The notes under the pieces are model-generated. The model searched no databases. It saw only the letters and a list, made by a program, of their open reading frames with translations, and had not been told where the DNA came from. DNA of 63,368 nucleotides, filler included. It is 7 parts of 7 records of this genome, joined end to end, with 100 filler letters (N's around TTAATTAATTAA, not from the genome) between each part and the next. Parts side by side here need not be neighbours in the genome. Positions count along the whole stretch, not along the records: positions 23,448 to 33,699 come from SRR31156797_21658; 6 more parts are not named here. One strand, given 5' to 3'. This document shows positions 1 through 63,368 of this stretch, piece by piece. How positions within the stretch are numbered: position 1 is the stretch's first letter; each line of letters begins with the position of its first letter. The position numbers and the translations under genes are program-made.

Positions 1-28
1 CCACCTCCTCTGGGGGTGGTGGTTTACT
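1..28. mobile_element. Probable IS200/IS605-family terminal hairpin at contig edge
   Basis: CCACCTCC-TCT-GGGGGTGG-TGGTTTACT: GC hairpin followed by GGTTTACT, like IS200 tnpA right ends; sits at the contig start. Confidence 0.5.
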
Positions 29-346
29 TATGAAAAAGGTGATTACAAGGATGGGAGTTACATCTTCAAGGGAAGCATGGATGAATACATGCCTGAGAAT
101 TTTCAAATCTATCTGGATGTGATCCATCATTTTCGCGGACATTCTGAGTTTTTCTCTGCCGTACACATGAAGCATAACTATTTCTTATTCTAAGGCTTCA
201 CTGAATCTTCATTCATACCTCCACCTGCAATTCGGGGACACTCCCATTGTGGTTGCAGACAGGCACAAAGCCCTTATTTCCGGGTTTTAGGTGTGAAGGA
301 GCAGAGCATCCCGGCAGCTCTGTTCCATATGAGAGATGCGGCAACT

Positions 347-705
347 ACGGCGGACGATTATGGTGTAGAGAAAGCCATCCGTCCTTTCATTGCTGGACGT
401 GAACGCTGGTTGCCTTGTATCTCTCCATAGGATCTTCATGCTACAAAAAATTACAATCTGTCAGAAACGGCAGTGTCGAATAACATTGATCCGCCAGATT
501 ACTTTTACCAGACTTTCGAAAGCTCCCTCGGATTGAATCAACAAACCGCAGGGCTCCCGAGAAACTTTTTTCTTGGATGAAAGTTGAACATCAATAAACC
601 CATGCTATCTGCGCTTCTGCTCCTGAATCGACCTCTTCTAAATAGAATCCTCTGATAAATCCGTTTGGTTACCTGTACGGTCAGGTGGCTTGTCTGGGCG
701 CTTCT
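347..705 (+). pseudogene. Degenerate IS66 transposase (TnpC C-terminus) remnant with decayed right IR
   Basis: Frame from 347 reads EKAIRPFIAGRERWL..*..YNLSETAVSNNIDP, like IS66 ERAIRPFVIGRKNWL..YSLIETAKANGLDP; in-frame TAG; GGTGGCTTGTCTGGGCGCTTCT at 684-705 resembles an IS66 end (...GCGCTTAC). Confidence 0.65.
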
Positions 706-845
706 GTATCAGTTCATAGCGCTTGAGTATTCAGTCATTCTTAAAAAAGGCTGAGTCCTTTCCGCGATGACAGAAGATATCAGTATACGTTCTTATTCAC
801 ACCCATATTTTTTTTCTTTACAAATCAAATGGCCTGATATAAAAT

Positions 846-879
846 ATCATAAAAGCGACACGTGTGTCGCTTTTATGAT
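846..879. promoter_or_regulatory. Perfect palindromic operator upstream of tetR
   Basis: ATCATAAAAGCGACAC-GT-GTGTCGCTTTTATGAT, 16-bp perfect arms. Confidence 0.75.
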
Positions 880-902
880 TGATCATTTACAGGAGAATGA
901 TG

Positions 903-1478
903 ATGCCCCCGAAAGGCGACAAAACCAGAAACTTGATACTGGATAAAGCGACGGAATTGTTTATTAAGAAGGGCTACTCAGCAGTCACAATGAAGGATGT
1001 CTGCGAAGCGACTGGCTTGAGTCGAGGTGGTCTGTATCGCCATTTTAATTCGACGTGTGACATGATGGCCTGCCTGCTTTCTGATGAGCAAAAGACAGTA
1101 GATGAGAAGTTTAAGACAGACATTGCCCAAGGGAAATCAGCCCGGGAAATCCTGGATGCCTACATTCAGGCTCATAATCAATTTCTGTTGTCTTCCAAAA
1201 GCGGTCTGGAGATGGCGGCAAATCAGTATGCTCTGTTGGATGAAGTAGGTAAAGAGATCAATACCTCCAGGGTACGGGCAACCGTAAAAAGGCTTACGTA
1301 TATCATTCGGCAAGGGCAGCAGGAAGGTGTTTTTATCGACGGAGATCCGGAAAGCATAGCGTGGCATATTGCATTTTTTATCTGCGGATTTCGTTCGCAA
1401 ACAGTGCTTGATGATCCGGGAGACGAATTCATTCGTGCACAGACGGATTACATCAGAAGATTCCTGTTAAACGAATAG
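903..1478 (+). CDS. TetR/AcrR family transcriptional regulator
   Basis: HTH TRNLILDKATELFIKKGYSAVTMKDVCEATGLSRGGLYRHF; AGGAG at 891-895 favours ATG 897-903 over 879. Confidence 0.92.
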   Translation: MPPKGDKTRNLILDKATELFIKKGYSAVTMKDVCEATGLSRGGLYRHFNSTCDMMACLLSDEQKTVDEKFKTDIAQGKSAREILDAYIQAHNQFLLSSKSGLEMAANQYALLDEVGKEINTSRVRATVKRLTYIIRQGQQEGVFIDGDPESIAWHIAFFICGFRSQTVLDDPGDEFIRAQTDYIRRFLLNE

Positions 1479-1543
1479 CGTTCGTAAAAAAGTTATAGAC
1501 AGATCCATTAGGAATTGAAAATGAAGGAGGTCCAATATCGGTT

Positions 1544-3079
1544 ATGAAATATGATGCTGTTATCATCGGCGCGGGCAATGGCGGGCTGATGGCCGCATGC
1601 CGCGCTTCGCAGATGGGGCTTAAGGTGCTCGTTATCGAAAAGCACAATCTGCCCGGTGGATGCGCTACCAGTTTCAGGCGGGGGCGTTTTGAGTTTGAGG
1701 CTTCACTCCATGAAGTCCCGGATTTTGCCGAGGGCGCGGCCCGTGGAGAACTGGGAAGGCTGTTTGATGAACTGGGCATTGAACTGGAGATGCTGCCCAT
1801 ACCCGATGCCTACCGTATGGTGGTGAAGGGGGAAAAGGGCATCGAAATGGATGCCACGGTTCCTCACGGACGGGAGAAATTCCTTAGCTATATGGAGTCG
1901 AAGTGTCCGGGCAGCACTCCTGCCTTAAAACGTTTGTTCGACGTCGGTGATGAGATTTCAAAAGGACTGGCATACATCGGCAAAAGCCGTGGGAATCCCG
2001 ATCCGGCTGTGTTGAGATCGCAGCACAGCAATTTTCTCCGCCTCTCCGGAGTAACCGTTATGGATGTGTGGAAAGCGATCGAACTCCCCCAGGACTGTAT
2101 CGACATACTAAGCGCATACTGGCCCTACCAGGGCGCTTCTCTGGATACTCTTGACGCTGTCCGGTACATGAAGATGCTGGACGGTTACGTATCGGCCGGT
2201 GCGCACATGCCGAGAAAACGTTCTCATGAGCTTTCGGTAGCCATTGAAAAGCGCGCCCGTCAGGCCGGATGTGATTTCTGGTACGACAGGGAAGTGACGA
2301 AGATCACTACCAGAAACGGACGTGTCTCGGGTGTCCTGACTGCGGACGGGCAGGCTGTAGAGGCAGAAGCCGTCATCTCTAACGTGTTCCCCAATGTGGT
2401 GTACGGCAAGCTGCTGGATAATCCCTCCCTGGTGCCGGAATTCGAATTGAAAAAGGCAAACGCCCGGACCTTCGGAGGCCGCGGATTCACGACTCTGATG
2501 GGATTGGACAAGTCTCCTGAGGAACTGGGGATTAAAGACTACACGGTATTCGTCAGTAAGACCGCCGACAGTTCGTCGATGTACCGGAACGGTTTTTCCC
2601 GCAAGACGAATGATGCCTTTGCGGCAACCTGCCTGAATATCATCAATCCCGATGCCAGTCCCGCAGGTACCACACACTTCGGCATCACCTGCCTGTTCAC
2701 CGATGAGAGTTGGGCGGATATTACCCCGGAGAACTATGGCGCCGAAAAACGCAAGTACGCCCTGCGCCTGATTGAGCAGTATGAAAATACGATGGGGATC
2801 AATATCAGGGACTCCATCGAAGAAATCGTAATCGCCACACCGGTTACCTATGCCCGCTATCTGGGATCGCCTCAGGGCGCCATCTACGGGTATTTCCCGG
2901 ACCGATGGGACGGCATGATGTCCCGGATGTTTGCAGACGGTATGGAGCATTCAGTTCCGGGCCTGAAATTTGTAGGCAGCCATGCCATACGCCTTTCCGG
3001 TTTTCTGCCGACCTATATGTCCGGCGATCTGGTGGCCAAGCAGGTGATGGGCGAGATCGCAGGAGGTGGTAATAAATGA
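1544..3079 (+). CDS. Phytoene desaturase/retinol saturase-like FAD oxidoreductase
   Basis: IGAGNGGL...VIEKHNLPGGCATSFRRGRFEFE; C-terminal TPVTYARYLGSPQGAIYG; RBS AAGGAGG. Confidence 0.85.
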   Translation: MKYDAVIIGAGNGGLMAACRASQMGLKVLVIEKHNLPGGCATSFRRGRFEFEASLHEVPDFAEGAARGELGRLFDELGIELEMLPIPDAYRMVVKGEKGIEMDATVPHGREKFLSYMESKCPGSTPALKRLFDVGDEISKGLAYIGKSRGNPDPAVLRSQHSNFLRLSGVTVMDVWKAIELPQDCIDILSAYWPYQGASLDTLDAVRYMKMLDGYVSAGAHMPRKRSHELSVAIEKRARQAGCDFWYDREVTKITTRNGRVSGVLTADGQAVEAEAVISNVFPNVVYGKLLDNPSLVPEFELKKANARTFGGRGFTTLMGLDKSPEELGIKDYTVFVSKTADSSSMYRNGFSRKTNDAFAATCLNIINPDASPAGTTHFGITCLFTDESWADITPENYGAEKRKYALRLIEQYENTMGINIRDSIEEIVIATPVTYARYLGSPQGAIYGYFPDRWDGMMSRMFADGMEHSVPGLKFVGSHAIRLSGFLPTYMSGDLVAKQVMGEIAGGGNK

Positions 3080-4818
3080 GTAAAGACATTACGGCGTACC
3101 TTGAACGCCTGGATATCGCGAAGTTCGATGCGATCGTCCCCAACCGCAGGCGCATCATCGAGGAGGGACGGGCTGAGATACCCGTCAGCGAGTATAACGT
3201 CAACCGTGTCGCCAAGGCGCTTCACCCCGCGGTCCAGCATCTGGTCATTTCAGAAATCCGTGACCATGCGGGAAACGCAAAGAGCTTTGCATTTAAAGCG
3301 GCGCCGAATACGGAAACAGAGGCCCTGGCCTACTTTCGCGCGGGTCAGTACCTGAGCATTAAGCTGAACATCGGTGAATCCGTGTTGACCCGTCCCTATA
3401 CAATCAGTTCGACCCCCGCCGAGGCTCTGGCGGGAAGCTATACCCTCACCGTCAAGCGTACGGACGACGGCTTCGCAACCAACTTCATGTTTGACAACTG
3501 GCGCGTAGGAACCGTCATTGAAGCCTCCGCGCCTCTGGGGGAGTTCGGGTATGAGCCTCTCCGTGATAAGGCGCACATCGTCGGCCTTGCCGGAGGAAGC
3601 GGGATCACTCCCTTCTACTCTCTTGCCCGGGCAATCGCCGACGGAACTGAGGACGTATCCCTTACCCTGTTGTACGGTAGCAGGACGCAGGATGAGATCC
3701 TGCTCCGGGATGAGCTGAATGCCGTGGCCGATTCATGCGACAAGGTGAGGATTGTCCATGTATTGAGCGACGACCCTGACGCCGCCAATTTCGAGCATGG
3801 TTATTTAACGGCGGAACTAATTAAAAAATATCTGCCAGCGGGGGGCTTTTCCGTGTTTATCTGCGGTCCGCCGGTCATGTATCAGTTCCTGGAAGCGGAG
3901 ATAGGGAAACTGGGGCTGCCCAGGCGCTTTGTGCGCTATGAAGTGTTTGGAGATCACAAGAGTCCCGAGAAAAACTCGGCCTACCCCGGGGAGGCCGTGG
4001 GAAAAACCTTCAACCTGAAAGTGGAAATCCTTGATAAAGAAAGGAATGTTCCGGCTAAAAGCGGAGAAAGCCTCCTCGTTGCGATGGAACGCGCCGGGAT
4101 TGAGACTCCCAGCCTATGCCGAAGCGGAGAATGCGGGTTTTGTCGATCGAGGCTTATGAGCGGCGATTTTTACACCCCGGCCGATATGGATTACAGGCGG
4201 CAGGCCGATGTGGAATACGGTTACATTCATCCCTGCTGCACCTTTCCCGTCGGTGACATGCATATCCGAGTCTGCGTTGACAAAGGTGAGTTTAAACGGA
4301 AGACCATGAAGCAGCGGGTAAACGCAATGCGGACGACTATGACGGTGTCTATGTCGGTGATGATGGGGATCGCTGCCACCCTGCTTGCCCGTCAGGGAAT
4401 GCCGCCTCAGGTTACGGCTCCTCCCCTGATGGTTATGATGGGCAGTAACATCCTGATGTCCCTGATCGTCGGTTTCATCATCTGGCTGACCATACCCGCA
4501 GGGAAGTGGGGGCGTGTGCTGGTCGCCAGGTTGAAGGCCGGTCCCGGCACTCTCAAGGCGAACGCGCTGAGCAGTTTGCCCATATCCCTTGTCAACGGAC
4601 TTATCATCAGCGCCGTGGTCAGCTTTGTAAACGTAAGAGGGAGTCATGCCAGGATACCGGCGGAATCCGCACCGCCCCTGATGGTTATGTGGTCCTCTTC
4701 ATGGATAAAGATGCTGCCTTTCATGATGGTTCTGCCCTTTTTGGTTGCCATGCTTATATCACCATTGATCGCAAGGTGGGTCAAGCTGCCGGGCAGGCCG
4801 CCGAAGCGGAGATCATAA
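3076..4818 (+). CDS. FNR-type FAD/NAD + 2Fe-2S oxidoreductase with C-terminal transmembrane domain
   Basis: RPYTISS, AGGSGITP, ICGPP, CRSGECGFC...HPCC; about 165-aa hydrophobic tail; 4-nt overlap with upstream gene. Confidence 0.85.
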   Translation: MSKDITAYLERLDIAKFDAIVPNRRRIIEEGRAEIPVSEYNVNRVAKALHPAVQHLVISEIRDHAGNAKSFAFKAAPNTETEALAYFRAGQYLSIKLNIGESVLTRPYTISSTPAEALAGSYTLTVKRTDDGFATNFMFDNWRVGTVIEASAPLGEFGYEPLRDKAHIVGLAGGSGITPFYSLARAIADGTEDVSLTLLYGSRTQDEILLRDELNAVADSCDKVRIVHVLSDDPDAANFEHGYLTAELIKKYLPAGGFSVFICGPPVMYQFLEAEIGKLGLPRRFVRYEVFGDHKSPEKNSAYPGEAVGKTFNLKVEILDKERNVPAKSGESLLVAMERAGIETPSLCRSGECGFCRSRLMSGDFYTPADMDYRRQADVEYGYIHPCCTFPVGDMHIRVCVDKGEFKRKTMKQRVNAMRTTMTVSMSVMMGIAATLLARQGMPPQVTAPPLMVMMGSNILMSLIVGFIIWLTIPAGKWGRVLVARLKAGPGTLKANALSSLPISLVNGLIISAVVSFVNVRGSHARIPAESAPPLMVMWSSSWIKMLPFMMVLPFLVAMLISPLIARWVKLPGRPPKRRS

Positions 4819-4846
4819 ATACAATTGTTGAATTAAAAAGGAACGC

Positions 4847-4875
4847 TTCTGCGGCGGCACCAGCTGCCGTAGGAA
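4847..4875 (+). terminator. Stem-loop after the reductase pair
   Basis: TTCTGCGGCGGC-ACCA-GCTGCCGTAGGA. Confidence 0.45.
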
Positions 4876-4946
4876 TCTGTTCATCCCATTGAACCCTTGG
4901 ATCATCAAATCGTACCGAAATCGAATCTATATAGAGGAGAGTCCTT

Positions 4947-6164
4947 ATGTTAGCATCAAATCACTATTTTCCCCCCTTTTCGGAAGCTGAATACAAGAGA
5001 CGCCACAGCATCCTGGCCCAGGAGATGAAGAAGGCGGAGCTCGACTGCCTGGTCGTTTATGGAGCGGTCGTTCTGGGAGGCAACGATGCCGGACAGATCA
5101 ATGCCCAGTATCTATCCAATTATGCCGGGGTCGGCTGTTCCTATGTCGTGTTTCCGGCAGATAAGGACCCGACCCTCCATCTCAGTGTCCCTCTGCACGC
5201 AGAAAATGCCAGGGATATCGGCTATATTCAGGATGTACGCGGCGGCGTCCATCTCGAATTAACCATCTGTCAGCGCTTGAAAGAACTGAAAATAAACAAG
5301 GGCCGCATCGGCGTCGTGGGGCCCAATGTCAAGCACTTCCTGCCCTGTACAATTCCTTATGAACACCATATGTGCCTGAGGAAGACCTTTCCGGATGTCG
5401 AGCTCATCGATGTGAGCGAATGGTACGAAGCCATACGTTCGATTAAGAGCGACGAGGAGATCGCCCTGATGGAAAAGGCGGCGGAGCTGAACGACCTCTG
5501 CCATGAAGAGATGTTCCAGGCCACCCGATCGGGCATGAGCCATGCCGACCTACGGCGGGTCGTCGAAGAAACGACGTTCAAGCATAAGGGCAACTACTGT
5601 ATGATGCACCTCAGCTCATGGCCCAACGGTCAGCCCCACATGCCCTATCCCGATTTCTGGCCCACCGATCGTACCGTCGAGAAAGACCACATGCTGATGT
5701 CTGAAATGCCGGTGGGGTACGGAATGTACTCCACCAAGATCATGGGAACCTATTTCACCGGAGAACCGACACGGGAGTACAGAGATATGTTCGAGCTGGC
5801 CGCCTCGGTTCATAAGCAGGTGATCGGCGAGCTCAAGCCCGGTATGAAGGGAAGCGACGTCGCGCAGTTCATGGGGCCGTTCAGAAAAGCGGGTTTAACC
5901 GCAGCCCACATGGTTTCCGGCTGGAGTAACTATAACTCCCTGCCCTTTGTCGGACAGACGGACCCCAACGCCCTCGGTGGAGAGCTTCAGTCCCATCTGG
6001 ACTATGTGTTCAAGCCGGGGCTCTGTGTCCAGATCATGGCGTACCCCATGATTCCCGGCTTTAAGGGCGGCCTCTGGGTCGGCAGCACCTGCGTCTTCAC
6101 GGAAAACGGCCTGCGTGAGCTGAATAAGTATCCGGTGAGGGAACTGAGGGTCATAAGCGGCTGA
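4947..6164 (+). CDS. M24 (Xaa-Pro peptidase/creatinase) family hydrolase
   Basis: FSEAEYKRR N-terminus; RSIKSDEEIALMEKAA; RBS AGAGGAG. Confidence 0.8.
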   Translation: MLASNHYFPPFSEAEYKRRHSILAQEMKKAELDCLVVYGAVVLGGNDAGQINAQYLSNYAGVGCSYVVFPADKDPTLHLSVPLHAENARDIGYIQDVRGGVHLELTICQRLKELKINKGRIGVVGPNVKHFLPCTIPYEHHMCLRKTFPDVELIDVSEWYEAIRSIKSDEEIALMEKAAELNDLCHEEMFQATRSGMSHADLRRVVEETTFKHKGNYCMMHLSSWPNGQPHMPYPDFWPTDRTVEKDHMLMSEMPVGYGMYSTKIMGTYFTGEPTREYRDMFELAASVHKQVIGELKPGMKGSDVAQFMGPFRKAGLTAAHMVSGWSNYNSLPFVGQTDPNALGGELQSHLDYVFKPGLCVQIMAYPMIPGFKGGLWVGSTCVFTENGLRELNKYPVRELRVISG

Positions 6165-6224
6165 ACGACCATAGGAAAACATCGAAGACCATAACGCGAG
6201 CAACTCAAGGAAAGAGGACGCACA

Positions 6225-7046
6225 ATGAAAAAATGGAAAATCACGTCTTTGCTGTATGGAACCCTGGTTGTTCCAAAAAGCGCGATAACACCCGGCATCG
6301 ATACCGATCTGGTGATGGAAAATCCGTATATCGGATACCTGTTGCAAAACGGAGAAGAGAATATTCTGGTCGATACCGGGATCCATGAAGACAATATCGT
6401 GGACGGCAAGGCCTGGGGCGGCTTCGCCGCAAGGGGCGGCACTCAGTATGTGATTGACGCGCTGGCAAAGGAGGGGCTGAAGCCTTCCGACATCGACAGG
6501 GTCGTCTACACCCATCTCCATAACGACCATGCGGGCGGTGTTCTGCTTTTTAAGGATACCCCCACATACTTCCAGCGGGATGAGTATGCCAATCTTCTGA
6601 ATCAGCTTCCATCGCAGAAGATCAGAAGCGATTACGACAAACGGACACAGGGAGATATTGCACAGCTGAACGACATCTTCATGGTCAATGGCAACCTGAT
6701 TCTGGACAACGGCCTGGAGTTCTATAAAACGCCGGGCCATTCCCTGGGAAGCATGATTGTTGTTGTCCCCACGGAAAAGGGCAGGTATGTGCTGACCGGT
6801 GATATGCCTCACCACGGCTTCTCTCTGTTCCCCATGATGGACAAGATGCAGCAGCTGGATGGCAGTTATATCCATATTACGCCGATGCCGAAGCATATGC
6901 CCTTTATGGTTAACAGCGTTGTTTACGATCATTGGGCGGCATACGACAGCTTCTACCTTATCAAGTCTCTGGCGCAGGAGTTCAAGCCCGAATACATGCT
7001 GACCGGTCATGATCCGTGGGTAATCGTGGAACATAAATTTGGATAG
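6225..7046 (+). CDS. Metallo-beta-lactamase-fold lactonase (AHL-lactonase-like)
   Basis: THLHNDH, TPGHS, LTGD, TGHD motifs. Confidence 0.85.
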   Translation: MKKWKITSLLYGTLVVPKSAITPGIDTDLVMENPYIGYLLQNGEENILVDTGIHEDNIVDGKAWGGFAARGGTQYVIDALAKEGLKPSDIDRVVYTHLHNDHAGGVLLFKDTPTYFQRDEYANLLNQLPSQKIRSDYDKRTQGDIAQLNDIFMVNGNLILDNGLEFYKTPGHSLGSMIVVVPTEKGRYVLTGDMPHHGFSLFPMMDKMQQLDGSYIHITPMPKHMPFMVNSVVYDHWAAYDSFYLIKSLAQEFKPEYMLTGHDPWVIVEHKFG

Positions 7047-7079
7047 AAATCACCCCAATGAACAGGAGGATAATCGAGA

Positions 7080-8780
7080 ATGAAAGGTTCTGAGTATTTT
7101 TCAAAGCTACTAAAGGAAAACGGGACAACCCATGTGTTTTATCAGGACGCGGTGCTCCCTCAGACGATAAAGGATATGAATGACCTTGGTATTGCAACGA
7201 TTATGGCTCATTCGGAAATAGCCGCCGGCTATATGGCGGACGGATATGCGCGTGCGTCCGGAACAGCGGGGCTTTGTATGTCCCAGTCCGTCGGCAGCCT
7301 TAATCTCGCTGCTGGAATACATGATGCGTACCTGGCCACATCGCCGGTAATTGCCCTTACCGGAAGAAAGATACCGGCTCTGCAGTATCGAAACTCATAT
7401 CAGGAGTCCGATCATCAGAAGCATTTTTCCGGAGTTGCAAAGTTCAGCGCCCGGCTGGAAGAGCCGGGGCAGCTGCCCTTGCTCCTCCGTCAATGCTACA
7501 GAGAAGCGAATACCGGAAAACCGAGACCCGTACATCTGGATCTGCTCCATCACATGGGGCTGACCGTAGAACGCGGGGAGATTGAAGAGGAATTCAGAGC
7601 GAATCCTGATTTCGCTTCATACCCCGCGGCCCGTCTTGCCGCAGAACCCGAGATCGTTAGGAGAGCGGCGGCCGCCATCGATAAAGCCTCCCGCCCTCTG
7701 ATTCTGGCCGGACGGGGGGCATTGGTTTCCGGTGCCGGTGAGGTGATCCTGAAGCTGGCGGAGAAGGCCGGTATCCCGATCGCCACAACACCCGACGGCA
7801 AGACGGTCATCGACGAAAACGATCCGATGTGGTGCGGAATCACAGGCCTTTACGGGATGTTCAGCACCAACAACCTGATGGGAGACGCCGATCTCGTCAT
7901 CGTTATCGGAAGTCAGCTTTCCGATCAGACCACTCTCAATTGGACCGCCCCTGATAGCACCACCTCGACTATACAGATTGATATCGCCGCAGAAGAGCTC
8001 GGCAGGAGCTATCCGAACTGCATCGGCCTTCAAGGTGACGCAAGGACGGTCGTCGCCCAGCTTCTCGAAGTCACATCTGAAACTGGGCGTTCGGAATGGA
8101 CGGCTAAAGCGAGAGCTCTGACGGATGAAACCCTTGCCGCCCAGGCTGAGCGTTTTGCGAGCAGTGACGTCCCCATCGATCCCGCGCGTCTGTGCCGTGA
8201 GATCTCAAAGGCGCTGCCGGACGATGCCGTTCTCGTTTCCGATACCGGATGGTCGGCCCATTGGACCACCTCGATGGTACGGATGAAGTCCACCCAAAGG
8301 TATATTCGTGCTGCGGGAACGCTGGGCTGGGCTTATCCCGCCTCTCTCGGTGTGAAATGCGGGGCCTGGGATCGACCTGTGGTCAGTTTTGTTGGGGACG
8401 GTGCCTTTTGGTATTTTTCAAATGAAATGGAAACGGCTCTGCGGTACAATATCCCCACCGTAACCATAGTAAACAATAACTTTGGTCTGGCCCAGGAAAT
8501 TGCCGATACGGACAGATACTATCCGGGTGAATTTGAACGTGGCCGGAAGCAGACGACATACAACGCCACATCCATTTTGTTCAGCAAGGTTGCCGAAGCC
8601 TTCGGAATGCATGCCGTCACAGTGACAGAACCGGATCAGATACGGCCTGCGATTGACGAAGCTCTCGCTCTGGGCAAGCCCGCCTTAGTGGAAGTGATCA
8701 CCGATCAGGAAACAACCGGACCTCTCAAGACATTCGACAAAAAGAAGAACAATCCTTTCAAGGCGAAGGGTGAGCATTAA
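7080..8780 (+). CDS. Thiamine diphosphate-dependent enzyme (acetolactate synthase-like superfamily)
   Basis: HSEIAAGYMADGYAR; GDGAF...NNN ThDP motif. Confidence 0.9.
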   Translation: MKGSEYFSKLLKENGTTHVFYQDAVLPQTIKDMNDLGIATIMAHSEIAAGYMADGYARASGTAGLCMSQSVGSLNLAAGIHDAYLATSPVIALTGRKIPALQYRNSYQESDHQKHFSGVAKFSARLEEPGQLPLLLRQCYREANTGKPRPVHLDLLHHMGLTVERGEIEEEFRANPDFASYPAARLAAEPEIVRRAAAAIDKASRPLILAGRGALVSGAGEVILKLAEKAGIPIATTPDGKTVIDENDPMWCGITGLYGMFSTNNLMGDADLVIVIGSQLSDQTTLNWTAPDSTTSTIQIDIAAEELGRSYPNCIGLQGDARTVVAQLLEVTSETGRSEWTAKARALTDETLAAQAERFASSDVPIDPARLCREISKALPDDAVLVSDTGWSAHWTTSMVRMKSTQRYIRAAGTLGWAYPASLGVKCGAWDRPVVSFVGDGAFWYFSNEMETALRYNIPTVTIVNNNFGLAQEIADTDRYYPGEFERGRKQTTYNATSILFSKVAEAFGMHAVTVTEPDQIRPAIDEALALGKPALVEVITDQETTGPLKTFDKKKNNPFKAKGEH

Positions 8781-8791
8781 TCTTTTCATCT

Positions 8792-8822
8792 GCATCAGGG
8801 AATCATTCTGATTTCCTGATGC
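8792..8822 (+). terminator. Stem-loop after the ThDP gene
   Basis: GCATCAGGGAATCA-TTC-TGATTTCCTGATGC. Confidence 0.6.
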
Positions 8823-9135
8823 GCTCTCTGCTCATCCCAACCTCATCATATTTTGAGCCGGTTAAACCCATTCTACGACATCGTGTAACACAGGGAGATC
8901 TTTTTGTTAAAAACTCGGAGGGATTCGTAGTGGGAAAAAAAAGAATTTGACAATAGCTTATCCAATTGTTTTTTTACGCGCTGCTGAGCTGGCTGCTTCG
9001 GCCGCGACAGTTTTACGCAGCTATTCAGAGTCCTTTTTACCGGTATTTATATCATCCTGACACAACATGGGATGGGGGAGAAGCGGCCTTGAAAAATATA
9101 TTGAATAAATTTTATATAATCTTGGAGGAATCGTT

Positions 9136-9831
9136 TTGAAGCTTAAAGATATGTGTAGCTTTTTCATAGTTGCTTTATTCTTTATTTTTTTCATATTTGA
9201 GGATACCAGGCAAGCCTATGGAGCGGCCTATCATTTTTCACCGGAACTTGTTTCCTTTATAAAGTTCGCCATTCTAGCCACATTCGGTGAGATGGCGGGT
9301 GCAAGAATTAAAACCAGACGCTATCTTCATTCCGGCTTCGGTCTTGTTCCCAAGGCTTTGGTCTGGGGAGTCCTGGGAACGTCCATCTCCCTGGCCTTCA
9401 GGGTTTTTTCCGGCGGAGTAGGGAGCTTCGCAGTCTTTCAGACAGCCAGCAGTATACCGATGACCTTCCTCAGGGCCTTCCTGATCTCACTGATGATGAA
9501 TACTTTCTTTGCTCCGATCATGATGTTGGCCCATAAGATTACCGATCAGCATATCAGTGATGAAAAGGGTGGTTTTTCCTTCAGTCGATTCAATATCGCT
9601 GACATTCTTAAAAGGCTTGACTGGGACCATTACTGGAATTTCCTGATCAAGAGGTCAGTTCCCCTCTTCTGGATCCCGGCGCACACCGTCACATTTCTTC
9701 TGCCCTCGGAGTACCGTACACTCTTTGCGGCCCTGCTATCGATTTTCCTGGGTCTTTTCCTGAGTATAAGTGGCAGCCAAAAAATGAGGTCTGTGAAAAA
9801 AGGTGATATCATAATCGAAAGGAGTGTGTGA
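9136..9831 (+). CDS. Mpv17/PMP22-like integral membrane protein
   Basis: FIKFAILATFGEM; C-terminal PLFWIPAHTVTFLLPSEYRTLFAALLS; GGAGG RBS, TTG start. Confidence 0.7.
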   Translation: MKLKDMCSFFIVALFFIFFIFEDTRQAYGAAYHFSPELVSFIKFAILATFGEMAGARIKTRRYLHSGFGLVPKALVWGVLGTSISLAFRVFSGGVGSFAVFQTASSIPMTFLRAFLISLMMNTFFAPIMMLAHKITDQHISDEKGGFSFSRFNIADILKRLDWDHYWNFLIKRSVPLFWIPAHTVTFLLPSEYRTLFAALLSIFLGLFLSISGSQKMRSVKKGDIIIERSV

Positions 9832-11240
9832 TGATGGAAGGTCTTGGCGCGTTAAACGCCCTTTTTTATCCCAAAGACGTAGCCCTGATAGGGGCCACAT
9901 CGAGCCTCGGTAAGATGGGCAATATCATCATGAACCGGCTAATAACAACCCGTGTTCAAATTTATCCGGTTCATCCAAAAGAAAAAAATCTGTCAGGGAT
10001 TCCGGTGATAAACGATATTGAAGACCTGCCCGAGGGGATTGATCTTGCGGTTATTTCAATCGGAGCCGCCGGAGCTGTTGCTGCTGCCGAGGCATGCGCA
10101 AGGAAAGGCGCGAAGGTCATAATCGTCATTGCCGGCGGTTTCGGTGAAGCCGGTGAAGAGGGGAAGGCCCTTGAAAAACGGCTCGGTGAGATACCGGAGA
10201 AATATGGCGCCAGGATCCTCGGCCCCAATACTCTGGGCGTTTTCATGCCTGAATCGGGTGTCAATACGATCTTCGTCGAGCACGGGGACCGGGCTCTTGC
10301 CGGAGGAGGAGGCGTCGCGTTTTTAACCCAAAGCGGATCAGTGGGGGCTGAGGCCCTGGGCTACGCGGCCAACATCGGCTTTGGCATGAGGGCCTTCGTG
10401 GGCCTTGGAAACAAGATCGATTTGGATGAGCTCGATTTTCTTAGATACTTCGGACAGGACAGAAAGACCGATTCCATTGCGGTCTATGTCGAAAGTATCG
10501 AAAAAGGAAAGGCCTTTCTGGAAGAGGCGGCTCTTATCAGCAGGGAAAAACCGGTCATCGTCTTAAAGGCCGGAAGGACCGCGGCAGGCCAGTCTGCCGT
10601 GAGCTCTCACACGGGAAAGCTTGCCGGTTCCGACCGGGTTATCGACGGGGCTTTCAAACAGTACGGTATCCTGAGGGTCCTGGATGACGAGGAGCTCAGC
10701 GACGCGGCCAAGGTGCTGTCCATGTCCTCCCTGCCCAGGGGAAACAGGATCGCCGTCATAACCGCCGCCGGTGGATACGGTGTCATGTGCTCCGACTATA
10801 TCGAAGAGAAAACATCACGGGCGGCCCTGGCCATGGCGGAACTGTCGGAAGCCACTTCAAAACGGCTTAAGGAGGTCAATATCGAATACGCCTCTTCCAG
10901 AAATCCGGTGGACATCACCGCCGGGGCGGACAGTGTCACCTATACGGAAAATCTGGAAATCCTGCTCAAGGATGGGGGCGTGGATATGGTCATATGCGTG
11001 GCCTTCTTCGCTCCGGTATCGATCTCGGACGATCTGGTTGAAAAGATTGCCGAGATGTCCAGGAAGTACGACAAACCCGTTTTGGTTTTCACTGAGTTCG
11101 GCCCTTTCACCGACAGCTATCTCAAGAGATTTTACAACGAGGGGATCCCCGGATTCCCCTCCATTTCAAGGACCGTCAGAGCCGCGAGATTTCTTGTCGA
11201 GAGGAAGCAGATACTCGAAAATCTGGGAGGCGCCGAATGA
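9828..11240 (+). CDS. ADP-forming acyl-CoA synthetase, alpha subunit
   Basis: CoA-binding domain, GPNTLG, QSGS, phospho-His SSHTGKLAG, NPVD. Confidence 0.9.
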   Translation: MMMEGLGALNALFYPKDVALIGATSSLGKMGNIIMNRLITTRVQIYPVHPKEKNLSGIPVINDIEDLPEGIDLAVISIGAAGAVAAAEACARKGAKVIIVIAGGFGEAGEEGKALEKRLGEIPEKYGARILGPNTLGVFMPESGVNTIFVEHGDRALAGGGGVAFLTQSGSVGAEALGYAANIGFGMRAFVGLGNKIDLDELDFLRYFGQDRKTDSIAVYVESIEKGKAFLEEAALISREKPVIVLKAGRTAAGQSAVSSHTGKLAGSDRVIDGAFKQYGILRVLDDEELSDAAKVLSMSSLPRGNRIAVITAAGGYGVMCSDYIEEKTSRAALAMAELSEATSKRLKEVNIEYASSRNPVDITAGADSVTYTENLEILLKDGGVDMVICVAFFAPVSISDDLVEKIAEMSRKYDKPVLVFTEFGPFTDSYLKRFYNEGIPGFPSISRTVRAARFLVERKQILENLGGAE

Positions 11241-11905
11241 AAGAGATGGTTTCGCAATGGATCAATGATCTTAGGATCGAGGGGAAGCCCGATGAGTGGG
11301 AATCGAAGAGCCTCCTGAAAATGGCGGGGCTGAACGCAGAGCTGGGCAGGCGGATAATGCCCGGAGAGTCGGTCAATTCCGATGATTTTAAGTTCCCCCT
11401 GGCCCTGAAGGTGTGCGATCCGGATATCCTCCATAAAACCGAAAACGGAGGCGTCAAGCTGAATGTGGAGAAAGATGATTTTGAAGAAGCACTGGGGGAG
11501 CTTCGGAGGATGTTTCCGTCGTCCCCTCTGCTCGCGGACCCGATGTGCAGTATCGTAGGGCCCGAGTTTATCCTGGGCGGTATGGTTGATCCGGTGTTCG
11601 GTCCTGCCGTCATGGTTGGCGCCGGCGGAGTTTTGACCGAAATCTATGAGGACGCCGTATTCAGGCTCTGTCCCTGTTCAAAGGGCGAAGCCCTTAGAAT
11701 GCTCAATGAACTGCGGATCGCTCCGGTGCTCAAAGGGTACAGGGACAGCCCCCTGAGTATGGATGAACTGGCCGATGGGGTTTCCAGGCTGAGTGAGCTT
11801 TTTGAAGCCTTTGACGGGAAGCTTAATCAGATCGATATCAATCCCATGGTGTATACCGGAGAACACTGGACGGCCCTTGATTGCGTCTTCATTCTGAATG
11901 CATGA
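11237..11905 (+). CDS. ADP-forming acyl-CoA synthetase, beta (ATP-grasp) subunit
   Basis: FPLALK...ILHKTENGGV, DPVFGP, DINP; 4-nt overlap. Confidence 0.88.
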   Translation: MKEMVSQWINDLRIEGKPDEWESKSLLKMAGLNAELGRRIMPGESVNSDDFKFPLALKVCDPDILHKTENGGVKLNVEKDDFEEALGELRRMFPSSPLLADPMCSIVGPEFILGGMVDPVFGPAVMVGAGGVLTEIYEDAVFRLCPCSKGEALRMLNELRIAPVLKGYRDSPLSMDELADGVSRLSELFEAFDGKLNQIDINPMVYTGEHWTALDCVFILNA

Positions 11906-12072
11906 GCTGGCATATAAAAGAGTTCTCAATCACAATTTACAGCCCTATACGCGATCTGGCATGGGGCTGTTTATTTCACAGGGCATTGACAGTCGTCAAT
12001 ACTTGCTTCCAGGCTATTCGGGGGGCTCTAATAAGACCTCAAATCTCAACATCGAACTCGTACACGCACCCA

Positions 12073-12172
12073 NNNNNNNNNNNNNNNNNNNNNNNNNNNN
12101 NNNNNNNNNNNNNNNNTTAATTAATTAANNNNNNNNNNNNNNNNNNNNNNNNNNNNNNNNNNNNNNNNNNNN
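12073..12172. other. Artificial contig linker
   Basis: N44-TTAATTAATTAA-N44. Confidence 0.99.
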
Positions 12173-12448
12173 CCGAAAGTGGACGGGATCGAGCGTAAGG
12201 AGCCGTACGTGCGGGTGGGATTTACCGTCAGCCGGAAGGTTGGCAATGCCGTAAAACGCAACCGTGCCCGCCGCCGTTTGCGGGCTGCGGTTGATTGTAT
12301 TTTTCCTGCGCACGCAATGCCCGGCAACGATTTCGTCGTCATCGGACGGGCCCGGACGTTGACCCGCAGTTTTGATTCGCTGATCGGCGATTTGACGACG
12401 GCGCTGAAGCGCCTGGACGTCTTTGTCGCCGATTCGCGTGACGGATAG
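12173..12448 (+). CDS. rnpA: RNase P protein component (5' partial)
   Basis: RVGFTVSRKVGNAVKRNRARRRLR. Confidence 0.93.
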   Translation, partial: PKVDGIERKEPYVRVGFTVSRKVGNAVKRNRARRRLRAAVDCIFPAHAMPGNDFVVIGRARTLTRSFDSLIGDLTTALKRLDVFVADSRDG

Positions 12449-12490
12449 GGTATTGGACCGGGAAACCGGCAAACACGGTTTGGGAACCAC

Positions 12491-12781
12491 ATGAAAATGA
12501 TTGTGGGACGGAAAATCGTTTGGGGCTTTATCCGGGGGTATCAGTTGCTGATATCGCCCGTGTTGCCGATGTCCTGCCGGTATTCCCCGTCGTGCTCTGC
12601 CTATGCGGCGGAGGCGGTCATGTCCCATGGCGTCCTGCGTGGCGGATGGCTGGCGATCAAGCGCATGGTCAGGTGCCATCCCTGGGGTGGCTGGGGATAC
12701 GATCCGGTTCCGGAAACGGGCCGCGACCCGGCGGCCATACGGACGAAGCCGGAAAACAAAGGGTGTTCGCACGCCGGATAA
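12491..12781 (+). CDS. yidD: Membrane protein insertion efficiency factor
   Basis: [31 protein letters not shown]. Confidence 0.93.
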
Positions 12782-12826
12782 CCGGCGGCTCAGCCAGAAT
12801 TGAAGTTTGGAGGAACAACGGAAGCA

Positions 12827-14590
12827 ATGATCGACAACCGCAACATGATCCTGGCGATCGTTCTTTCCGTTGTCATTCTATTGGGATTCAACCTTTGGAA
12901 TGCCGACCGCTATCAGGAAGAAGCCCTTAATCAGCAGACGGCTGAACAATCCCAATTGCCGCAGGCGCCGGCTCAGTCTCCCGAAGGGACGACCGCCCCC
13001 GGCCAGCAGCTGGCGCCGCAGGTACCGGGCCAGGTCCCGACGGCGGGTGTTGCGGCCGATCAGGCGGGCCCGTCCCGCGAGGCGGTCAAGGCTCAGACAA
13101 AACGCATCAGTATCAGAACCCCCCGCCTTCATGGGTCGCTGTCGTTGACGGGCGGGCGAATCGACGATCTGACCCTGGCCGACTACCGCGAAACCCTCGA
13201 TCCCGAAAGCAATGAAATCACCCTTCTGATGCCTCACGGACTTCCGAACACCTACTTCGCCGAGTTCGGATGGGTTCCGGGCGGAGAAATTGCGGTGCCG
13301 ACAGGCGATTCCGTATGGACCGCCGATTCGGATACCCTGGCGCCCGGTTCGCCGGTGACGCTGACGTGGGACAACAGGCAAGGCGTGAAATTCCTGCGCA
13401 CCTACACCGTCGACGAAAATTACATGTTCACGGTAAAGCAGCAGGTCGAAAACAATGGCGCCGAGGCCGTATCGTTGTTCCCCTATGGCCTCATTTCCCG
13501 CTGGCAAACGCCCGAGACAACGCGGTTCTACATCCTGCATGAAGGTCTGCTCGGCGTCTTTGATGAAACCCTCGAAGAAATCGACTACGACGATCTTCAG
13601 GAAAAAGCGAAAATCGAAAAGACCTCGACCGGCGGCTGGATCGGCATTACCGACAAATACTGGTTGGCTGCCCTGGTCCCGGCCCAAGACGTCGAGGTCA
13701 AGTCGCGGTTCACCCATCACCGGGAAAACGGCAACGACCGGTACCAAGTTGATTATCTTGGCGGTGCCGTGACGGTGGCGCCGGGAGCGACGGTAGCGGT
13801 CGAGAACCATCTCTTCGCCGGTGCCAAACAAGTGAAGTTGCTCGATGCCTACGAGCAGAGCCTGGGCGTCGACCGGTTCGACCTGGCCATCGATTTCGGC
13901 TGGTTTTATTTCCTGACCAAACCGATCTTCTATTTGCTGATCTATCTGCAAGATTACGTTGGCAATTTCGGCATCGCCATTCTGTTGCTGACCGTCGTCA
14001 TCAAGTTGTTGTTCTTCCCGTTGGCCAACAAGTCCTATCGGGCCATGAGCAAGATGAAGAAGCTGCAGCCCGAAATGCAGAAAATGCGCGAGCGATTCGG
14101 CGACGATCGTCAGCGCATGAACCAAGAGATGATGGCGCTGTATAAGCGCGAAAAAGCCAATCCGGCATCGGGCTGCCTGCCTATGCTGATTCAGATTCCG
14201 GTCTTCTTTTCGCTCTACAAGGTGCTTTTCGTGACCATTGAAATGCGCCAGGCGCCCTTCTTTGGCTGGATCAAGGATCTGTCCGCCCAGGACCCGACAA
14301 GCCTGTTCAACCTGTTCGGTCTGATCCCTTGGGATCCGTCGATGATTGTTCCCGACGCCCTCAATATCGGCATATGGCCCCTTATCATGGGCATCTCCAT
14401 GTTCCTGCAGCAGAAACTCAATCCACAGCCGGCCGATCCGGTTCAGGCGAAGATTTTCATGTTCCTGCCGCTGATCTTCACGTTCCTGCTGGCCCAATTC
14501 CCGGCCGGCCTGGTCATCTACTGGGCCTGGAACAATGTGCTGTCGATCCTGCAGCAATGGGTGATCATGAAACGCTCGGGCGCCGTCTGA
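12827..14590 (+). CDS. yidC: Membrane protein insertase
   Basis: IDFGWFYFLTKP, GCLPMLIQIPVFF, AGLVIYWAWNN; ATG at 12827. Confidence 0.96.
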   Translation: MIDNRNMILAIVLSVVILLGFNLWNADRYQEEALNQQTAEQSQLPQAPAQSPEGTTAPGQQLAPQVPGQVPTAGVAADQAGPSREAVKAQTKRISIRTPRLHGSLSLTGGRIDDLTLADYRETLDPESNEITLLMPHGLPNTYFAEFGWVPGGEIAVPTGDSVWTADSDTLAPGSPVTLTWDNRQGVKFLRTYTVDENYMFTVKQQVENNGAEAVSLFPYGLISRWQTPETTRFYILHEGLLGVFDETLEEIDYDDLQEKAKIEKTSTGGWIGITDKYWLAALVPAQDVEVKSRFTHHRENGNDRYQVDYLGGAVTVAPGATVAVENHLFAGAKQVKLLDAYEQSLGVDRFDLAIDFGWFYFLTKPIFYLLIYLQDYVGNFGIAILLLTVVIKLLFFPLANKSYRAMSKMKKLQPEMQKMRERFGDDRQRMNQEMMALYKREKANPASGCLPMLIQIPVFFSLYKVLFVTIEMRQAPFFGWIKDLSAQDPTSLFNLFGLIPWDPSMIVPDALNIGIWPLIMGISMFLQQKLNPQPADPVQAKIFMFLPLIFTFLLAQFPAGLVIYWAWNNVLSILQQWVIMKRSGAV

Positions 14591-14648
14591 GAAGCCGGTT
14601 TTCGGTACCTGCGGCGGCAAGCCGCCGAACGCCTTTTGAGGGGAAATC

Positions 14649-15320
14649 GTGAGCGCCGAATCAAACCAGGATGAGGCAAACGCGGCGGCCGAAGCGGTCG
14701 AACGGGGACGTCTGCTGTTTGCACGGGAGTGCCGGTTTCTCGGCGGCGTTGCCCATCTCGATCAATTGCCGACGGCCCCCTTTCCCGAAACAGCATTCGC
14801 CGGACGCTCGAACGTCGGGAAATCCAGCCTGCTGAACGCCCTTACGGGGCGCAAGGCGTTGGCCCGGACGTCACATTCCCCGGGGCGGACACAGGAGCTG
14901 AACTTCTTCCTGCTCGGCGACGCCCTGGTGCTGGCCGACCTGCCCGGATACGGATTCGCCAAGGCACCGAAGCAGAAAGTTGCCGCATGGACCCGATTGA
15001 TCAACACCTACCTGAAGGGCCGCGTCCCTCTGCGCCGGGTCTGTGTCCTGATCGATTCCCGGCATGGAATCAAGAATGTCGATCGCGACGTCATGAAGCT
15101 ATTGGACACGGCCGCCGTTTCCTACCAAGCCGTCCTGACGAAGTGCGACAAAATCAACCAATCGCAGCTGTCGGATTTGATCGAGCGCGTAACCGGTGAA
15201 CTGGCGAGCCGCCCGGCGGCACACCCCGACATCATTGCAACCAGCGCCCGCGACGGCATCGGTATTTCCGAATTGCGTGCCGCCCTGGCGGCGCTGGCAG
15301 ACCCCAAGGATTTCATGTAG
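14649..15320 (+). CDS. engB: Ribosome biogenesis GTPase YihA/YsxC
   Basis: [19 protein letters not shown]. Confidence 0.95.
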
Positions 15321-15330
15321 GTTCAAGGCC

Positions 15331-16239
15331 ATGAACAAGAAACCGGATCCAACCAAGGAAGATTTTCTGGCGCAGGCGAAGATTCTTTCGGAAGCGCTTC
15401 CCTATATGCGCCGTATCGCCGGCGAAACCGTCGTCATCAAATACGGCGGCCATGCCATGGGCGACGCCGAACTGGCGAAACTATTTGCCCGCGATATCGT
15501 GCTTCTGCGCCAAATCGGCGTCAATCCGATAATCGTGCACGGCGGCGGGCCGCAAATCGGCGAAATGCTCGGCCGCCTGAAGATCAAAAGCGAGTTCATC
15601 GACGGGCTGCGTGTCACCGATAAGGCCACCGTCGAAGTCGTCGAAATGGTGCTCTCCGGAAAGATCAACAAGGAGATCGTAACCGCCATCAATGGGGCCG
15701 GTGGAACCGCGGTGGGAATTTCCGGAAAAGACGGCGATCTGGTCAAGGCGGAGAAGTTACGCCGCAGCGTTCGGGATCCGGATTCCAATATCGAACGCAT
15801 TCTCGATCTTGGGCTGGTTGGCGAACCGCGCGAAATAATGCCCGATATTCTGGAAGCCTTCGAGGAAGCCGACATCATCCCGGTGATCGCGCCGATCGGT
15901 GTCGGCCCCAAGGGCGAAACGTTGAATATCAACGCCGATACAGTGGCCGGCGCCATCGCCGCGGCAACGGCGGCGCGGCGCCTTATCATGCTGACCGATG
16001 TCAGCGGCGTGCTCGACAAGGACGGCAACCTGATCTCCGAACTGTCAGTTACCCAGGCGCGCAAGCTGATCGATCAGGGCACGGCCAGCGGCGGAATGAT
16101 CCCCAAAATCAAGACCTGCGTGAACGCGGTGGAAGAAGGGGTCGATGGGGCTGTCATCGTCGACGGCCGTGTTCCCCATGCCATTCTGTTGGAGATTTTC
16201 ACCGAAGCGGGCGCCGGCACTCTGGTGCTTCCGGATTAA
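15331..16239 (+). CDS. argB: Acetylglutamate kinase
   Basis: [30 protein letters not shown] at 15331. Confidence 0.96.
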
Positions 16240-16272
16240 ATCGGGAAAGGCCAATCCGTATCAATCGGATCA

Positions 16273-17598
16273 TCAGGTTTTCGTGGCAAGCTGATAGAAA
16301 AACTCCAGCTGCCAAACCATTTCATCCTCGCCAAGCGGCCATTCGCCGATTTTTACCGGCTTCAGTATCTCGTCCGGCGGAATACGGCAAAGCTTGGTTT
16401 GAAGCTGCGCGACCAGTCGTTCCGGTATGTTGGCGCGCCACGCCAGCGCAATGATTCCTTTGGCGCTTTGAGTCGAGACGATCTTCTCGGCAACGCCGAA
16501 AGGCACCTCCCCCAGAACCGCAAGCGACGCCATGACGAATTCATCGTGTCCGGCCGTCAGCGCATCCAAGACAATCCGCGCACTCAATTTTTTTGCCTGA
16601 TAAAGGCTCATTGCCGCGTCGAGGGCTGAATTTGTCTCCGCAATCGCCTGCTGCCAAACCTGCCTGATCTCTTCCTCGACACCGGCGACGGCAGGCACGA
16701 TCTTCTTTGCCGGCCCTGGAGCCGAAGCTTCCCCGCCCTTTTCCGGATTGAGGCGTTGGCGAACGACGCTGCGCAATGCCGTCGCGGTATCGGTATCGAA
16801 GTCCCCGCGCGAAACCAAAGCCTGCAACAATCGGTCGGCGACGAATTCGGCAATTCGCACGGCCGCACCGCCCGGTAACTCGTGCCGGTGAACCAACGGC
16901 GAATGCCATGCCTCGACTGCTGGCGCCCGCTCGATAATGTAATCCAGTGTGTCTTCTCGAATTTGGGCGTTGGGATTCTCCAGAAGAACGCCGACGGCTT
17001 CGACGTCACCGGTACGGGCCAAAGCATCGGCGACAGAGGCGCCAATTGCCTTGCGACTGGCGATCGAAGCCAGCGCTCCTTTCATCGGGCCGTCGGAAAC
17101 GATCTCGAGCAGATCGGAATCCGTGAGGACCGGCGAATTCTCCAGGATAGGACCGGCGACAACGATTTCGGCGTCCCGCGCCAAATGTTTGATAACCTCC
17201 GGCGGTGCGTCGGCAACATCCTTCAAGGCGTCGGCAATAATACTGCGAACCCGCGTGACCTGATCCCGGGCCAAAAGATCCAAAGCCTGATAAGTCAGTT
17301 CGCCCAGTGCCTCGGCTTCTTCGTTGGTAAGGTCGGGAAGCACGCCAGAAATCTTCGCTGCCAGGCGCGACCTGACCGAATCATCGGCATCTTCGGCCAG
17401 CTTGAGGTCGGCGCGCCGTGGCGTCGCCCGGTTCCCGGCAATCGCCTGTCTGACCTCCGGCGATGGGTCGCCGGAAAGGTAGAAAAGAATTTCCGGCATG
17501 ACATCCGAACGCGCGGCCAAATCCTTTCGCACAGCCGGATCCTGATGGACAGCCATGCGTTTGGCTTCTTCGTATGACAATCGCCCGCCTTCGGACAC
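16273..17598 (-). CDS. DUF2336 domain protein
   Basis: LARDAEIVVAGPILENSPVLTDSDL, LLENPNAQI; helical repeats. Confidence 0.8.
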   Translation of the reverse strand: MSEGGRLSYEEAKRMAVHQDPAVRKDLAARSDVMPEILFYLSGDPSPEVRQAIAGNRATPRRADLKLAEDADDSVRSRLAAKISGVLPDLTNEEAEALGELTYQALDLLARDQVTRVRSIIADALKDVADAPPEVIKHLARDAEIVVAGPILENSPVLTDSDLLEIVSDGPMKGALASIASRKAIGASVADALARTGDVEAVGVLLENPNAQIREDTLDYIIERAPAVEAWHSPLVHRHELPGGAAVRIAEFVADRLLQALVSRGDFDTDTATALRSVVRQRLNPEKGGEASAPGPAKKIVPAVAGVEEEIRQVWQQAIAETNSALDAAMSLYQAKKLSARIVLDALTAGHDEFVMASLAVLGEVPFGVAEKIVSTQSAKGIIALAWRANIPERLVAQLQTKLCRIPPDEILKPVKIGEWPLGEDEMVWQLEFFYQLATKT

Positions 17599-17661
17599 TC
17601 TCCGTACTACCGGCGGAATAACCGCCGGACCCCACTTCAGTACTATGTTATCGCAACAAAA

Positions 17662-19332
17662 CTATGGCCTTGGAGGCTTCGGAGCCATCTCGTAGCCACC
17701 TTTGCCACGCCGTTTGACGGAATACATCGCAACGTCGGCACGAGCAAGTAGTTCGTCCAGGCTTTCTTCCGATTGCGGATCAAAAATCGCAACTCCGACC
17801 GAAAGCCCCAGCGCCGCGTCAACACCTTCCGAAAACTCCGCCAGCCTCCTGGCCGCTTCAACAAGTTGCCCGGCCCGTGCCTCGGACACTTCGGGGGCAA
17901 TGCCGTCCAGCCACATGACAAATTCATCGCCGCCGATCCGTGCAATCAAATCGCCCGGTCGCGAATATTCCAAAAGCAGATCCCGAACGGCGACAAGGGC
18001 CTCGTCGCCGCGTTGGTGACCGTGCATATCGTTGACTTGCTTGAAATTGTCGAGGTCAACATAAAACAGCGCCGCAGACAGAGGACTGCGTGCCAGCCGT
18101 CGCAAACGACGTGGCATTTCATCGTCGTAGAACGCGCGGCGATTGAGCAACCCCGTCAATGCGTCGGTACGCGACAAACGCAGAATTCGCTCGTGATTAT
18201 TGATTTGTTCGATGGCGATGCCGAGTTGATCGGACACATCGTTGATGAGAAACCGGTCATCCTCCGACCAGCCCCCCAATTTCGAGGACTTCCAAATACA
18301 CATGCCTCCGTTGATGCCGGACCGATAGTCGGTAACGGCGCCAAGAACCCGCCAATCGCCGACTTCGCATTCCATCGCGGCATCGACGTCCTCGACCTGC
18401 GCCAGCCTTTTTTCGAACTCGGCTAGGTTATCGATTTCTCCGAAATCGGCAGCCGGCGTAAAGTCCCCTTCCCCCGCCAGCCGGTAAATCCTGCATCCGG
18501 CCGCACCAAGGGCACGCGCTGCGGCTGCGGCAGCGGCGGCAAGCATATTTCTGGGCTCGACTTCGCTTCTGATGGCACGCACCACATAATGGATAATCTG
18601 TTCCCGATGACGTGCACGCATCAGGGCGGCTTCACGATCTCGCTCTCGGGTAATATCGCGGCATACGCCCCGGGCACCGAGCCAGGCTCCTTCCTCATCG
18701 AACAAAGGGCGTCCGGAAACCGCGACACACGCGAGTGAAGAATCGGAGCGCCGCATCCAAAGCTCCATTCCATCGAATGCATGATCGCATTGGAACGGAA
18801 ACGGTCGGTAGGTGGCGGCATCGACGACGATTTCCTGCGGCCGCTTTCCGATCAGTTCCTCGGCGGCATACCCAAGTGCATTCCGCGAAGAAACGAAAAT
18901 AAATGTCCCTTCCGGGCCGACCTCCCAGGCAAAATCGCTGGAAATTTCGACCAAATCCTTATAGCGCTGCCGGGATTCGACAAGCGCCGGACGCAGGTTT
19001 CGTTCCAACGTGATATCGCGGGCAAGAAGAAGGAAAACGCCGGATTCCGGTTCGGGAATGACGGTCAATTCGAAATGGCGTTCGCCTTCTGACACACTAA
19101 TTGTGACCGAGTCCATGGCAATCGCGCCGGCCCGAGCCGCGCCAGCCACCAAATTACCGATCGGAGTGGAATGACCATCCAACAGCGCGGGCACCAAATT
19201 GGCCCCCAAAGCGTTGACGGCGACGAGGCTGAGGTCTTGCCTGACCAGAAGCGCAGCACCCGGATAGCCTTCCAGCCGTCGTTCACTGCTGGCGCTGGTG
19301 ACATGAGATGAGTTGTCGCCGTTATTTGTCAT
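17662..19332 (-). CDS. PAS-GAF diguanylate cyclase
   Basis: TDALTGLLNRR, DLDNFKQVND, RPGD I-site plus GGDEF. Confidence 0.92.
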   Translation of the reverse strand: MTNNGDNSSHVTSASSERRLEGYPGAALLVRQDLSLVAVNALGANLVPALLDGHSTPIGNLVAGAARAGAIAMDSVTISVSEGERHFELTVIPEPESGVFLLLARDITLERNLRPALVESRQRYKDLVEISSDFAWEVGPEGTFIFVSSRNALGYAAEELIGKRPQEIVVDAATYRPFPFQCDHAFDGMELWMRRSDSSLACVAVSGRPLFDEEGAWLGARGVCRDITRERDREAALMRARHREQIIHYVVRAIRSEVEPRNMLAAAAAAAARALGAAGCRIYRLAGEGDFTPAADFGEIDNLAEFEKRLAQVEDVDAAMECEVGDWRVLGAVTDYRSGINGGMCIWKSSKLGGWSEDDRFLINDVSDQLGIAIEQINNHERILRLSRTDALTGLLNRRAFYDDEMPRRLRRLARSPLSAALFYVDLDNFKQVNDMHGHQRGDEALVAVRDLLLEYSRPGDLIARIGGDEFVMWLDGIAPEVSEARAGQLVEAARRLAEFSEGVDAALGLSVGVAIFDPQSEESLDELLARADVAMYSVKRRGKGGYEMAPKPPRP

Positions 19333-21023
19333 CGCCGCCTTTTGAACAACTCCGCCTTTGGCAACGGGTCGAAGTCCTTGATGTTGCGCGATGGCTGCCC
19401 GAACAGGAACCCCTGCACATAATCAACACCGCAGTCCCGGACGAAGAACAAACCTTCATCCTTGTCGACCATTTCTGCGATCGTCTCGACCGTCAGGCTG
19501 CGGCACAGCGCCGACAAGGCCGTCAGGAAGGCTCGCCCCTTCGGACCCTTTTGGGCGTTCCGGATTGCGCTTCCGTCCAGTTTCACGACGTCGACGTCGA
19601 GTGCACTCAGATACTGGAAGCTGGCAGCGCCTGCTCCGAAATCGTCAAGGCACAGATGATGTCCAGCCTTCCGCAGGCCCTGAATGAAAGAATTCGCCTC
19701 CTCGAGATCGGCCATACGCGAGGATTCCGTGATCTCGAACAGCAGCTTGTCACGAACCCAATCGTTTTCCTTAAGGCGCTGGTGCAGGGAATTTACATAC
19801 ATGTCGGAACCAACCGAATGGCCCGAGATGTTGACGGCAATTTTGTATCTTGCCGTATTGCGTGGCCATTTTCCGAGCCATTCGATCGCCTTGTCGACCA
19901 CAGCCAGGTCGAACTCGGCAATCATCCCGGTTTCCTCGGCAAAGGTAATATGGCGATAGGGGGAATCGTTCTTTCCCCCCGAGTGGAAGCGGCTTAGCGC
20001 TTCATAGTGATGGACCTCACCGGTACGGCTGTCGATGATCGGCTGGAAAGCAAGATCGAAAGATGCATCGGCGACAACCCTTTTGAAGGAATCGACCGAT
20101 TCATGGGCCTCCTGCATTAACGTGTCCATATTCGACGACAAGCTCTTGATCGAGAAATCGTCGCCCTTGGCATCGCGAAACCGATTGACAACATAAACCA
20201 GGCTTTTCGCCATATCTTCTTCGCTGATACCGGATGCGGGAACACTGATCGTTGCCGCCTCGACCTCGATCCCGGCGCCGGTTGGATCAGCCTCCCGGGC
20301 AACGTCCGCAAGCTCCTTTTCGAAACCCGAAACATCCAGTCCTGAATCGTGAACCAATCCATAGCGATCTTCGTCGATCCGCGCCGCCGAATCACCGTCC
20401 GCTGAATGAGCCCTGAAACAGGCGCCGACCGTGTTCATAAGAGACCGTTCCGCAGCATCGTCCAGCCGACTGCGAAGCTGCGGCAGGTTTCCCATGGAAA
20501 CCAGGGTCATTTTGACGTCTTCGCCCGCGGCCTGAAGCTTTTTGACCCGCTGGGTCGCGATATCCGCGAAGGTCCCGCCGTCATACAGGCCGGTCTCTTC
20601 GTCTCGATCTTCCGTCGAAGGATCCGTTTCTTCCCCGGGCATCCCCATACGGAATGCCAGGAAGAAATGCTGATTGTCGCCAAGCCGGTGTCCGGCCAGA
20701 GTCAGGGGAGGTGTCACGCCCCGCGCACCTTCCAAACGGATCGCCGCGCCGTCGATGCGGCCGCGCAAGTCGGCGACCTTCAACAACTGACGGAAAAGAG
20801 ACCGATCGATTCCGGCAACAACCGATTCAATCGACATACCGACGATTGCATTGGGAGCCTTGCCGAGAACAGGCATCGTCACCCCATCGGCAAAAACGAT
20901 GGTGCCGTTGGGATCGAGTTCAAATAGGATATCGGCCCAGCAGTAGGCCAGGGATCTAAATCGCGAAACCTGGGCCGAACTGGCCGTATCCAATGTTTCC
21001 GTCATGGTCATCGGCACTCCCAA
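19329..21023 (-). CDS. PAS + degenerate GGDEF + EAL phosphodiesterase
   Basis: FQPI..YEALSR, EITE, DDFGAG, KLDG, QGFLF; GGDEF position reads DEDRY. Confidence 0.88.
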   Translation of the reverse strand: MGVPMTMTETLDTASSAQVSRFRSLAYCWADILFELDPNGTIVFADGVTMPVLGKAPNAIVGMSIESVVAGIDRSLFRQLLKVADLRGRIDGAAIRLEGARGVTPPLTLAGHRLGDNQHFFLAFRMGMPGEETDPSTEDRDEETGLYDGGTFADIATQRVKKLQAAGEDVKMTLVSMGNLPQLRSRLDDAAERSLMNTVGACFRAHSADGDSAARIDEDRYGLVHDSGLDVSGFEKELADVAREADPTGAGIEVEAATISVPASGISEEDMAKSLVYVVNRFRDAKGDDFSIKSLSSNMDTLMQEAHESVDSFKRVVADASFDLAFQPIIDSRTGEVHHYEALSRFHSGGKNDSPYRHITFAEETGMIAEFDLAVVDKAIEWLGKWPRNTARYKIAVNISGHSVGSDMYVNSLHQRLKENDWVRDKLLFEITESSRMADLEEANSFIQGLRKAGHHLCLDDFGAGAASFQYLSALDVDVVKLDGSAIRNAQKGPKGRAFLTALSALCRSLTVETIAEMVDKDEGLFFVRDCGVDYVQGFLFGQPSRNIKDFDPLPKAELFKRRR

Positions 21024-21185
21024 TAATCCGGGATAGAAATGAAATGTATCGTTGAATCTTTACCCGACGCCAGAAGAATTATGGTCCATTGACATGAATC
21101 CAGGCTCTTGAACCAGCCGAATTGTCAATAAACCGCCTCAGCATCCACCCTTGTCCCAGCGCTATTATCCCTCCACATTACGGCC

Positions 21186-21890
21186 ATGATCGAATTCCCG
21201 ATATTCAATACTGACGCCCCACTGCCGGATGCGAGCGGTCTTCGAAAAGCGAAAACCTGGGTCTTCGACCTGGACAATACGCTTTATCCGGCAGCGGAAA
21301 GTCTTTTCGTGCAGGTCGGCGAAAGGATCCGCGACTATATCGTCAAATTTCTCGACATTGAGCTGGAGGCCGCCCACGACCTCCAGAAGCGGTACTTCCA
21401 TGAATATGGGACTTCGCTCAGGGGATTGATGCTGCGACACCAGATGGACCCAGGACCATACCTGGATTTCGTGCATGATATCGATTTGTCGGAAATCGAT
21501 CCCGATCCCGCCCTGAACGACGCGCTGGGCGCCTTGAACGGCCGTAAGATCGTCTTCACGAACGCCGATCGCGGCCACGCCGAAAGAGTGATGAACCGAC
21601 TGGGCATTCACCGGCAATTCGATGCGATCTTCGACATAGTCGATGCGAACTACGTTCCAAAACCCGATCCCGGCCCTTACGACGCAATGATCAAGCGCCA
21701 CGGGCTGGCCCCGTCGGAATCGGTCATGGTGGACGATATCGCACGCAATCTGGGTCCGGCGGCGGCATGTGGAATGACGACGGTTTGGCTGCGCAACGAG
21801 ACGGATTGGGGTCAAACCGGAGCCGATGACGGCCATGTCCACCACATCGCAGGAAATCTGACCGCGTGGCTTCGTGGGGTTGTATCTTAG
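21186..21890 (+). CDS. Pyrimidine 5'-nucleotidase (HAD)
   Basis: WVFDLDNTLYP, FTNA, PKP, VDD. Confidence 0.92.
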   Translation: MIEFPIFNTDAPLPDASGLRKAKTWVFDLDNTLYPAAESLFVQVGERIRDYIVKFLDIELEAAHDLQKRYFHEYGTSLRGLMLRHQMDPGPYLDFVHDIDLSEIDPDPALNDALGALNGRKIVFTNADRGHAERVMNRLGIHRQFDAIFDIVDANYVPKPDPGPYDAMIKRHGLAPSESVMVDDIARNLGPAAACGMTTVWLRNETDWGQTGADDGHVHHIAGNLTAWLRGVVS

Positions 21891-22120
21891 TCGTATTCCG
21901 CGACAGGCTACGCCTACTGATGCAACCACATTTTAAGTTAAACCTGGGATCGCGGGACCAAAACCCAGTGTCTTAGCGCTTGGTTGCGCCCCTTCGGGTC
22001 GGCAACCGCAAAGTCCCTCTGGAAAAAATCCCATCGTCCTCATATGTTCAGCCCGCAACGCCGTTCCGGTGGCAGCCTTCGCGTGGAACCGGGCGGATCG
22101 AGGGAGGAGAAGACCGCTCC

Positions 22121-23347
22121 ATGGACCACTTCCAATACCGGGACGGGCAACTGTGTGCCGAAGCCGTACCGCTTGCCCGTATCGCCGAGGCCGTCGGCAC
22201 GCCGTTCTACTGCTATTCCACGGCCACCCTGGAACGCCACTACCGCGTTTTCGCCGAAGCCGTCGCCGACCTGCCGGCTACCGTCTGCTTCGCCGTCAAG
22301 GCCAACCCCAACATCGCCGTCATCCGCACCCTGGCGCGCCTGGGCGCCGGCGCCGACGTGGTTTCCGGCGGCGAGATGATGAAAGCGCTGGAGGCCGGCG
22401 TGCCGGCCGAGCGCATCGTCTTTTCCGGTGTCGGCAAGACGCGCGACGAGATGGCCCTGGCGCTGAAGACCGGCATTTTGCAGATCAACGTCGAGTCCGA
22501 GCCCGAACTCGCCGTCCTCGACTCGGTCGCCCGCGAACTCGGCATCACCGCGCCCATCGCGGTGCGCGTCAACCCGGACGTCGATGCCCACACCCACCAC
22601 AAGATCACCACCGGCAAGAGCGAGAACAAGTTCGGTATCGACTGGGCCTTCGTCCGCGAGTTTTATGGCCGTGCCGCGGCTTTTCCCGGCTTACGCATCG
22701 TCGGCATCTCGGTCCACATCGGTTCGCAGCTGCGCCAGCTCGACCCCTTTCGCAGCGCTTTCGCACGTGTCCGCGAGATGGTCCTCAACCTGCGCGACGA
22801 CGGTCATGCCATCGAGCGCATCGATCTCGGTGGCGGCCTCGGCATCCCCTACGGCGACGATGCCGATGATATGACGTCCCCGGGGCCGGGGGACTACGCC
22901 GCCGTCGTCAAGGCAGCCACGGACGACCTCGACTGTCAGGTGATCTTCGAACCGGGCCGGGTCATCGCCGGCAACGCCGGCGTTCTGGCGACGCGCGTCC
23001 TCTACGTCAAGCACGGCGCGACGCGGCGCTTCGCCATCGTCGATGCCGCCATGAACGACCTGATGCGACCGGCCCTCTACGAGGCCTATCACGCCATCGT
23101 TCCGGTCACCGAGCCGCCGGCAGGCACCGGCATCGTGGAAACGGACGTGGTCGGACCGGTCTGCGAGACCGGCGACACCTTCGGGGTGCGCCGGCCGCTG
23201 CCCGAGGTCGGCGCCGACGACCTACTGGCGATCCGCTCGGCGGGCGCCTACGGCGCGTCGATGTCCTCGACCTACAACACGCGGCCGCTCATTCCCGAGG
23301 TCCTGGTCAAGGACGATGCCTTCGCCGTCGTCCGTCCGCGCCCAAGC
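22121..23347 (+). CDS. lysA: Diaminopimelate decarboxylase (3' partial)
   Basis: FAVKAN, HIGSQ, DLGGG, EPGR, GPVCETGD; RBS GGAGGAG. Confidence 0.95.
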
Positions 23348-23447
23348 NNNNNNNNNNNNNNNNNNNNNNNNNNNNNNNNNNNNNNNNNNNNTTAATTAAT
23401 TAANNNNNNNNNNNNNNNNNNNNNNNNNNNNNNNNNNNNNNNNNNNN
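23348..23447. other. Artificial contig linker
   Basis: N44-TTAATTAATTAA-N44. Confidence 0.99.
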
Positions 23448-23482
23448 TCGGTCATATTCGGCTCTGCCGAAAATGACCTGAA

Positions 23483-24367
23483 TTAAAGTCCTGCGGCAGC
23501 GATAATGTCGGGAACAATTTCTTCCTTTCCAATGGCCATTACGTGGACGCCGCTACAAATATTCTCCTCCTTGATGCGGGCGATCATCCGACCCGCGATT
23601 TCCACGCCCGTAGCAAGCGCTTGTCCCTTGGGGGCGTCCGCCATTTCCTGTATCAGGTCGGCTGGAACTGTAACCCCTGGTACGTTTTTATTCATAAACC
23701 GGGCCATGCCGGCGGAGGTCAAAAGTATTATTCCCGCCAATACAGGCACGCCGAATGGACGCGCATATTCCATGAATGAAGCAAAGCGGTCCAGGTCGTA
23801 CACGGCCTGGGTTTGAATGAATTCGGCGCCGGCGTCCAGTTTCTTTTCAAATTTAATCTGTTGCGGCTCCAGGGGTTCGGCCTCCGGCGTTACAATGGCG
23901 CCGGCGCAAAAGGAAACGCTGCCCTCGAGTTGATTTCCGGCGAGGTCGTTTCCCTTTTCAAGGGTGCGGATGGTGCTCAGCAATTGCGAGGATTCCAAAT
24001 CAAATACACCCTTGGCTTCCTTGTGATCCCCGAATATGACCGAATCCCCTGTCAGGCACAGCACGTTGGTCACGCCCCTTGAATAGGCGAATAGGAGGTC
24101 CGCCTGCAAAGCGAGCCGGTTTCTGTCCCGGCAGGTCATTTGCAAAATGGGTTCGCCGCCCATTTCTTTAACAAGAATGGCGCCCCCGAGCGAAGGAAAA
24201 CGCATGACGCTGCTCTGATGATCGGTCAGATTCAAGGCATGGACTTTATCCTTGAGCAAGTCCACGTGATGTTTCGTTTTCTCCAGGTTGACCCCCTTTG
24301 GCGGGGCAACTTCGGCCGTGACAATGAACTCTCCGGATTTAAGAGCGTCTTTAAATGTTCCAGCCAT
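23483..24367 (-). CDS. metF: Methylene-tetrahydrofolate reductase catalytic subunit
   Basis: EVAPPKG, QMTCRDRNR, LTGD, FIQTQ, GVHVM. Confidence 0.92.
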   Translation of the reverse strand: MAGTFKDALKSGEFIVTAEVAPPKGVNLEKTKHHVDLLKDKVHALNLTDHQSSVMRFPSLGGAILVKEMGGEPILQMTCRDRNRLALQADLLFAYSRGVTNVLCLTGDSVIFGDHKEAKGVFDLESSQLLSTIRTLEKGNDLAGNQLEGSVSFCAGAIVTPEAEPLEPQQIKFEKKLDAGAEFIQTQAVYDLDRFASFMEYARPFGVPVLAGIILLTSAGMARFMNKNVPGVTVPADLIQEMADAPKGQALATGVEIAGRMIARIKEENICSGVHVMAIGKEEIVPDIIAAAGL

Positions 24368-24400
24368 TGGCACTCCTTTCTCCCACCTTGCCGGTCCAGC

Positions 24401-25054
24401 TTATTCTTCCGCGGAAACGAATTTGCCCGGTTGGGGTTCAACGTGATAGTTTTTCGGCTGCTGATATCGGCGCATCAGATCGAGACGGTCAAATTGTTTA
24501 AGACGGTTATAAATCAACGTCCACACGCAGTCCTTGTTGCTATCGACCTCGCATTTTCCATTATTGGTCCCGCCGCAAGGTCCGTTGACCAGTCCCTTGT
24601 GACAGGAAGTGACCGGGCACAGCCCCCCGGTTTCACCCAAAATGCACTGGCCGCACTGCACGCATACTTCCTGGAACACGCCCGACGCGCTTTCCTTGCC
24701 GATGAACACGGTATCGAGGGCGGGGATTACGGTTTTGCCCATCTGGCTGCCAATGGTCTGGACGCCGTAAGCACATGACATAATCACAAGAGCTTCGGCA
24801 ATATCCATGAACTCTTTCTGTTCTTCCAGGATTTCGAAGCCCAGTTCGTCGCAGGCAACGGGCACGACCGTTTTACCTGTAATCATTTTCCCCGTCGATG
24901 ACAGCCGTTCGGCCGTTTCTTCCACCTGCTCCAGACCGCCGGTGCGAGTGAGGGTTGTACATGTACCGCACCCGACAATAAAGATGCGAGTATAACCATC
25001 GAGCAAGCGATCGAGTTCTTCATCCGTTTTCTTTTTTGTTATCGAACGAATCAT
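24401..25054 (-). CDS. metV: MTHFR accessory Fe-S/Zn subunit
   Basis: VGCGTC; CVQCGQC..CPVTSCHKGLVNGPCGG..CEV..CVW. Confidence 0.9.
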   Translation of the reverse strand: MIRSITKKKTDEELDRLLDGYTRIFIVGCGTCTTLTRTGGLEQVEETAERLSSTGKMITGKTVVPVACDELGFEILEEQKEFMDIAEALVIMSCAYGVQTIGSQMGKTVIPALDTVFIGKESASGVFQEVCVQCGQCILGETGGLCPVTSCHKGLVNGPCGGTNNGKCEVDSNKDCVWTLIYNRLKQFDRLDLMRRYQQPKNYHVEPQPGKFVSAEE

Positions 25055-25070
25055 ATTAAACTCTCCATTA

Positions 25071-28000
25071 TCATTCGCCTTCCAGATCGCACCTGAGGCA
25101 GCGTCGCGCCTCGTCCCGGGCCAAAATCTCCGTATACCCGGCTTCTACTTCACGGAAATCCTTGACTCGAGCCCTGATATCCGCCTGCGGCAGTTCAATG
25201 CGGCCGGTGAGCGGCACATCAGCCTCTTCCTGTGACAAAAGGACTTCCTCTTCGCCGAGTTCGGTTTTTTCATCCTTGATTACTACTGGAGAATCATCGC
25301 CTCTCAAGTACTTATCAATGGCCAGGGCGGCCCTCCTACCGGACCCGATAGCCCTGATTATAAAAGTGGGGCCGGTGGTAAAATCGCCGCCGGCAAAAAT
25401 CCCGGGGACATTTGTGGCAAGACTGTTTTCATCCACTCGAAGCGTCCCCCACATAGCCCGTTCCAATCCTTCATCCTCGGAAAGAAAATCCAGATCCGGC
25501 GCCTGGCCGATGGATATGATCAGCGTGTCGCAGCCGACGACCATCCTTTCTTCATCATCAAACGTCGGCCTGAAACGGCCTTCCATATCAAAGACCGACA
25601 AGCAGCGTATGAATTCAACTCCCTTGACTTTTCCGTCTTCTATGAGAACCTGCCTGGGCCCCCAGGAGTTATCAATTACAACGCCTTCTTCCTCGGCCTC
25701 TTCGACATCCTTTGTCCAGGCCGGCATTTCATTGCGCTTTTCCAGGCAGGCAGCCCTGACCCTTCCTCCGCCCAGCCGCCTGGCCGTCCGGGCTACGTCC
25801 ATGGCCACGTTTCCGCCTCCTATGACGAGCACGCTGTGCCCGACCTCAATGTCGGCGTCCTGCTTGGCCATGGCCAGGAATTCCAGACCGTATAACATTC
25901 CTTCGGGTTTTTCTTCTTCACCGGGAATGCCCACGGATTTGGCCGCCTGCGCGCCCGCGGCGATGAATACTGCTCCATATCCTTCATTGAGCAGATCGTG
26001 GACCGTGTGGTTGCGGTCAATGGGCGAGTTATACAGGATTTCCACGCCCGCACTGACAATGTAACCCACGTCTTGCGCCAGGATTTCCGTAGGAAGCCTG
26101 AACTCGGGAATCGTCACGCCGGTCATTCCCCCGGCCCTGTCGCCGGCTTCGAAAACAACTGATTCATAACCCAACTTGCGCAGGAAATAGGCGCAGGTCA
26201 GCCCGGCCGGTCCGGCGCCGACAATAGCGACTTTTTCTTTTCTGACGAGCGGATACGGTTTTTCCAAAATGGAATAATGAGAATAGTACTGATCCGTGGC
26301 AAACCGTTTTAACGCCCGTATGGCCACGGGATCGTCAAGCTCGCCCCTCCTGCATTTCGTCTCGCACGGATGGACGCATATTCGACCGCAAACCGCGGGG
26401 AAGGGGTTTCTTTCCCTGATTATTTGGACGGCTTTAACATAGTCGCCCTCGGAAATGGCGGCGACATAGTTCGGAACATCTATGCCCGCGGGGCAAGCGT
26501 GCTGACAAGCCGAAATAACCATGGAATCGCACACGGCCGCCGGACAGTGATACTCGTTTATGTGAGCTTCATATTCTTCCCTGAAATATTTAATGGTCGA
26601 AAGCACCGGGTTGGAGCAGCCCTGGCCAAGGCCGCACAAGGACGACTCCATAATGGTGGTTCCTATTTCTTCCAGTTTTTCAATGTCGCCCGGCTTTCCT
26701 TCTCCCCTGGTTATTCTGGTCAGGATGGACAACATCTGCTTGGTGCCCAAACGGCAGGGGAAACATTCACCGCAAGATTCACTCTGAGTAAAGGTCAGGA
26801 AAAAACGGGTCAGGTCGACCATGCATGTGTTTTCGTCCAGGATTATCATCCCGCCCGAACCCATCATGGAGCCGACGGTTTTCAACGACTCGTAATCAAC
26901 AGGCAGGTCCTGGAAGCGGGCCGGAATGGCGCCGCCCGAAGGCCCGCCCATCTGTGCGGCTTTAAACTCTCTCCCCTTGGGAACCCCGCCGCCGACTTCT
27001 TCAATAACTTCCCTGAGAGTAATGCCCATGGGCACTTCGACCAGGCCGGTATTGTTTATCCGGCCGCTAAGGGAAAACACCTTGGTGCCCTTGCTGTTGT
27101 CCGTACCGATTTCGGAATACCATTCCCACCCTTTTTCTATGATGGTTCTGATATTAGCCCATGTTTCAACATTGTTGATATTGGTGGGACAGCCCCAGAG
27201 CCCTGACTGGGCCGGGAAAGGCGGCCTCAATTTGGGCATCCCCCTTTTACCCTCAATGGATTGCATGAGGGCTGTTTCCTCGCCGCAGACAAAAGCGCCC
27301 GCCCCGACTTTGATCTTTAATTCAAAATCGAAGCCGGATCCCAAAATATTTTTGCCTAGCAGGCCGACCTGGCGGCAATGATCGAGGGCCAATTCCAAGT
27401 GCTTGATGGCCGTGGGGTATTCCGCCCGAACGTAGATATAACCAACGGAAGCGCCTATGGCGTACGCTCCGATGGTCATGCCTTCGATGACCAAATGAGG
27501 ATTGCCTTCCAGAACGGCCCGGTCCATAAAGGCGCCCGGATCCCCTTCATCGGCGTTGCATATTATGTATTTCGGCGAGCCGTGGGCGTTTCGGCAAAAG
27601 CGCCACTTGGTCCCGGTGGGAAATCCTGCTCCGCCGCGGCCGCGCAATCCTGACTTTTCTATTACGTCTATAACTTCATCCGGCGACAGGTTGGACAATG
27701 CTCCGGCCAGGGCGCCGTACCCGCCCCTGGATATGTAGTCCTCCATCTTTTTCGGATCGATAAAACCGCTGTCGCGCATGACAATACGCCTTTGCTTGGC
27801 GTAAAACGGGTTTTCCCGGCCGTATACATAGCGCCGGCCCGTGCGCGGATCCGGAAAAAGGAGCCGGCCCAGTATATTGAATTCACCCAGTGTCTGCCCG
27901 ACAATGTCGGCCGCGTCAGTTTCCTCGACCTGCTGATAAAAAATGTCGTAAGGACTTATCACAACAACCGGCCCGCGCTGACAAAAACCCGGGCACCCGA

Positions 28001-28196
28001 CAGGTTTGACTTCTACGTCGTTTGACAGCCCGCGATTTTCAAGTTCCGAGCCCAGGGCGTCAAAAATCTTTTCAGCCCCCAGGGCGCGGCACCCCGTGTC
28101 CACGCAGACGTTGACTGTAACCCTGTTCGGGTCGCGTCCCAGGACCAGGGACTGCCGATACCTTTCCAGATCCTGACTATCGGAGAGACGCTGCAT
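25071..28196 (-). CDS. NuoF/HydB-like FMN-NADH subunit fused to GltD/NfnB-like FAD domain
   Basis: N-terminal thioredoxin-like 2Fe-2S, GRGGAGF, NADEGDPGAFMDR, CGECFPC..CGLG; then CQHACP..CGRICVHPC, GAGPAG, GGGNVAMD, RRCLRC. Confidence 0.9.
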   Translation of the reverse strand: MQRLSDSQDLERYRQSLVLGRDPNRVTVNVCVDTGCRALGAEKIFDALGSELENRGLSNDVEVKPVGCPGFCQRGPVVVISPYDIFYQQVEETDAADIVGQTLGEFNILGRLLFPDPRTGRRYVYGRENPFYAKQRRIVMRDSGFIDPKKMEDYISRGGYGALAGALSNLSPDEVIDVIEKSGLRGRGGAGFPTGTKWRFCRNAHGSPKYIICNADEGDPGAFMDRAVLEGNPHLVIEGMTIGAYAIGASVGYIYVRAEYPTAIKHLELALDHCRQVGLLGKNILGSGFDFELKIKVGAGAFVCGEETALMQSIEGKRGMPKLRPPFPAQSGLWGCPTNINNVETWANIRTIIEKGWEWYSEIGTDNSKGTKVFSLSGRINNTGLVEVPMGITLREVIEEVGGGVPKGREFKAAQMGGPSGGAIPARFQDLPVDYESLKTVGSMMGSGGMIILDENTCMVDLTRFFLTFTQSESCGECFPCRLGTKQMLSILTRITRGEGKPGDIEKLEEIGTTIMESSLCGLGQGCSNPVLSTIKYFREEYEAHINEYHCPAAVCDSMVISACQHACPAGIDVPNYVAAISEGDYVKAVQIIRERNPFPAVCGRICVHPCETKCRRGELDDPVAIRALKRFATDQYYSHYSILEKPYPLVRKEKVAIVGAGPAGLTCAYFLRKLGYESVVFEAGDRAGGMTGVTIPEFRLPTEILAQDVGYIVSAGVEILYNSPIDRNHTVHDLLNEGYGAVFIAAGAQAAKSVGIPGEEEKPEGMLYGLEFLAMAKQDADIEVGHSVLVIGGGNVAMDVARTARRLGGGRVRAACLEKRNEMPAWTKDVEEAEEEGVVIDNSWGPRQVLIEDGKVKGVEFIRCLSVFDMEGRFRPTFDDEERMVVGCDTLIISIGQAPDLDFLSEDEGLERAMWGTLRVDENSLATNVPGIFAGGDFTTGPTFIIRAIGSGRRAALAIDKYLRGDDSPVVIKDEKTELGEEEVLLSQEEADVPLTGRIELPQADIRARVKDFREVEAGYTEILARDEARRCLRCDLEGE

Positions 28197-28199
28197 GGT

Positions 28200-28676
28200 T
28201 TAGTCATCTCCTTTCACATACTGTTCGAGAACGTTATCTATCCTTTTCGGATTCAGGCGGCCGTATACCTGCCCGTTTACGACCATGACCGGCGAGAGGG
28301 CGCAGGCGCCCAGACAGGCGACCGTTTCCAGCGTGAATTCATAATCCTCGGAAGTTTCCCCGTCTTTCAGGTTCAATTGTTTCTGAACCACCCTGAGAAC
28401 GCCCCTGCCTCCCCTGACGTGGCACGCGGTGCCCCGGCAAACGGTTACCGTATTACGTCCTCTTGGCTGGGTATAGAACATGGAGTAAAAACTGATCACG
28501 CCCTGTACGCGCGACGCTGGTATCCCCAAAGCTTCTCCAATAGGCGCCATGGTTTCTTCCGGTATGTATCCGAATTCATCTTGAACCATTTGCAGAATGG
28601 GAATCAAATCGGACTCAGCGTTCCCTTTTTCCAAAATCGGACTCAGCTTGTTAAGATCAATAACGGGAGCCGGCAT
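28200..28676 (-). CDS. NuoE/HydC-like 2Fe-2S subunit
   Basis: CRGTAC...CLGAC. Confidence 0.92.
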   Translation of the reverse strand: MPAPVIDLNKLSPILEKGNAESDLIPILQMVQDEFGYIPEETMAPIGEALGIPASRVQGVISFYSMFYTQPRGRNTVTVCRGTACHVRGGRGVLRVVQKQLNLKDGETSEDYEFTLETVACLGACALSPVMVVNGQVYGRLNPKRIDNVLEQYVKGDD

Positions 28677-28752
28677 ACTTAGCCTCCATTCGCTTCATGG
28701 CCGAATCACAGTCTTTTCATTTTTGCTACCTTGTAGCTTGCTGCGGAGAGCT

Positions 28753-31449
28753 TCATTCCGAAGGTCCGTCGACTTTCTCCAATCCGACCCGGCAGTGTTT
28801 GTTATTAAAAGTTTTACCGGTTTCTTCCCAATCATATTTGAACAGCTTTGCAGGAGAAGCCTCCCTAAAAGAAGAAGGCATGAAAACAATACCCTCGGGC
28901 AGGCGGTCATCGGCCATAGCCGGCAATTCAATCGCATCAAGCTCGTTAAAGACCCTGACTTGATCTCCGCTTTCCATTTGCAGCCGGTCCAGGTCTGCAG
29001 TCGAAATCCCCAAAAAGACTCCGGGAGCGGCTTTCTCAAGTCTCCGCGACCTGGAAGTTCTGCTTCCGCCGCCTATGTGCTGCAGGATATTTCCCTTGAT
29101 CATTATAAAAGGCAGGTCCGTCCCGTCGTCCAATCCGGGGCCGGCGGGGCCGGGCGGCAGAAAAACCGCCTTGCCGTCATCGTGTCCGATGCCATGGGGC
29201 AATGTGTCGCTGACATGTTCCAATCCCGGCCTCGGCCAGAAGAAAGGCTCCTTGCCGGATATCACCGCTGTAACGTCGGAATAGAGCGGAACGACTTTTT
29301 CAATCTCCGTAAGAACTTCTTCCGGAGAGCCATACTTCCATTCTTTCCCCAGCCTTCTGGCCAGGGCGCAGAATATTTCCCAATCCTCGGGGAAGCCGCC
29401 GGGAGAAATGACAGCTTTTTTGAAAGACTGAATGCGGCGCTCCATATTTGAAGCCGTACCGCTTTTTTCGGCCCAGGCGGTTGAAGGGATGACCAAATCG
29501 GCCAGCCTGGCGGTTTCAGTCAGGAACATATCCTGGACGACCAGGAATTCAACATTTTGTAACGCCTTGAGAACGCGGCCTGCATCGGGCATAACAGCGG
29601 CCGGGTTTTCGCAAAAAACATACAGCCCCTTTAGATTCCCTTTTTCCGCGGCCGAAATCATGCTCAACGCATCCAGGCCCGGTGAATCGGGAATTTTGGA
29701 TTCCCAGACTCCGGACAGCATTTCCAATGCCGGCCCGTCATCCAGACTTTTCCGGCCCGGCAGGCAATCGGGGCATATTCCCATGTCCAGGGCGCCCTGG
29801 GCGTTCGCTTCCTTTAAAACAGGCATCAAGCCGGCTTTGTCCTTACCGATGTTTCCCGACAGGAGGGACAGGGCGATTACGAAACCGGCCAGGTCCTTTG
29901 CACCGGCTTGTCCGGCCAGGCCGTTTCCAAAAACAATAAAACCGCTTTGGGAGCCGCAGAACAAACGCGCAACTTTGCGCACATCCTCTTCTTCAACGCC
30001 GCAGGCGTCCAAGGCTTTGTTAAGATTCAATCCTTCCATCGAGGAAACCAGCGACTCATACTCCCTGGTTTTAGAAACCACAAAATGCCGGTCCAGTAAT
30101 TCTTCCTCGATTATTACCTTTATGAGGGCGCTCAAAAGATAGGAATCCGTTGCTATTCGAGGCCGGAGCCAAACTTCCGACCTTGAAACCAGACTTGTAT
30201 CAACGGGATCGACAACAATGATTTTCGATCCCTTTTGGGCTGCCCGCTTTATGTGATAACCCAGGACAGGGGCGGTTTTGGTCGGGTCCGCTCCAATAAC
30301 CAGAATAACGTCGCTTGATTCAACATCCTTGAACGAACTTGTTCCGGCGCAGAAACCTGTTGATTGTTCCAGAGCTTCATAAACGGGCGCCCACGCCGCC
30401 CTGGCCCCGAAATCTATATTGTTGGTTTTAAAAGCTTCACGCGCCAGCTTCTGAAAAAGATAATTCTCTTCATTGGTGCCGCGTGCGCTGCCCATGAAAG
30501 CAAGGCTTTCCGGACCATGACTTTCACTTATGCGGCCGAGTTTTTCGGCAATCATGTCCAGGGCTTCATCCCAGCCGACCGGTTCAAAACCTTCGTCGGT
30601 CCTGACAAGGGGAGTTTGCAATCGATCCTTGCTGTTTACATAGTCGTGCCCGAAATGGCCTTTCACACATAGCGAAATTCCATTGGAGGTATTGTTTTCG
30701 CCAAACGGAGAAACGCCTCTGACGGACATCCGGTCGTGCTCAACATAAATTGAACACCCGCAAGCGCAGAAGGAACAGACGCTCCTGGTCCTGGCGCCCG
30801 GATGATCCAGGCGGTATTTGTCCTTTTCGGCAATGGCGCCTGTTGGACAGACATTAAGGCACGTACCGCAAAAAGTACAGGAAGATTCCTCCAGGGCCTG
30901 GTTGAGAAGCGTGGCCGGGTAAGCGTCAAATCCTCGAAGATTATAATCTATGACTCCTTCGCAGACCACTTCCTGATCCGCCCGGACGCACTTCGCACAC
31001 ATTATGCACTTGGAAAGGTCCCTGCTGAGAAAAGGATTAAGGTCCACAACTCCCGGATGATAAGGCATGGAATCGAGGCCGTGCCCGGCAACGCCCATGC
31101 GGGCGGCCAGGTTGCGCAACTCGCACCGGTTGCCCTTCTCACACACCAGGCATGACTCAGGGTGAGCGGCCATAAGCAGGCGAATTATGTTCTTCCTGTT
31201 TCGAGAGATTCTTTCGGAATCAGTGTCAATGACAATTCCCGGAGCAATCTTCGTAACACAGGCGGGAACAACTACACCCCGTTTGCGGTCTTCAACCTGG
31301 CAGAGCCGGCAGGCGCCGATAGGCCTTAATGCATCATGGTGGCATAGGGTCGGGATATAAATGCCCTGGTCGCGGGCTACTTCGAGGATTGTTTTGCCTT
31401 CCCTGGCGCTGATCGTATTTCCGTTTAAAGTCAGGGTTATCGTATCCAC
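28753..31449 (-). CDS. FdhA/NuoG-like molybdopterin-oxidoreductase-family protein lacking the Cys/Sec ligand
   Basis: N-terminal 2Fe-2S, HxxxCxxCx5C, two 4Fe-4S, CSFCACGC..C; NNIDFGARAAWA replaces NNIDxCARL[C/U]H; GTG start after AGGAGAGG. Confidence 0.85.
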   Translation of the reverse strand: MDTITLTLNGNTISAREGKTILEVARDQGIYIPTLCHHDALRPIGACRLCQVEDRKRGVVVPACVTKIAPGIVIDTDSERISRNRKNIIRLLMAAHPESCLVCEKGNRCELRNLAARMGVAGHGLDSMPYHPGVVDLNPFLSRDLSKCIMCAKCVRADQEVVCEGVIDYNLRGFDAYPATLLNQALEESSCTFCGTCLNVCPTGAIAEKDKYRLDHPGARTRSVCSFCACGCSIYVEHDRMSVRGVSPFGENNTSNGISLCVKGHFGHDYVNSKDRLQTPLVRTDEGFEPVGWDEALDMIAEKLGRISESHGPESLAFMGSARGTNEENYLFQKLAREAFKTNNIDFGARAAWAPVYEALEQSTGFCAGTSSFKDVESSDVILVIGADPTKTAPVLGYHIKRAAQKGSKIIVVDPVDTSLVSRSEVWLRPRIATDSYLLSALIKVIIEEELLDRHFVVSKTREYESLVSSMEGLNLNKALDACGVEEEDVRKVARLFCGSQSGFIVFGNGLAGQAGAKDLAGFVIALSLLSGNIGKDKAGLMPVLKEANAQGALDMGICPDCLPGRKSLDDGPALEMLSGVWESKIPDSPGLDALSMISAAEKGNLKGLYVFCENPAAVMPDAGRVLKALQNVEFLVVQDMFLTETARLADLVIPSTAWAEKSGTASNMERRIQSFKKAVISPGGFPEDWEIFCALARRLGKEWKYGSPEEVLTEIEKVVPLYSDVTAVISGKEPFFWPRPGLEHVSDTLPHGIGHDDGKAVFLPPGPAGPGLDDGTDLPFIMIKGNILQHIGGGSRTSRSRRLEKAAPGVFLGISTADLDRLQMESGDQVRVFNELDAIELPAMADDRLPEGIVFMPSSFREASPAKLFKYDWEETGKTFNNKHCRVGLEKVDGPSE

Positions 31450-31694
31450 GTGCAACCTCTCCTTGACAGTAGAAATACCGGTGAAAATTATATTTCGCCT
31501 GATATGAGGTTTAGAAACGATTTAGTAAATCAGTTACAAACACACAGGATATATATATTCAGATAAAACGGCTTAACAATTCGTGCGAGTGGGAGGAGCC
31601 AATTCTGAAACAGATGAGCGAGATTCCAGCTCTACAACCCATTCAGATCGACAATAAAGAATTTTAATTGATTTTACGTCAGCATTACGATACA

Positions 31695-31723
31695 AGCATA
31701 CAATGAGGTTTTCTCCTTGTCAA
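31695..31723 (-). promoter_or_regulatory. Sigma70 promoter for the oxidoreductase-metVF operon
   Basis: TTGACA-17 bp-TATGCT with TG extended -10 on the minus strand. Confidence 0.6.
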
Positions 31724-31853
31724 GTATTCAATCTCTGGAATCGTAACGAAATTACGCCGCCCCTGTTTGTTCAGATACGGCGGCGCATAATTAACAGGGC
31801 CTGTATCCCGACATAAGCATTACGGAGTTCCGCTAGCAATATTGGGGGGAAAG

Positions 31854-33137
31854 ATGTCTTTCGAAAATACTGAAGAAACATATCTTGACAAGTCCCGCGA
31901 AACCATGCCCTGGAACGAACGTCAAGAGATCCTCGCGTCGAATTTACGGGAAAAAATAGTACAGGCAGCAAGCAAGTCAAAGGCTTACGGGGAAATATTT
32001 GAAAAGGCCGGCGTGGACGCCCGAGACGTCCGGAGCCTTGACGACCTCGCCTCACTGCCCATCGTCCGGATGGGCGACCTTGTGGATCGCCAAAAAGTCG
32101 ACCCGCCTTTCGGAGGTTTTGAGACGGCTTCCCCTGAAGATATCAGGCGCGTGTATATCAACCCCGGGCTTATCTGGCAGCCGGCCGACGTCGACTACCA
32201 GGATGCTTCATGGGCGGAAAGTCTGTGCGGTGCGGGTTTTAAAAAAGGCGACATGATATTGAACACATTCAATTACCACATGTGGCCTTTTGCTTTCATG
32301 CTTGACGACTCAGCCAAGATGATCGGGGCCATTGTAGTCCCGACCGGTGCGGGCAATACGCTCATGCAGGTCAAGATACTGCAGAATTTAGGCATAAAAG
32401 GCTTCATGGGCACGCCCAGTTTTCTTAATACGCTGGCCCAACGCGCCGAAGACATGGGCCTGGATATCAAAAAAGATTTGTCCCTTGAAAGAGCCCTGGT
32501 CGGAGCGGAAATGCTCCCGGAATCCCTGCGCAACAGGCTGGAGAAGAAACTGGGCATGACCATCCGGCAGTCCTATGGAACCGTATTTCTGGGCTGCATT
32601 GGTTATGAATGCTCATACGGCGCGGGCCTTCATATTCCGGATGACGTGATTGTGGAAGTCGTGGACCCCCACAGCGGAAAGCAGGTTGCGCCCGGCGCAG
32701 CGGGCGAAATAGTAGCTACAAAGTTCAACCGGACATTTCCCCTGGTTCGTTTCGCCACAGGCGATTTATCCCAATTCAGTATGGAACCATGTCCCTGCGG
32801 CCGAACGTCGCCGAAGCTGACTCGCATTCTCGGCCGGGTGGACGAAGCCACAAAAGTGCGGGGAACATTCGTACACCCCTGGCAGACGGACGGCGTGATT
32901 GCGCGCTTTCCTGAAGTTTTCAAATACCAGGTGGTCATAACCCGGGAAAATGACGTTGACGTAATGACCTTTATTGTGGAACTAACCGAGGAAATCGATA
33001 ACCCGGCCCGGTTGCAGCACCAGATGGAAAACTACATCAAGGAAATGCTGACTATAAAGGGCAGGGTCAATATGGCGCCACGGGGAACGATCCCCGATTT
33101 CCATAAAAAAATTGAAGACCGCAGAACCTGGGAATAA
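31854..33137 (+). CDS. Phenylacetate-CoA ligase-like adenylate-forming enzyme
   Basis: GTPSF, GAEML, QSYG, RFATGD, CPCGRT, GRVDE..KVRG. Confidence 0.85.
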   Translation: MSFENTEETYLDKSRETMPWNERQEILASNLREKIVQAASKSKAYGEIFEKAGVDARDVRSLDDLASLPIVRMGDLVDRQKVDPPFGGFETASPEDIRRVYINPGLIWQPADVDYQDASWAESLCGAGFKKGDMILNTFNYHMWPFAFMLDDSAKMIGAIVVPTGAGNTLMQVKILQNLGIKGFMGTPSFLNTLAQRAEDMGLDIKKDLSLERALVGAEMLPESLRNRLEKKLGMTIRQSYGTVFLGCIGYECSYGAGLHIPDDVIVEVVDPHSGKQVAPGAAGEIVATKFNRTFPLVRFATGDLSQFSMEPCPCGRTSPKLTRILGRVDEATKVRGTFVHPWQTDGVIARFPEVFKYQVVITRENDVDVMTFIVELTEEIDNPARLQHQMENYIKEMLTIKGRVNMAPRGTIPDFHKKIEDRRTWE

Positions 33138-33146
33138 GAACGCGCT

Positions 33147-33650
33147 ATGGAAAAGATAAAAATCGGCGGCATAATGCAGAGCGACGGCCGGGCCATGGTC
33201 AGGGTTATGTCCGTGCCTGATCACGCGGGCGCGGCCGGGACGATTTTCGGAGCAATGGGTTCGGCCGGTATAAACATTGAACTTATGGTGCAGGTTTTCG
33301 ATTTGGATGAAGCCGGCAACTTCGCCCTGGTCATCGCTCAGAAAGACCTGGACCACGCCTTATCGGTTTTGGAGGAAGTCAAGCCGATTGTCGAAGCACG
33401 GGGCATATCCTATTCACCTGATGTGGCAGTGCTGAGCGTGTTCGGCCCTCACCTGAGAGAAAAGCCGCGAGTTCCCGGGATAATGTTCGCGGCCCTGGCT
33501 TCCGTCGGCATCAGCCCCCTGGCGGTCAGCACTTCCATTTCCAGCGTTTCCTGCGTGGTAGACGGCCCAAACCTTCAACCATCCGTGGATGCTCTGTTGG
33601 AAGTTTTTGATGCGCCTTTCCAGGTTAAGAAGCGGCCAAAGGACTATTAA
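33147..33650 (+). CDS. Tandem ACT-domain protein (aspartokinase-type ACT)
   Basis: VPDHAGAAGTIFGAM; VFGPHL..PRVPGIMFAAL..STSISSVSCVV. Confidence 0.8.
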   Translation: MEKIKIGGIMQSDGRAMVRVMSVPDHAGAAGTIFGAMGSAGINIELMVQVFDLDEAGNFALVIAQKDLDHALSVLEEVKPIVEARGISYSPDVAVLSVFGPHLREKPRVPGIMFAALASVGISPLAVSTSISSVSCVVDGPNLQPSVDALLEVFDAPFQVKKRPKDY

Positions 33651-33699
33651 CTAGAATACCCGGCGGCCTTCCCTCCAGACCGTCCGGACCACGGGCAGA

Positions 33700-33799
33700 N
33701 NNNNNNNNNNNNNNNNNNNNNNNNNNNNNNNNNNNNNNNNNNNTTAATTAATTAANNNNNNNNNNNNNNNNNNNNNNNNNNNNNNNNNNNNNNNNNNNN
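33700..33799. other. Artificial contig linker
   Basis: N44-TTAATTAATTAA-N44. Confidence 0.99.
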
Positions 33800-34095
33800 A
33801 TCAGATCGGCGATGACTGCCAGGAAAATGCCGATGGGCAAAATGGGCCACCCGTGACCCATCGCGAACTTCAACAGCGCCATTATGACACCGGTAATGGA
33901 TATCATTCCGAATTTATTCACCTTTGTCAGATACAGCATAAAGGGGATTCCGCCTATGACTGCCAGAATGAAAGGCAAAAGGACTGCGAATATGGGGATA
34001 AGAACCAATACGCCCGGTACCAGCATTGTGATGAAATACATCGCCGTAAACAGACCGATATTGATCAAGTCCTTCACGTTTAGTCTATCTTCCAT
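33800..34095 (-). CDS. MptD-family putative ECF transporter S component (3' partial)
   Basis: LNVKDLINIGLFTAMYF..GGIPFMLYLTKVNKFGMI. Confidence 0.85.
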
Positions 34096-34792
34096 TTTTT
34101 TTCCTCTGTTCTGTTTCTTTATAGTTCCAGGTCACCTTTGCTGTCAGAACGAAAAAGGCGGTGAAGAATAAGGAGCCGTCCATAGGGGCGATATAGCCGC
34201 CTATCGGAGCGGGTAGCCGGTTGACGATCAATACAGACGCCGTCATGGCGAAAACCGGGGTGAACAGAACCATCCAGCGCTTGAATAATGTGGGCCTTGC
34301 CAATACGGCCGCTATGATCCAGATTGAGCTAAGGGCCATACTGATGAGAGTGGGTATCATCAATGCCCTCTCAAAGGACAGATATTTATCCATTATTCCG
34401 GAGACGATTGATTCTGATTCGGAGACCGTATTGGCGAAGGCGCAATAAGCTGTACTGGCGAAAGCGGCGGCGCTATGGAAGATCGCACAGAGGACAATCA
34501 GATGCGCGAAAAGCAGAACGGCCGGAACACTGAACCACCTGCCCGCCGGTTTCAGTGCGTAATACAGCGGGATGAGTATGCCCAGCCAAAGAGGAATGCC
34601 CAGCAGGGCACCCGAAATGGCCCCGACCAGAGTCTGGGGGTATGGGATATTGTTAGCCATATAGAGCAGATTCAGCTCACTTCCGCTCACTGGACCGTGA
34701 TACAGCAACTGATCTGACACAATGTTGATAAATCCTCCGAGAATGGCCAGAACAGCTCCCGCCCTTATTATTGTTTGTTTTTCGAAATTCAT
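34085..34792 (-). CDS. Multi-pass membrane protein (possibly DUF6796-like)
   Basis: About 6 hydrophobic segments; AGGAG RBS; family assignment tentative. Confidence 0.6.
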   Translation of the reverse strand: MNFEKQTIIRAGAVLAILGGFINIVSDQLLYHGPVSGSELNLLYMANNIPYPQTLVGAISGALLGIPLWLGILIPLYYALKPAGRWFSVPAVLLFAHLIVLCAIFHSAAAFASTAYCAFANTVSESESIVSGIMDKYLSFERALMIPTLISMALSSIWIIAAVLARPTLFKRWMVLFTPVFAMTASVLIVNRLPAPIGGYIAPMDGSLFFTAFFVLTAKVTWNYKETEQRKKNGR

Positions 34793-34903
34793 TCAGTCAT
34801 CTCCTTAATCATGTATTTACCCGGCTTCATCCCCGTCTATCAAAACATGTCGCCGACGCGCTCAGATCCGTAGGACGAAGGAATAGTCCGCGGGATTCAG
34901 AAA

Positions 34904-36637
34904 TCAATGGTTCTGATACTGCGCCCTCAGCATTGATGAGAATATGCCTTGTTTCTTATTCAGCTCATAAGGCGAACCCGTCTCCGCAACAATGCCGTTC
35001 TTGATAACGACTATTTTGTCGGCTCCGGATACGGTTCTCATGCGGTGGGCAATGATCAAAACGGTCTTGTCTTTTATAAGCTCGCTCAGAGCGCTCTGGA
35101 TTTTTGTTTCGTTTTCCGCATCAAGAGAAGCGGTGGCCTCGTCAAGCAGAATGATCGGCGCATCTTTGAGCATCGCCCTGGCTATTGATATGCGCTGCCT
35201 TTCGCCACCGGATAATCTTTCTCCGTTTTCACCAATGCGGGTGTTGTAGCCCTGAGGGAGCTTTAGCACGAAATCGTCGCAGCAAGCCAATTCAGCCGCT
35301 CGTATGACCTCATCATCCGGAGCGTCTTTTTTTCCGATGCGGATATTTTCCATGACGCTTGCGTTGAATAGGGTGACGTCCTGAAAGACGATGGAAAAAT
35401 GATCGAGGAGGGTCTCAGGCGCGACCTTGGAGATATCTTCACCTCCCAGGGTGATGACTCCGTTCTCAACATCCCAAAAACGAGCGGCCAGCTTTGCCGT
35501 GGTGCTCTTTCCTCCACCGGAGGGACCCACAAGGGCGGTCACTTCTCCCTGCTTTGCTTTGAAACTCAGCTCTTTCAAGGTATCCACGCCCTTTTCATAG
35601 GAGAAGTTAACCTTATCGAATTCTATGTCAAAGTTTTCCGGCTGGAAACTGACCGCACCTTCCTGCCTCGGCATATCGTCCATCTCTTTCATGCGGTCTA
35701 TCCGCACACCAAGATGCGTCAGAGCCGCAAAATTCACCAGAGCCTCCATAACCGGATTATAAACGCGCGCCCCAATAACCAGAAAAACAAGGTAGACAAA
35801 GAGATCTATGGAACCGGCGGACAAAAGATAGGCGCCGGACAGGATTACGCTGGGAAGACCCAGTTTGAGGATAACGATCGACAAATTGACGAAAGCTCCG
35901 GTCAGCAGCTCTGACTTAATCAATACTTTTTCATAGATGTCCAGTTTTGCATTCAGAGCATGAGAATAGGGTTCTTCTCTGTTATAGGATTTTATCTCAT
36001 GAACCAGATCAAGCCCTTCCTGGACATTATCCGATATGTCTCTTTTCGTCGCATAAAGCTCCAGGTTCATCCTGCGTTGAAAGCTTCTGGACAAAAAGAA
36101 AACCAAAAGGGCGACAGGGACAACCCAGAACACCGCGAGGGACAGCATCCAATTGTAAATGAACATCATCATCCCCATTAAGAGGAGGGAGATTCCGGCC
36201 GCGTAAAGTTGGGGAACCGTATGGGAAAAGAGCCTCTCGATCTCCGATACATCTTCCATTATGGTCGAACTTAAATCGGCAATGTCCTTTTTGCCGAAAA
36301 AGGCCAACGGCAGCTTCCTGAGTGTTTCGGCCAGGCTTATCCGTCTTCGAGCGCTTTCATCGTAAACCTTGGAGAAGGCCGAATCGTACTGACAATAGAC
36401 AATAGCAAACATCGCAAGGAAAGACAGGACAGACAGAATAAGATAGAAGATGCTGCCGCTCAGCCGACCGAAGGAGGGCTTGATCAGTTCCCCGATGTAT
36501 TCATCAAGGAAACAGAAGCTGAGACTAACGGGGAGAATAAAGCAAAGGTCCATGGCGACGCTCCAGATGATCGTACAAAGGAAGTCCTTCGCCCCCTTCT
36601 CTGACAGAGCGTATTTTCTCTGAAAATAATTAAGCAT
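34904..36637 (-). CDS. ABC transporter TMD-NBD subunit (IrtB/YbtQ-like)
   Basis: GPSGGGKS, LSGGERQR, LLDEATA. Confidence 0.92.
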   Translation of the reverse strand: MLNYFQRKYALSEKGAKDFLCTIIWSVAMDLCFILPVSLSFCFLDEYIGELIKPSFGRLSGSIFYLILSVLSFLAMFAIVYCQYDSAFSKVYDESARRRISLAETLRKLPLAFFGKKDIADLSSTIMEDVSEIERLFSHTVPQLYAAGISLLLMGMMMFIYNWMLSLAVFWVVPVALLVFFLSRSFQRRMNLELYATKRDISDNVQEGLDLVHEIKSYNREEPYSHALNAKLDIYEKVLIKSELLTGAFVNLSIVILKLGLPSVILSGAYLLSAGSIDLFVYLVFLVIGARVYNPVMEALVNFAALTHLGVRIDRMKEMDDMPRQEGAVSFQPENFDIEFDKVNFSYEKGVDTLKELSFKAKQGEVTALVGPSGGGKSTTAKLAARFWDVENGVITLGGEDISKVAPETLLDHFSIVFQDVTLFNASVMENIRIGKKDAPDDEVIRAAELACCDDFVLKLPQGYNTRIGENGERLSGGERQRISIARAMLKDAPIILLDEATASLDAENETKIQSALSELIKDKTVLIIAHRMRTVSGADKIVVIKNGIVAETGSPYELNKKQGIFSSMLRAQYQNH

Positions 36638-38435
36638 AAAGCCCTCCCCAGCTCACCTTCTCCTTTGCGGCTATCTTCCAGGCAACGGTTTTTTGATACT
36701 CCTCCCACATGGCCTTGTATATGCCGCCGTTATTCAGCAGTTCGTCGTGGGTTCCTTCTTCCGCGACCCGTCCGTCGTCTATAACCAGGATTCTATCCAC
36801 ATCCTGAACACTGGTAAGGCGGTGGGCGATCATCAGCGTTGTCTTGCCCCTCCTCAGCTGATCAAGGGCCTTCCGGATCAAATGCTCATTCTCGGGATCT
36901 GCAAAGGCGGTTGCTTCATCAAGGATCACAATGGGAGCATTCTTGATTACCGCCCGGGCAAGGGCGATCCTCTGCTGTTCTCCACCTGAAAGATAGGTCC
37001 CTTTCGCCCCCATCACCGTATCAAGTCCATTTGGCAGTTTCTCTATGATTTCCCTGGATTGGGATAGCTCGACGGCCCTGCGGATTTCTTCCTCTCCTGC
37101 GTCTTCCTTTCCGAATATGATATTTTCTCTTAACGAACCTTTGAAAAGCCTGGTGCTCTGGAAGACAAAGGAAATACTGTTCATCAGCACTTCTTTGGAG
37201 AGCGCTCTAATGTCCACCCCTCCGATCAGGATCTCCCCTTTCTCTGCATCCCAGAAACGGGCAGCCAGCCTGGCGATCGTTGTCTTCCCTCCCCCAGAGG
37301 CCCCCACAAGAGCTATGGTTTCCCCTTCCTTCAAGGAGAAACTGATCCCTTCAATCGCCCGTTTACCGGCGCCTTGGTATGAAAAGACGACGTCTCGGAA
37401 TTCCAGGGAATATTCCTCAAGGCCCTTTTTCTGCAGGCCCTCATTCATGACCTGATCATCCAGAAGCTTATCAAGCCTGTCGATGGCCTGCTCCGCAATC
37501 ATCGCATTCTGCTGAAATTGCATGGACTTCATCAGCAGCAATGTAAAACCCGGGGAGATGAGGATGTAAAAGACAAAATCCGCTAGAATAAGGGCCGGGC
37601 TATCCCCCTGTCCGATTAACAAAATCGCCATGGGAATCAAGATGAACGCCGCGGATTGCATGATTACAATGTAAAAAGACATCGGCTTCCGCCAAAGCTG
37701 AGTATAGGCGTTGGCCATCGTCTTGTAACGCATTATGCTGTCATGGAATCGCCTGAAAGAGAAAACGGATTGCCCGAATGTCTTAACGACGGGAATTCCG
37801 CGGATATACTCCACGGCTTCGGAGCTCATCTCTTCCAGTGAATCATTGTATTCCTTCTGAAAGGCCTTCCCTTCTGAGTTCATCATGAACTTCATTGTGA
37901 CAAAGCCCAGGACAACAGGAATAAGAGAGGCGGCTCCCATTCTCCAATCCACCACGAAAACCAGTACCAGCAGAATAAGTGGTGAGACTATGCTCCCCGC
38001 CAGATCAGGGAGCTGATGCGCCAGAAAGGAATGCGTCGTTCCGGCGCTTTCGTTGACGATCTTGCGAACTTTCCCACTTGCGTGTTTATCGAAAAAGCCA
38101 AGGGGCATGGACATGATTCTCTCCATACCCTTTTTTTGCATCCCGACCTCAACCCGAAAGGCCGCAAGATGAGAGCTCATCAACGAGCAAAAATATACGA
38201 CGATACTGCCCATGGCACAGGCAAAAGCCAGCCAGGCGCAAGAGCCGATACCGGAGATATCCAACGTCCCCGTCGATGAGAGAATACTCCGAAGGATGTG
38301 CCATACCAAGACAAATGGCACTATATTCAGTATTGCTGAGATTCCTGACAGTATGAGTGACAGAGGGAAAAGAGCCTTCTTCCCGCCCATATAGGGTATA
38401 AACCGTTTCAGCAAAAATACTTTTTTCTTATGCAT
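36630..38435 (-). CDS. ABC transporter TMD-NBD subunit (IrtA/YbtP-like)
   Basis: SHLAAF, AHQLPD, GASGGGKT, LSGGEQQR, DEATAFADPENE. Confidence 0.92.
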   Translation of the reverse strand: MHKKKVFLLKRFIPYMGGKKALFPLSLILSGISAILNIVPFVLVWHILRSILSSTGTLDISGIGSCAWLAFACAMGSIVVYFCSLMSSHLAAFRVEVGMQKKGMERIMSMPLGFFDKHASGKVRKIVNESAGTTHSFLAHQLPDLAGSIVSPLILLVLVFVVDWRMGAASLIPVVLGFVTMKFMMNSEGKAFQKEYNDSLEEMSSEAVEYIRGIPVVKTFGQSVFSFRRFHDSIMRYKTMANAYTQLWRKPMSFYIVIMQSAAFILIPMAILLIGQGDSPALILADFVFYILISPGFTLLLMKSMQFQQNAMIAEQAIDRLDKLLDDQVMNEGLQKKGLEEYSLEFRDVVFSYQGAGKRAIEGISFSLKEGETIALVGASGGGKTTIARLAARFWDAEKGEILIGGVDIRALSKEVLMNSISFVFQSTRLFKGSLRENIIFGKEDAGEEEIRRAVELSQSREIIEKLPNGLDTVMGAKGTYLSGGEQQRIALARAVIKNAPIVILDEATAFADPENEHLIRKALDQLRRGKTTLMIAHRLTSVQDVDRILVIDDGRVAEEGTHDELLNNGGIYKAMWEEYQKTVAWKIAAKEKVSWGGLYA

Positions 38436-38506
38436 TTTGTATGTCTCCTTATTTTTGTAATACTCTTATCTGTGCAGTCACAAACCACTCCCCATAGCTG
38501 AGACCG

Positions 38507-38540
38507 CATGATAACATCGTTAGCTAACAGCGTTATCATG
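38507..38540. promoter_or_regulatory. Double TAAC-N3-GTTA operator upstream of the ABC operon
   Basis: CATGATAAC-ATC-GTTAGCTAAC-AGC-GTTATCATG. Confidence 0.7.
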
Positions 38541-38575
38541 GATGCAAAAAAAATCACGCCTTTGAGGCGTCAGCA

Positions 38576-39193
38576 TTAAATCCCCAAGATGGCCCTCCAG
38601 CCAGCATTACTGTACGTCACCAATGCGTTCACATATTCAAAGGCTTCCTCCCTTGTCAAACCAAGATTCACCACTTTGAAGACGGAAGCGAAATACGTGT
38701 CTGTCAGGAGATGGCTGACGTTTCGTTGCATTTCGTGAAACTCAACCTGGTTCCTTCGAAGGATCGCGAAAAGATTCTCTCTCTCATTGACCTCGAGCAT
38801 GACAAGATCATCCACAAAGCTGCTGTATTTGGTGCCCTCCGAACGCATCAGGATCAGCTTGAAACAATCAAAGTTATCATAGATATAGTCAACAAACTTC
38901 GTCGCGGCCTTGTAAGATACATTCAAGGCATGGGTAATCTCTTTTGCATTGAGGTATTCCGCGCTTTCCTCCTCCGAGTCTGTATATATTTCTTTGGCTC
39001 CCTGAACGACAGGCTCGACTAAAGCGGCGAACAAGGACTCTTTATCCGGAAAGTGTCTGTAAAACGCACCAGTGGTAACGCCCGCGTCTTTGCATATAGT
39101 CCTCAGACTAGCTGGTTCATATCCGTGTTCAAGGAAAATCTTTTTAGCGCTTGTGAGAATCTTCATATGGGTATTATCGTAGTTTCCTGGCAA
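38576..39193 (-). CDS. TetR/AcrR family regulator
   Basis: SAKKIFLEHGYEPASLRTICKDAGVTTGAFYRHFPDKESLF. Confidence 0.92.
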   Translation of the reverse strand: MPGNYDNTHMKILTSAKKIFLEHGYEPASLRTICKDAGVTTGAFYRHFPDKESLFAALVEPVVQGAKEIYTDSEEESAEYLNAKEITHALNVSYKAATKFVDYIYDNFDCFKLILMRSEGTKYSSFVDDLVMLEVNERENLFAILRRNQVEFHEMQRNVSHLLTDTYFASVFKVVNLGLTREEAFEYVNALVTYSNAGWRAILGI

Positions 39194-39205
39194 TGCACTT
39201 CCCTT

Positions 39206-39224
39206 AAGATAACATTGTTATCTT
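39206..39224. promoter_or_regulatory. Operator upstream of tetR
   Basis: AAGATAAC-ATT-GTTATCTT, same core as 38507-38540. Confidence 0.7.
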
Positions 39225-39252
39225 GGGTTAACTTATAGCAACAAAGAAAAGC

Positions 39253-39352
39253 NNNNNNNNNNNNNNNNNNNNNNNNNNNNNNNNNNNNNNNNNNNNTTAA
39301 TTAATTAANNNNNNNNNNNNNNNNNNNNNNNNNNNNNNNNNNNNNNNNNNNN
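39253..39352. other. Artificial contig linker
   Basis: N44-TTAATTAATTAA-N44. Confidence 0.99.
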
Positions 39353-39354
39353 CT

Positions 39355-39417
39355 GTTAACATGCTTACTGATCTTGTTGAGTCTGCAAAGTCAATGTTTG
39401 GCTCTTACGCCTGCTGA
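39355..39417 (+). CDS. C-terminal fragment of an unidentified gene
   Basis: VNMLTDLVESAKSMFGSYAC* followed by a terminator. Confidence 0.45.
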   Translation, partial: VNMLTDLVESAKSMFGSYAC

Positions 39418-39431
39418 TTTTCTTTATTTGA

Positions 39432-39466
39432 ATTCAGCGCCTTTTGGGTGCTGAATAACTCTTTTT
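39432..39466 (+). terminator. Hairpin plus T-run between convergent genes
   Basis: ATTCAGCGCC-TTTT-GGGTGCTGAAT..CTTTTT. Confidence 0.55.
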
Positions 39467-39483
39467 TGTTTTAATTCAGAATA

Positions 39484-40146
39484 TCAGAGTTCAACAGAAT
39501 ATCCGGCAGATATATTTACAAAACTTTTCGGATACATTTTCCTGATGACATCCTTATGCGATGTGCAATGTCCTGCTCCGATCAGTTTCATGCCTTTGAA
39601 CACTCCATATTCCTGACTGTCATGCAAACCACCGAATATGCCGGATATTTTTCCAAAAAGGGAGGCAGCTTCAGTTATATATAATAGTCCGGGATGTGCA
39701 CAGCCTGTAACTACGTAAAGACTATTTCCCGACTTGAGAACAAGTGACTGTTCTTTTATCTCTCTACCAAGTTCTCCCGTAGTGTAGACATTCCTGCATA
39801 TTTCCTCGCTGCCTTTTACTCCATAGAGTTTTCCTGTTATCCTTGATGCCATCTCTTTTTTAAGGTTGGCTGAGAAAGAAGAGGGTACATATAGATCAAC
39901 ATCCGGATTCTTGTTTAGAAAAGTCGTGACTCCTCCGATGTGGTCCCAATGCTGATGTGAAATAACGAGGACATCGATACTTTCAGGATCAATGGACAAT
40001 TTCTCCATATTGCTAAGAAGTAAGTGTCCATCCCATCCTGTATCGAACAGGATAATGTTGTCCCCTGTTTCTATCAGGCAGGAGAATCCCCATCCTTTCT
40101 GCAGGCATTCTTCTGCCTCATTGTCATAAACAACGGTGAGTCTCAT
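39484..40146 (-). CDS. MBL-fold metallohydrolase
   Basis: MRLTVVYDN, WGFSCLIE, SHQHWDH, TGCAHPG, GHCT. Confidence 0.85.
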   Translation of the reverse strand: MRLTVVYDNEAEECLQKGWGFSCLIETGDNIILFDTGWDGHLLLSNMEKLSIDPESIDVLVISHQHWDHIGGVTTFLNKNPDVDLYVPSSFSANLKKEMASRITGKLYGVKGSEEICRNVYTTGELGREIKEQSLVLKSGNSLYVVTGCAHPGLLYITEAASLFGKISGIFGGLHDSQEYGVFKGMKLIGAGHCTSHKDVIRKMYPKSFVNISAGYSVEL

Positions 40147-40163
40147 TATATAACTCCAATTCA

Positions 40164-40733
40164 TTAATCGATCTCGAACCTCTTTTTCAGGTAATAGCCT
40201 GAATAGATAGCTCCTGCAGGATTATGGGCAAGTACCCTGTCTTTGACAATGAAAGTGGTAACAGGGGCAGCTGAATACTGTGTGAACAGGATGTCATGTC
40301 CTATACAGAGTCCGATAATAAGATTGAGCTGTGTTCCTTTCTTCTCAAGGAGCATTGCCTGCCCTATTGGATTACATGTAGGGTCAAAGGAGTCAGGATG
40401 CAGTTTTTCCAGTTCATATTTCTCTTTGTCTATTGCAGATACTTTGCAGCAGACGGAGAACACCTTAAAATGTTTTTCCAGTATCTTCTGCGTGATCTCT
40501 GCTTCCTTTTCCATGCCTACACAAAAAGCAAGTCCAAGCCTTTCATACCTCATCTCCTTTGCGTATAGGATGATCTCTTCAAGCCTTGTCTTTTCCATAT
40601 AGTGTCGGGCTTCTATTGCAGCTGATGTCCTCATCGATCTGAGTTCATCTCCTTCATAGGCTATGTCATTGCTTATGCCGGCACAGTCTTTGCCCCCTCT
40701 GCAGCCCTTATCGTTACAATACGCACATTTCAT
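40164..40733 (-). CDS. DUF1847 metal-binding protein
   Basis: MKCAYC; TRLEE, AFCVG, CCK, CNPIGQA, GLCIGHD, KDRVLAHNP. Confidence 0.85.
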   Translation of the reverse strand: MKCAYCNDKGCRGGKDCAGISNDIAYEGDELRSMRTSAAIEARHYMEKTRLEEIILYAKEMRYERLGLAFCVGMEKEAEITQKILEKHFKVFSVCCKVSAIDKEKYELEKLHPDSFDPTCNPIGQAMLLEKKGTQLNLIIGLCIGHDILFTQYSAAPVTTFIVKDRVLAHNPAGAIYSGYYLKKRFEID

Positions 40734-41175
40734 TCGATGACCACTTGATGATTTGATAATATCCTTATGTGAAAGCATATATTCCCTCATATGAGATATA
40801 ATATGTGGTGATTTTAGCTTAGAGACCTTTATCGTTGCCGTAGTAATAGGCTTCTTATAGGGTTTTAGGGGGTATATTAAGACATATATTGGCATGTATG
40901 CAAAAATAGTTACATCAAAAAATAATTAATACTATTTAAGTAGCTGCCACAGATATTGTTATTTATAAAAAGCCACATACATACATATACTCTAATGAAT
41001 GTTTATGTAGGTTATTTTGCGTTTTTGTAAACATTAATTATAAAAACAGCATCAATCAACTGCTAGACATCAGATATTGATCATGCACAATTTTTGGATA
41101 TAATGCAACTTCATAAAAACATTTATATGATATTAAGTGATACTAATTTCTAACTGCATTCAAGGAGGTAATAAA

Positions 41176-42441
41176 GTGGAGGCAATTATCATAGGTGGCT
41201 TCTTAGGAAGCGGAAAGACAACGACAGTGATCAACGTAGGTAAAGAACTGGCTGAAAGGGGCAACACGGTTGCAATAATAGTGAACGAAGTCGGTGAAGT
41301 CGGTATTGACGGAGACCTGATCTCAAAATATGGACTTGATACCAAAGAGATAACAAACGGATGTATCTGCTGCACATTGAAAATCAATATGAAAACAACA
41401 CTTACAGAACTTTACAACTCATATAATCCAGATTATATTCTCGTAGAACCATCCGGAATCGCTTTTCCAAATCTTATTAAAAAGGAACTTGAACTGATGG
41501 ACTTCAGGGACAAGTTACAGGTTGCACCTCTTGTCACACTTATAGATGGCAGCAGGTTCAAGGACATTATGAAATCGGTCAAAGTATACGCACTAAGACA
41601 GATTGAAGATGCAGAAATACTGGCCATTAATAAAACAGACCTGATCGAACCTATAAGGGCACCCATTCTTGAGGAATCGGTCCAACAGTTGAATCCGGAA
41701 GCAAAAGTCATCAAAATGTCTTCAAATTCAGGAGATGAAGGTTTCATCAAATTGATGAAAATGATTGCTCCAAATATCATTGCTGAAAAAGAAGCTGTTT
41801 TCAAAAAGGTAAAGGCGGAAGAAACTGTTCATCATGATGACCACCATCACGACGAGCATCATCACGATGGTCACCATGACCACGATCATGAACACCACCA
41901 TACACACTACGACAGTAAAAGTTCCGGACTTGCTTCGTATGCAAACGACTACATGATACTTGAAAAGGATATCGATTCAGAGCTTGCAAAGGAAATAGCT
42001 ATGGAAATAGCCAGGAACGTAAAATCCGAGGTCATCGGATTCAGTCCTGAATTTGTCGGCCACTTAAAAATGTTCCTGGAAACTTCAGCAGAAACTGTAA
42101 AAATAAGTGTAACATCACATTCAGAAGATCCTGCTGTCAATATAATACAAACAGCTGTTCATTCCGGTCCCAGATTTAAGATTCTGACAGCGGTTTCAGG
42201 CATGCATGAAGAAGATCTTGTGCACCTTGTAGATGAAAATGTTGAAAAGGCATTTGCCAGCAGGGATATGGTAGCACAGCGCCTTCATGAGTCCAATGAT
42301 CACGACCATCACCATGATCATGACGATGACCATCATCACGGTCATGGACACAAGCATTTGCACGAAGAAGATGATGCCATGGACGATATCTACGACCATG
42401 ACCTGACAGCTGGCAGTGCAGGAGAAAGCTGCAATCTTTGA
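41176..42441 (+). CDS. CobW/HypB/UreG-family GTPase with two His-rich tracts
   Basis: GGFLGSGKTT, NEVGEVGID, GCICC, EPSG, NKTD; GTG after AAGGAGG. Confidence 0.88.
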   Translation: MEAIIIGGFLGSGKTTTVINVGKELAERGNTVAIIVNEVGEVGIDGDLISKYGLDTKEITNGCICCTLKINMKTTLTELYNSYNPDYILVEPSGIAFPNLIKKELELMDFRDKLQVAPLVTLIDGSRFKDIMKSVKVYALRQIEDAEILAINKTDLIEPIRAPILEESVQQLNPEAKVIKMSSNSGDEGFIKLMKMIAPNIIAEKEAVFKKVKAEETVHHDDHHHDEHHHDGHHDHDHEHHHTHYDSKSSGLASYANDYMILEKDIDSELAKEIAMEIARNVKSEVIGFSPEFVGHLKMFLETSAETVKISVTSHSEDPAVNIIQTAVHSGPRFKILTAVSGMHEEDLVHLVDENVEKAFASRDMVAQRLHESNDHDHHHDHDDDHHHGHGHKHLHEEDDAMDDIYDHDLTAGSAGESCNL

Positions 42442-42470
42442 CTGATCAGATATTCAGCGAGGAGGATTAC

Positions 42471-43532
42471 ATGAAGATAGTAATTGTCAGTGGTTTTCTT
42501 GGTAGCGGAAAAACAACTTCTGTTGTTCAAATAGGAAAATACCTGCAGAATAAAGGTTTGAGAGTAGCGGTTCTTGTTAATGACATTGGTGATGTGGGTG
42601 TCGATGGCCAGATCATCAATGAGAATGGAATCGAATCAAAGGAAATACCGAGAGGCTGTATCTGCTGCACACTAAAGTACGCACTGGAAGGAAATATAGC
42701 ACTGGTTCAGGCGCAATATGATCCTGATATCCTCCTTATTGAACCAACCGGTGTCGCATTTCCACTAAGGGTCAAGGAGCAGATCGAAAAGATGGGGTTC
42801 GAATCCAGTGAAGTTAGTATGGGTCCGATCGTAGGAATGATTGATGGCAGCAAGTTCGAAGACCTGATGCAGCACTCAGGAGATGCAATTACAAAGCAGA
42901 TCGAGAATGCAGATATTGTACTTCTTAACAAAAAAGACCTGTTAAGTACACAGCGACTGTCTGAAATTGAAGGAGCTATAAAAGGAATTAATCAAGATTC
43001 TGCACTTCATTCTTTGTCACTGAAATGGGATGATGGTTCATTTGTCAGGTTTGCAGATTCCCTTTTCGAAAGCTTGAATGATGGTTCATTTGATCAGAGA
43101 ATGGATAGAGGAATTGCAGGTGTGGACGAAACATGTCAAAGTGGTTCCTGTGCTCCTGATATGGATGATTTTAACCACTTCAATGTGAGCAGCTATGCGG
43201 ATTCTTACTCCATAGGTGAGTATTCTGATGATGAACAACTGGCTCACCAGGCTCTGGAGCTGATTGGCTCTATCAAGGAAAGCGTGATGGAATTGAACCC
43301 GACATTTTTAGGACACCTGAAAATGTTTCTCCACGCGGGATCCACAGCGCTTAAGGTCAGTATAACCTCCTACCACGATCAGCCCGAGATAGAGTACATC
43401 AGCACCGAGGCAGATGAGGATGGTAAAATGACCGTGTTCGCAGCAGTGACGGATGTTACGCGCGATAGTCTTGCAGATATTATAAATAATGCAGTAAGTG
43501 CACGGTCAGGACAGTTTGGAATTCTTGCCTGA
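42471..43532 (+). CDS. CobW-family GTPase, second paralogue
   Basis: GFLGSGKTT, GCICC, EPTG, NKKD; ATG 42471 after GAGGAGG (alternative TTG 42438). Confidence 0.88.
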   Translation: MKIVIVSGFLGSGKTTSVVQIGKYLQNKGLRVAVLVNDIGDVGVDGQIINENGIESKEIPRGCICCTLKYALEGNIALVQAQYDPDILLIEPTGVAFPLRVKEQIEKMGFESSEVSMGPIVGMIDGSKFEDLMQHSGDAITKQIENADIVLLNKKDLLSTQRLSEIEGAIKGINQDSALHSLSLKWDDGSFVRFADSLFESLNDGSFDQRMDRGIAGVDETCQSGSCAPDMDDFNHFNVSSYADSYSIGEYSDDEQLAHQALELIGSIKESVMELNPTFLGHLKMFLHAGSTALKVSITSYHDQPEIEYISTEADEDGKMTVFAAVTDVTRDSLADIINNAVSARSGQFGILA

Positions 43533-43609
43533 CATCAAATGTTTATTTATAGATTCCCATTAAAGAATTAAAAGCCATTGCCTCCACCTTATTCAAATTA
43601 AATGGCTTT

Positions 43610-44041
43610 TCATTCTTTTTTCCAGACCATGACATATTCCGAAAATCCTGAATCTTCGTTGTTTTGCTCATTCTTTACTATGAAACCATTTTTCATGTAA
43701 AATTCGACAGCTTTCCTGTTTTCAGTATAGACTCCTACTTCCAGGTCAGAATAGAGTGACTTGCAATGGTCCAGCAGTTTTTGTCCAATTCCTTTCCTCT
43801 GATATTCTTCCATAACAAATAATGCGCCAATGAAATGGCCATCAATTATACCTGTAAAACCCTTTACCACGCCATCTTCTACATAGACAAATGTCTCAGA
43901 TATTGGCAGGTATTCCTCTTTGACAACATCATAGTTAGCTACCCAGTACTTCTCAGGTATGAAGCTGTGAGACCTGACATTGGCCTTCAGCCAGATATCC
44001 ATAACGGCATCTATTTCAGAGGGTTCCAATTTTCTGATCAT
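43610..44041 (-). CDS. GNAT N-acetyltransferase (YiaC-like)
   Basis: IGALFV..YQRKGIGQKLL, NRKAVEFY..GF. Confidence 0.88.
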   Translation of the reverse strand: MIRKLEPSEIDAVMDIWLKANVRSHSFIPEKYWVANYDVVKEEYLPISETFVYVEDGVVKGFTGIIDGHFIGALFVMEEYQRKGIGQKLLDHCKSLYSDLEVGVYTENRKAVEFYMKNGFIVKNEQNNEDSGFSEYVMVWKKE

Positions 44042-44105
44042 CGTTTCCTCATGATGAATTAAAATGAAATTTGTGACCGAATTAAAAAACAAAGAAAAGA
44101 AGAGA

Positions 44106-44122
44106 TTGTGTCAATGACACAA
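44106..44122 (-). terminator. Palindrome 3' of the divergent chelatase copy
   Basis: TTGTGTCA-A-TGACACAA followed by a T-rich run on the minus strand. Confidence 0.5.
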
Positions 44123-44123
44123 C

Positions 44124-44519
44124 TTAAAGGGCTTCCTGTACTCTCTTGAAGATGAGGTCTGCAATAAGCCTGTCACTTCCAAGAGGCTTTGCATAGGTAA
44201 TCTTTACATTCTGTCCGTCAAGTTCTACTTCGCCTTCGTTTGTTTCAGAGTCGAGATTGATAAATTCCGGAATATCCTCGGTGAGGTGAACTCCGGATGC
44301 CATGAATACAGGTGCAGCAGCTATTTTTGTGACACCTGTGCCTTCAAAGGACATAAGTGCTTCTTTAACCTTAGGCTCACTGTGCTCTACGAATCCTACT
44401 TTTATAACATACTCCGGGTGTTTCCCTGAGATCATGTTTGCTATCTCATTAACAACCTGATTGTTGTATGGTAATCTGCTGCCGTGTCCAATAATTAAAA
44501 GTCCTATTTTTTCACTCAT
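44124..44519 (-). CDS. cfbA: Sirohydrochlorin chelatase (CfbA/CbiX-S), divergent copy
   Basis: [29 protein letters not shown]. Confidence 0.8.
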
Positions 44520-44795
44520 GATATTACTTCCTTCCAAAACATCATTAGCAATAAGGTATATAGGTCTTTGCGAAATTAACACGTGTGAATTCTAATTTTT
44601 CCATTCATGGTATAAAATATTGTGGATACGAGTAGCAACATAAAAAGAATATTGAAACCGGTTCAAAATTCCTGTCCATGATTATGGTTCAGGTTTTTAT
44701 TTTGATGAAATACCCATCAAAAGTACAAAATAATCGTTTGTTATAAAGTCAAATGAAGATACTGCAAAAATAGTATTTGCTAATAAAAAAGAGTA

Positions 44796-44812
44796 CTGTG
44801 TCAGTGACACAG
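44796..44812 (-). terminator. Palindrome 3' of the canonical cfbA
   Basis: CTGTGTCA-G-TGACACAG followed by a T-run on the minus strand. Confidence 0.5.
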
Positions 44813-44813
44813 C

Positions 44814-45209
44814 TTAAAGGACTTCCTGTGCTCTCTTGAAGATGAGGTCTGCAATAAGCTCATCGCTTCCAAGAGGCTTTGCGTAGACTATCCTGACCTT
44901 GCTTCCGTCAAGCTCGAGTTCACCTTCGTTTGTCTCAGGGTCGAGTTTGAGAATTGCAGGAATATCTTTTGTGATGTGAATGCCTGATGCAAGGAATACT
45001 GGTGCTGCAGCGATGGTTGTTACTCCTGTACCTTCAAAGGACATGAGTGCCTCTTCGACTGTAGGCTCGCTGTTCTCCATGAATCCTGCTTTTACGATGA
45101 ACTCAGGGTGCGCTTCTTTGATCATGTTAGCGATCTCTGTAACTACCTGGTTGTTATATGGTAATCTGCTGCCGTGTCCAATAGCTAAAATTCCGATTTT
45201 TTCACTCAT
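44814..45209 (-). CDS. cfbA: Sirohydrochlorin nickelochelatase
   Basis: [29 protein letters not shown] as in Methanosarcinales CfbA. Confidence 0.88.
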
Positions 45210-45512
45210 AATGTAACCTTCTTTGTAAAATATAGTATTAATATTAATAGTAATTGTGTTACTATGCTGGGGGTAGTAGGGTTGTTATGGGATATAATGG
45301 TTTTGTCTTCTAGCCCGGTATGACCTACTTTTGTATCAAATTCTACGATTCTTCGCAGAAGACATATCCACAGCACAAGCTCCCAAGTTCCTGCAAATGA
45401 TAGAACTATGAATTACAAAATCACAAAAAAAGTAGATATATGAACGCTATCCAGGAAAAAGCCGAAACCTTTCGCTTATAATAACGTCCACATTGAAGTT
45501 TCTATTCTAAAT

Positions 45513-46826
45513 TTATGCTTCCTTCTTAGCCTTTACCTTTGCAAAGAGCTGCTTGAGGGTGTCCTCATTGCTCACTGTTTCAGGGAATGGGGAATCTGTG
45601 AATGGTTCGAAGTATACAGGCACATTGTCGAGCCTGTAGAACGTACCGTCACATTCCATAGCATCAATGACACCAGGCAGAACTACGTCTGCTGCTGTTG
45701 TTGATGGACATGGTGCAATGTCAAGACAGACCATTGGAATGTCTGCGAGATACTTTGCACAGTCTGCAGGAATGTGGTTCACAAGGTCAGCGGACATGAT
45801 GAATGCTGCATCGACATCCTTCTCTCTGAGAAGGTCCACGGTTGTGGTCTCTCCAGGATTGTACCTTGGATATCCCTTCATGAAGTCAAGACCGAATGGG
45901 TAACCGTAAAGATAGGATGCAAGCTGGTTGAATCCTGCTACGTTACAGTGACCTCTGAGAGCACCGATGTTACACTTGGTGTAGTTGTTCATCTCCTTGA
46001 CGAAGTTCAGTGCGATCTCAATGTTCCTGTGCTTACCGTATGAGGATGAGACACCAAGACCAACGTAGATAGCAACGAAGTTTGATTCCTTCATCATTTC
46101 AACGGTCTGTTTCATTGATGAAATTGGAATTCCTGTGATCTCTTCAACGGATGGATGTGGTTCCTTACCGTTAAGGATAGTGAACAGTGCGCTGAGAAGT
46201 TCATAGTCTGAACTTGGGTTAAGCTGAAGGTGCAGGTCTGCTGCAGCAGCGGTAGGGGTTACCCTTGGATCCACTGTGACCATTGTCCTGTCGAATCTGC
46301 CTCTCTTTGTCCAGTAACCTCTTGGGAAAACACCGTACTTGGACATGTGTCTTGGCATTGATTCCAGTGCATTGACACCCCAGTAGACGATCATGTCAGC
46401 CCTGTTCTTTGCCTGACCGGCGGTAGCTCCTACCATACCGGATTCCTGGATACCCATGACAGTTGGTCCGTGGCAGATAGTTGCGTTGGAGTCTGCAGGT
46501 GCGCCAAGGTATTCGGCGATGTGAAGTCCTACTTCCTGTGCTTCACAGGATGTCTCACTTCCAAGGAAGAACATTGGACGCTTTGCATTTACAAGAATGT
46601 CTGCTGACATCTCAAGTGCTTCGTCCCAGCTAACATCCTTTACCTTACCGTTCTCTCTGATGGTTGGCTTAAGGATCCTGTGTGAGCTTACAACTTCCTG
46701 GAACTTTGCGTTACCCATCTTACATGCGTTCTGAACGTCAATGGTTCCGTTCTCTTTGTCCAGTTCTACCTGAACATCGTCACATGAACCTCCACATACC
46801 GGACAGATGATGTTCTTAAAGACCAT
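45513..46826 (-). CDS. fmdB: Formylmethanofuran dehydrogenase subunit B (Cys ligand)
   Basis: CPVCGGSCDD, NATICHGP, RGHCNVAG, GTFYRLD; Mo vs W isoenzyme not resolved. Confidence 0.93.
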   Translation of the reverse strand: MVFKNIICPVCGGSCDDVQVELDKENGTIDVQNACKMGNAKFQEVVSSHRILKPTIRENGKVKDVSWDEALEMSADILVNAKRPMFFLGSETSCEAQEVGLHIAEYLGAPADSNATICHGPTVMGIQESGMVGATAGQAKNRADMIVYWGVNALESMPRHMSKYGVFPRGYWTKRGRFDRTMVTVDPRVTPTAAAADLHLQLNPSSDYELLSALFTILNGKEPHPSVEEITGIPISSMKQTVEMMKESNFVAIYVGLGVSSSYGKHRNIEIALNFVKEMNNYTKCNIGALRGHCNVAGFNQLASYLYGYPFGLDFMKGYPRYNPGETTTVDLLREKDVDAAFIMSADLVNHIPADCAKYLADIPMVCLDIAPCPSTTAADVVLPGVIDAMECDGTFYRLDNVPVYFEPFTDSPFPETVSNEDTLKQLFAKVKAKKEA

Positions 46827-46827
46827 T

Positions 46828-46965
46828 TTATTCACCTCCCATGTACAGCTTCAGGACAACTTCCTCGGCGCTGAGTACCTCTTCATCAGTTGGTTCTACG
46901 AAAACAGGAGCTCCCTTATAACGTGGTGAACCTGTTGAGAATGTGTCAGGCTCAACGACAACATT
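46828..46965 (-). CDS. fmdD: Formylmethanofuran dehydrogenase subunit D (5' partial)
   Basis: NVVVEPDTFSTGSPRYKGAPVFVEPTDEEVLSAEEVV..GGE*; absent from the ORF track. Confidence 0.85.
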   Translation of the reverse strand, partial: NVVVEPDTFSTGSPRYKGAPVFVEPTDEEVLSAEEVVLKLYMGGE

Positions 46966-47065
46966 NNNNNNNNNNNNNNNNNNNNNNNNNNNNNNNNNNN
47001 NNNNNNNNNTTAATTAATTAANNNNNNNNNNNNNNNNNNNNNNNNNNNNNNNNNNNNNNNNNNNN
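46966..47065. other. Artificial contig linker
   Basis: N44-TTAATTAATTAA-N44. Confidence 0.99.
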
Positions 47066-48069
47066 ATCGGAGCTTTTGCACCACAAAGGATGGAACAACC
47101 GCGTTCGTCACCGACTTTCAATGCACGAGGCATGGTGTTGATGCAATGCATGCAACGGACACATTCCTTATTGTCGATGGCAAGCTTGCCACCTTCGTAG
47201 GAAATGCACTTGGACGGACACAGGTCGACAACTTCTTTCTGAATGTCGAATGCGCCCCAGTCTTTACCAGCGTGAGCGCCGGCGTTCGGGGGGAATTCTC
47301 CGCCAACATACGCTGCAACGGCTTCCTGGTCGACCTTGATGTCGTCTTTCCAGGTACCGATGAAGGACAGGTCAGAACGAGCGATAGCAGCAACGCAACC
47401 GTTGGGGCACGCATCGAACTTAAACTTGAACTTGTAAGGGAATGCAGGACGGTGAAGCTCATCCTGGTATTCCATGGTCAGGTGGTAGCACAGTTCCTGA
47501 GAGTCGTAACATGCATACTCACAACGGGACATACCCATGCAAGCGGCAGGTGTACGCAAGTTGGAACCGGAACCACCGAGGTCGATGTCCAGATTGTGGG
47601 TCAGCTCGAAGAAAATTTCTTCCAACTGCGGAGTGGTGGTGCCCAAGAACACGATGTCGCCGGTGGCGCCATGCATGTTGGTGAGACCGGAACCACGAAG
47701 TTCCCAAATGTCCATCAAGTCGCGCAGCAACTTGGTGCTGTACCACTTACCATTGGGCTGAGCCACACGAACGGTGTGAAAGTGAGCTACGCCGGGGAAC
47801 ATCTCGGGCTGGTCACAGTAACGGCCAATAACGCCGCCGCCATAACCGAAAACGCCGACGATACCGCCGTGCTTCCAGTGAGTTTCACCATCGGTGTAGG
47901 ACATTTCGAGCACGCCCAGCAAATCATCGGGGCAGTCGACGGGGATCTGGTAGTCAAGACCCTTCTCGTTCTTGGCTCGAGCTGCAGCCTCCTGTTTAAT
48001 GTCGGATACGAAGCTGGGCCACGGGCCGCTTTCCAGCTGATCCAACAGAGGAGTTTTGTGTTTCGCCAT
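47066..48069 (-). CDS. dsrA: Dissimilatory sulfite reductase alpha subunit (3' partial)
   Basis: [44 protein letters not shown]. Confidence 0.97.
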
Positions 48070-48236
48070 TCCCTTAACCTCCATTGTTTGATTAAGATGT
48101 TGCCATCAACCATTATTGCGCTCAGGCCGGCAAGCAGTGATGAAGATCACCTGAAGCCAAAGCGCCTTTCCTACGTAACGCAAGTACCTCGAATATTGGC
48201 ATTTGCACCTATATTCACAAGGTATGCAGGGCTGAC

Positions 48237-48266
48237 AATGTACTGAACACACCGGTTTTATGTCAA
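48237..48266 (-). promoter_or_regulatory. Sigma70 promoter of dsrA
   Basis: TTGACA-18 bp-TACATT on the minus strand. Confidence 0.55.
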
Positions 48267-48429
48267 CCGAAATATCCACTAAATCATTGCCAATCCTTAA
48301 TCTACGGACCCAACGGACAGCCTGTACGCACATTTAGATTCATCCCCCGAGCTTGCCATTGCAGCCAAGCCGGAGTATCGGTCCCATGGCACAGGTTATG
48401 GACCGCCACAATCGATACCGTAAAAGGAT

Positions 48430-49116
48430 ATGAGGAGCAACACAAACTTGCAAAAATCAAACACAACCGAAACTGGCTGCCGTCGATGCGGCGACTGCTG
48501 TAGAAATGGCGGCCCGGCCCTCCACAAGGCCGATCTCCCGCTGATTCAGGATGGGACCATCGCCCTGTCCGAAATTGTCGCACTCAGGCCTGGCGAATGG
48601 GTTTACGATCAACCCGAGCAAAAAGTCGCTCCCCTTAATGCCGAAATGCTCAAACTCAAGGGACGTGACGGAACGTGGACTTGCATTCATTTCAGCCCGG
48701 AAGGCAACACTTGCGGCATCTATGGGGCTCGCCCTATTGAATGTGAAGTGCTCTTCTGTAAAGATATTGAGCCACTCAGAGCCATGTACACCAAGGACAG
48801 ACTGACTCGTGTAGACCTGATACCTGAAGGACACCCCTTGCTGGAACTCATGGCCGAACATGACCTAAAATGCTCTCCTGCTAACATGGAAAAATTAGCC
48901 AAAGCAGCCCGAGAAGGTGACCAAGAGGCTGGCAAATCTCTCAAGGAGATGGTGGTATTTGATATGGAACTCCGCAATCTGGTTCCCCAAAAAACCGGTA
49001 TGTCAGCTGATATGAACGACTTTTTCTTTGGCAGGCCCCTGCGCATCCTGCTTGCAGGCATGAACATAAAGACATACGAAGCGGGTGGAACTCTCCGCTT
49101 CAATTTCAACGGTTAG
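48430..49116 (+). CDS. YkgJ-family cysteine-cluster protein
   Basis: CRRCGDCC..CIHF..CGIYGARPIEC; alternative TTG start 48448. Confidence 0.85.
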   Translation: MRSNTNLQKSNTTETGCRRCGDCCRNGGPALHKADLPLIQDGTIALSEIVALRPGEWVYDQPEQKVAPLNAEMLKLKGRDGTWTCIHFSPEGNTCGIYGARPIECEVLFCKDIEPLRAMYTKDRLTRVDLIPEGHPLLELMAEHDLKCSPANMEKLAKAAREGDQEAGKSLKEMVVFDMELRNLVPQKTGMSADMNDFFFGRPLRILLAGMNIKTYEAGGTLRFNFNG

Positions 49117-49125
49117 GAGATATCA

Positions 49126-49383
49126 ATGAAAGACGAACGCGGCCATTACTATACACCTTCCCTCCAACATCCCGAAGTTCGCATGTATGTGCGCGCCAAC
49201 GATGACGATATTGAATTCAGACTTTATAATCCCAAAGAACCTGTCATTTGGGAAAAGCATAAGTGGATGCCTTACTCTGCAATAGAACAGGCTGCTGCCA
49301 TGTTTCGGGAGCGCGGCACAGACCGTAACCCATTGGCATTATATGATATGGACATCGCAAAAAAGTTGCTTCAAGAAGGCTGA
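49126..49383 (+). CDS. Hypothetical protein
   Basis: AGGAG RBS, 85 aa, followed by a terminator. Confidence 0.75.
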   Translation: MKDERGHYYTPSLQHPEVRMYVRANDDDIEFRLYNPKEPVIWEKHKWMPYSAIEQAAAMFRERGTDRNPLALYDMDIAKKLLQEG

Positions 49384-49418
49384 ATCGATCCTTCCTTGAT
49401 GCCTCAAACTGATTTTTC

Positions 49419-49451
49419 ACAGCCGTTCAGCCGCCAAGGCCGAACGGCTGT
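49419..49451. terminator. Bidirectional hairpin
   Basis: ACAGCCGTTC...GAACGGCTGT followed by T-rich sequence. Confidence 0.6.
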
Positions 49452-49452
49452 T

Positions 49453-49626
49453 TCATTTTTCATCCTCACAAGCGGGATATTCTCCCAACAGGCACTTCCC
49501 ACAACGGGAACATTCCCTATTGTCAGAACTGCCCAGATATGTGTTGTATACGGAACATGATTTTACAAATTGTTTTCCCGACGTTCCCCGTCGGGAACTC
49601 CCCCGAAAGGCTCCAAACACCGCCAT
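49453..49626 (-). CDS. Small Cys-rich protein (57 aa)
   Basis: MAVFGAF..KSC..ECSRCGKC..PAC; lies between two terminators. Confidence 0.45.
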   Translation of the reverse strand: MAVFGAFRGSSRRGTSGKQFVKSCSVYNTYLGSSDNRECSRCGKCLLGEYPACEDEK

Positions 49627-49656
49627 GGAGCCTTTCATTTTTATTGAACACAAGAA

Positions 49657-49682
49657 AGGCCCCGGCTACTTGACCGGGGCCT
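49657..49682 (-). terminator. Terminator downstream of the MCP gene
   Basis: AGGCCCCGG-CTACTTGA-CCGGGGCCT; TTCTT tail on the minus strand. Confidence 0.6.
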
Positions 49683-49762
49683 CTGTTCTATTCTCTATAG
49701 ACGGAGAATCTATAAGACAATTTTATCTCTCGCCCTACCAATGTCCTGTCTTATAAACTCCA

Positions 49763-51679
49763 TCAGAATCGTTCGAACCCTTCATCTGTTTCCACTCCAG
49801 ACTCAATCATGGCTGCGGGAGCAGATGGTGCGGAAGCACTCCCCAAAGACGGCTTTTGCTCATACGCAGTAACCTGGCTTTGATGAGACGCCATCGGATT
49901 ATCCTTCAATTGAAAATAGCTCACAATCTGCTGAAGCTGCATTGCCTGGCTGGACAACTCCTCAGCAGTAGATGAGGTTTCTTCTGACGCTGCGGCATTC
50001 TGCTGCACCACCTGATCCAATTCCTGAATGGCAGTACTGATTTCACCGGCCCCAACATTCTGCTCTGACGTAGCAGCTGATATCTCCTGAATAAGTTCAG
50101 CTGTCTTTTGAATGTCTGGGACAAGTTTCTCAAGCATCTTGCCAGCGGTATCTGCGACATCCATGCTTGAAGAGGATAACTCACTGATCTCACTCGCAGC
50201 AACGCCTGACCGTTCAGCCAACTTACGAACTTCAGCGGCAACAACCGCAAACCCTTTACCGTGTTCACCAGCACGGGCTGCCTCGATGGCCGCGTTCAAA
50301 GCCAACAGATTCGTCTGCCGAGCGATTTCTTCAATTATTGAAATCTTTTCGGCTATGTCACTCATTGCTACCACAGCCTGAGCAACGGCTTCGCCGCCAG
50401 CCTGAGCATCCTTGGCAGCCTGCTGAGCCAACGACTCTGTTTCCTGGGCATTGGTAGCGTTATTATTAATACTTGAACTCATCTGTTCAACGGAACTCGA
50501 CAGTCTCTCGACGCCAGTTGCTTGAGTGTTGGCCCCTTGAGCCAAAGTTTCTGCCGTTGCGGTCAACTCTTCCGATCCAGAAGCAACATTTTCGCTGCCG
50601 GAATGAATATTACCGACCACTTCATGCAGATTTTCGACCATGGAACTGAATGCATCCCGCAAACGTGCAAGTTCACCACTGAACTTACCGGAAAGATCAA
50701 CAGACAAATCACCACGACTTACAGCTTCGGATTTCTCCACGATCACTGCAAGCGGCTGGGTCACAAGCCGACGCGTTATGAAGAAAATCAAAAGAAGGAT
50801 GACCACTAAAGAGACCACCCCTACAATCAAAAGTTGCATCTGCATGGCATCGGCTTCGATCAAGAAATCAGCACGTTTGCCCGAAAGAGCAACTATCCAA
50901 CCAGTCTTTTTGACCTCACCAAATGCCATATACTTAACATCACCTTGCCACTCATATTCAATGAACCCGCCTTTTTGACGAATTCCGGCTTGGATAAAAT
51001 CGTATTTACTTAAATCTTTAAAAATTAGATCCTTATCCGGGTGCGCTAAGATCCGCCCGGCCGCATCATAGAGGAAACAGTAACCACTTTCACCGACCTT
51101 AATAGACAGCAAATGTTTGGCAAAGCCTTCAGCCAAAACAGACATGCCAACGTATCCAATGGTCCTGCCATCTTTTTTTACAGCCTTAACCAAGGCTATA
51201 CGGGGCTTTTTGCTCACAGGCGAAAGACTCAATTTTGAAATAAAGGAGTCCTCTCCACTTCCGATGATCGCCTTGTAATACCCACGACTTCTATAATTTT
51301 TCCCTCGACCGCCCGTATTTGTCGTCACCACGCTGTTGCCTTCCGCATCATGTACAAAAAGCGATTCCAGCATCGGATCATTGTTTTTGGCACTCTTCAA
51401 CCATTCTGTAGCCGGTCCCCAATCACCTCCATCGGCAGCAGAAACCACCATTGGATTTGTTGCAGCAAGCCCTAAAAACAACATCTGGTCATCAAGCCAA
51501 GTATCGACCAAGTCAGTTGAACTACGTGCATTCTGACTCAACGTCTTTTCAACAATGGACAAAGTCATTTCCTTTGTCCCAAAATTGACGTTTACAAGGA
51601 AAAAAGTAACCAGAATGACCATGAGTACAGCCAAAATGGCAACTAACCTCTGCCCAATACCAATCTTACTCAATTTCAT
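49763..51679 (-). CDS. Methyl-accepting chemotaxis protein (dCache-HAMP-MA)
   Basis: [44 protein letters not shown]; two TM helices. Confidence 0.95.
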
Positions 51680-52220
51680 TTACAATCCTCCACTTGATAA
51701 CTCCCCCTTTATAAAAAACATAGTTCACAATCTATTATATTTTTTAGGCTGTTGAATAGTTCTCATGAACAACTCAACATCCTTTCTTCAAAATCAAATG
51801 TAATCTCGTCTAATAAAACTCTCTGACAAAAACATCTTTAGCTTCTGTAATAACGAACGAATATGCAGATATTTTCAAAAGAGAGACAACAACCTCTTTT
51901 GCAAGAAATTCCAGAACAAAATTTTATTCTGACCCACGAGAAGGCCATTTTTGCCATCTCCCTTCCACTACTTTTTAACGAGAATTCCCCTTGTTTGAAG
52001 AAAGATATTCGAAATCACAAAAACAGAAAGCAGCATTGCTTTTTTTAGCATCACAACAAAATCATTCATATTTTGCTGATAAAACCTTTCCATAAGAATG
52101 CATTTTCACCTTCTCGTAGCTAAAATTAAAAGGTGAAACCTTGAACATTATAAACAATATAATGACAGTATAATTGTGGTAAACGTTGCCAAATGCTAGA
52201 AGCAGGAAGGATTTAAGCGA

Positions 52221-52988
52221 ATGAAAAAAACAAAAAACAGACCAATCGTATCATTTTGTCTGACATTCATGACAATCTTGTTCCTGTTCTCCAACGCAAA
52301 AGCTCAACAACCATTCAAACTGGTTTGCGACATTTGGCCTCCCTACCAAGTTGAAACAGTAAACGGTCTTTCTGGATTTTCAGTCGAAATGGTGCAAGCC
52401 ATATATAACCAAATGGGCATTCCTACTGATAACATCCGTGCATTCCCGTGGCGACGGGCCATGGAGATGATCAAACACGGCGACGCAGAGGCGCTCTTCT
52501 CAGCGAATTTCACCGCCGATAGACAGGCATTTGCACATTACTCTAGTGAAATACTTTTTGAATCATCTTGGGTCATATGGACAAAAAGAGGTGAAGAAAT
52601 TCACTCTCTGGAGAGCTTAAAAGGAAAAACAATAGGAGTCGTGTCAGGCTACAGTTACACTAGGGAATTCTGGAATTTCATCAAAACCAACTGTATCGTA
52701 GAAAACGTCAACTCCGACAAGGCCAATTTCAAGAAACTCAGCGCAGGTAGAATCGACGCGACTGTCGCTGAATATAGCAATGGCCTCCACCTTGCAGCCA
52801 CGCTCAAATACAAAAACATTACCCCCAACCGAGCTGTCACTATCAAACGCGACGGCCTATATATCATCTTCAGCCGCAAAAGGGTCACGGAAGAATTTGT
52901 CAAAACCTTTTCCAACACACTGATCAAATTCAAAAAAACGGAAGTTTACTCCCAACTCCGGGATAAATATTTCCCCCAAAGACCATAA
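52221..52988 (+). CDS. Periplasmic substrate-binding protein (family 3)
   Basis: Signal peptide; WPPY, PWRRA, GYSY, GRID. Confidence 0.85.
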   Translation: MKKTKNRPIVSFCLTFMTILFLFSNAKAQQPFKLVCDIWPPYQVETVNGLSGFSVEMVQAIYNQMGIPTDNIRAFPWRRAMEMIKHGDAEALFSANFTADRQAFAHYSSEILFESSWVIWTKRGEEIHSLESLKGKTIGVVSGYSYTREFWNFIKTNCIVENVNSDKANFKKLSAGRIDATVAEYSNGLHLAATLKYKNITPNRAVTIKRDGLYIIFSRKRVTEEFVKTFSNTLIKFKKTEVYSQLRDKYFPQRP

Positions 52989-53043
52989 CACGTTGACTTG
53001 TTCACAACCCCGTTGACATTCACTCCTTCATTCCGCAACAGAT

Positions 53044-53072
53044 AAAAAGGCCACCCCGAATGGGGCGGCCTT
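53044..53072. terminator. Terminator between convergent genes
   Basis: AAAAAGGCCACCCC-GAAT-GGGGCGGCCTT. Confidence 0.65.
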
Positions 53073-53104
53073 CCTCTATTTTTCACCTTTAAATAAAAAC
53101 AAAA

Positions 53105-53596
53105 TCAATCAAGGAGTTCTTCAATCCGTTTTGCAATATATTCCTGAATTTTCTTGACCTTATCTTCGGAAACAACCGTTACGGTCTTGGCCTTCTCTTC
53201 AACGACAGCTTCATCCAAATCACTCATCATTCCGATGGTGAAAGCATCCACTTCGTCATCGTCAGGTGCAAGCCCACACCCGCCAACAGCGCCAATATAT
53301 TCACCGTCATGAATAACCGGGACTCCCACACGAATCATACCGCCGTCACAAAACTCGGCAATAGGCTCCTTGGAAGTGCTCAGCATATGGTGAAACATCT
53401 GCCCGGCCGGAGCGCAAATGGCACCGAACCCTTTGGCATCGTCGCGAATAAGAGGACACAGTTCGTTGCCCCATGTATGGCCGACAACTTTCTTGCCCTC
53501 GGCGTCCATGATATCAGCATTGAAGCTGAAGGTGTCATGCAGTTCGTTCTGCAAGGCGATCAGGTCGTCTTTTCCTATGAGGTCCGTCAATTTCAT
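53105..53596 (-). CDS. Stand-alone PocR ligand-binding domain protein
   Basis: WGNELCPLIR..IC..CDGGMIRVGVPV..GAVGGCG. Confidence 0.8.
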   Translation of the reverse strand: MKLTDLIGKDDLIALQNELHDTFSFNADIMDAEGKKVVGHTWGNELCPLIRDDAKGFGAICAPAGQMFHHMLSTSKEPIAEFCDGGMIRVGVPVIHDGEYIGAVGGCGLAPDDDEVDAFTIGMMSDLDEAVVEEKAKTVTVVSEDKVKKIQEYIAKRIEELLD

Positions 53597-53757
53597 ACAG
53601 GTCATCCTTGATGTGAAATATATTCCGCACGCGGCGGACAGACCGCATTACCCTCATTCCACGCGACGCGCAAGCCCCATGATCGACACCCTTCCGCCAC
53701 ACGATTTTGGTTTTCAGAGGCCAAAAAACCGGCTAGAACCATGGACGGAGACACACT

Positions 53758-54633
53758 ATGGATTACGAATACAAAAACAAATTGCGCGCCATGACTTTTG
53801 GCGTCCCGTGGAATATTGCCCTGCTGACCTTCGGCTCGTTCCTTGTCGCTTTTTCCGTCAAGGCCATCGCTGTCCCACACGGACTACTCACCGGCGGCAT
53901 GTCCGGCATCGCCCTGCTTTGTTATTACGCCTTTGGAGGACTCTCCACAGGTCAGTGGTATTTCCTGCTCAATCTGCCGGTGTTCGTGCTTGGCTGGGTG
54001 TTCGTCAGCAAACGGTTTTTCTTTTATTCACTCTACGGCATGGTCATTTCATCGGTGTTCATCGACATCATCCCGTGGACTCTGCACATGGACGACATCT
54101 GGTTGGCCGTCATTACAGGCGGCGGCATCATGGGTGCGGGCGTGGGCGTGGCACTGCGCTCGCTCGGCTCAACCGGCGGGTCCGATATTCTGGCCGTGAT
54201 CTGCAAGGAAAAGTTCAACATGTCCATGGGCTCGTTTGAGTTCTGGTTCAACATGATCGGCTTCACAGGCGGGTTCCTGTTCCTTGCCATGGATATCGTG
54301 CTCTATTCCATCATCATGACCTTTGTTATCGCGTTCGGCATCGAATACGTGCTCGGTATGTTCTCGGAACGCAAAATGATCATGATTGTTTCGGATCACG
54401 TAGCGGCCATTAACGCGGCTATTCTCGATGATTTGGACCGGGGCGTGACCATCCTCGACGGTACAGGCGGCTATACCGGCGACCCCAAAAAAGTTATCTT
54501 GACCATGATCTCCTCCATTCAACTCAAGGAACTGGAGGAACTGGTCTACACCATTGACCCGGACGCGTTCTTCATCATGGGCTCGGGCTTCCACGTTCAA
54601 GGCCAGGGGTTCTCGTCAAGAAAGGTGTATTAA
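53758..54633 (+). CDS. YitT family membrane protein
   Basis: GGMSGIA, LNLP, STGGSD, RGVT..GGYTG, IDPDAF. Confidence 0.9.
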   Translation: MDYEYKNKLRAMTFGVPWNIALLTFGSFLVAFSVKAIAVPHGLLTGGMSGIALLCYYAFGGLSTGQWYFLLNLPVFVLGWVFVSKRFFFYSLYGMVISSVFIDIIPWTLHMDDIWLAVITGGGIMGAGVGVALRSLGSTGGSDILAVICKEKFNMSMGSFEFWFNMIGFTGGFLFLAMDIVLYSIIMTFVIAFGIEYVLGMFSERKMIMIVSDHVAAINAAILDDLDRGVTILDGTGGYTGDPKKVILTMISSIQLKELEELVYTIDPDAFFIMGSGFHVQGQGFSSRKVY

Positions 54634-55458
54634 ATGATATTCTCACCCCGCACTGAGGAAACAGAGCACCGCTGCATTGGCCTGATCACGGACTTTGGCC
54701 TGAGCGACCCATATGTAGGTCAACTCAAGGGTGTGCTCGCCAAGAAAGCTCCTCATTGCCGGGTGGTGGACATTTCACACGACGTGACCCCGTTCAACGT
54801 GGCACAGGCCGGTTTTTTCCTCGCCGCAAGTTATGAACATTTCCCCAAGGACGCTGTCATACTGGCTGTAGTCGACCCCGGTGTAGGAACGGACCGTCGC
54901 ATCGTCTGCCTCCAGATCGGTGACAGGCTCATGGTCGCTCCGGATAATGGATTGCTTTCGCTGGCCATGAAACACACATGGGAAGACGTGCGCGTTTTTG
55001 ACCTTTCCCGCGCCATGGATGCTCCCAAAAAAGTTTCGCACACCTTCCACGGTCGGGACATTTTTGCCCCATTGGTCGCATGGATCGCTCTGGGCGGCAG
55101 CCTCAACGGACTGGGAGATGAGATAGACCCCGCCGAGCTGGTCACCCAATCATGGAGCAATCCATTCATCACCAAAGGACAGGCCCGTGGTCATGTGCTG
55201 CACATTGATCGATTCGGCAACTGTGTGCTCAATCTGGAAGCAGGCAGTCTGGGTAAGCCTTCAGGCGTACACATGGTATCACCTGCCGGAGGCGAACTGG
55301 CCTATGTCACTACATACGCCGACATGCCCGAAGGCGCACCGGGTTTGCTGGAAGGCAGCCAGGGATTCCTTGAAATCGCGGTCAACCAACGATCCGCAGC
55401 CAAACGTTTCGGCCTATCCATGGGCGACGCAATAGAAATCTCTTGGGAGGACTCATGA
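54634..55458 (+). CDS. DUF62 SAM hydroxide adenosyltransferase (fluorinase/chlorinase superfamily)
   Basis: TDFG, VVDPGVGTDRR, TFHGRDIF, IDRFGN, LEIAVN. Confidence 0.9.
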   Translation: MIFSPRTEETEHRCIGLITDFGLSDPYVGQLKGVLAKKAPHCRVVDISHDVTPFNVAQAGFFLAASYEHFPKDAVILAVVDPGVGTDRRIVCLQIGDRLMVAPDNGLLSLAMKHTWEDVRVFDLSRAMDAPKKVSHTFHGRDIFAPLVAWIALGGSLNGLGDEIDPAELVTQSWSNPFITKGQARGHVLHIDRFGNCVLNLEAGSLGKPSGVHMVSPAGGELAYVTTYADMPEGAPGLLEGSQGFLEIAVNQRSAAKRFGLSMGDAIEISWEDS

Positions 55459-56189
55459 TATTTCGCACTTTTCTCGACACTCTCGGCTTCCTGACCCGAC
55501 TCGCCCCCGCGCGCGTTATCCCGGAAACTGCCATGAACCAATGCATGAAATACATGGTGCCCGTCGGCCTTCTGCTCGGCGCGGTCATTGTCATGCCCTT
55601 CGGATTGGGGCTGTTCGATAACGCCCCATGGATTCAGGCATGGCTCATGGTGCTGCTCAGTATTTTCATCACTCGCGGCCTGCATTTCGACGGGCTGTCA
55701 GATGTCTGCGACGCGGTCACCACACACACCAACCCGACCAGATTCTGGGAAGTCATCAAGGACAGCCGGTCCGGCGCATTCGGCATTATCGGGTTGATAA
55801 TGATCATTGTCGGCCAAATCATTCTGTTCCACGAAATGGCAACGGTCGAAGCATACGGCGCGATACTCTGGACCTTTGTACTCGGTCGAGCCGCCTCGGT
55901 CTGGCTTGGCTACCATGTCCGCCACCTGACCCGCCCGGGCCTGGGCAAACTGTACATTGACGGCGCAACGCTCGGCACGGCCCTTCTGTCTGCCGGAATA
56001 GCTTTTATCGCCGGAGTGTTTTTGGCGGGATTTGCCGCGACTGCGGCGGGCACGATCATTGTCTCACTGATGTTGATTCCGATCTATCGACTGGCCGTAA
56101 AAGTCGGCGGAGCCAATGGGGATTTTCTCGGCTGCGCCGTCATGGTTGGAGAGGTGGCCGCCGGCCTGGGGTTTGTGTTGGTCATGTAA
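55455..56189 (+). CDS. cobS: Cobamide (5'-phosphate) synthase
   Basis: FLTRL, TRGLHFDGLSD..D, KDSRSGAFG, GGANGDFLG. Confidence 0.92.
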   Translation: MIFRTFLDTLGFLTRLAPARVIPETAMNQCMKYMVPVGLLLGAVIVMPFGLGLFDNAPWIQAWLMVLLSIFITRGLHFDGLSDVCDAVTTHTNPTRFWEVIKDSRSGAFGIIGLIMIIVGQIILFHEMATVEAYGAILWTFVLGRAASVWLGYHVRHLTRPGLGKLYIDGATLGTALLSAGIAFIAGVFLAGFAATAAGTIIVSLMLIPIYRLAVKVGGANGDFLGCAVMVGEVAAGLGFVLVM

Positions 56190-56302
56190 TCCCCTGCGGG
56201 GGGCTATTTCTTTCTTTTTAAATTGGAGGGCGTCCTTTCGCAGTGAGAATAAGAAGAGGAAGAAAGAACGTCTTTTTTTGGTGGGCGTTGCGTGCTTCGC
56301 AG

Positions 56303-56402
56303 NNNNNNNNNNNNNNNNNNNNNNNNNNNNNNNNNNNNNNNNNNNNTTAATTAATTAANNNNNNNNNNNNNNNNNNNNNNNNNNNNNNNNNNNNNNNNNN
56401 NN
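56303..56402. other. Artificial contig linker
   Basis: N44-TTAATTAATTAA-N44. Confidence 0.99.
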
Positions 56403-56403
56403 C

Positions 56404-59400
56404 GGCCAGGGACCTGGGTCCGGTGACCGGATCTCCGGCAATGTCACCTGTGACGCCTTTCTCACCGACGGCACGGAATTTTACTATTACAACGCGGGGG
56501 GAGCCAATCATTACGGATACGGTATTCCCCATCCCCAGGTCAGCGACACGGCCTCCGGGGAATGGGGGGACAGCGATCCCTTCTCCTTCCTGTATACCAC
56601 GGAGGACGCCCCCATCACCGTGGAATACATGGGGCTCTCTCCCAATGCGGCATACAGGCTCCTCATCACGTACCTGAACAAGGATGACGGAAATTCCATT
56701 CAAACCCTGGGCCATATCAACGGTGAAATCATCCACCCGTCCATGCCCCTGCCCACAGCCGGTCCGGTATCCTATGGATTTTCAATTCCGGGAAACCTGA
56801 TTACAGGCGGCAACCTGACACTGAACCTGGACAGAAATACCGGACTGCGGACCTTGTTTTCCGGCATGTTTCTCATGAAAGAGAATGGCGCTGAAAACAT
56901 AGTGCCCGCCATCCATATGACCTCTCCCGCCAACGGGGACATTGTCGAGCAAAAGGAAATCCTGATTTCAGGAACGGCCTCCGACACGGGCTCCGGTGTA
57001 AACACCGTTGAAATCGGCATACAAAAAACCGGGGAAAACCTGCAATGGTACCCGGCAACCACCCTTACCGGAAGCGGATCATGGTCTTATCTCTGGGATC
57101 ATCCATCCCCGGGAGAATATACCATAAAAGCCAGGGCCAGGGATCACAGCGGAAATTCCGCAACAGCCCCGGAGGTTGCCACCGTCATTGTGGACGGTAT
57201 CCTTCCCGGGCCGGTGACCCAATTCTTTGGCCAGGGAACCAGCGGTGATGCCGGAACCATGCATCTGACCTGGGGCCTTTCACCGGATGACGGCCCTGGG
57301 GAAAATGATGTGGTCCGGTATGAAATATTCCGAAGTGAAAACCCGTTTTCCGGCTTTGCCCTTGTGGGACAGGTGGGAAAAGGCGTTTCCATGTTTGACG
57401 ACGCCACCGTAACCCAACTGGTGGATTACTATTATTACATCTCCTGCGTTGATGCGGCCGGCCATCATTCCGATTCTGCCATCTTCGGCCCGTTCCGGTC
57501 CGACGGCAGCATCGACAACACGGCCCCCGAAGACGTGACAAATCTCCAAGCCTCCGCCACCCAGGTATCCGGGACCGGTTCTTCCGTCCGCCTGACATGG
57601 ACCGCCTGTGAAAATACGGAGGGAGATCTGGACGGCCAGTTCCTTTATATTTCAACCGACGGCGGGATCAGCTGGCCGGAAAAAATCAGCCTGGACAAAT
57701 CCACCGTCAATTACCAGAGAACAGGCCTGACGGCCGGCCTGGAACACACCTTCAGGATCACCACCCTTGATGAAGTTCCCAATGAAAGTGACGGCGTTCA
57801 AGTGACGATTACGCCCACCGGCGCCGAAACGGAAGTAATTGCCCTTGGCGGCAGCCTGACCCATGACACAAGGCTTTCAGCAGGAGTTTACCATGTTGCT
57901 TCAAGCCTGACCGTTGCCAACGGCACGACCCTGATCCTGGAACCGGGAGCGGTCCTGAAATTCGGCAGCGGCGTGTCCCTGACGGTGAACGGCAGCCTCC
58001 AAGCGGTGGGAGCACCGGGGACCCCTGTTGTCTTCACGGCCTGGACCGATGATGACCACGGCGGAGACTCAAACGGCGACGGCCCGTCACAGGGCGCTCC
58101 GGGATATTGGACCCAACTGTATTTTTCAGAGTCGGCATCCGCCTGCCGCATTGAACATTCCGTGGTGCGTTTCGCAGGCCGATGGGGGAATCATGCCATT
58201 AACCTGAACCGCGCCCATGTCCCGGTTGAATCCAGTGTCATCAAGGAAAATTTCCATACCGGGATCTACGCTTATTATTGTTCTTCTTTAATAAAAGACA
58301 ACACCATTGAAAAGAATGGCAGCCATGGGCTCTATTTGAATTATGGTTCTCCCCGGGTTCAGGGAAACACCCTCAATGAGAATGATTACGGGATCTATGT
58401 CCGATATGCCGCCCCGGCCATTGAAAACAACACCATCACCAACAACACCGGATACGGTATCTATTATTATAACGCCGGGAATGCGCCGGCAATCACGGGC
58501 AATACCATTACCGGCAACCTGTTTTCCATCCTGGTGCCGGCAAGTTCCCTGCCCGATGACACCAATGTATTGACCCCGAACACCAACAATTACATCGGCG
58601 TCAGGGGCAACGGCATTCCAGCGGACACGGTTCTCAAGGTATGGGGGAAAGGCACCCAGGATGAAGTCGGAACCTATGTGGTGTATTCCTCGGATTTCAC
58701 GGTTCCGGCCCATACCCGGCTGACCGTTGAGCCGGGGGTAATCCTTAAATTTGACGCCGGCCTTGGAATGGTCGTCAACGGCAGCCTTGCCGCGGACGGC
58801 ACCCTGGGCGAACAAATTGTCTTCACGGCCCTTACGGATGACCTGTACGGCGGCGATACCAACGGCGACGGCTTCAACAGTACGCCTGTAAACGGCGCCT
58901 GGGACGGGATAACCTTCAACGATTCCTTTTTTGAAGACCGGAATCACCTGAACCATGTGAAGGTCCGGTATGCCGGCGCCAACGGAAGCGGCGGGGTTTA
59001 TCTTCACTATGCCGACGCCCTGATCGAAAACTCCGAAATATCGAACAGTTCCACAAACGGCATCCGGGTTTACGGCGCGTCTCCGACCCTGAACGGCAAT
59101 ACCCTGTGGGGCAACCGCCTTGACGGTATCCGGCTGGAATACTGCCCCGGTGCCGGGATCACCTTTAACAGCATCAGTTCCAACCTGGGTGACGGTATCA
59201 ATATCCAGGGAAATTCCCAGGCCGTTGCCACAAACAACCTGATTTTCATGAACCGCGGGTTCGGCCTGAGAAACACCACGGGCAACCCCATAGATGCCAC
59301 CCAGACCTGGTGGGGGGACGCCGATGCCGGCGGTCCCCTGCAGTCCGCGACCAACCCGGATGGCACCGGCAGCCAGGTCAGCGACAATGTGGTGTATGAG

Positions 59401-62400
59401 CCATGGCAAACCACGGTGGCGACACAATTCTCCTACGTCAATTTCAGCCAGGCCTCCGGTTCCGCCTATGGCACCATGGCACCGCCGGTTCTGGCCCAGG
59501 GGTATCTGTCCGACATATGGGGCAGCGAGCCCGACAAGAGCATGGCCTGGGCCAATGAAACCAACGGAGAGGCGGTGATCGTGGATTATACCGGACTGGA
59601 TACCGGGAAACGCTATAAGGTCCGGGTCAGTTACTATAATTCAGATCCCAACGGCAGCGTCCAGAGCCTGACGGACGGCAATGGTGTGCGCCTTCACGGT
59701 TCCCTGAACATGCCCTCATCCGGTCCCGTGCAGTACGAGTTCAGTATCCCAACGGCCTCCTATGCCGCGGACGGCACCCTGGGGCTGAAGTTTCTCCATG
59801 ACAACCCGGACACCTCCATCCGGGTATCCGTGGCCGAAATCTGGCTGATGGAAGATATTCCGGAACTGACCCCGCCGCGCTTTACCGGCCTTGGGTATAA
59901 CGACGTGGACGGCAGCGGCACCTTGAGCCAGGGGGATGAATTTTATTTCCACTTTTCCGAGGAGATGGATACGTCCCTGATCAAGGACGGCACGACAGAC
60001 GCCGACCAGCGCCTGGTGCCCGAAGGCGGCCTGGGTTACGGCACCGTCAACCAATGCCGCTGGACCCCGGACAATAAAACCCTTATTGTGACCCTCACCC
60101 CCGGATTCAGTGTGACGGGTACGGAAAAGATCCTGCCCGACGGACTGACCGATCTGTTCGGCAATGAAGCGGTGGGCAGCCAGTCCCTGACCCTGTCCGA
60201 TTCCATTGCCCCCCAATTTACCGGAATCCAATGGATCGACCTGGATGCAAACGGGACCATCAGCCCGGGAGACCGGTATCTCTTCCACTTTGACGAATCC
60301 ATGGATGTTACCGTCATCAAGGACGGCACCCAGGAGGCCAACATTTATATGCGCCCCACCGGCGGCCTCACCTATGGCGACCTCAATACCGTTACCTGGA
60401 GCAGCGACGGCAGGGAACTGGGTGTAATGCTTACCCAGGGCTTCACCGTGCTGGGGGATGAAATGGTCATCCCCAGTAATTTCGTGACCGACATGGCAGG
60501 CAATTCCGTGACCGGCAGCCATGCCCTCCAGGGAAGGGACACGATACCGCCCACCATTACCGGCATTCATTTTGACGATGCCGACGGCAGCGGTACGGTG
60601 AGCATCGGAGACCGGTACAGGTTTGATTTCAGTGAACCCCTCCGGCCGGCCGCCCTGTCAAACCATACCACCGAAGCCAACAGCAACCTGAGCCCTTCCG
60701 GCCAAAGCTACGGTACCCTGAACCGGATCTCATGGAACGGGGATTTTACCGGCGTCACCATTGAAATCACCCCCGGGTTTACGGTGGCGGGAAATGAAAC
60801 CGTTACCCCCTCATCCCTTGTGACGGACCGGGCCGGCAACCCGGTGGCCAATACCATTGACCTGGTCACCACCGATGATATGGTGCCGGGGATCACCGTG
60901 GTCAAGGCAAACTATATCTGCCCGGTCAGCGCCAGCAACAATTACCGGGTCATGGTGCAGTTTGATTCGGCCATGGATGCATCCGCCGATCCGACAATTA
61001 CCCTGACCAGCACCGGCGGTACCTCCCCGGCGGTTCCGGGGGGCGGTACCTGGATGACCACCCTGTATACCAACGATACCTTTATCACCCCCGATATCGT
61101 GCTGGCCCAGGGAATGGACGGCACATTGAGCATAAGTGTGGACCATGCAAGGGACTGGGCCGGCAACCCCATGGTTTTGGCCGGGAATGTTTTCACCTGT
61201 GAACTGGATGCCACGCCGCCGGCCAACCCGGAGGTAACCGGTATCAGTCCGACCTGTAACGGCGTCATCCTGTCCTGGCCCGGGTATTCGGCACCGGCCG
61301 ACCTGGCCGGATTCCAAATTTATTGCACCACATCCGGCGCTTTCGATACGGTTGACGGGGTTTCATTTTCCAAACTGGCCGCCCCCTCCGCAAGGGCTTT
61401 CACCATGGACGGCCTTGAGCTTAAGAAACAGTACCACCTCGCGGTGGCGGCCATGGACCGGCTGGGCAATATCACCGGCACCGTGGTATCCCATCCGGTC
61501 TATATCGATCAACCCACCCCGCCGTTGCCCGCCATTACGGTTGTTCCGGGAAGCGATCCCGATACGGCCATGGTCTCCTGGGCCGGGTATGACAGCAGCC
61601 TTTGCGGGTTCACCGGGTTCAGGGTATACCTGGAAGAACAGGACTTTACCTCGGTGGAGGGGCTTACGCCGGTTGCCCTGCTGGAGAAATCGGCAAGGCA
61701 GTATGCCCTGGACGGCCTGGATCGAAAAAAAATCTACCATATTGCCGTGGTCGGCATAAACAGATCCGGTGAGTATACGGATACCGGATCGGCCGCGGTC
61801 TGGTCCGATCCCTATGCCGAGGTCATCACCGAGGATATGGTCATTGGCGGCGGAGAACAGAAGGAGATCACCATCTACGCCGGTATGACGATCCTGAACA
61901 ATGCCGCCCTGACCATTGAACCCGGGACCACGCTTTTCTTTGAACAGGGGGCCGGAATTTCGGTTGGCCAGGGAAAAATCCTGGCAGAGGGTACGGCCCT
62001 GGATCCCGTTATCATGACATCAAAGGCGGCAGCCCCCGGCGGATGGTCCGGTATCACCATCCAGGAGGGTGACACCGGCTCCGTTCTCCGGCACGTGGTT
62101 ATCGAATACGGCCGGGGACTCCGCATCGACAATGCGTCCCCCCAGGTGGAGGCGTTCACTGCAAGATTCAACTCCGGCCCGGGGCTGCTGGTGGAAAATT
62201 CAGGCACCCTGGCCACGTCCCATGCCCTCCTGGTCTACAATGACGTGGGGGCGGAGCTGGCCTCCTTCGCCACCCTTGCCATCAACGACTCAGTGATAAA
62301 AAACAATACCACCAACGCCGCCTCGGACGGCAGCCAGACCATGGATGCCCGGAACAACTGGTGGGGAGCCCTGGAAGAAGCAGGTATCATCGGCACAGTG

Positions 62401-63366
62401 ACAGGGGGAGTGGATTATTCCGGTTTCCTGGATCATGAACCTGTCCTGACACCTGCCCTTGGTACAAAAACCGGCAGCACCCGGTTCAGCATCCTTGACA
62501 TTGACCTGAAGCTGGCCGACCGGAATGCCGAAGAAATGCGGCTGAGTGAAAATTCCACATTTGCGGATGTCTTCTTTGATCCGTTCATGCCTGAAACCAC
62601 GTTCACCCTTTCCCCCATTGCCGGGGGAAAGCGCATTTTCGCTCAATTCAAAAGCGCCACCGGCACCCTGTCCGAACCGGTTTCCATCACCGTGGAATAT
62701 GTTGCGGACGGACCTGAAATCAACGGATTCAGCCTGGCCGAAGGACAGATCATCCACCGGCCCGTGGAAGTGACGGGAAGCGCCTCCGCCCCCCTTGGCA
62801 TCAGCGACCTGGAATTCCATGTGGACAATGTCCCGATATACAGCGGGGCCTCGGATTCCATTTCATACCAATGGGATATCCGGGACCTGTCCCCGGATAC
62901 CTACCGGGTGAAACTCATGGCCCATGATAACGGGGGCAACCTGTCAGCCGTGGAAAGGAACGTCATTGTCGACCCCCTGCCGCCGCCGGCTCCTCAAATC
63001 AGCGAACCGGCCGACGGCACGGCCCTGGCCGGCGGTCCCGTCGTTGTCCGGGGCAGCGCCGAACCCCTGGCTGACGTCAAGCTGACCCGGAACGGCTTTG
63101 TCATGGATACGGTCCGGGCGGGCGCGGACGGACGGTTTGAGATATCGGACGTGGATCTCCAGGAAGGCAATAACCGGTTGATCGCCACAAGCAAGGACCG
63201 GGTGGGCATCAGCCCCAACTCCAATATTATCACCGTGGTGCTGGATTCGGGTCCCCCCGAAGCCCCGGTACTGGAAAATGTCCAGGTCAGGCCGGGGGGC
63301 GGCGTATCCCTTGGCTGGAAGCCTTCCCCGGACGGTGAGACCCCTGATTTTTACCGGATTTACCGC
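56404..63366 (+). CDS. Giant extracellular multidomain protein (Ig-like, Fn3, right-handed beta-helix, Ca-binding repeats); open at both ends
   Basis: Frame starting at 56404 shows no stop in the lines read across the contig (2,321 codons); ISGTASDTGSGV..YTIKARARD, LTW..YEIFR..YYY, LEPGAVLKF..VFT..DD..GGDSNGDG, NNTITNN. Confidence 0.9.
59875..60870 (+). repeat. Three tandem ~112-aa Ig-like repeats with DxDxxG motifs
   Basis: YNDVDGSGTLSQGD (from 59875), WIDLDANGTISPGD (from 60211), FDDADGSGTVSIGD (from 60550). Confidence 0.8.
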
Positions 63367-63368
63367 GG

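What the first reader, a model, noticed from the sequence alone, without database searches (positions are those of the whole stretch)
23483..31449. Putative electron-bifurcating/transhydrogenase module co-transcribed with MetVF methylene-THF reductase
Seen: five tightly packed same-strand genes (FdhA/NuoG-like, NuoE, NuoF-GltD fusion, metV, metF) behind one sigma70 promoter. Known: MetVF lacks an NADH site and needs a partner. Described partners include RnfC2, HdrABC/MvhD and ferredoxin. NuoEFG/HydABC-like (Bfu) cores do FMN-based bifurcation. Inference: a Bfu-type core supplies electrons to MetVF here, possibly coupling NAD(P)H, ferredoxin and methylene-THF. I do not recognise this MTHFR architecture from characterised enzymes.
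Basis: partly seen in the sequence, partly recalled or inferred. Interest (0 to 1): 0.78.

Follow-up and report, generated by a model that had tools for sequence, protein, structure and literature searches.

The report
Methylene-THF reductase operon with NADH/NADPH module
Five tightly packed genes join the folate enzyme MetVF to an NADH- and NADPH-binding iron-sulfur module built around a dead formate dehydrogenase; a 2021 paper flagged this layout as a possible energy-coupled reductase, but nobody has tested it.

Summary
Five minus-strand genes at 23483-31455 encode an FdhA/NuoG-like protein, a NuoE-like protein, a NuoF::GltD fusion, MetV and MetF, with gaps of 3-76 nt.

- **Linkage:** every fusion orthologue of at least 53% identity that could be evaluated has metV directly downstream. 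That is 6 of 6, 31 of 32 (the miss is a contig end) and 3 of 3 loci. None of 42 more distant fusions does.
- **Single lineages:** the linked fusions and their MetVs each form one clade.
- **Dead FDH:** the FdhA-like subunit lacks the Cys/Sec-His active site in 22 of 22 orthologues but keeps five Fe-S sites.
- **Altered Bfu core:** the NuoF part resembles bifurcating BfuB, but a GltD-type FAD/NADPH module replaces its ferredoxin-side domain.

The layout is not new. Yi et al. 2021 (PMC8515935) named it the unstudied "X-type" MTHFR of Desulfobacterales and Chloroflexi. This scan has also found it on other DNA.

I read it as one five-subunit, probably energy-coupled MTHFR. Subunit contact is untested because the complex prediction never ran.

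The window is a chain of contigs, and only 23448-33699 is true context.

The parts
31695..31723 (-). Sigma-70-like promoter consensus match (TTGACA-17-TATGCT), about 240 nt upstream of the first gene
   Evidence: This is a consensus match only; the count in the region is not clearly above shuffles.
28753..31455 (-). FdhA/NuoG-like (BfuA-like) subunit. It has five conserved Fe-S sites and a degenerate molybdopterin domain without the Cys/Sec-His active site. The likely start is GTG 31449.
   Evidence: Pfam/NCBIfam; alignment to W-FDH 7vw6_A; 0 of 22 orthologues with Cys/Sec-His; Cys conservation; start codon.
28200..28676 (-). NuoE-like (BfuC-like) [2Fe-2S] subunit
   Evidence: PF01257, E 3.8e-50. 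C80 and C85 are kept in 26 of 26, C121 and C125 in 25 of 26 orthologues.
25071..28196 (-). NuoF::GltD fusion. Residues 1-560 are BfuB-like: an N-terminal 2Fe-2S domain, the FMN/NADH site, the [4Fe-4S] B1 site and the H545/C551/C556 signature. Residues 561-1041 are a GltD/NfnA-type module with 2x[4Fe-4S], FAD and a GxGxxA NADPH site.
24401..25054 (-). MetV, the Fe-S subunit of MetVF-type MTHFR, with the NGPCGG motif and 12 invariant Cys
   Evidence: PF12225, E 5.5e-36; sequence; 12 Cys in 24 of 24; motif named in Yi et al. section 13.
23483..24373 (-). MetF, the catalytic MTHFR subunit. The likely start is ATG 24367.
   Evidence: PF02219, E 3.2e-38; sequence; orthologue alignments begin at residue 3.
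23348..23447 (.). Artificial contig spacer (N44-TTAATTAATTAA-N44). The cluster's contig begins at 23448.
33700..33799 (.). Artificial contig spacer. The cluster's contig ends at 33699.

Best explanation
The five genes encode one 'X-type' MetVF methylene-tetrahydrofolate reductase.

MetF reduces methylene-THF, or oxidises methyl-THF. MetV passes electrons through its Fe-S clusters.

I infer that MetV is wired through the five-cluster chain of the dead FdhA-like subunit to the NuoF-type FMN/[4Fe-4S] site, with the NuoE-type [2Fe-2S] beside it. NAD(H) binds at the FMN.

A GltD-type 2x[4Fe-4S]/FAD/NADP(H) module sits where canonical Bfu enzymes carry the ferredoxin-reducing domain.

I commit to an energy-coupled (bifurcating/confurcating) enzyme that links NADH, NADPH and methylene-THF. 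The most likely reaction is 2 NADH + NADP+ + CH2-THF <-> 2 NAD+ + NADPH + CH3-THF. In Wood-Ljungdahl organisms that oxidise acetate it would run backwards.

Shown here: domain content, cofactor-site conservation, loss of the FDH active site, strict gene linkage, and a single origin of the linked clade.

Inferred: that the five proteins form one complex, the electron path, the stoichiometry and the direction.
For: 1. Linkage. All fusion orthologues of at least 53% identity that could be evaluated have metV directly downstream:
- 6 of 6 loci of the genome-contig scan.
- 31 of 32 loci among 301 genomes of the phylum of G001. These are 29 of the top 30 (L101 ends at its contig end) plus L131 and L132.
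- 3 of 3 loci among 301 genomes of the phylum of G004.
- 0 of 42 fusions of 42-54% identity have metV nearby: 8, 18, 16.

2. The cassette, not the neighbourhood, is conserved. The true neighbours on the contig (PaaK-like, ACT) have no match in the related loci.

3. Single lineages. The 28 linked fusions lie on one side of a branch with support 100/100. The 24 linked MetVs split from 8 other MetVs of the same genomes with support 100/99.

4. The FdhA-like subunit has no Cys/Sec-His in 22 of 22 orthologues. It keeps all Cys/His of five Fe-S sites in 22 of 22, including the Molybdop_Fe4S4 cluster next to the lost active site. A subunit that only conducts electrons needs a partner at its far end, and a stand-alone NADH/NADPH transhydrogenase would not need it.

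5. BfuB likeness. The best solved relatives are bifurcating BfuB subunits (7t2r_B 729 bits, 8a6t_B, 7q4v_B, 9n5u_B, 8oh5_B) against about 398 bits for NuoF. The post-B1 'EYEAHI..CPAxxC' stretch aligns only with BfuB chains. H545, C551 and C556 are kept in 26 of 26.

6. The GltD module matches the NADPH module of NfnA: 9bov_A residues 103-567, 328 bits. GGGNxA (GxGxxA, read as an NADP(H) site by Kremp et al.) is kept in 26 of 26.

7. All 5 of 5 related genomes searched carry acetyl-CoA synthase (PF03598). In G001 the cluster's MetV is the only MetV match.

8. Yi et al. 2021 independently proposed this arrangement as a bifurcating MTHFR.
Against: - No enzyme of this type has been purified or assayed. 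Yi et al. call it unstudied, and a search for its name in later papers found none.
- In Sporomusa ovata the stnABC genes lie next to metVF, yet Stn was purified as a stand-alone trimer (passages). Adjacency therefore need not mean a complex.
- The B3/B4 ferredoxin domain is missing. Schut et al. treat it as part of the invariant bifurcating core, and its deletion abolished bifurcation in the T. kivui hydrogenase (PMC11829005 Discussion).
- The related genomes hold further MetVF copies beside HdrA/MvhD genes, so this copy need not be the catabolic one.
- Co-transcription is not shown.
- The window's own genome is not held, so its Wood-Ljungdahl status is unknown.
- The proposed stoichiometry rests on physiological NADPH/NADH potentials that I recall rather than on any call.
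Confidence: 0.45

Rival explanations
1. The five proteins do form one complex, but it is a plain, non-bifurcating NAD(P)H-dependent MTHFR. It would be functionally like the RnfC2-MetVF enzyme of Acetobacterium woodii. NADH or NADPH, at two alternative entry sites, simply reduces methylene-THF through the Fe-S chain with no energy coupling.
For: - All the linkage and clade evidence is the same as for the best explanation.
- The canonical B3/B4 ferredoxin domain is absent. Its loss abolished bifurcation in a hydrogenase.
- A NuoF-related NADH/FMN subunit, RnfC2, already serves MetVF without bifurcation in A. woodii (Yi et al. section 13).
Against: - The BfuB-specific features are strictly conserved: the N-terminal 2Fe-2S domain, H545/C551/C556 and a separate NuoE-like subunit. 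A simple diaphorase would not need them.
- Two different pyridine-nucleotide sites are kept in 26 of 26 orthologues.
- In the oxidative direction, methyl-THF (-200 mV) to NAD+ (-320 mV) is uphill (values from PMC6295475 passages).
Confidence: 0.25
2. The three upstream genes encode a separate Stn/NfnABC-like transhydrogenase in a domain-permuted form. It is merely co-expressed with an ordinary two-subunit, ferredoxin-dependent MetVF and balances the NADH/NADPH(/ferredoxin) pools for the Wood-Ljungdahl pathway.
For: - The domain inventory equals StnABC: NuoE, NuoF, GltD and a NuoG/Fdh-like part.
- In S. ovata stnABC lies directly beside metVF, yet Stn purifies alone as an active transhydrogenase, and StnC has no formate dehydrogenase activity (passages).
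- The solved StnB/StnC and NfnA/NfnB chains are among the best matches.
Against: - The linked clade is never seen without metVF directly downstream in 40 of 41 loci; the miss is a contig end.
- MetV of these clusters is its own lineage.
- With GltD on the NuoF subunit, an NADH/NADPH transhydrogenase would not need the FdhA-like subunit. Yet that subunit's five Fe-S sites are invariant.
- The ferredoxin-side B3/B4 domain of Stn/Nfn is absent.
Confidence: 0.2
3. The upstream genes encode an NAD(P)-linked formate dehydrogenase of the Wood-Ljungdahl methyl branch that happens to sit next to metVF.
For: - Gene 1 is closest to FDH alpha subunits: 7vw6_A at E 6e-138 and TIGR01591 at 541.8 bits.
- The sister clade of fusions (L133, L134, L136, L137) does sit beside an FdhA with in-frame TGA-His and LRGQNNVQG.
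Against: - Ala-Trp replaces Cys/Sec-His in the window, and 0 of 22 linked orthologues keep Cys/Sec-His. By contrast 19 of 19 FdhA proteins from unlinked loci keep it.
- The TIGR01591 score is below its cut-off.
Confidence: 0.02

Closest known systems
'X-type' (group III) MetFV methylenetetrahydrofolate reductase, predicted by Yi et al. 2021 (Microbiol Spectr, PMC8515935; example Dethiosulfatarculus sandiegensis)
   Same: NuoEFG-homologue genes lie directly upstream of metV-metF. The type is found in Desulfobacterales-type bacteria and Chloroflexi, which matches the distribution seen here. Yi et al. speculate that it bifurcates (section 13 read in full).
   Different: The paper gives only a paragraph. 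It does not mention, in the section read, the GltD fusion on NuoF, the dead FDH active site or the missing B3/B4 domain. I could not check the D. sandiegensis genes themselves, nor the paper's Fig. S6 tree.
StnABC / NfnABC (Nfn-Bfu) electron-bifurcating transhydrogenase (S. ovata 8oh5; C. saccharolyticus 9bov; Kremp et al. 2020, Li et al. 2025)
   Same: The four building blocks are the same: NuoE-like, BfuB-type NuoF, a GltD-type FAD/NADPH module and an Fdh-like domain with no working pterin site. In S. ovata the genes also lie beside metVF.
   Different: In Stn/Nfn the GltD module is inserted in the NuoG/Fdh-like subunit and BfuB keeps its B3/B4 ferredoxin domain. Here GltD replaces that domain on BfuB. 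Stn works alone as a trimer, whereas this clade is always followed by metVF.
Selenocysteine FDH with the same NuoE + NuoF::GltD partners (sister clade: L133, L134, L136, L137; uncharacterised as far as my searches show)
   Same: The NuoF::GltD fusion is 52-54% identical and forms the sister branch in the tree. A NuoE gene lies upstream.
   Different: FdhA lies downstream and keeps TGA(Sec)-His and LRGQNNVQG. No metVF is present.
MetFV-HdrABC-MvhD ('6S') MTHFR of Moorella thermoacetica and RnfC2-MetFV ('3S') MTHFR of Acetobacterium woodii
   Same: A MetVF core receives electrons from an added NADH-binding flavin/Fe-S module. The 6S type is also proposed to bifurcate.
   Different: The partner modules are different (Hdr/MvhD or RnfC2). 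MetV of the present clusters is a separate lineage from Hdr/MvhD-linked MetVs in the same genomes.

Membership tests
MetVF-type MTHFR | MetF with the MTHFR TIM-barrel domain (PF02219) | tested here: met
   E 3.2e-38, 132 bits against a cut-off of 24, covering profile positions 2-286 of 287.
MetVF-type MTHFR | MetV with the PF12225 domain, the NGPCGG motif and Cys for two [4Fe-4S] clusters, encoded directly upstream of metF | tested here: met
   PF12225 at E 5.5e-36; 'NGPCGG' is in the translation; 12 Cys are invariant in 24 of 24; feature list from Yi et al..
X-type (group III) MTHFR of Yi et al. 2021 | Genes for NuoE-, NuoF- and NuoG-homologues directly upstream of metV-metF | tested here: met
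   The same order is found in 20 of 20 extended related loci for the three upstream genes, and in 19 of 20 for metV/metF by ORF. The twentieth, L123, is cut by its contig end, and its metV is seen by tblastn as L094.
X-type (group III) MTHFR of Yi et al. 2021 | MetFV falls in phylogenetic group III together with D. sandiegensis | not testable with these tools
   No D. sandiegensis sequence was on hand. I showed only that linked MetVs form their own clade against 8 other MetVs.
Bfu family (BfuABC electron-bifurcating core) | BfuB with an FMN/NAD(H) site and the B1 [4Fe-4S]; BfuC with the C1 [2Fe-2S] | tested here: met
   Complex1_51K and NADH_4Fe-4S domains. C475, C478, C481 and C521 are kept in 26 of 26. 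The four NuoE Cys are kept in 25-26 of 26.
Bfu family (BfuABC electron-bifurcating core) | BfuB-specific extras: the N-terminal thioredoxin-like domain (B5) and the B2-site stretch after B1 | tested here: met
   C31 and C36 are kept in 25 of 26, C68 and C72 in 26 of 26. H545, C551 and C556 are kept in 26 of 26. 'EYEAHI..CPAxxC' aligns only with BfuB chains. Assigning these residues to the B2 site is my own reading of the alignment.
Bfu family (BfuABC electron-bifurcating core) | C-terminal 2x[4Fe-4S] ferredoxin domain of BfuB (B3/B4), the route to ferredoxin | tested here: not met
   After about residue 560 the sequence matches the GltD module of NfnA/StnC (8oh5_C 103-157, 9bov_A 103-158), not the BfuB C-terminus. 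Pfam places Fer4_20 at 553-638, directly after NADH_4Fe-4S.
Nfn-Bfu (StnABC/NfnABC) | GltD-type FAD/NADPH module inserted in the BfuA (NuoG/Fdh-like) subunit | tested here: not met
   Gene 1 has no Pyr_redox/Fer4_20 domain; the module is on the NuoF subunit instead.
Formate dehydrogenase alpha subunit (FdhA) | Mo/W-coordinating Cys or Sec followed by His | tested here: not met
   Ala-Trp in the window. 0 of 22 linked orthologues keep Cys/Sec-His; one, L126, has His-Cys in these two columns. 19 of 19 unlinked FdhA proteins have U/C-His.
Formate dehydrogenase alpha subunit (FdhA) | Active-site Arg of the LRGQNNVQG motif | tested here: inconclusive
   The window reads PVLKEANAQG, with Leu in the Arg column and Lys one position later. 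Many orthologues have Arg one position later.

The most novel reading that the evidence does not exclude
The enzyme is a new kind of flavin-based bifurcation that needs no ferredoxin. NADH delivers a hydride to the NuoF FMN. One electron runs downhill through the dead-FDH Fe-S wire and MetV to MetF and methylene-THF. The other runs uphill through the NuoE cluster and the GltD clusters to FAD and NADP+. The net reaction is 2 NADH + NADP+ + CH2-THF -> 2 NAD+ + NADPH + CH3-THF. In acetate-oxidising sulfate reducers and Dehalococcoidia it would run in reverse, so that NADPH oxidation pays for the uphill oxidation of methyl-THF with NAD+. It would have evolved from a selenocysteine formate dehydrogenase that used the same NuoE/NuoF::GltD module, by loss of the Mo site and recruitment of MetVF.
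Probability: 0.25. Interest if true: 0.8.

Novelty: new member of a known kind. Interest (0 to 1): 0.48.

Why it matters
How the methylene-THF/methyl-THF step of the Wood-Ljungdahl pathway is wired to the cell's redox carriers is a long-standing open point. It bears on whether the step conserves energy in acetogens and how it can run backwards in acetate oxidisers. The step is 120 mV away from NAD(H).

This cassette gives a compact, strictly conserved, five-gene candidate to express and assay. If it couples NADH, NADPH and the folate couple, it would add a ferredoxin-free variant to the Bfu family. It would also change energy budgets for complete-oxidising sulfate reducers and marine Dehalococcoidia.

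What this window adds is modest. It is one more member of a type already flagged in print and found repeatedly in this scan.

Tried and rejected
- **Complex prediction.** The job was the FdhA-like domain (residues 215-900, alignment A2) with MetV (A3) as partner. It never ran, so no result of any kind exists. The queue was full or the machine gave no usable answer.
- **RNA evidence.** No RNA holder is listed for the stretch.
- **Own genome.** None is held for the window.
- **Rfam.** The contig gave 0 matches at E <= 1, so no riboswitch is seen in the roughly 240-nt leader.
- **MetV structure.** The AlphaFold model has mean pLDDT 74. Foldseek against the PDB gave no match at E <= 0.001, only generic Rossmann-like alpha/beta hits. 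The MetV profile finds no solved relative (0 hits at E <= 0.01).
- **Filler comparison.** BLASTP of MetV against the FdhA-like protein found nothing.
- **Formate dehydrogenase reading.** Rejected on active-site loss.
- **Window flanks as context.** The GGDEF, EAL and LysA-like genes lie on another contig, so they say nothing about neighbourhood.
- **Literature: no mention of this arrangement in what I looked at.**
  - PMC5736913: passages and section 16.
  - PMC2702500: passages.
  - PMC6295475: passages.
  - PMC10553843: passages.
  - Schut et al. 2022, PMC9304861: 0 occurrences of tetrahydrofolate, methylene, GltD, fusion or fused in the main text. I read part 1 of 3 of its section 5. Its supplementary clade table was not seen and may list this clade.
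- **Literature: other searches.** A search for the fixed names 'X-type MTHFR', 'MetFV-NuoEFG' and variants found 0 papers. Searches found no biochemical study of the type.

Full report
**1. Observation**

The region holds five ORFs on the minus strand.
- 28753-31455: 900 aa from TTG. It lies 6 nt after AAGGAGAGG and gives an N-terminus matching the orthologue consensus.
- 28200-28676: 158 aa.
- 25071-28196: 1041 aa.
- 24401-25054: 217 aa.
- 23483-24373: 296 aa.

The gaps between them are 76, 3, 16 and 27 nt.

Pfam and NCBIfam identify them as follows.
- An FdhA/NuoG-like protein with a 2Fe-2S domain, a NuoG-type His/Cys cluster, a ferredoxin-type domain, a Molybdop_Fe4S4 domain, and molybdopterin and dinucleotide-binding domains.
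- A NuoE-type [2Fe-2S] protein.
- A NuoF-type FMN/[4Fe-4S] protein fused to a GltD-type module (Fer4_20, Pyr_redox_2).
- MetV (PF12225).
- MetF (PF02219).

A sigma-70-like site lies at 31723-31695, but such sites are not clearly enriched in the region (9 against 5.3 +/- 2.1).

My residue numbers for gene 1 count from the TTG start.

**2. A caveat on context**

The window is not one molecule. Six spacers of the form N44-TTAATTAATTAA-N44 join at least seven contigs.

The cluster's contig is 23448-33699. Besides the five genes it carries only a divergent PaaK-like gene and an ACT-domain gene.

The GGDEF, EAL and LysA-like genes to the left belong to another contig. metF ends 35 nt from the contig end.

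No whole genome is held. The closest named relatives of the fusion protein are Thermodesulfobacteriota MAGs at 78% identity.

**3. The FdhA-like subunit is a dead formate dehydrogenase that keeps its wire**

Against the W-FDH alpha subunit 7vw6_A (E 6e-138), the FDH active-site 'CH' aligns with 'AW' in the window protein.

I aligned 22 metVF-linked orthologues with 11 FdhA proteins from loci without metVF.
- None of the 22 has Cys/Sec-His. One, L126, has His-Cys in these two columns.
- All 11 comparison proteins have it: 8 with an in-frame TGA and 3 with Cys.
- Eight more unlinked FdhA proteins also have it: 7 with TGA and 1 with Cys.

The active-site Arg is ambiguous. The window has Leu in that column and Lys one position later.

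All ligands of five Fe-S sites are kept in 22 of 22.
- C38, C49, C52, C66.
- H98, C102, C105, C111.
- C150, C153, C156 with C203.
- C193, C196, C199.
- C227, C230, C234, C263.

An Asp at position 160, where the fourth Cys of a ferredoxin motif would stand, is nearly invariant.

**4. The NuoF::GltD fusion is BfuB-like, with its ferredoxin-side domain replaced**

The best solved relatives of residues 1-560 are BfuB subunits of bifurcating enzymes: 7t2r_B at 729 bits, then 8a6t_B, 7q4v_B, 9n5u_B and 8oh5_B. Complex-I NuoF scores about 398 bits.

The four Cys of the N-terminal thioredoxin-like domain, the B1 cluster Cys, and H545/C551/C556 are conserved in 25-26 of 26 orthologues. H545/C551/C556 lie in an 'EYEAHI..CPAxxC' stretch that aligns only with BfuB chains.

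From about residue 560 the sequence stops resembling BfuB. It matches the GltD module of NfnA/StnC instead: 9bov_A residues 103-567 at 328 bits.

So the B3/B4 ferredoxin domain is absent. In canonical Bfu enzymes that domain passes low-potential electrons to ferredoxin (PMC11829005 Introduction; Schut et al. 2022 section 5 part 1). In its place stand a 2x[4Fe-4S]/FAD/NADP(H) module and a C-terminal CxxC.
- C564, C568, C603, C607, C611, C615, C1033 and C1036 are kept in 26 of 26.
- GxGxxG at 660-665 and GGGNxA at 793-798 are kept in 26 of 26.
- Kremp et al. read GxGxxA as an NADP(H) site.

**5. The linkage is conserved and specific**

| Sample | Fusions of at least 53% identity with metV directly downstream | More distant full-length fusions with metV or metF nearby |
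|---|---|---|
| genome-contig scan, cut at 600 stretches, best 80 kept | 6 of 6 (L001-L005, L014; four Desulfobacterota-type, two Chloroflexota) | 0 of 8 (43-50% identity) |
| 301 genomes of the phylum of G001 | 29 of the top 30 (56-64%; L101 stops at its contig end), plus L131 and L132 (55%) | 0 of 18 (47-54% identity) |
| 301 genomes of the phylum of G004 | 3 of 3 (55-56%) | 0 of 16 (42-49% identity) |

Further detail on the second sample:
- NuoE lies upstream in 30 of the top 30 loci.
- The FdhA-like C-terminus is found in 28 of 30. L104 is cut by its contig start. L083 has 922 nt upstream with no hit at E <= 1e-8, which I cannot explain.
- metF is found in 26 of 30. The other four loci end before where it would lie.

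Twenty extended loci show the complete five-gene order.

The window's true neighbours have no match in the related loci. So the cassette, not the neighbourhood, is what is conserved.

**6. Trees**

In a maximum-likelihood tree of 54 fusion proteins, the 28 linked ones lie on one side of a branch with support 100/100, in 100% of 200 bootstrap trees.
- Their sister is a group of five (L133-L137).
- The two Chloroflexota rows nest among the others, which suggests transfer between phyla.
- L001 was left out because its fusion gene is split in two frames.

In four of the sister loci an FdhA with TGA-His and LRGQNNVQG lies downstream. L135 is cut by its contig end.

I therefore infer that the cassette derives from, or shares an ancestor with, a selenocysteine formate dehydrogenase that uses the same NuoE and NuoF::GltD partners.

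The 24 linked MetVs separate from 8 other MetVs of the same genomes with support 100/99.

**7. Physiological setting in relatives**

All 5 of 5 related genomes searched have acetyl-CoA synthase (PF03598).

They hold 2-10 MTHFR matches and 1-7 MetV matches. In G001 the cluster's MetV is the only one.

The other MetVF pairs in G002, G003 and G005 sit behind HdrA-like and MvhD genes. Several of those partners also carry a GltD-type module.

**8. What is in print**

Yi et al. [quoted passage not shown] They speculate that it is a bifurcating 'X type', group III of their MetFV tree.

This is the same arrangement in the same taxa. In the section I read, they do not mention the GltD fusion, the dead active site or the missing B3/B4 domain.

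I did not see their supplementary figures and could not check the D. sandiegensis genes.

Kremp et al. 2020 (PMC7483475, passages) describe StnABC, which has the same four building blocks.
- GltD is fused to the NuoG-like subunit.
- The genes lie next to metVF in S. ovata.
- The enzyme was purified as a stand-alone trimer with no formate dehydrogenase activity.

Other papers and searches that came up empty are listed under Tried and rejected.

This scan has met the same cassette on other DNA at least ten times and reached the same reference. I had found the paper myself before looking.

**9. Mechanism**

Shown here:
- Three redox ports are conserved: FMN/NAD(H), FAD/NADP(H) and MetF/folate.
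- An intact Fe-S chain runs through a catalytically dead subunit.
- The three upstream genes always sit beside metVF.

Inferred: MetV docks on the FdhA-like subunit, and electrons pass between MetF and the B1-FMN-C1 site through that chain. I base this on three points.
- The FdhA-like subunit has no function of its own.
- It is dispensable for a simple NADH/NADPH exchange.
- The full-length dead Fdh domain accompanies metVF.

The folate couple (-200 mV) lies above NAD(H) (-320 mV; values). NADP(H) is held more reduced in cells (recalled, not from a call).

The natural use of this geometry is therefore NADH oxidation at FMN. One electron would go downhill to methylene-THF and the other uphill to NADP+. 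In acetate oxidisers the reaction would run in reverse.

Ferredoxin coupling is less likely because its domain is gone, but it is not excluded.

The rivals are a non-bifurcating NAD(P)H-dependent complex, and a separate Stn-like transhydrogenase co-expressed with a ferredoxin-dependent MetVF.

The decisive computation, a controlled complex prediction, never ran. No RNA run was listed.

**10. Verdict**

This is a further member of a gene arrangement already flagged in print but never characterised. The value lies in the sharpened anatomy and a concrete, testable stoichiometry, not in novelty of the arrangement.

Noticed in passing
window 12073-12172, 23348-23447, 33700-33799, 39253-39352, 46966-47065, 56303-56402: Six identical spacers (44 N, TTAATTAATTAA, 44 N) join the window. 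The window is therefore a chain of at least seven contigs joined with a six-frame stop linker. Gene neighbourhoods across these points are not real. The low-GC stretch at 38-46 kb (0.39-0.42 against about 0.55) may simply be other contigs of the bin.
   Followed up: yes
L133:5604-8216, L134:7208-9883, L136:3-2675 (minus), L137:7346-10021: The sister clade of the fusion has the order NuoE, NuoF::GltD, then a full FdhA with in-frame TGA-His and LRGQNNVQG. This would be a selenocysteine formate dehydrogenase with an NADH+NADPH module. I found no description of it in the searches made.
   Followed up: partly
L152:86-4279, L159:4758-6866, L162:5603-10051, L160:11-1571, L156:7327-8886: Genomes that carry the cassette hold other MetV/MetF pairs. 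Some sit behind HdrA-like/MvhD genes that also carry GltD-type NADPH modules, including a 1397-aa GltD-HdrA fusion and a 702-aa GltD-MvhD fusion. One MetV lies right after a NiFe hydrogenase large subunit and HycI. One protein is a MetF-MetV fusion of 519 aa.
   Followed up: partly
L002:5952-6827, L004:4866-5729, L131:10504-11178, L132:10491-11189: Some relatives have an extra, divergent MetF-like gene (28-36% identity) directly upstream of the FdhA-like gene. The window has none, since a divergent PaaK-like gene follows instead.
   Followed up: no
window 28753-31455, residue 160 of the FdhA-like protein: The fourth ligand position of the first ferredoxin-type CxxCxxCxxxC motif is Asp. This is nearly invariant among 22 orthologues, which hints at an Asp-ligated or 3Fe cluster.
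   Followed up: no
window 40164-46835: On other contigs of the window lie two CobW-family GTPases, two CbiX-type chelatases, a DUF1847 protein and a 440-aa molybdopterin-oxidoreductase fragment without neighbours. These are cofactor-metal genes of unknown relation to the cluster.
   Followed up: no
L001:6729-9456 and 9992-13193; G001:C2:11796-12676: In L001 both the FdhA-like gene and the fusion gene are split between two frames, by frameshift or assembly error. The same genome has a second MTHFR match with one in-frame TGA.
   Followed up: no
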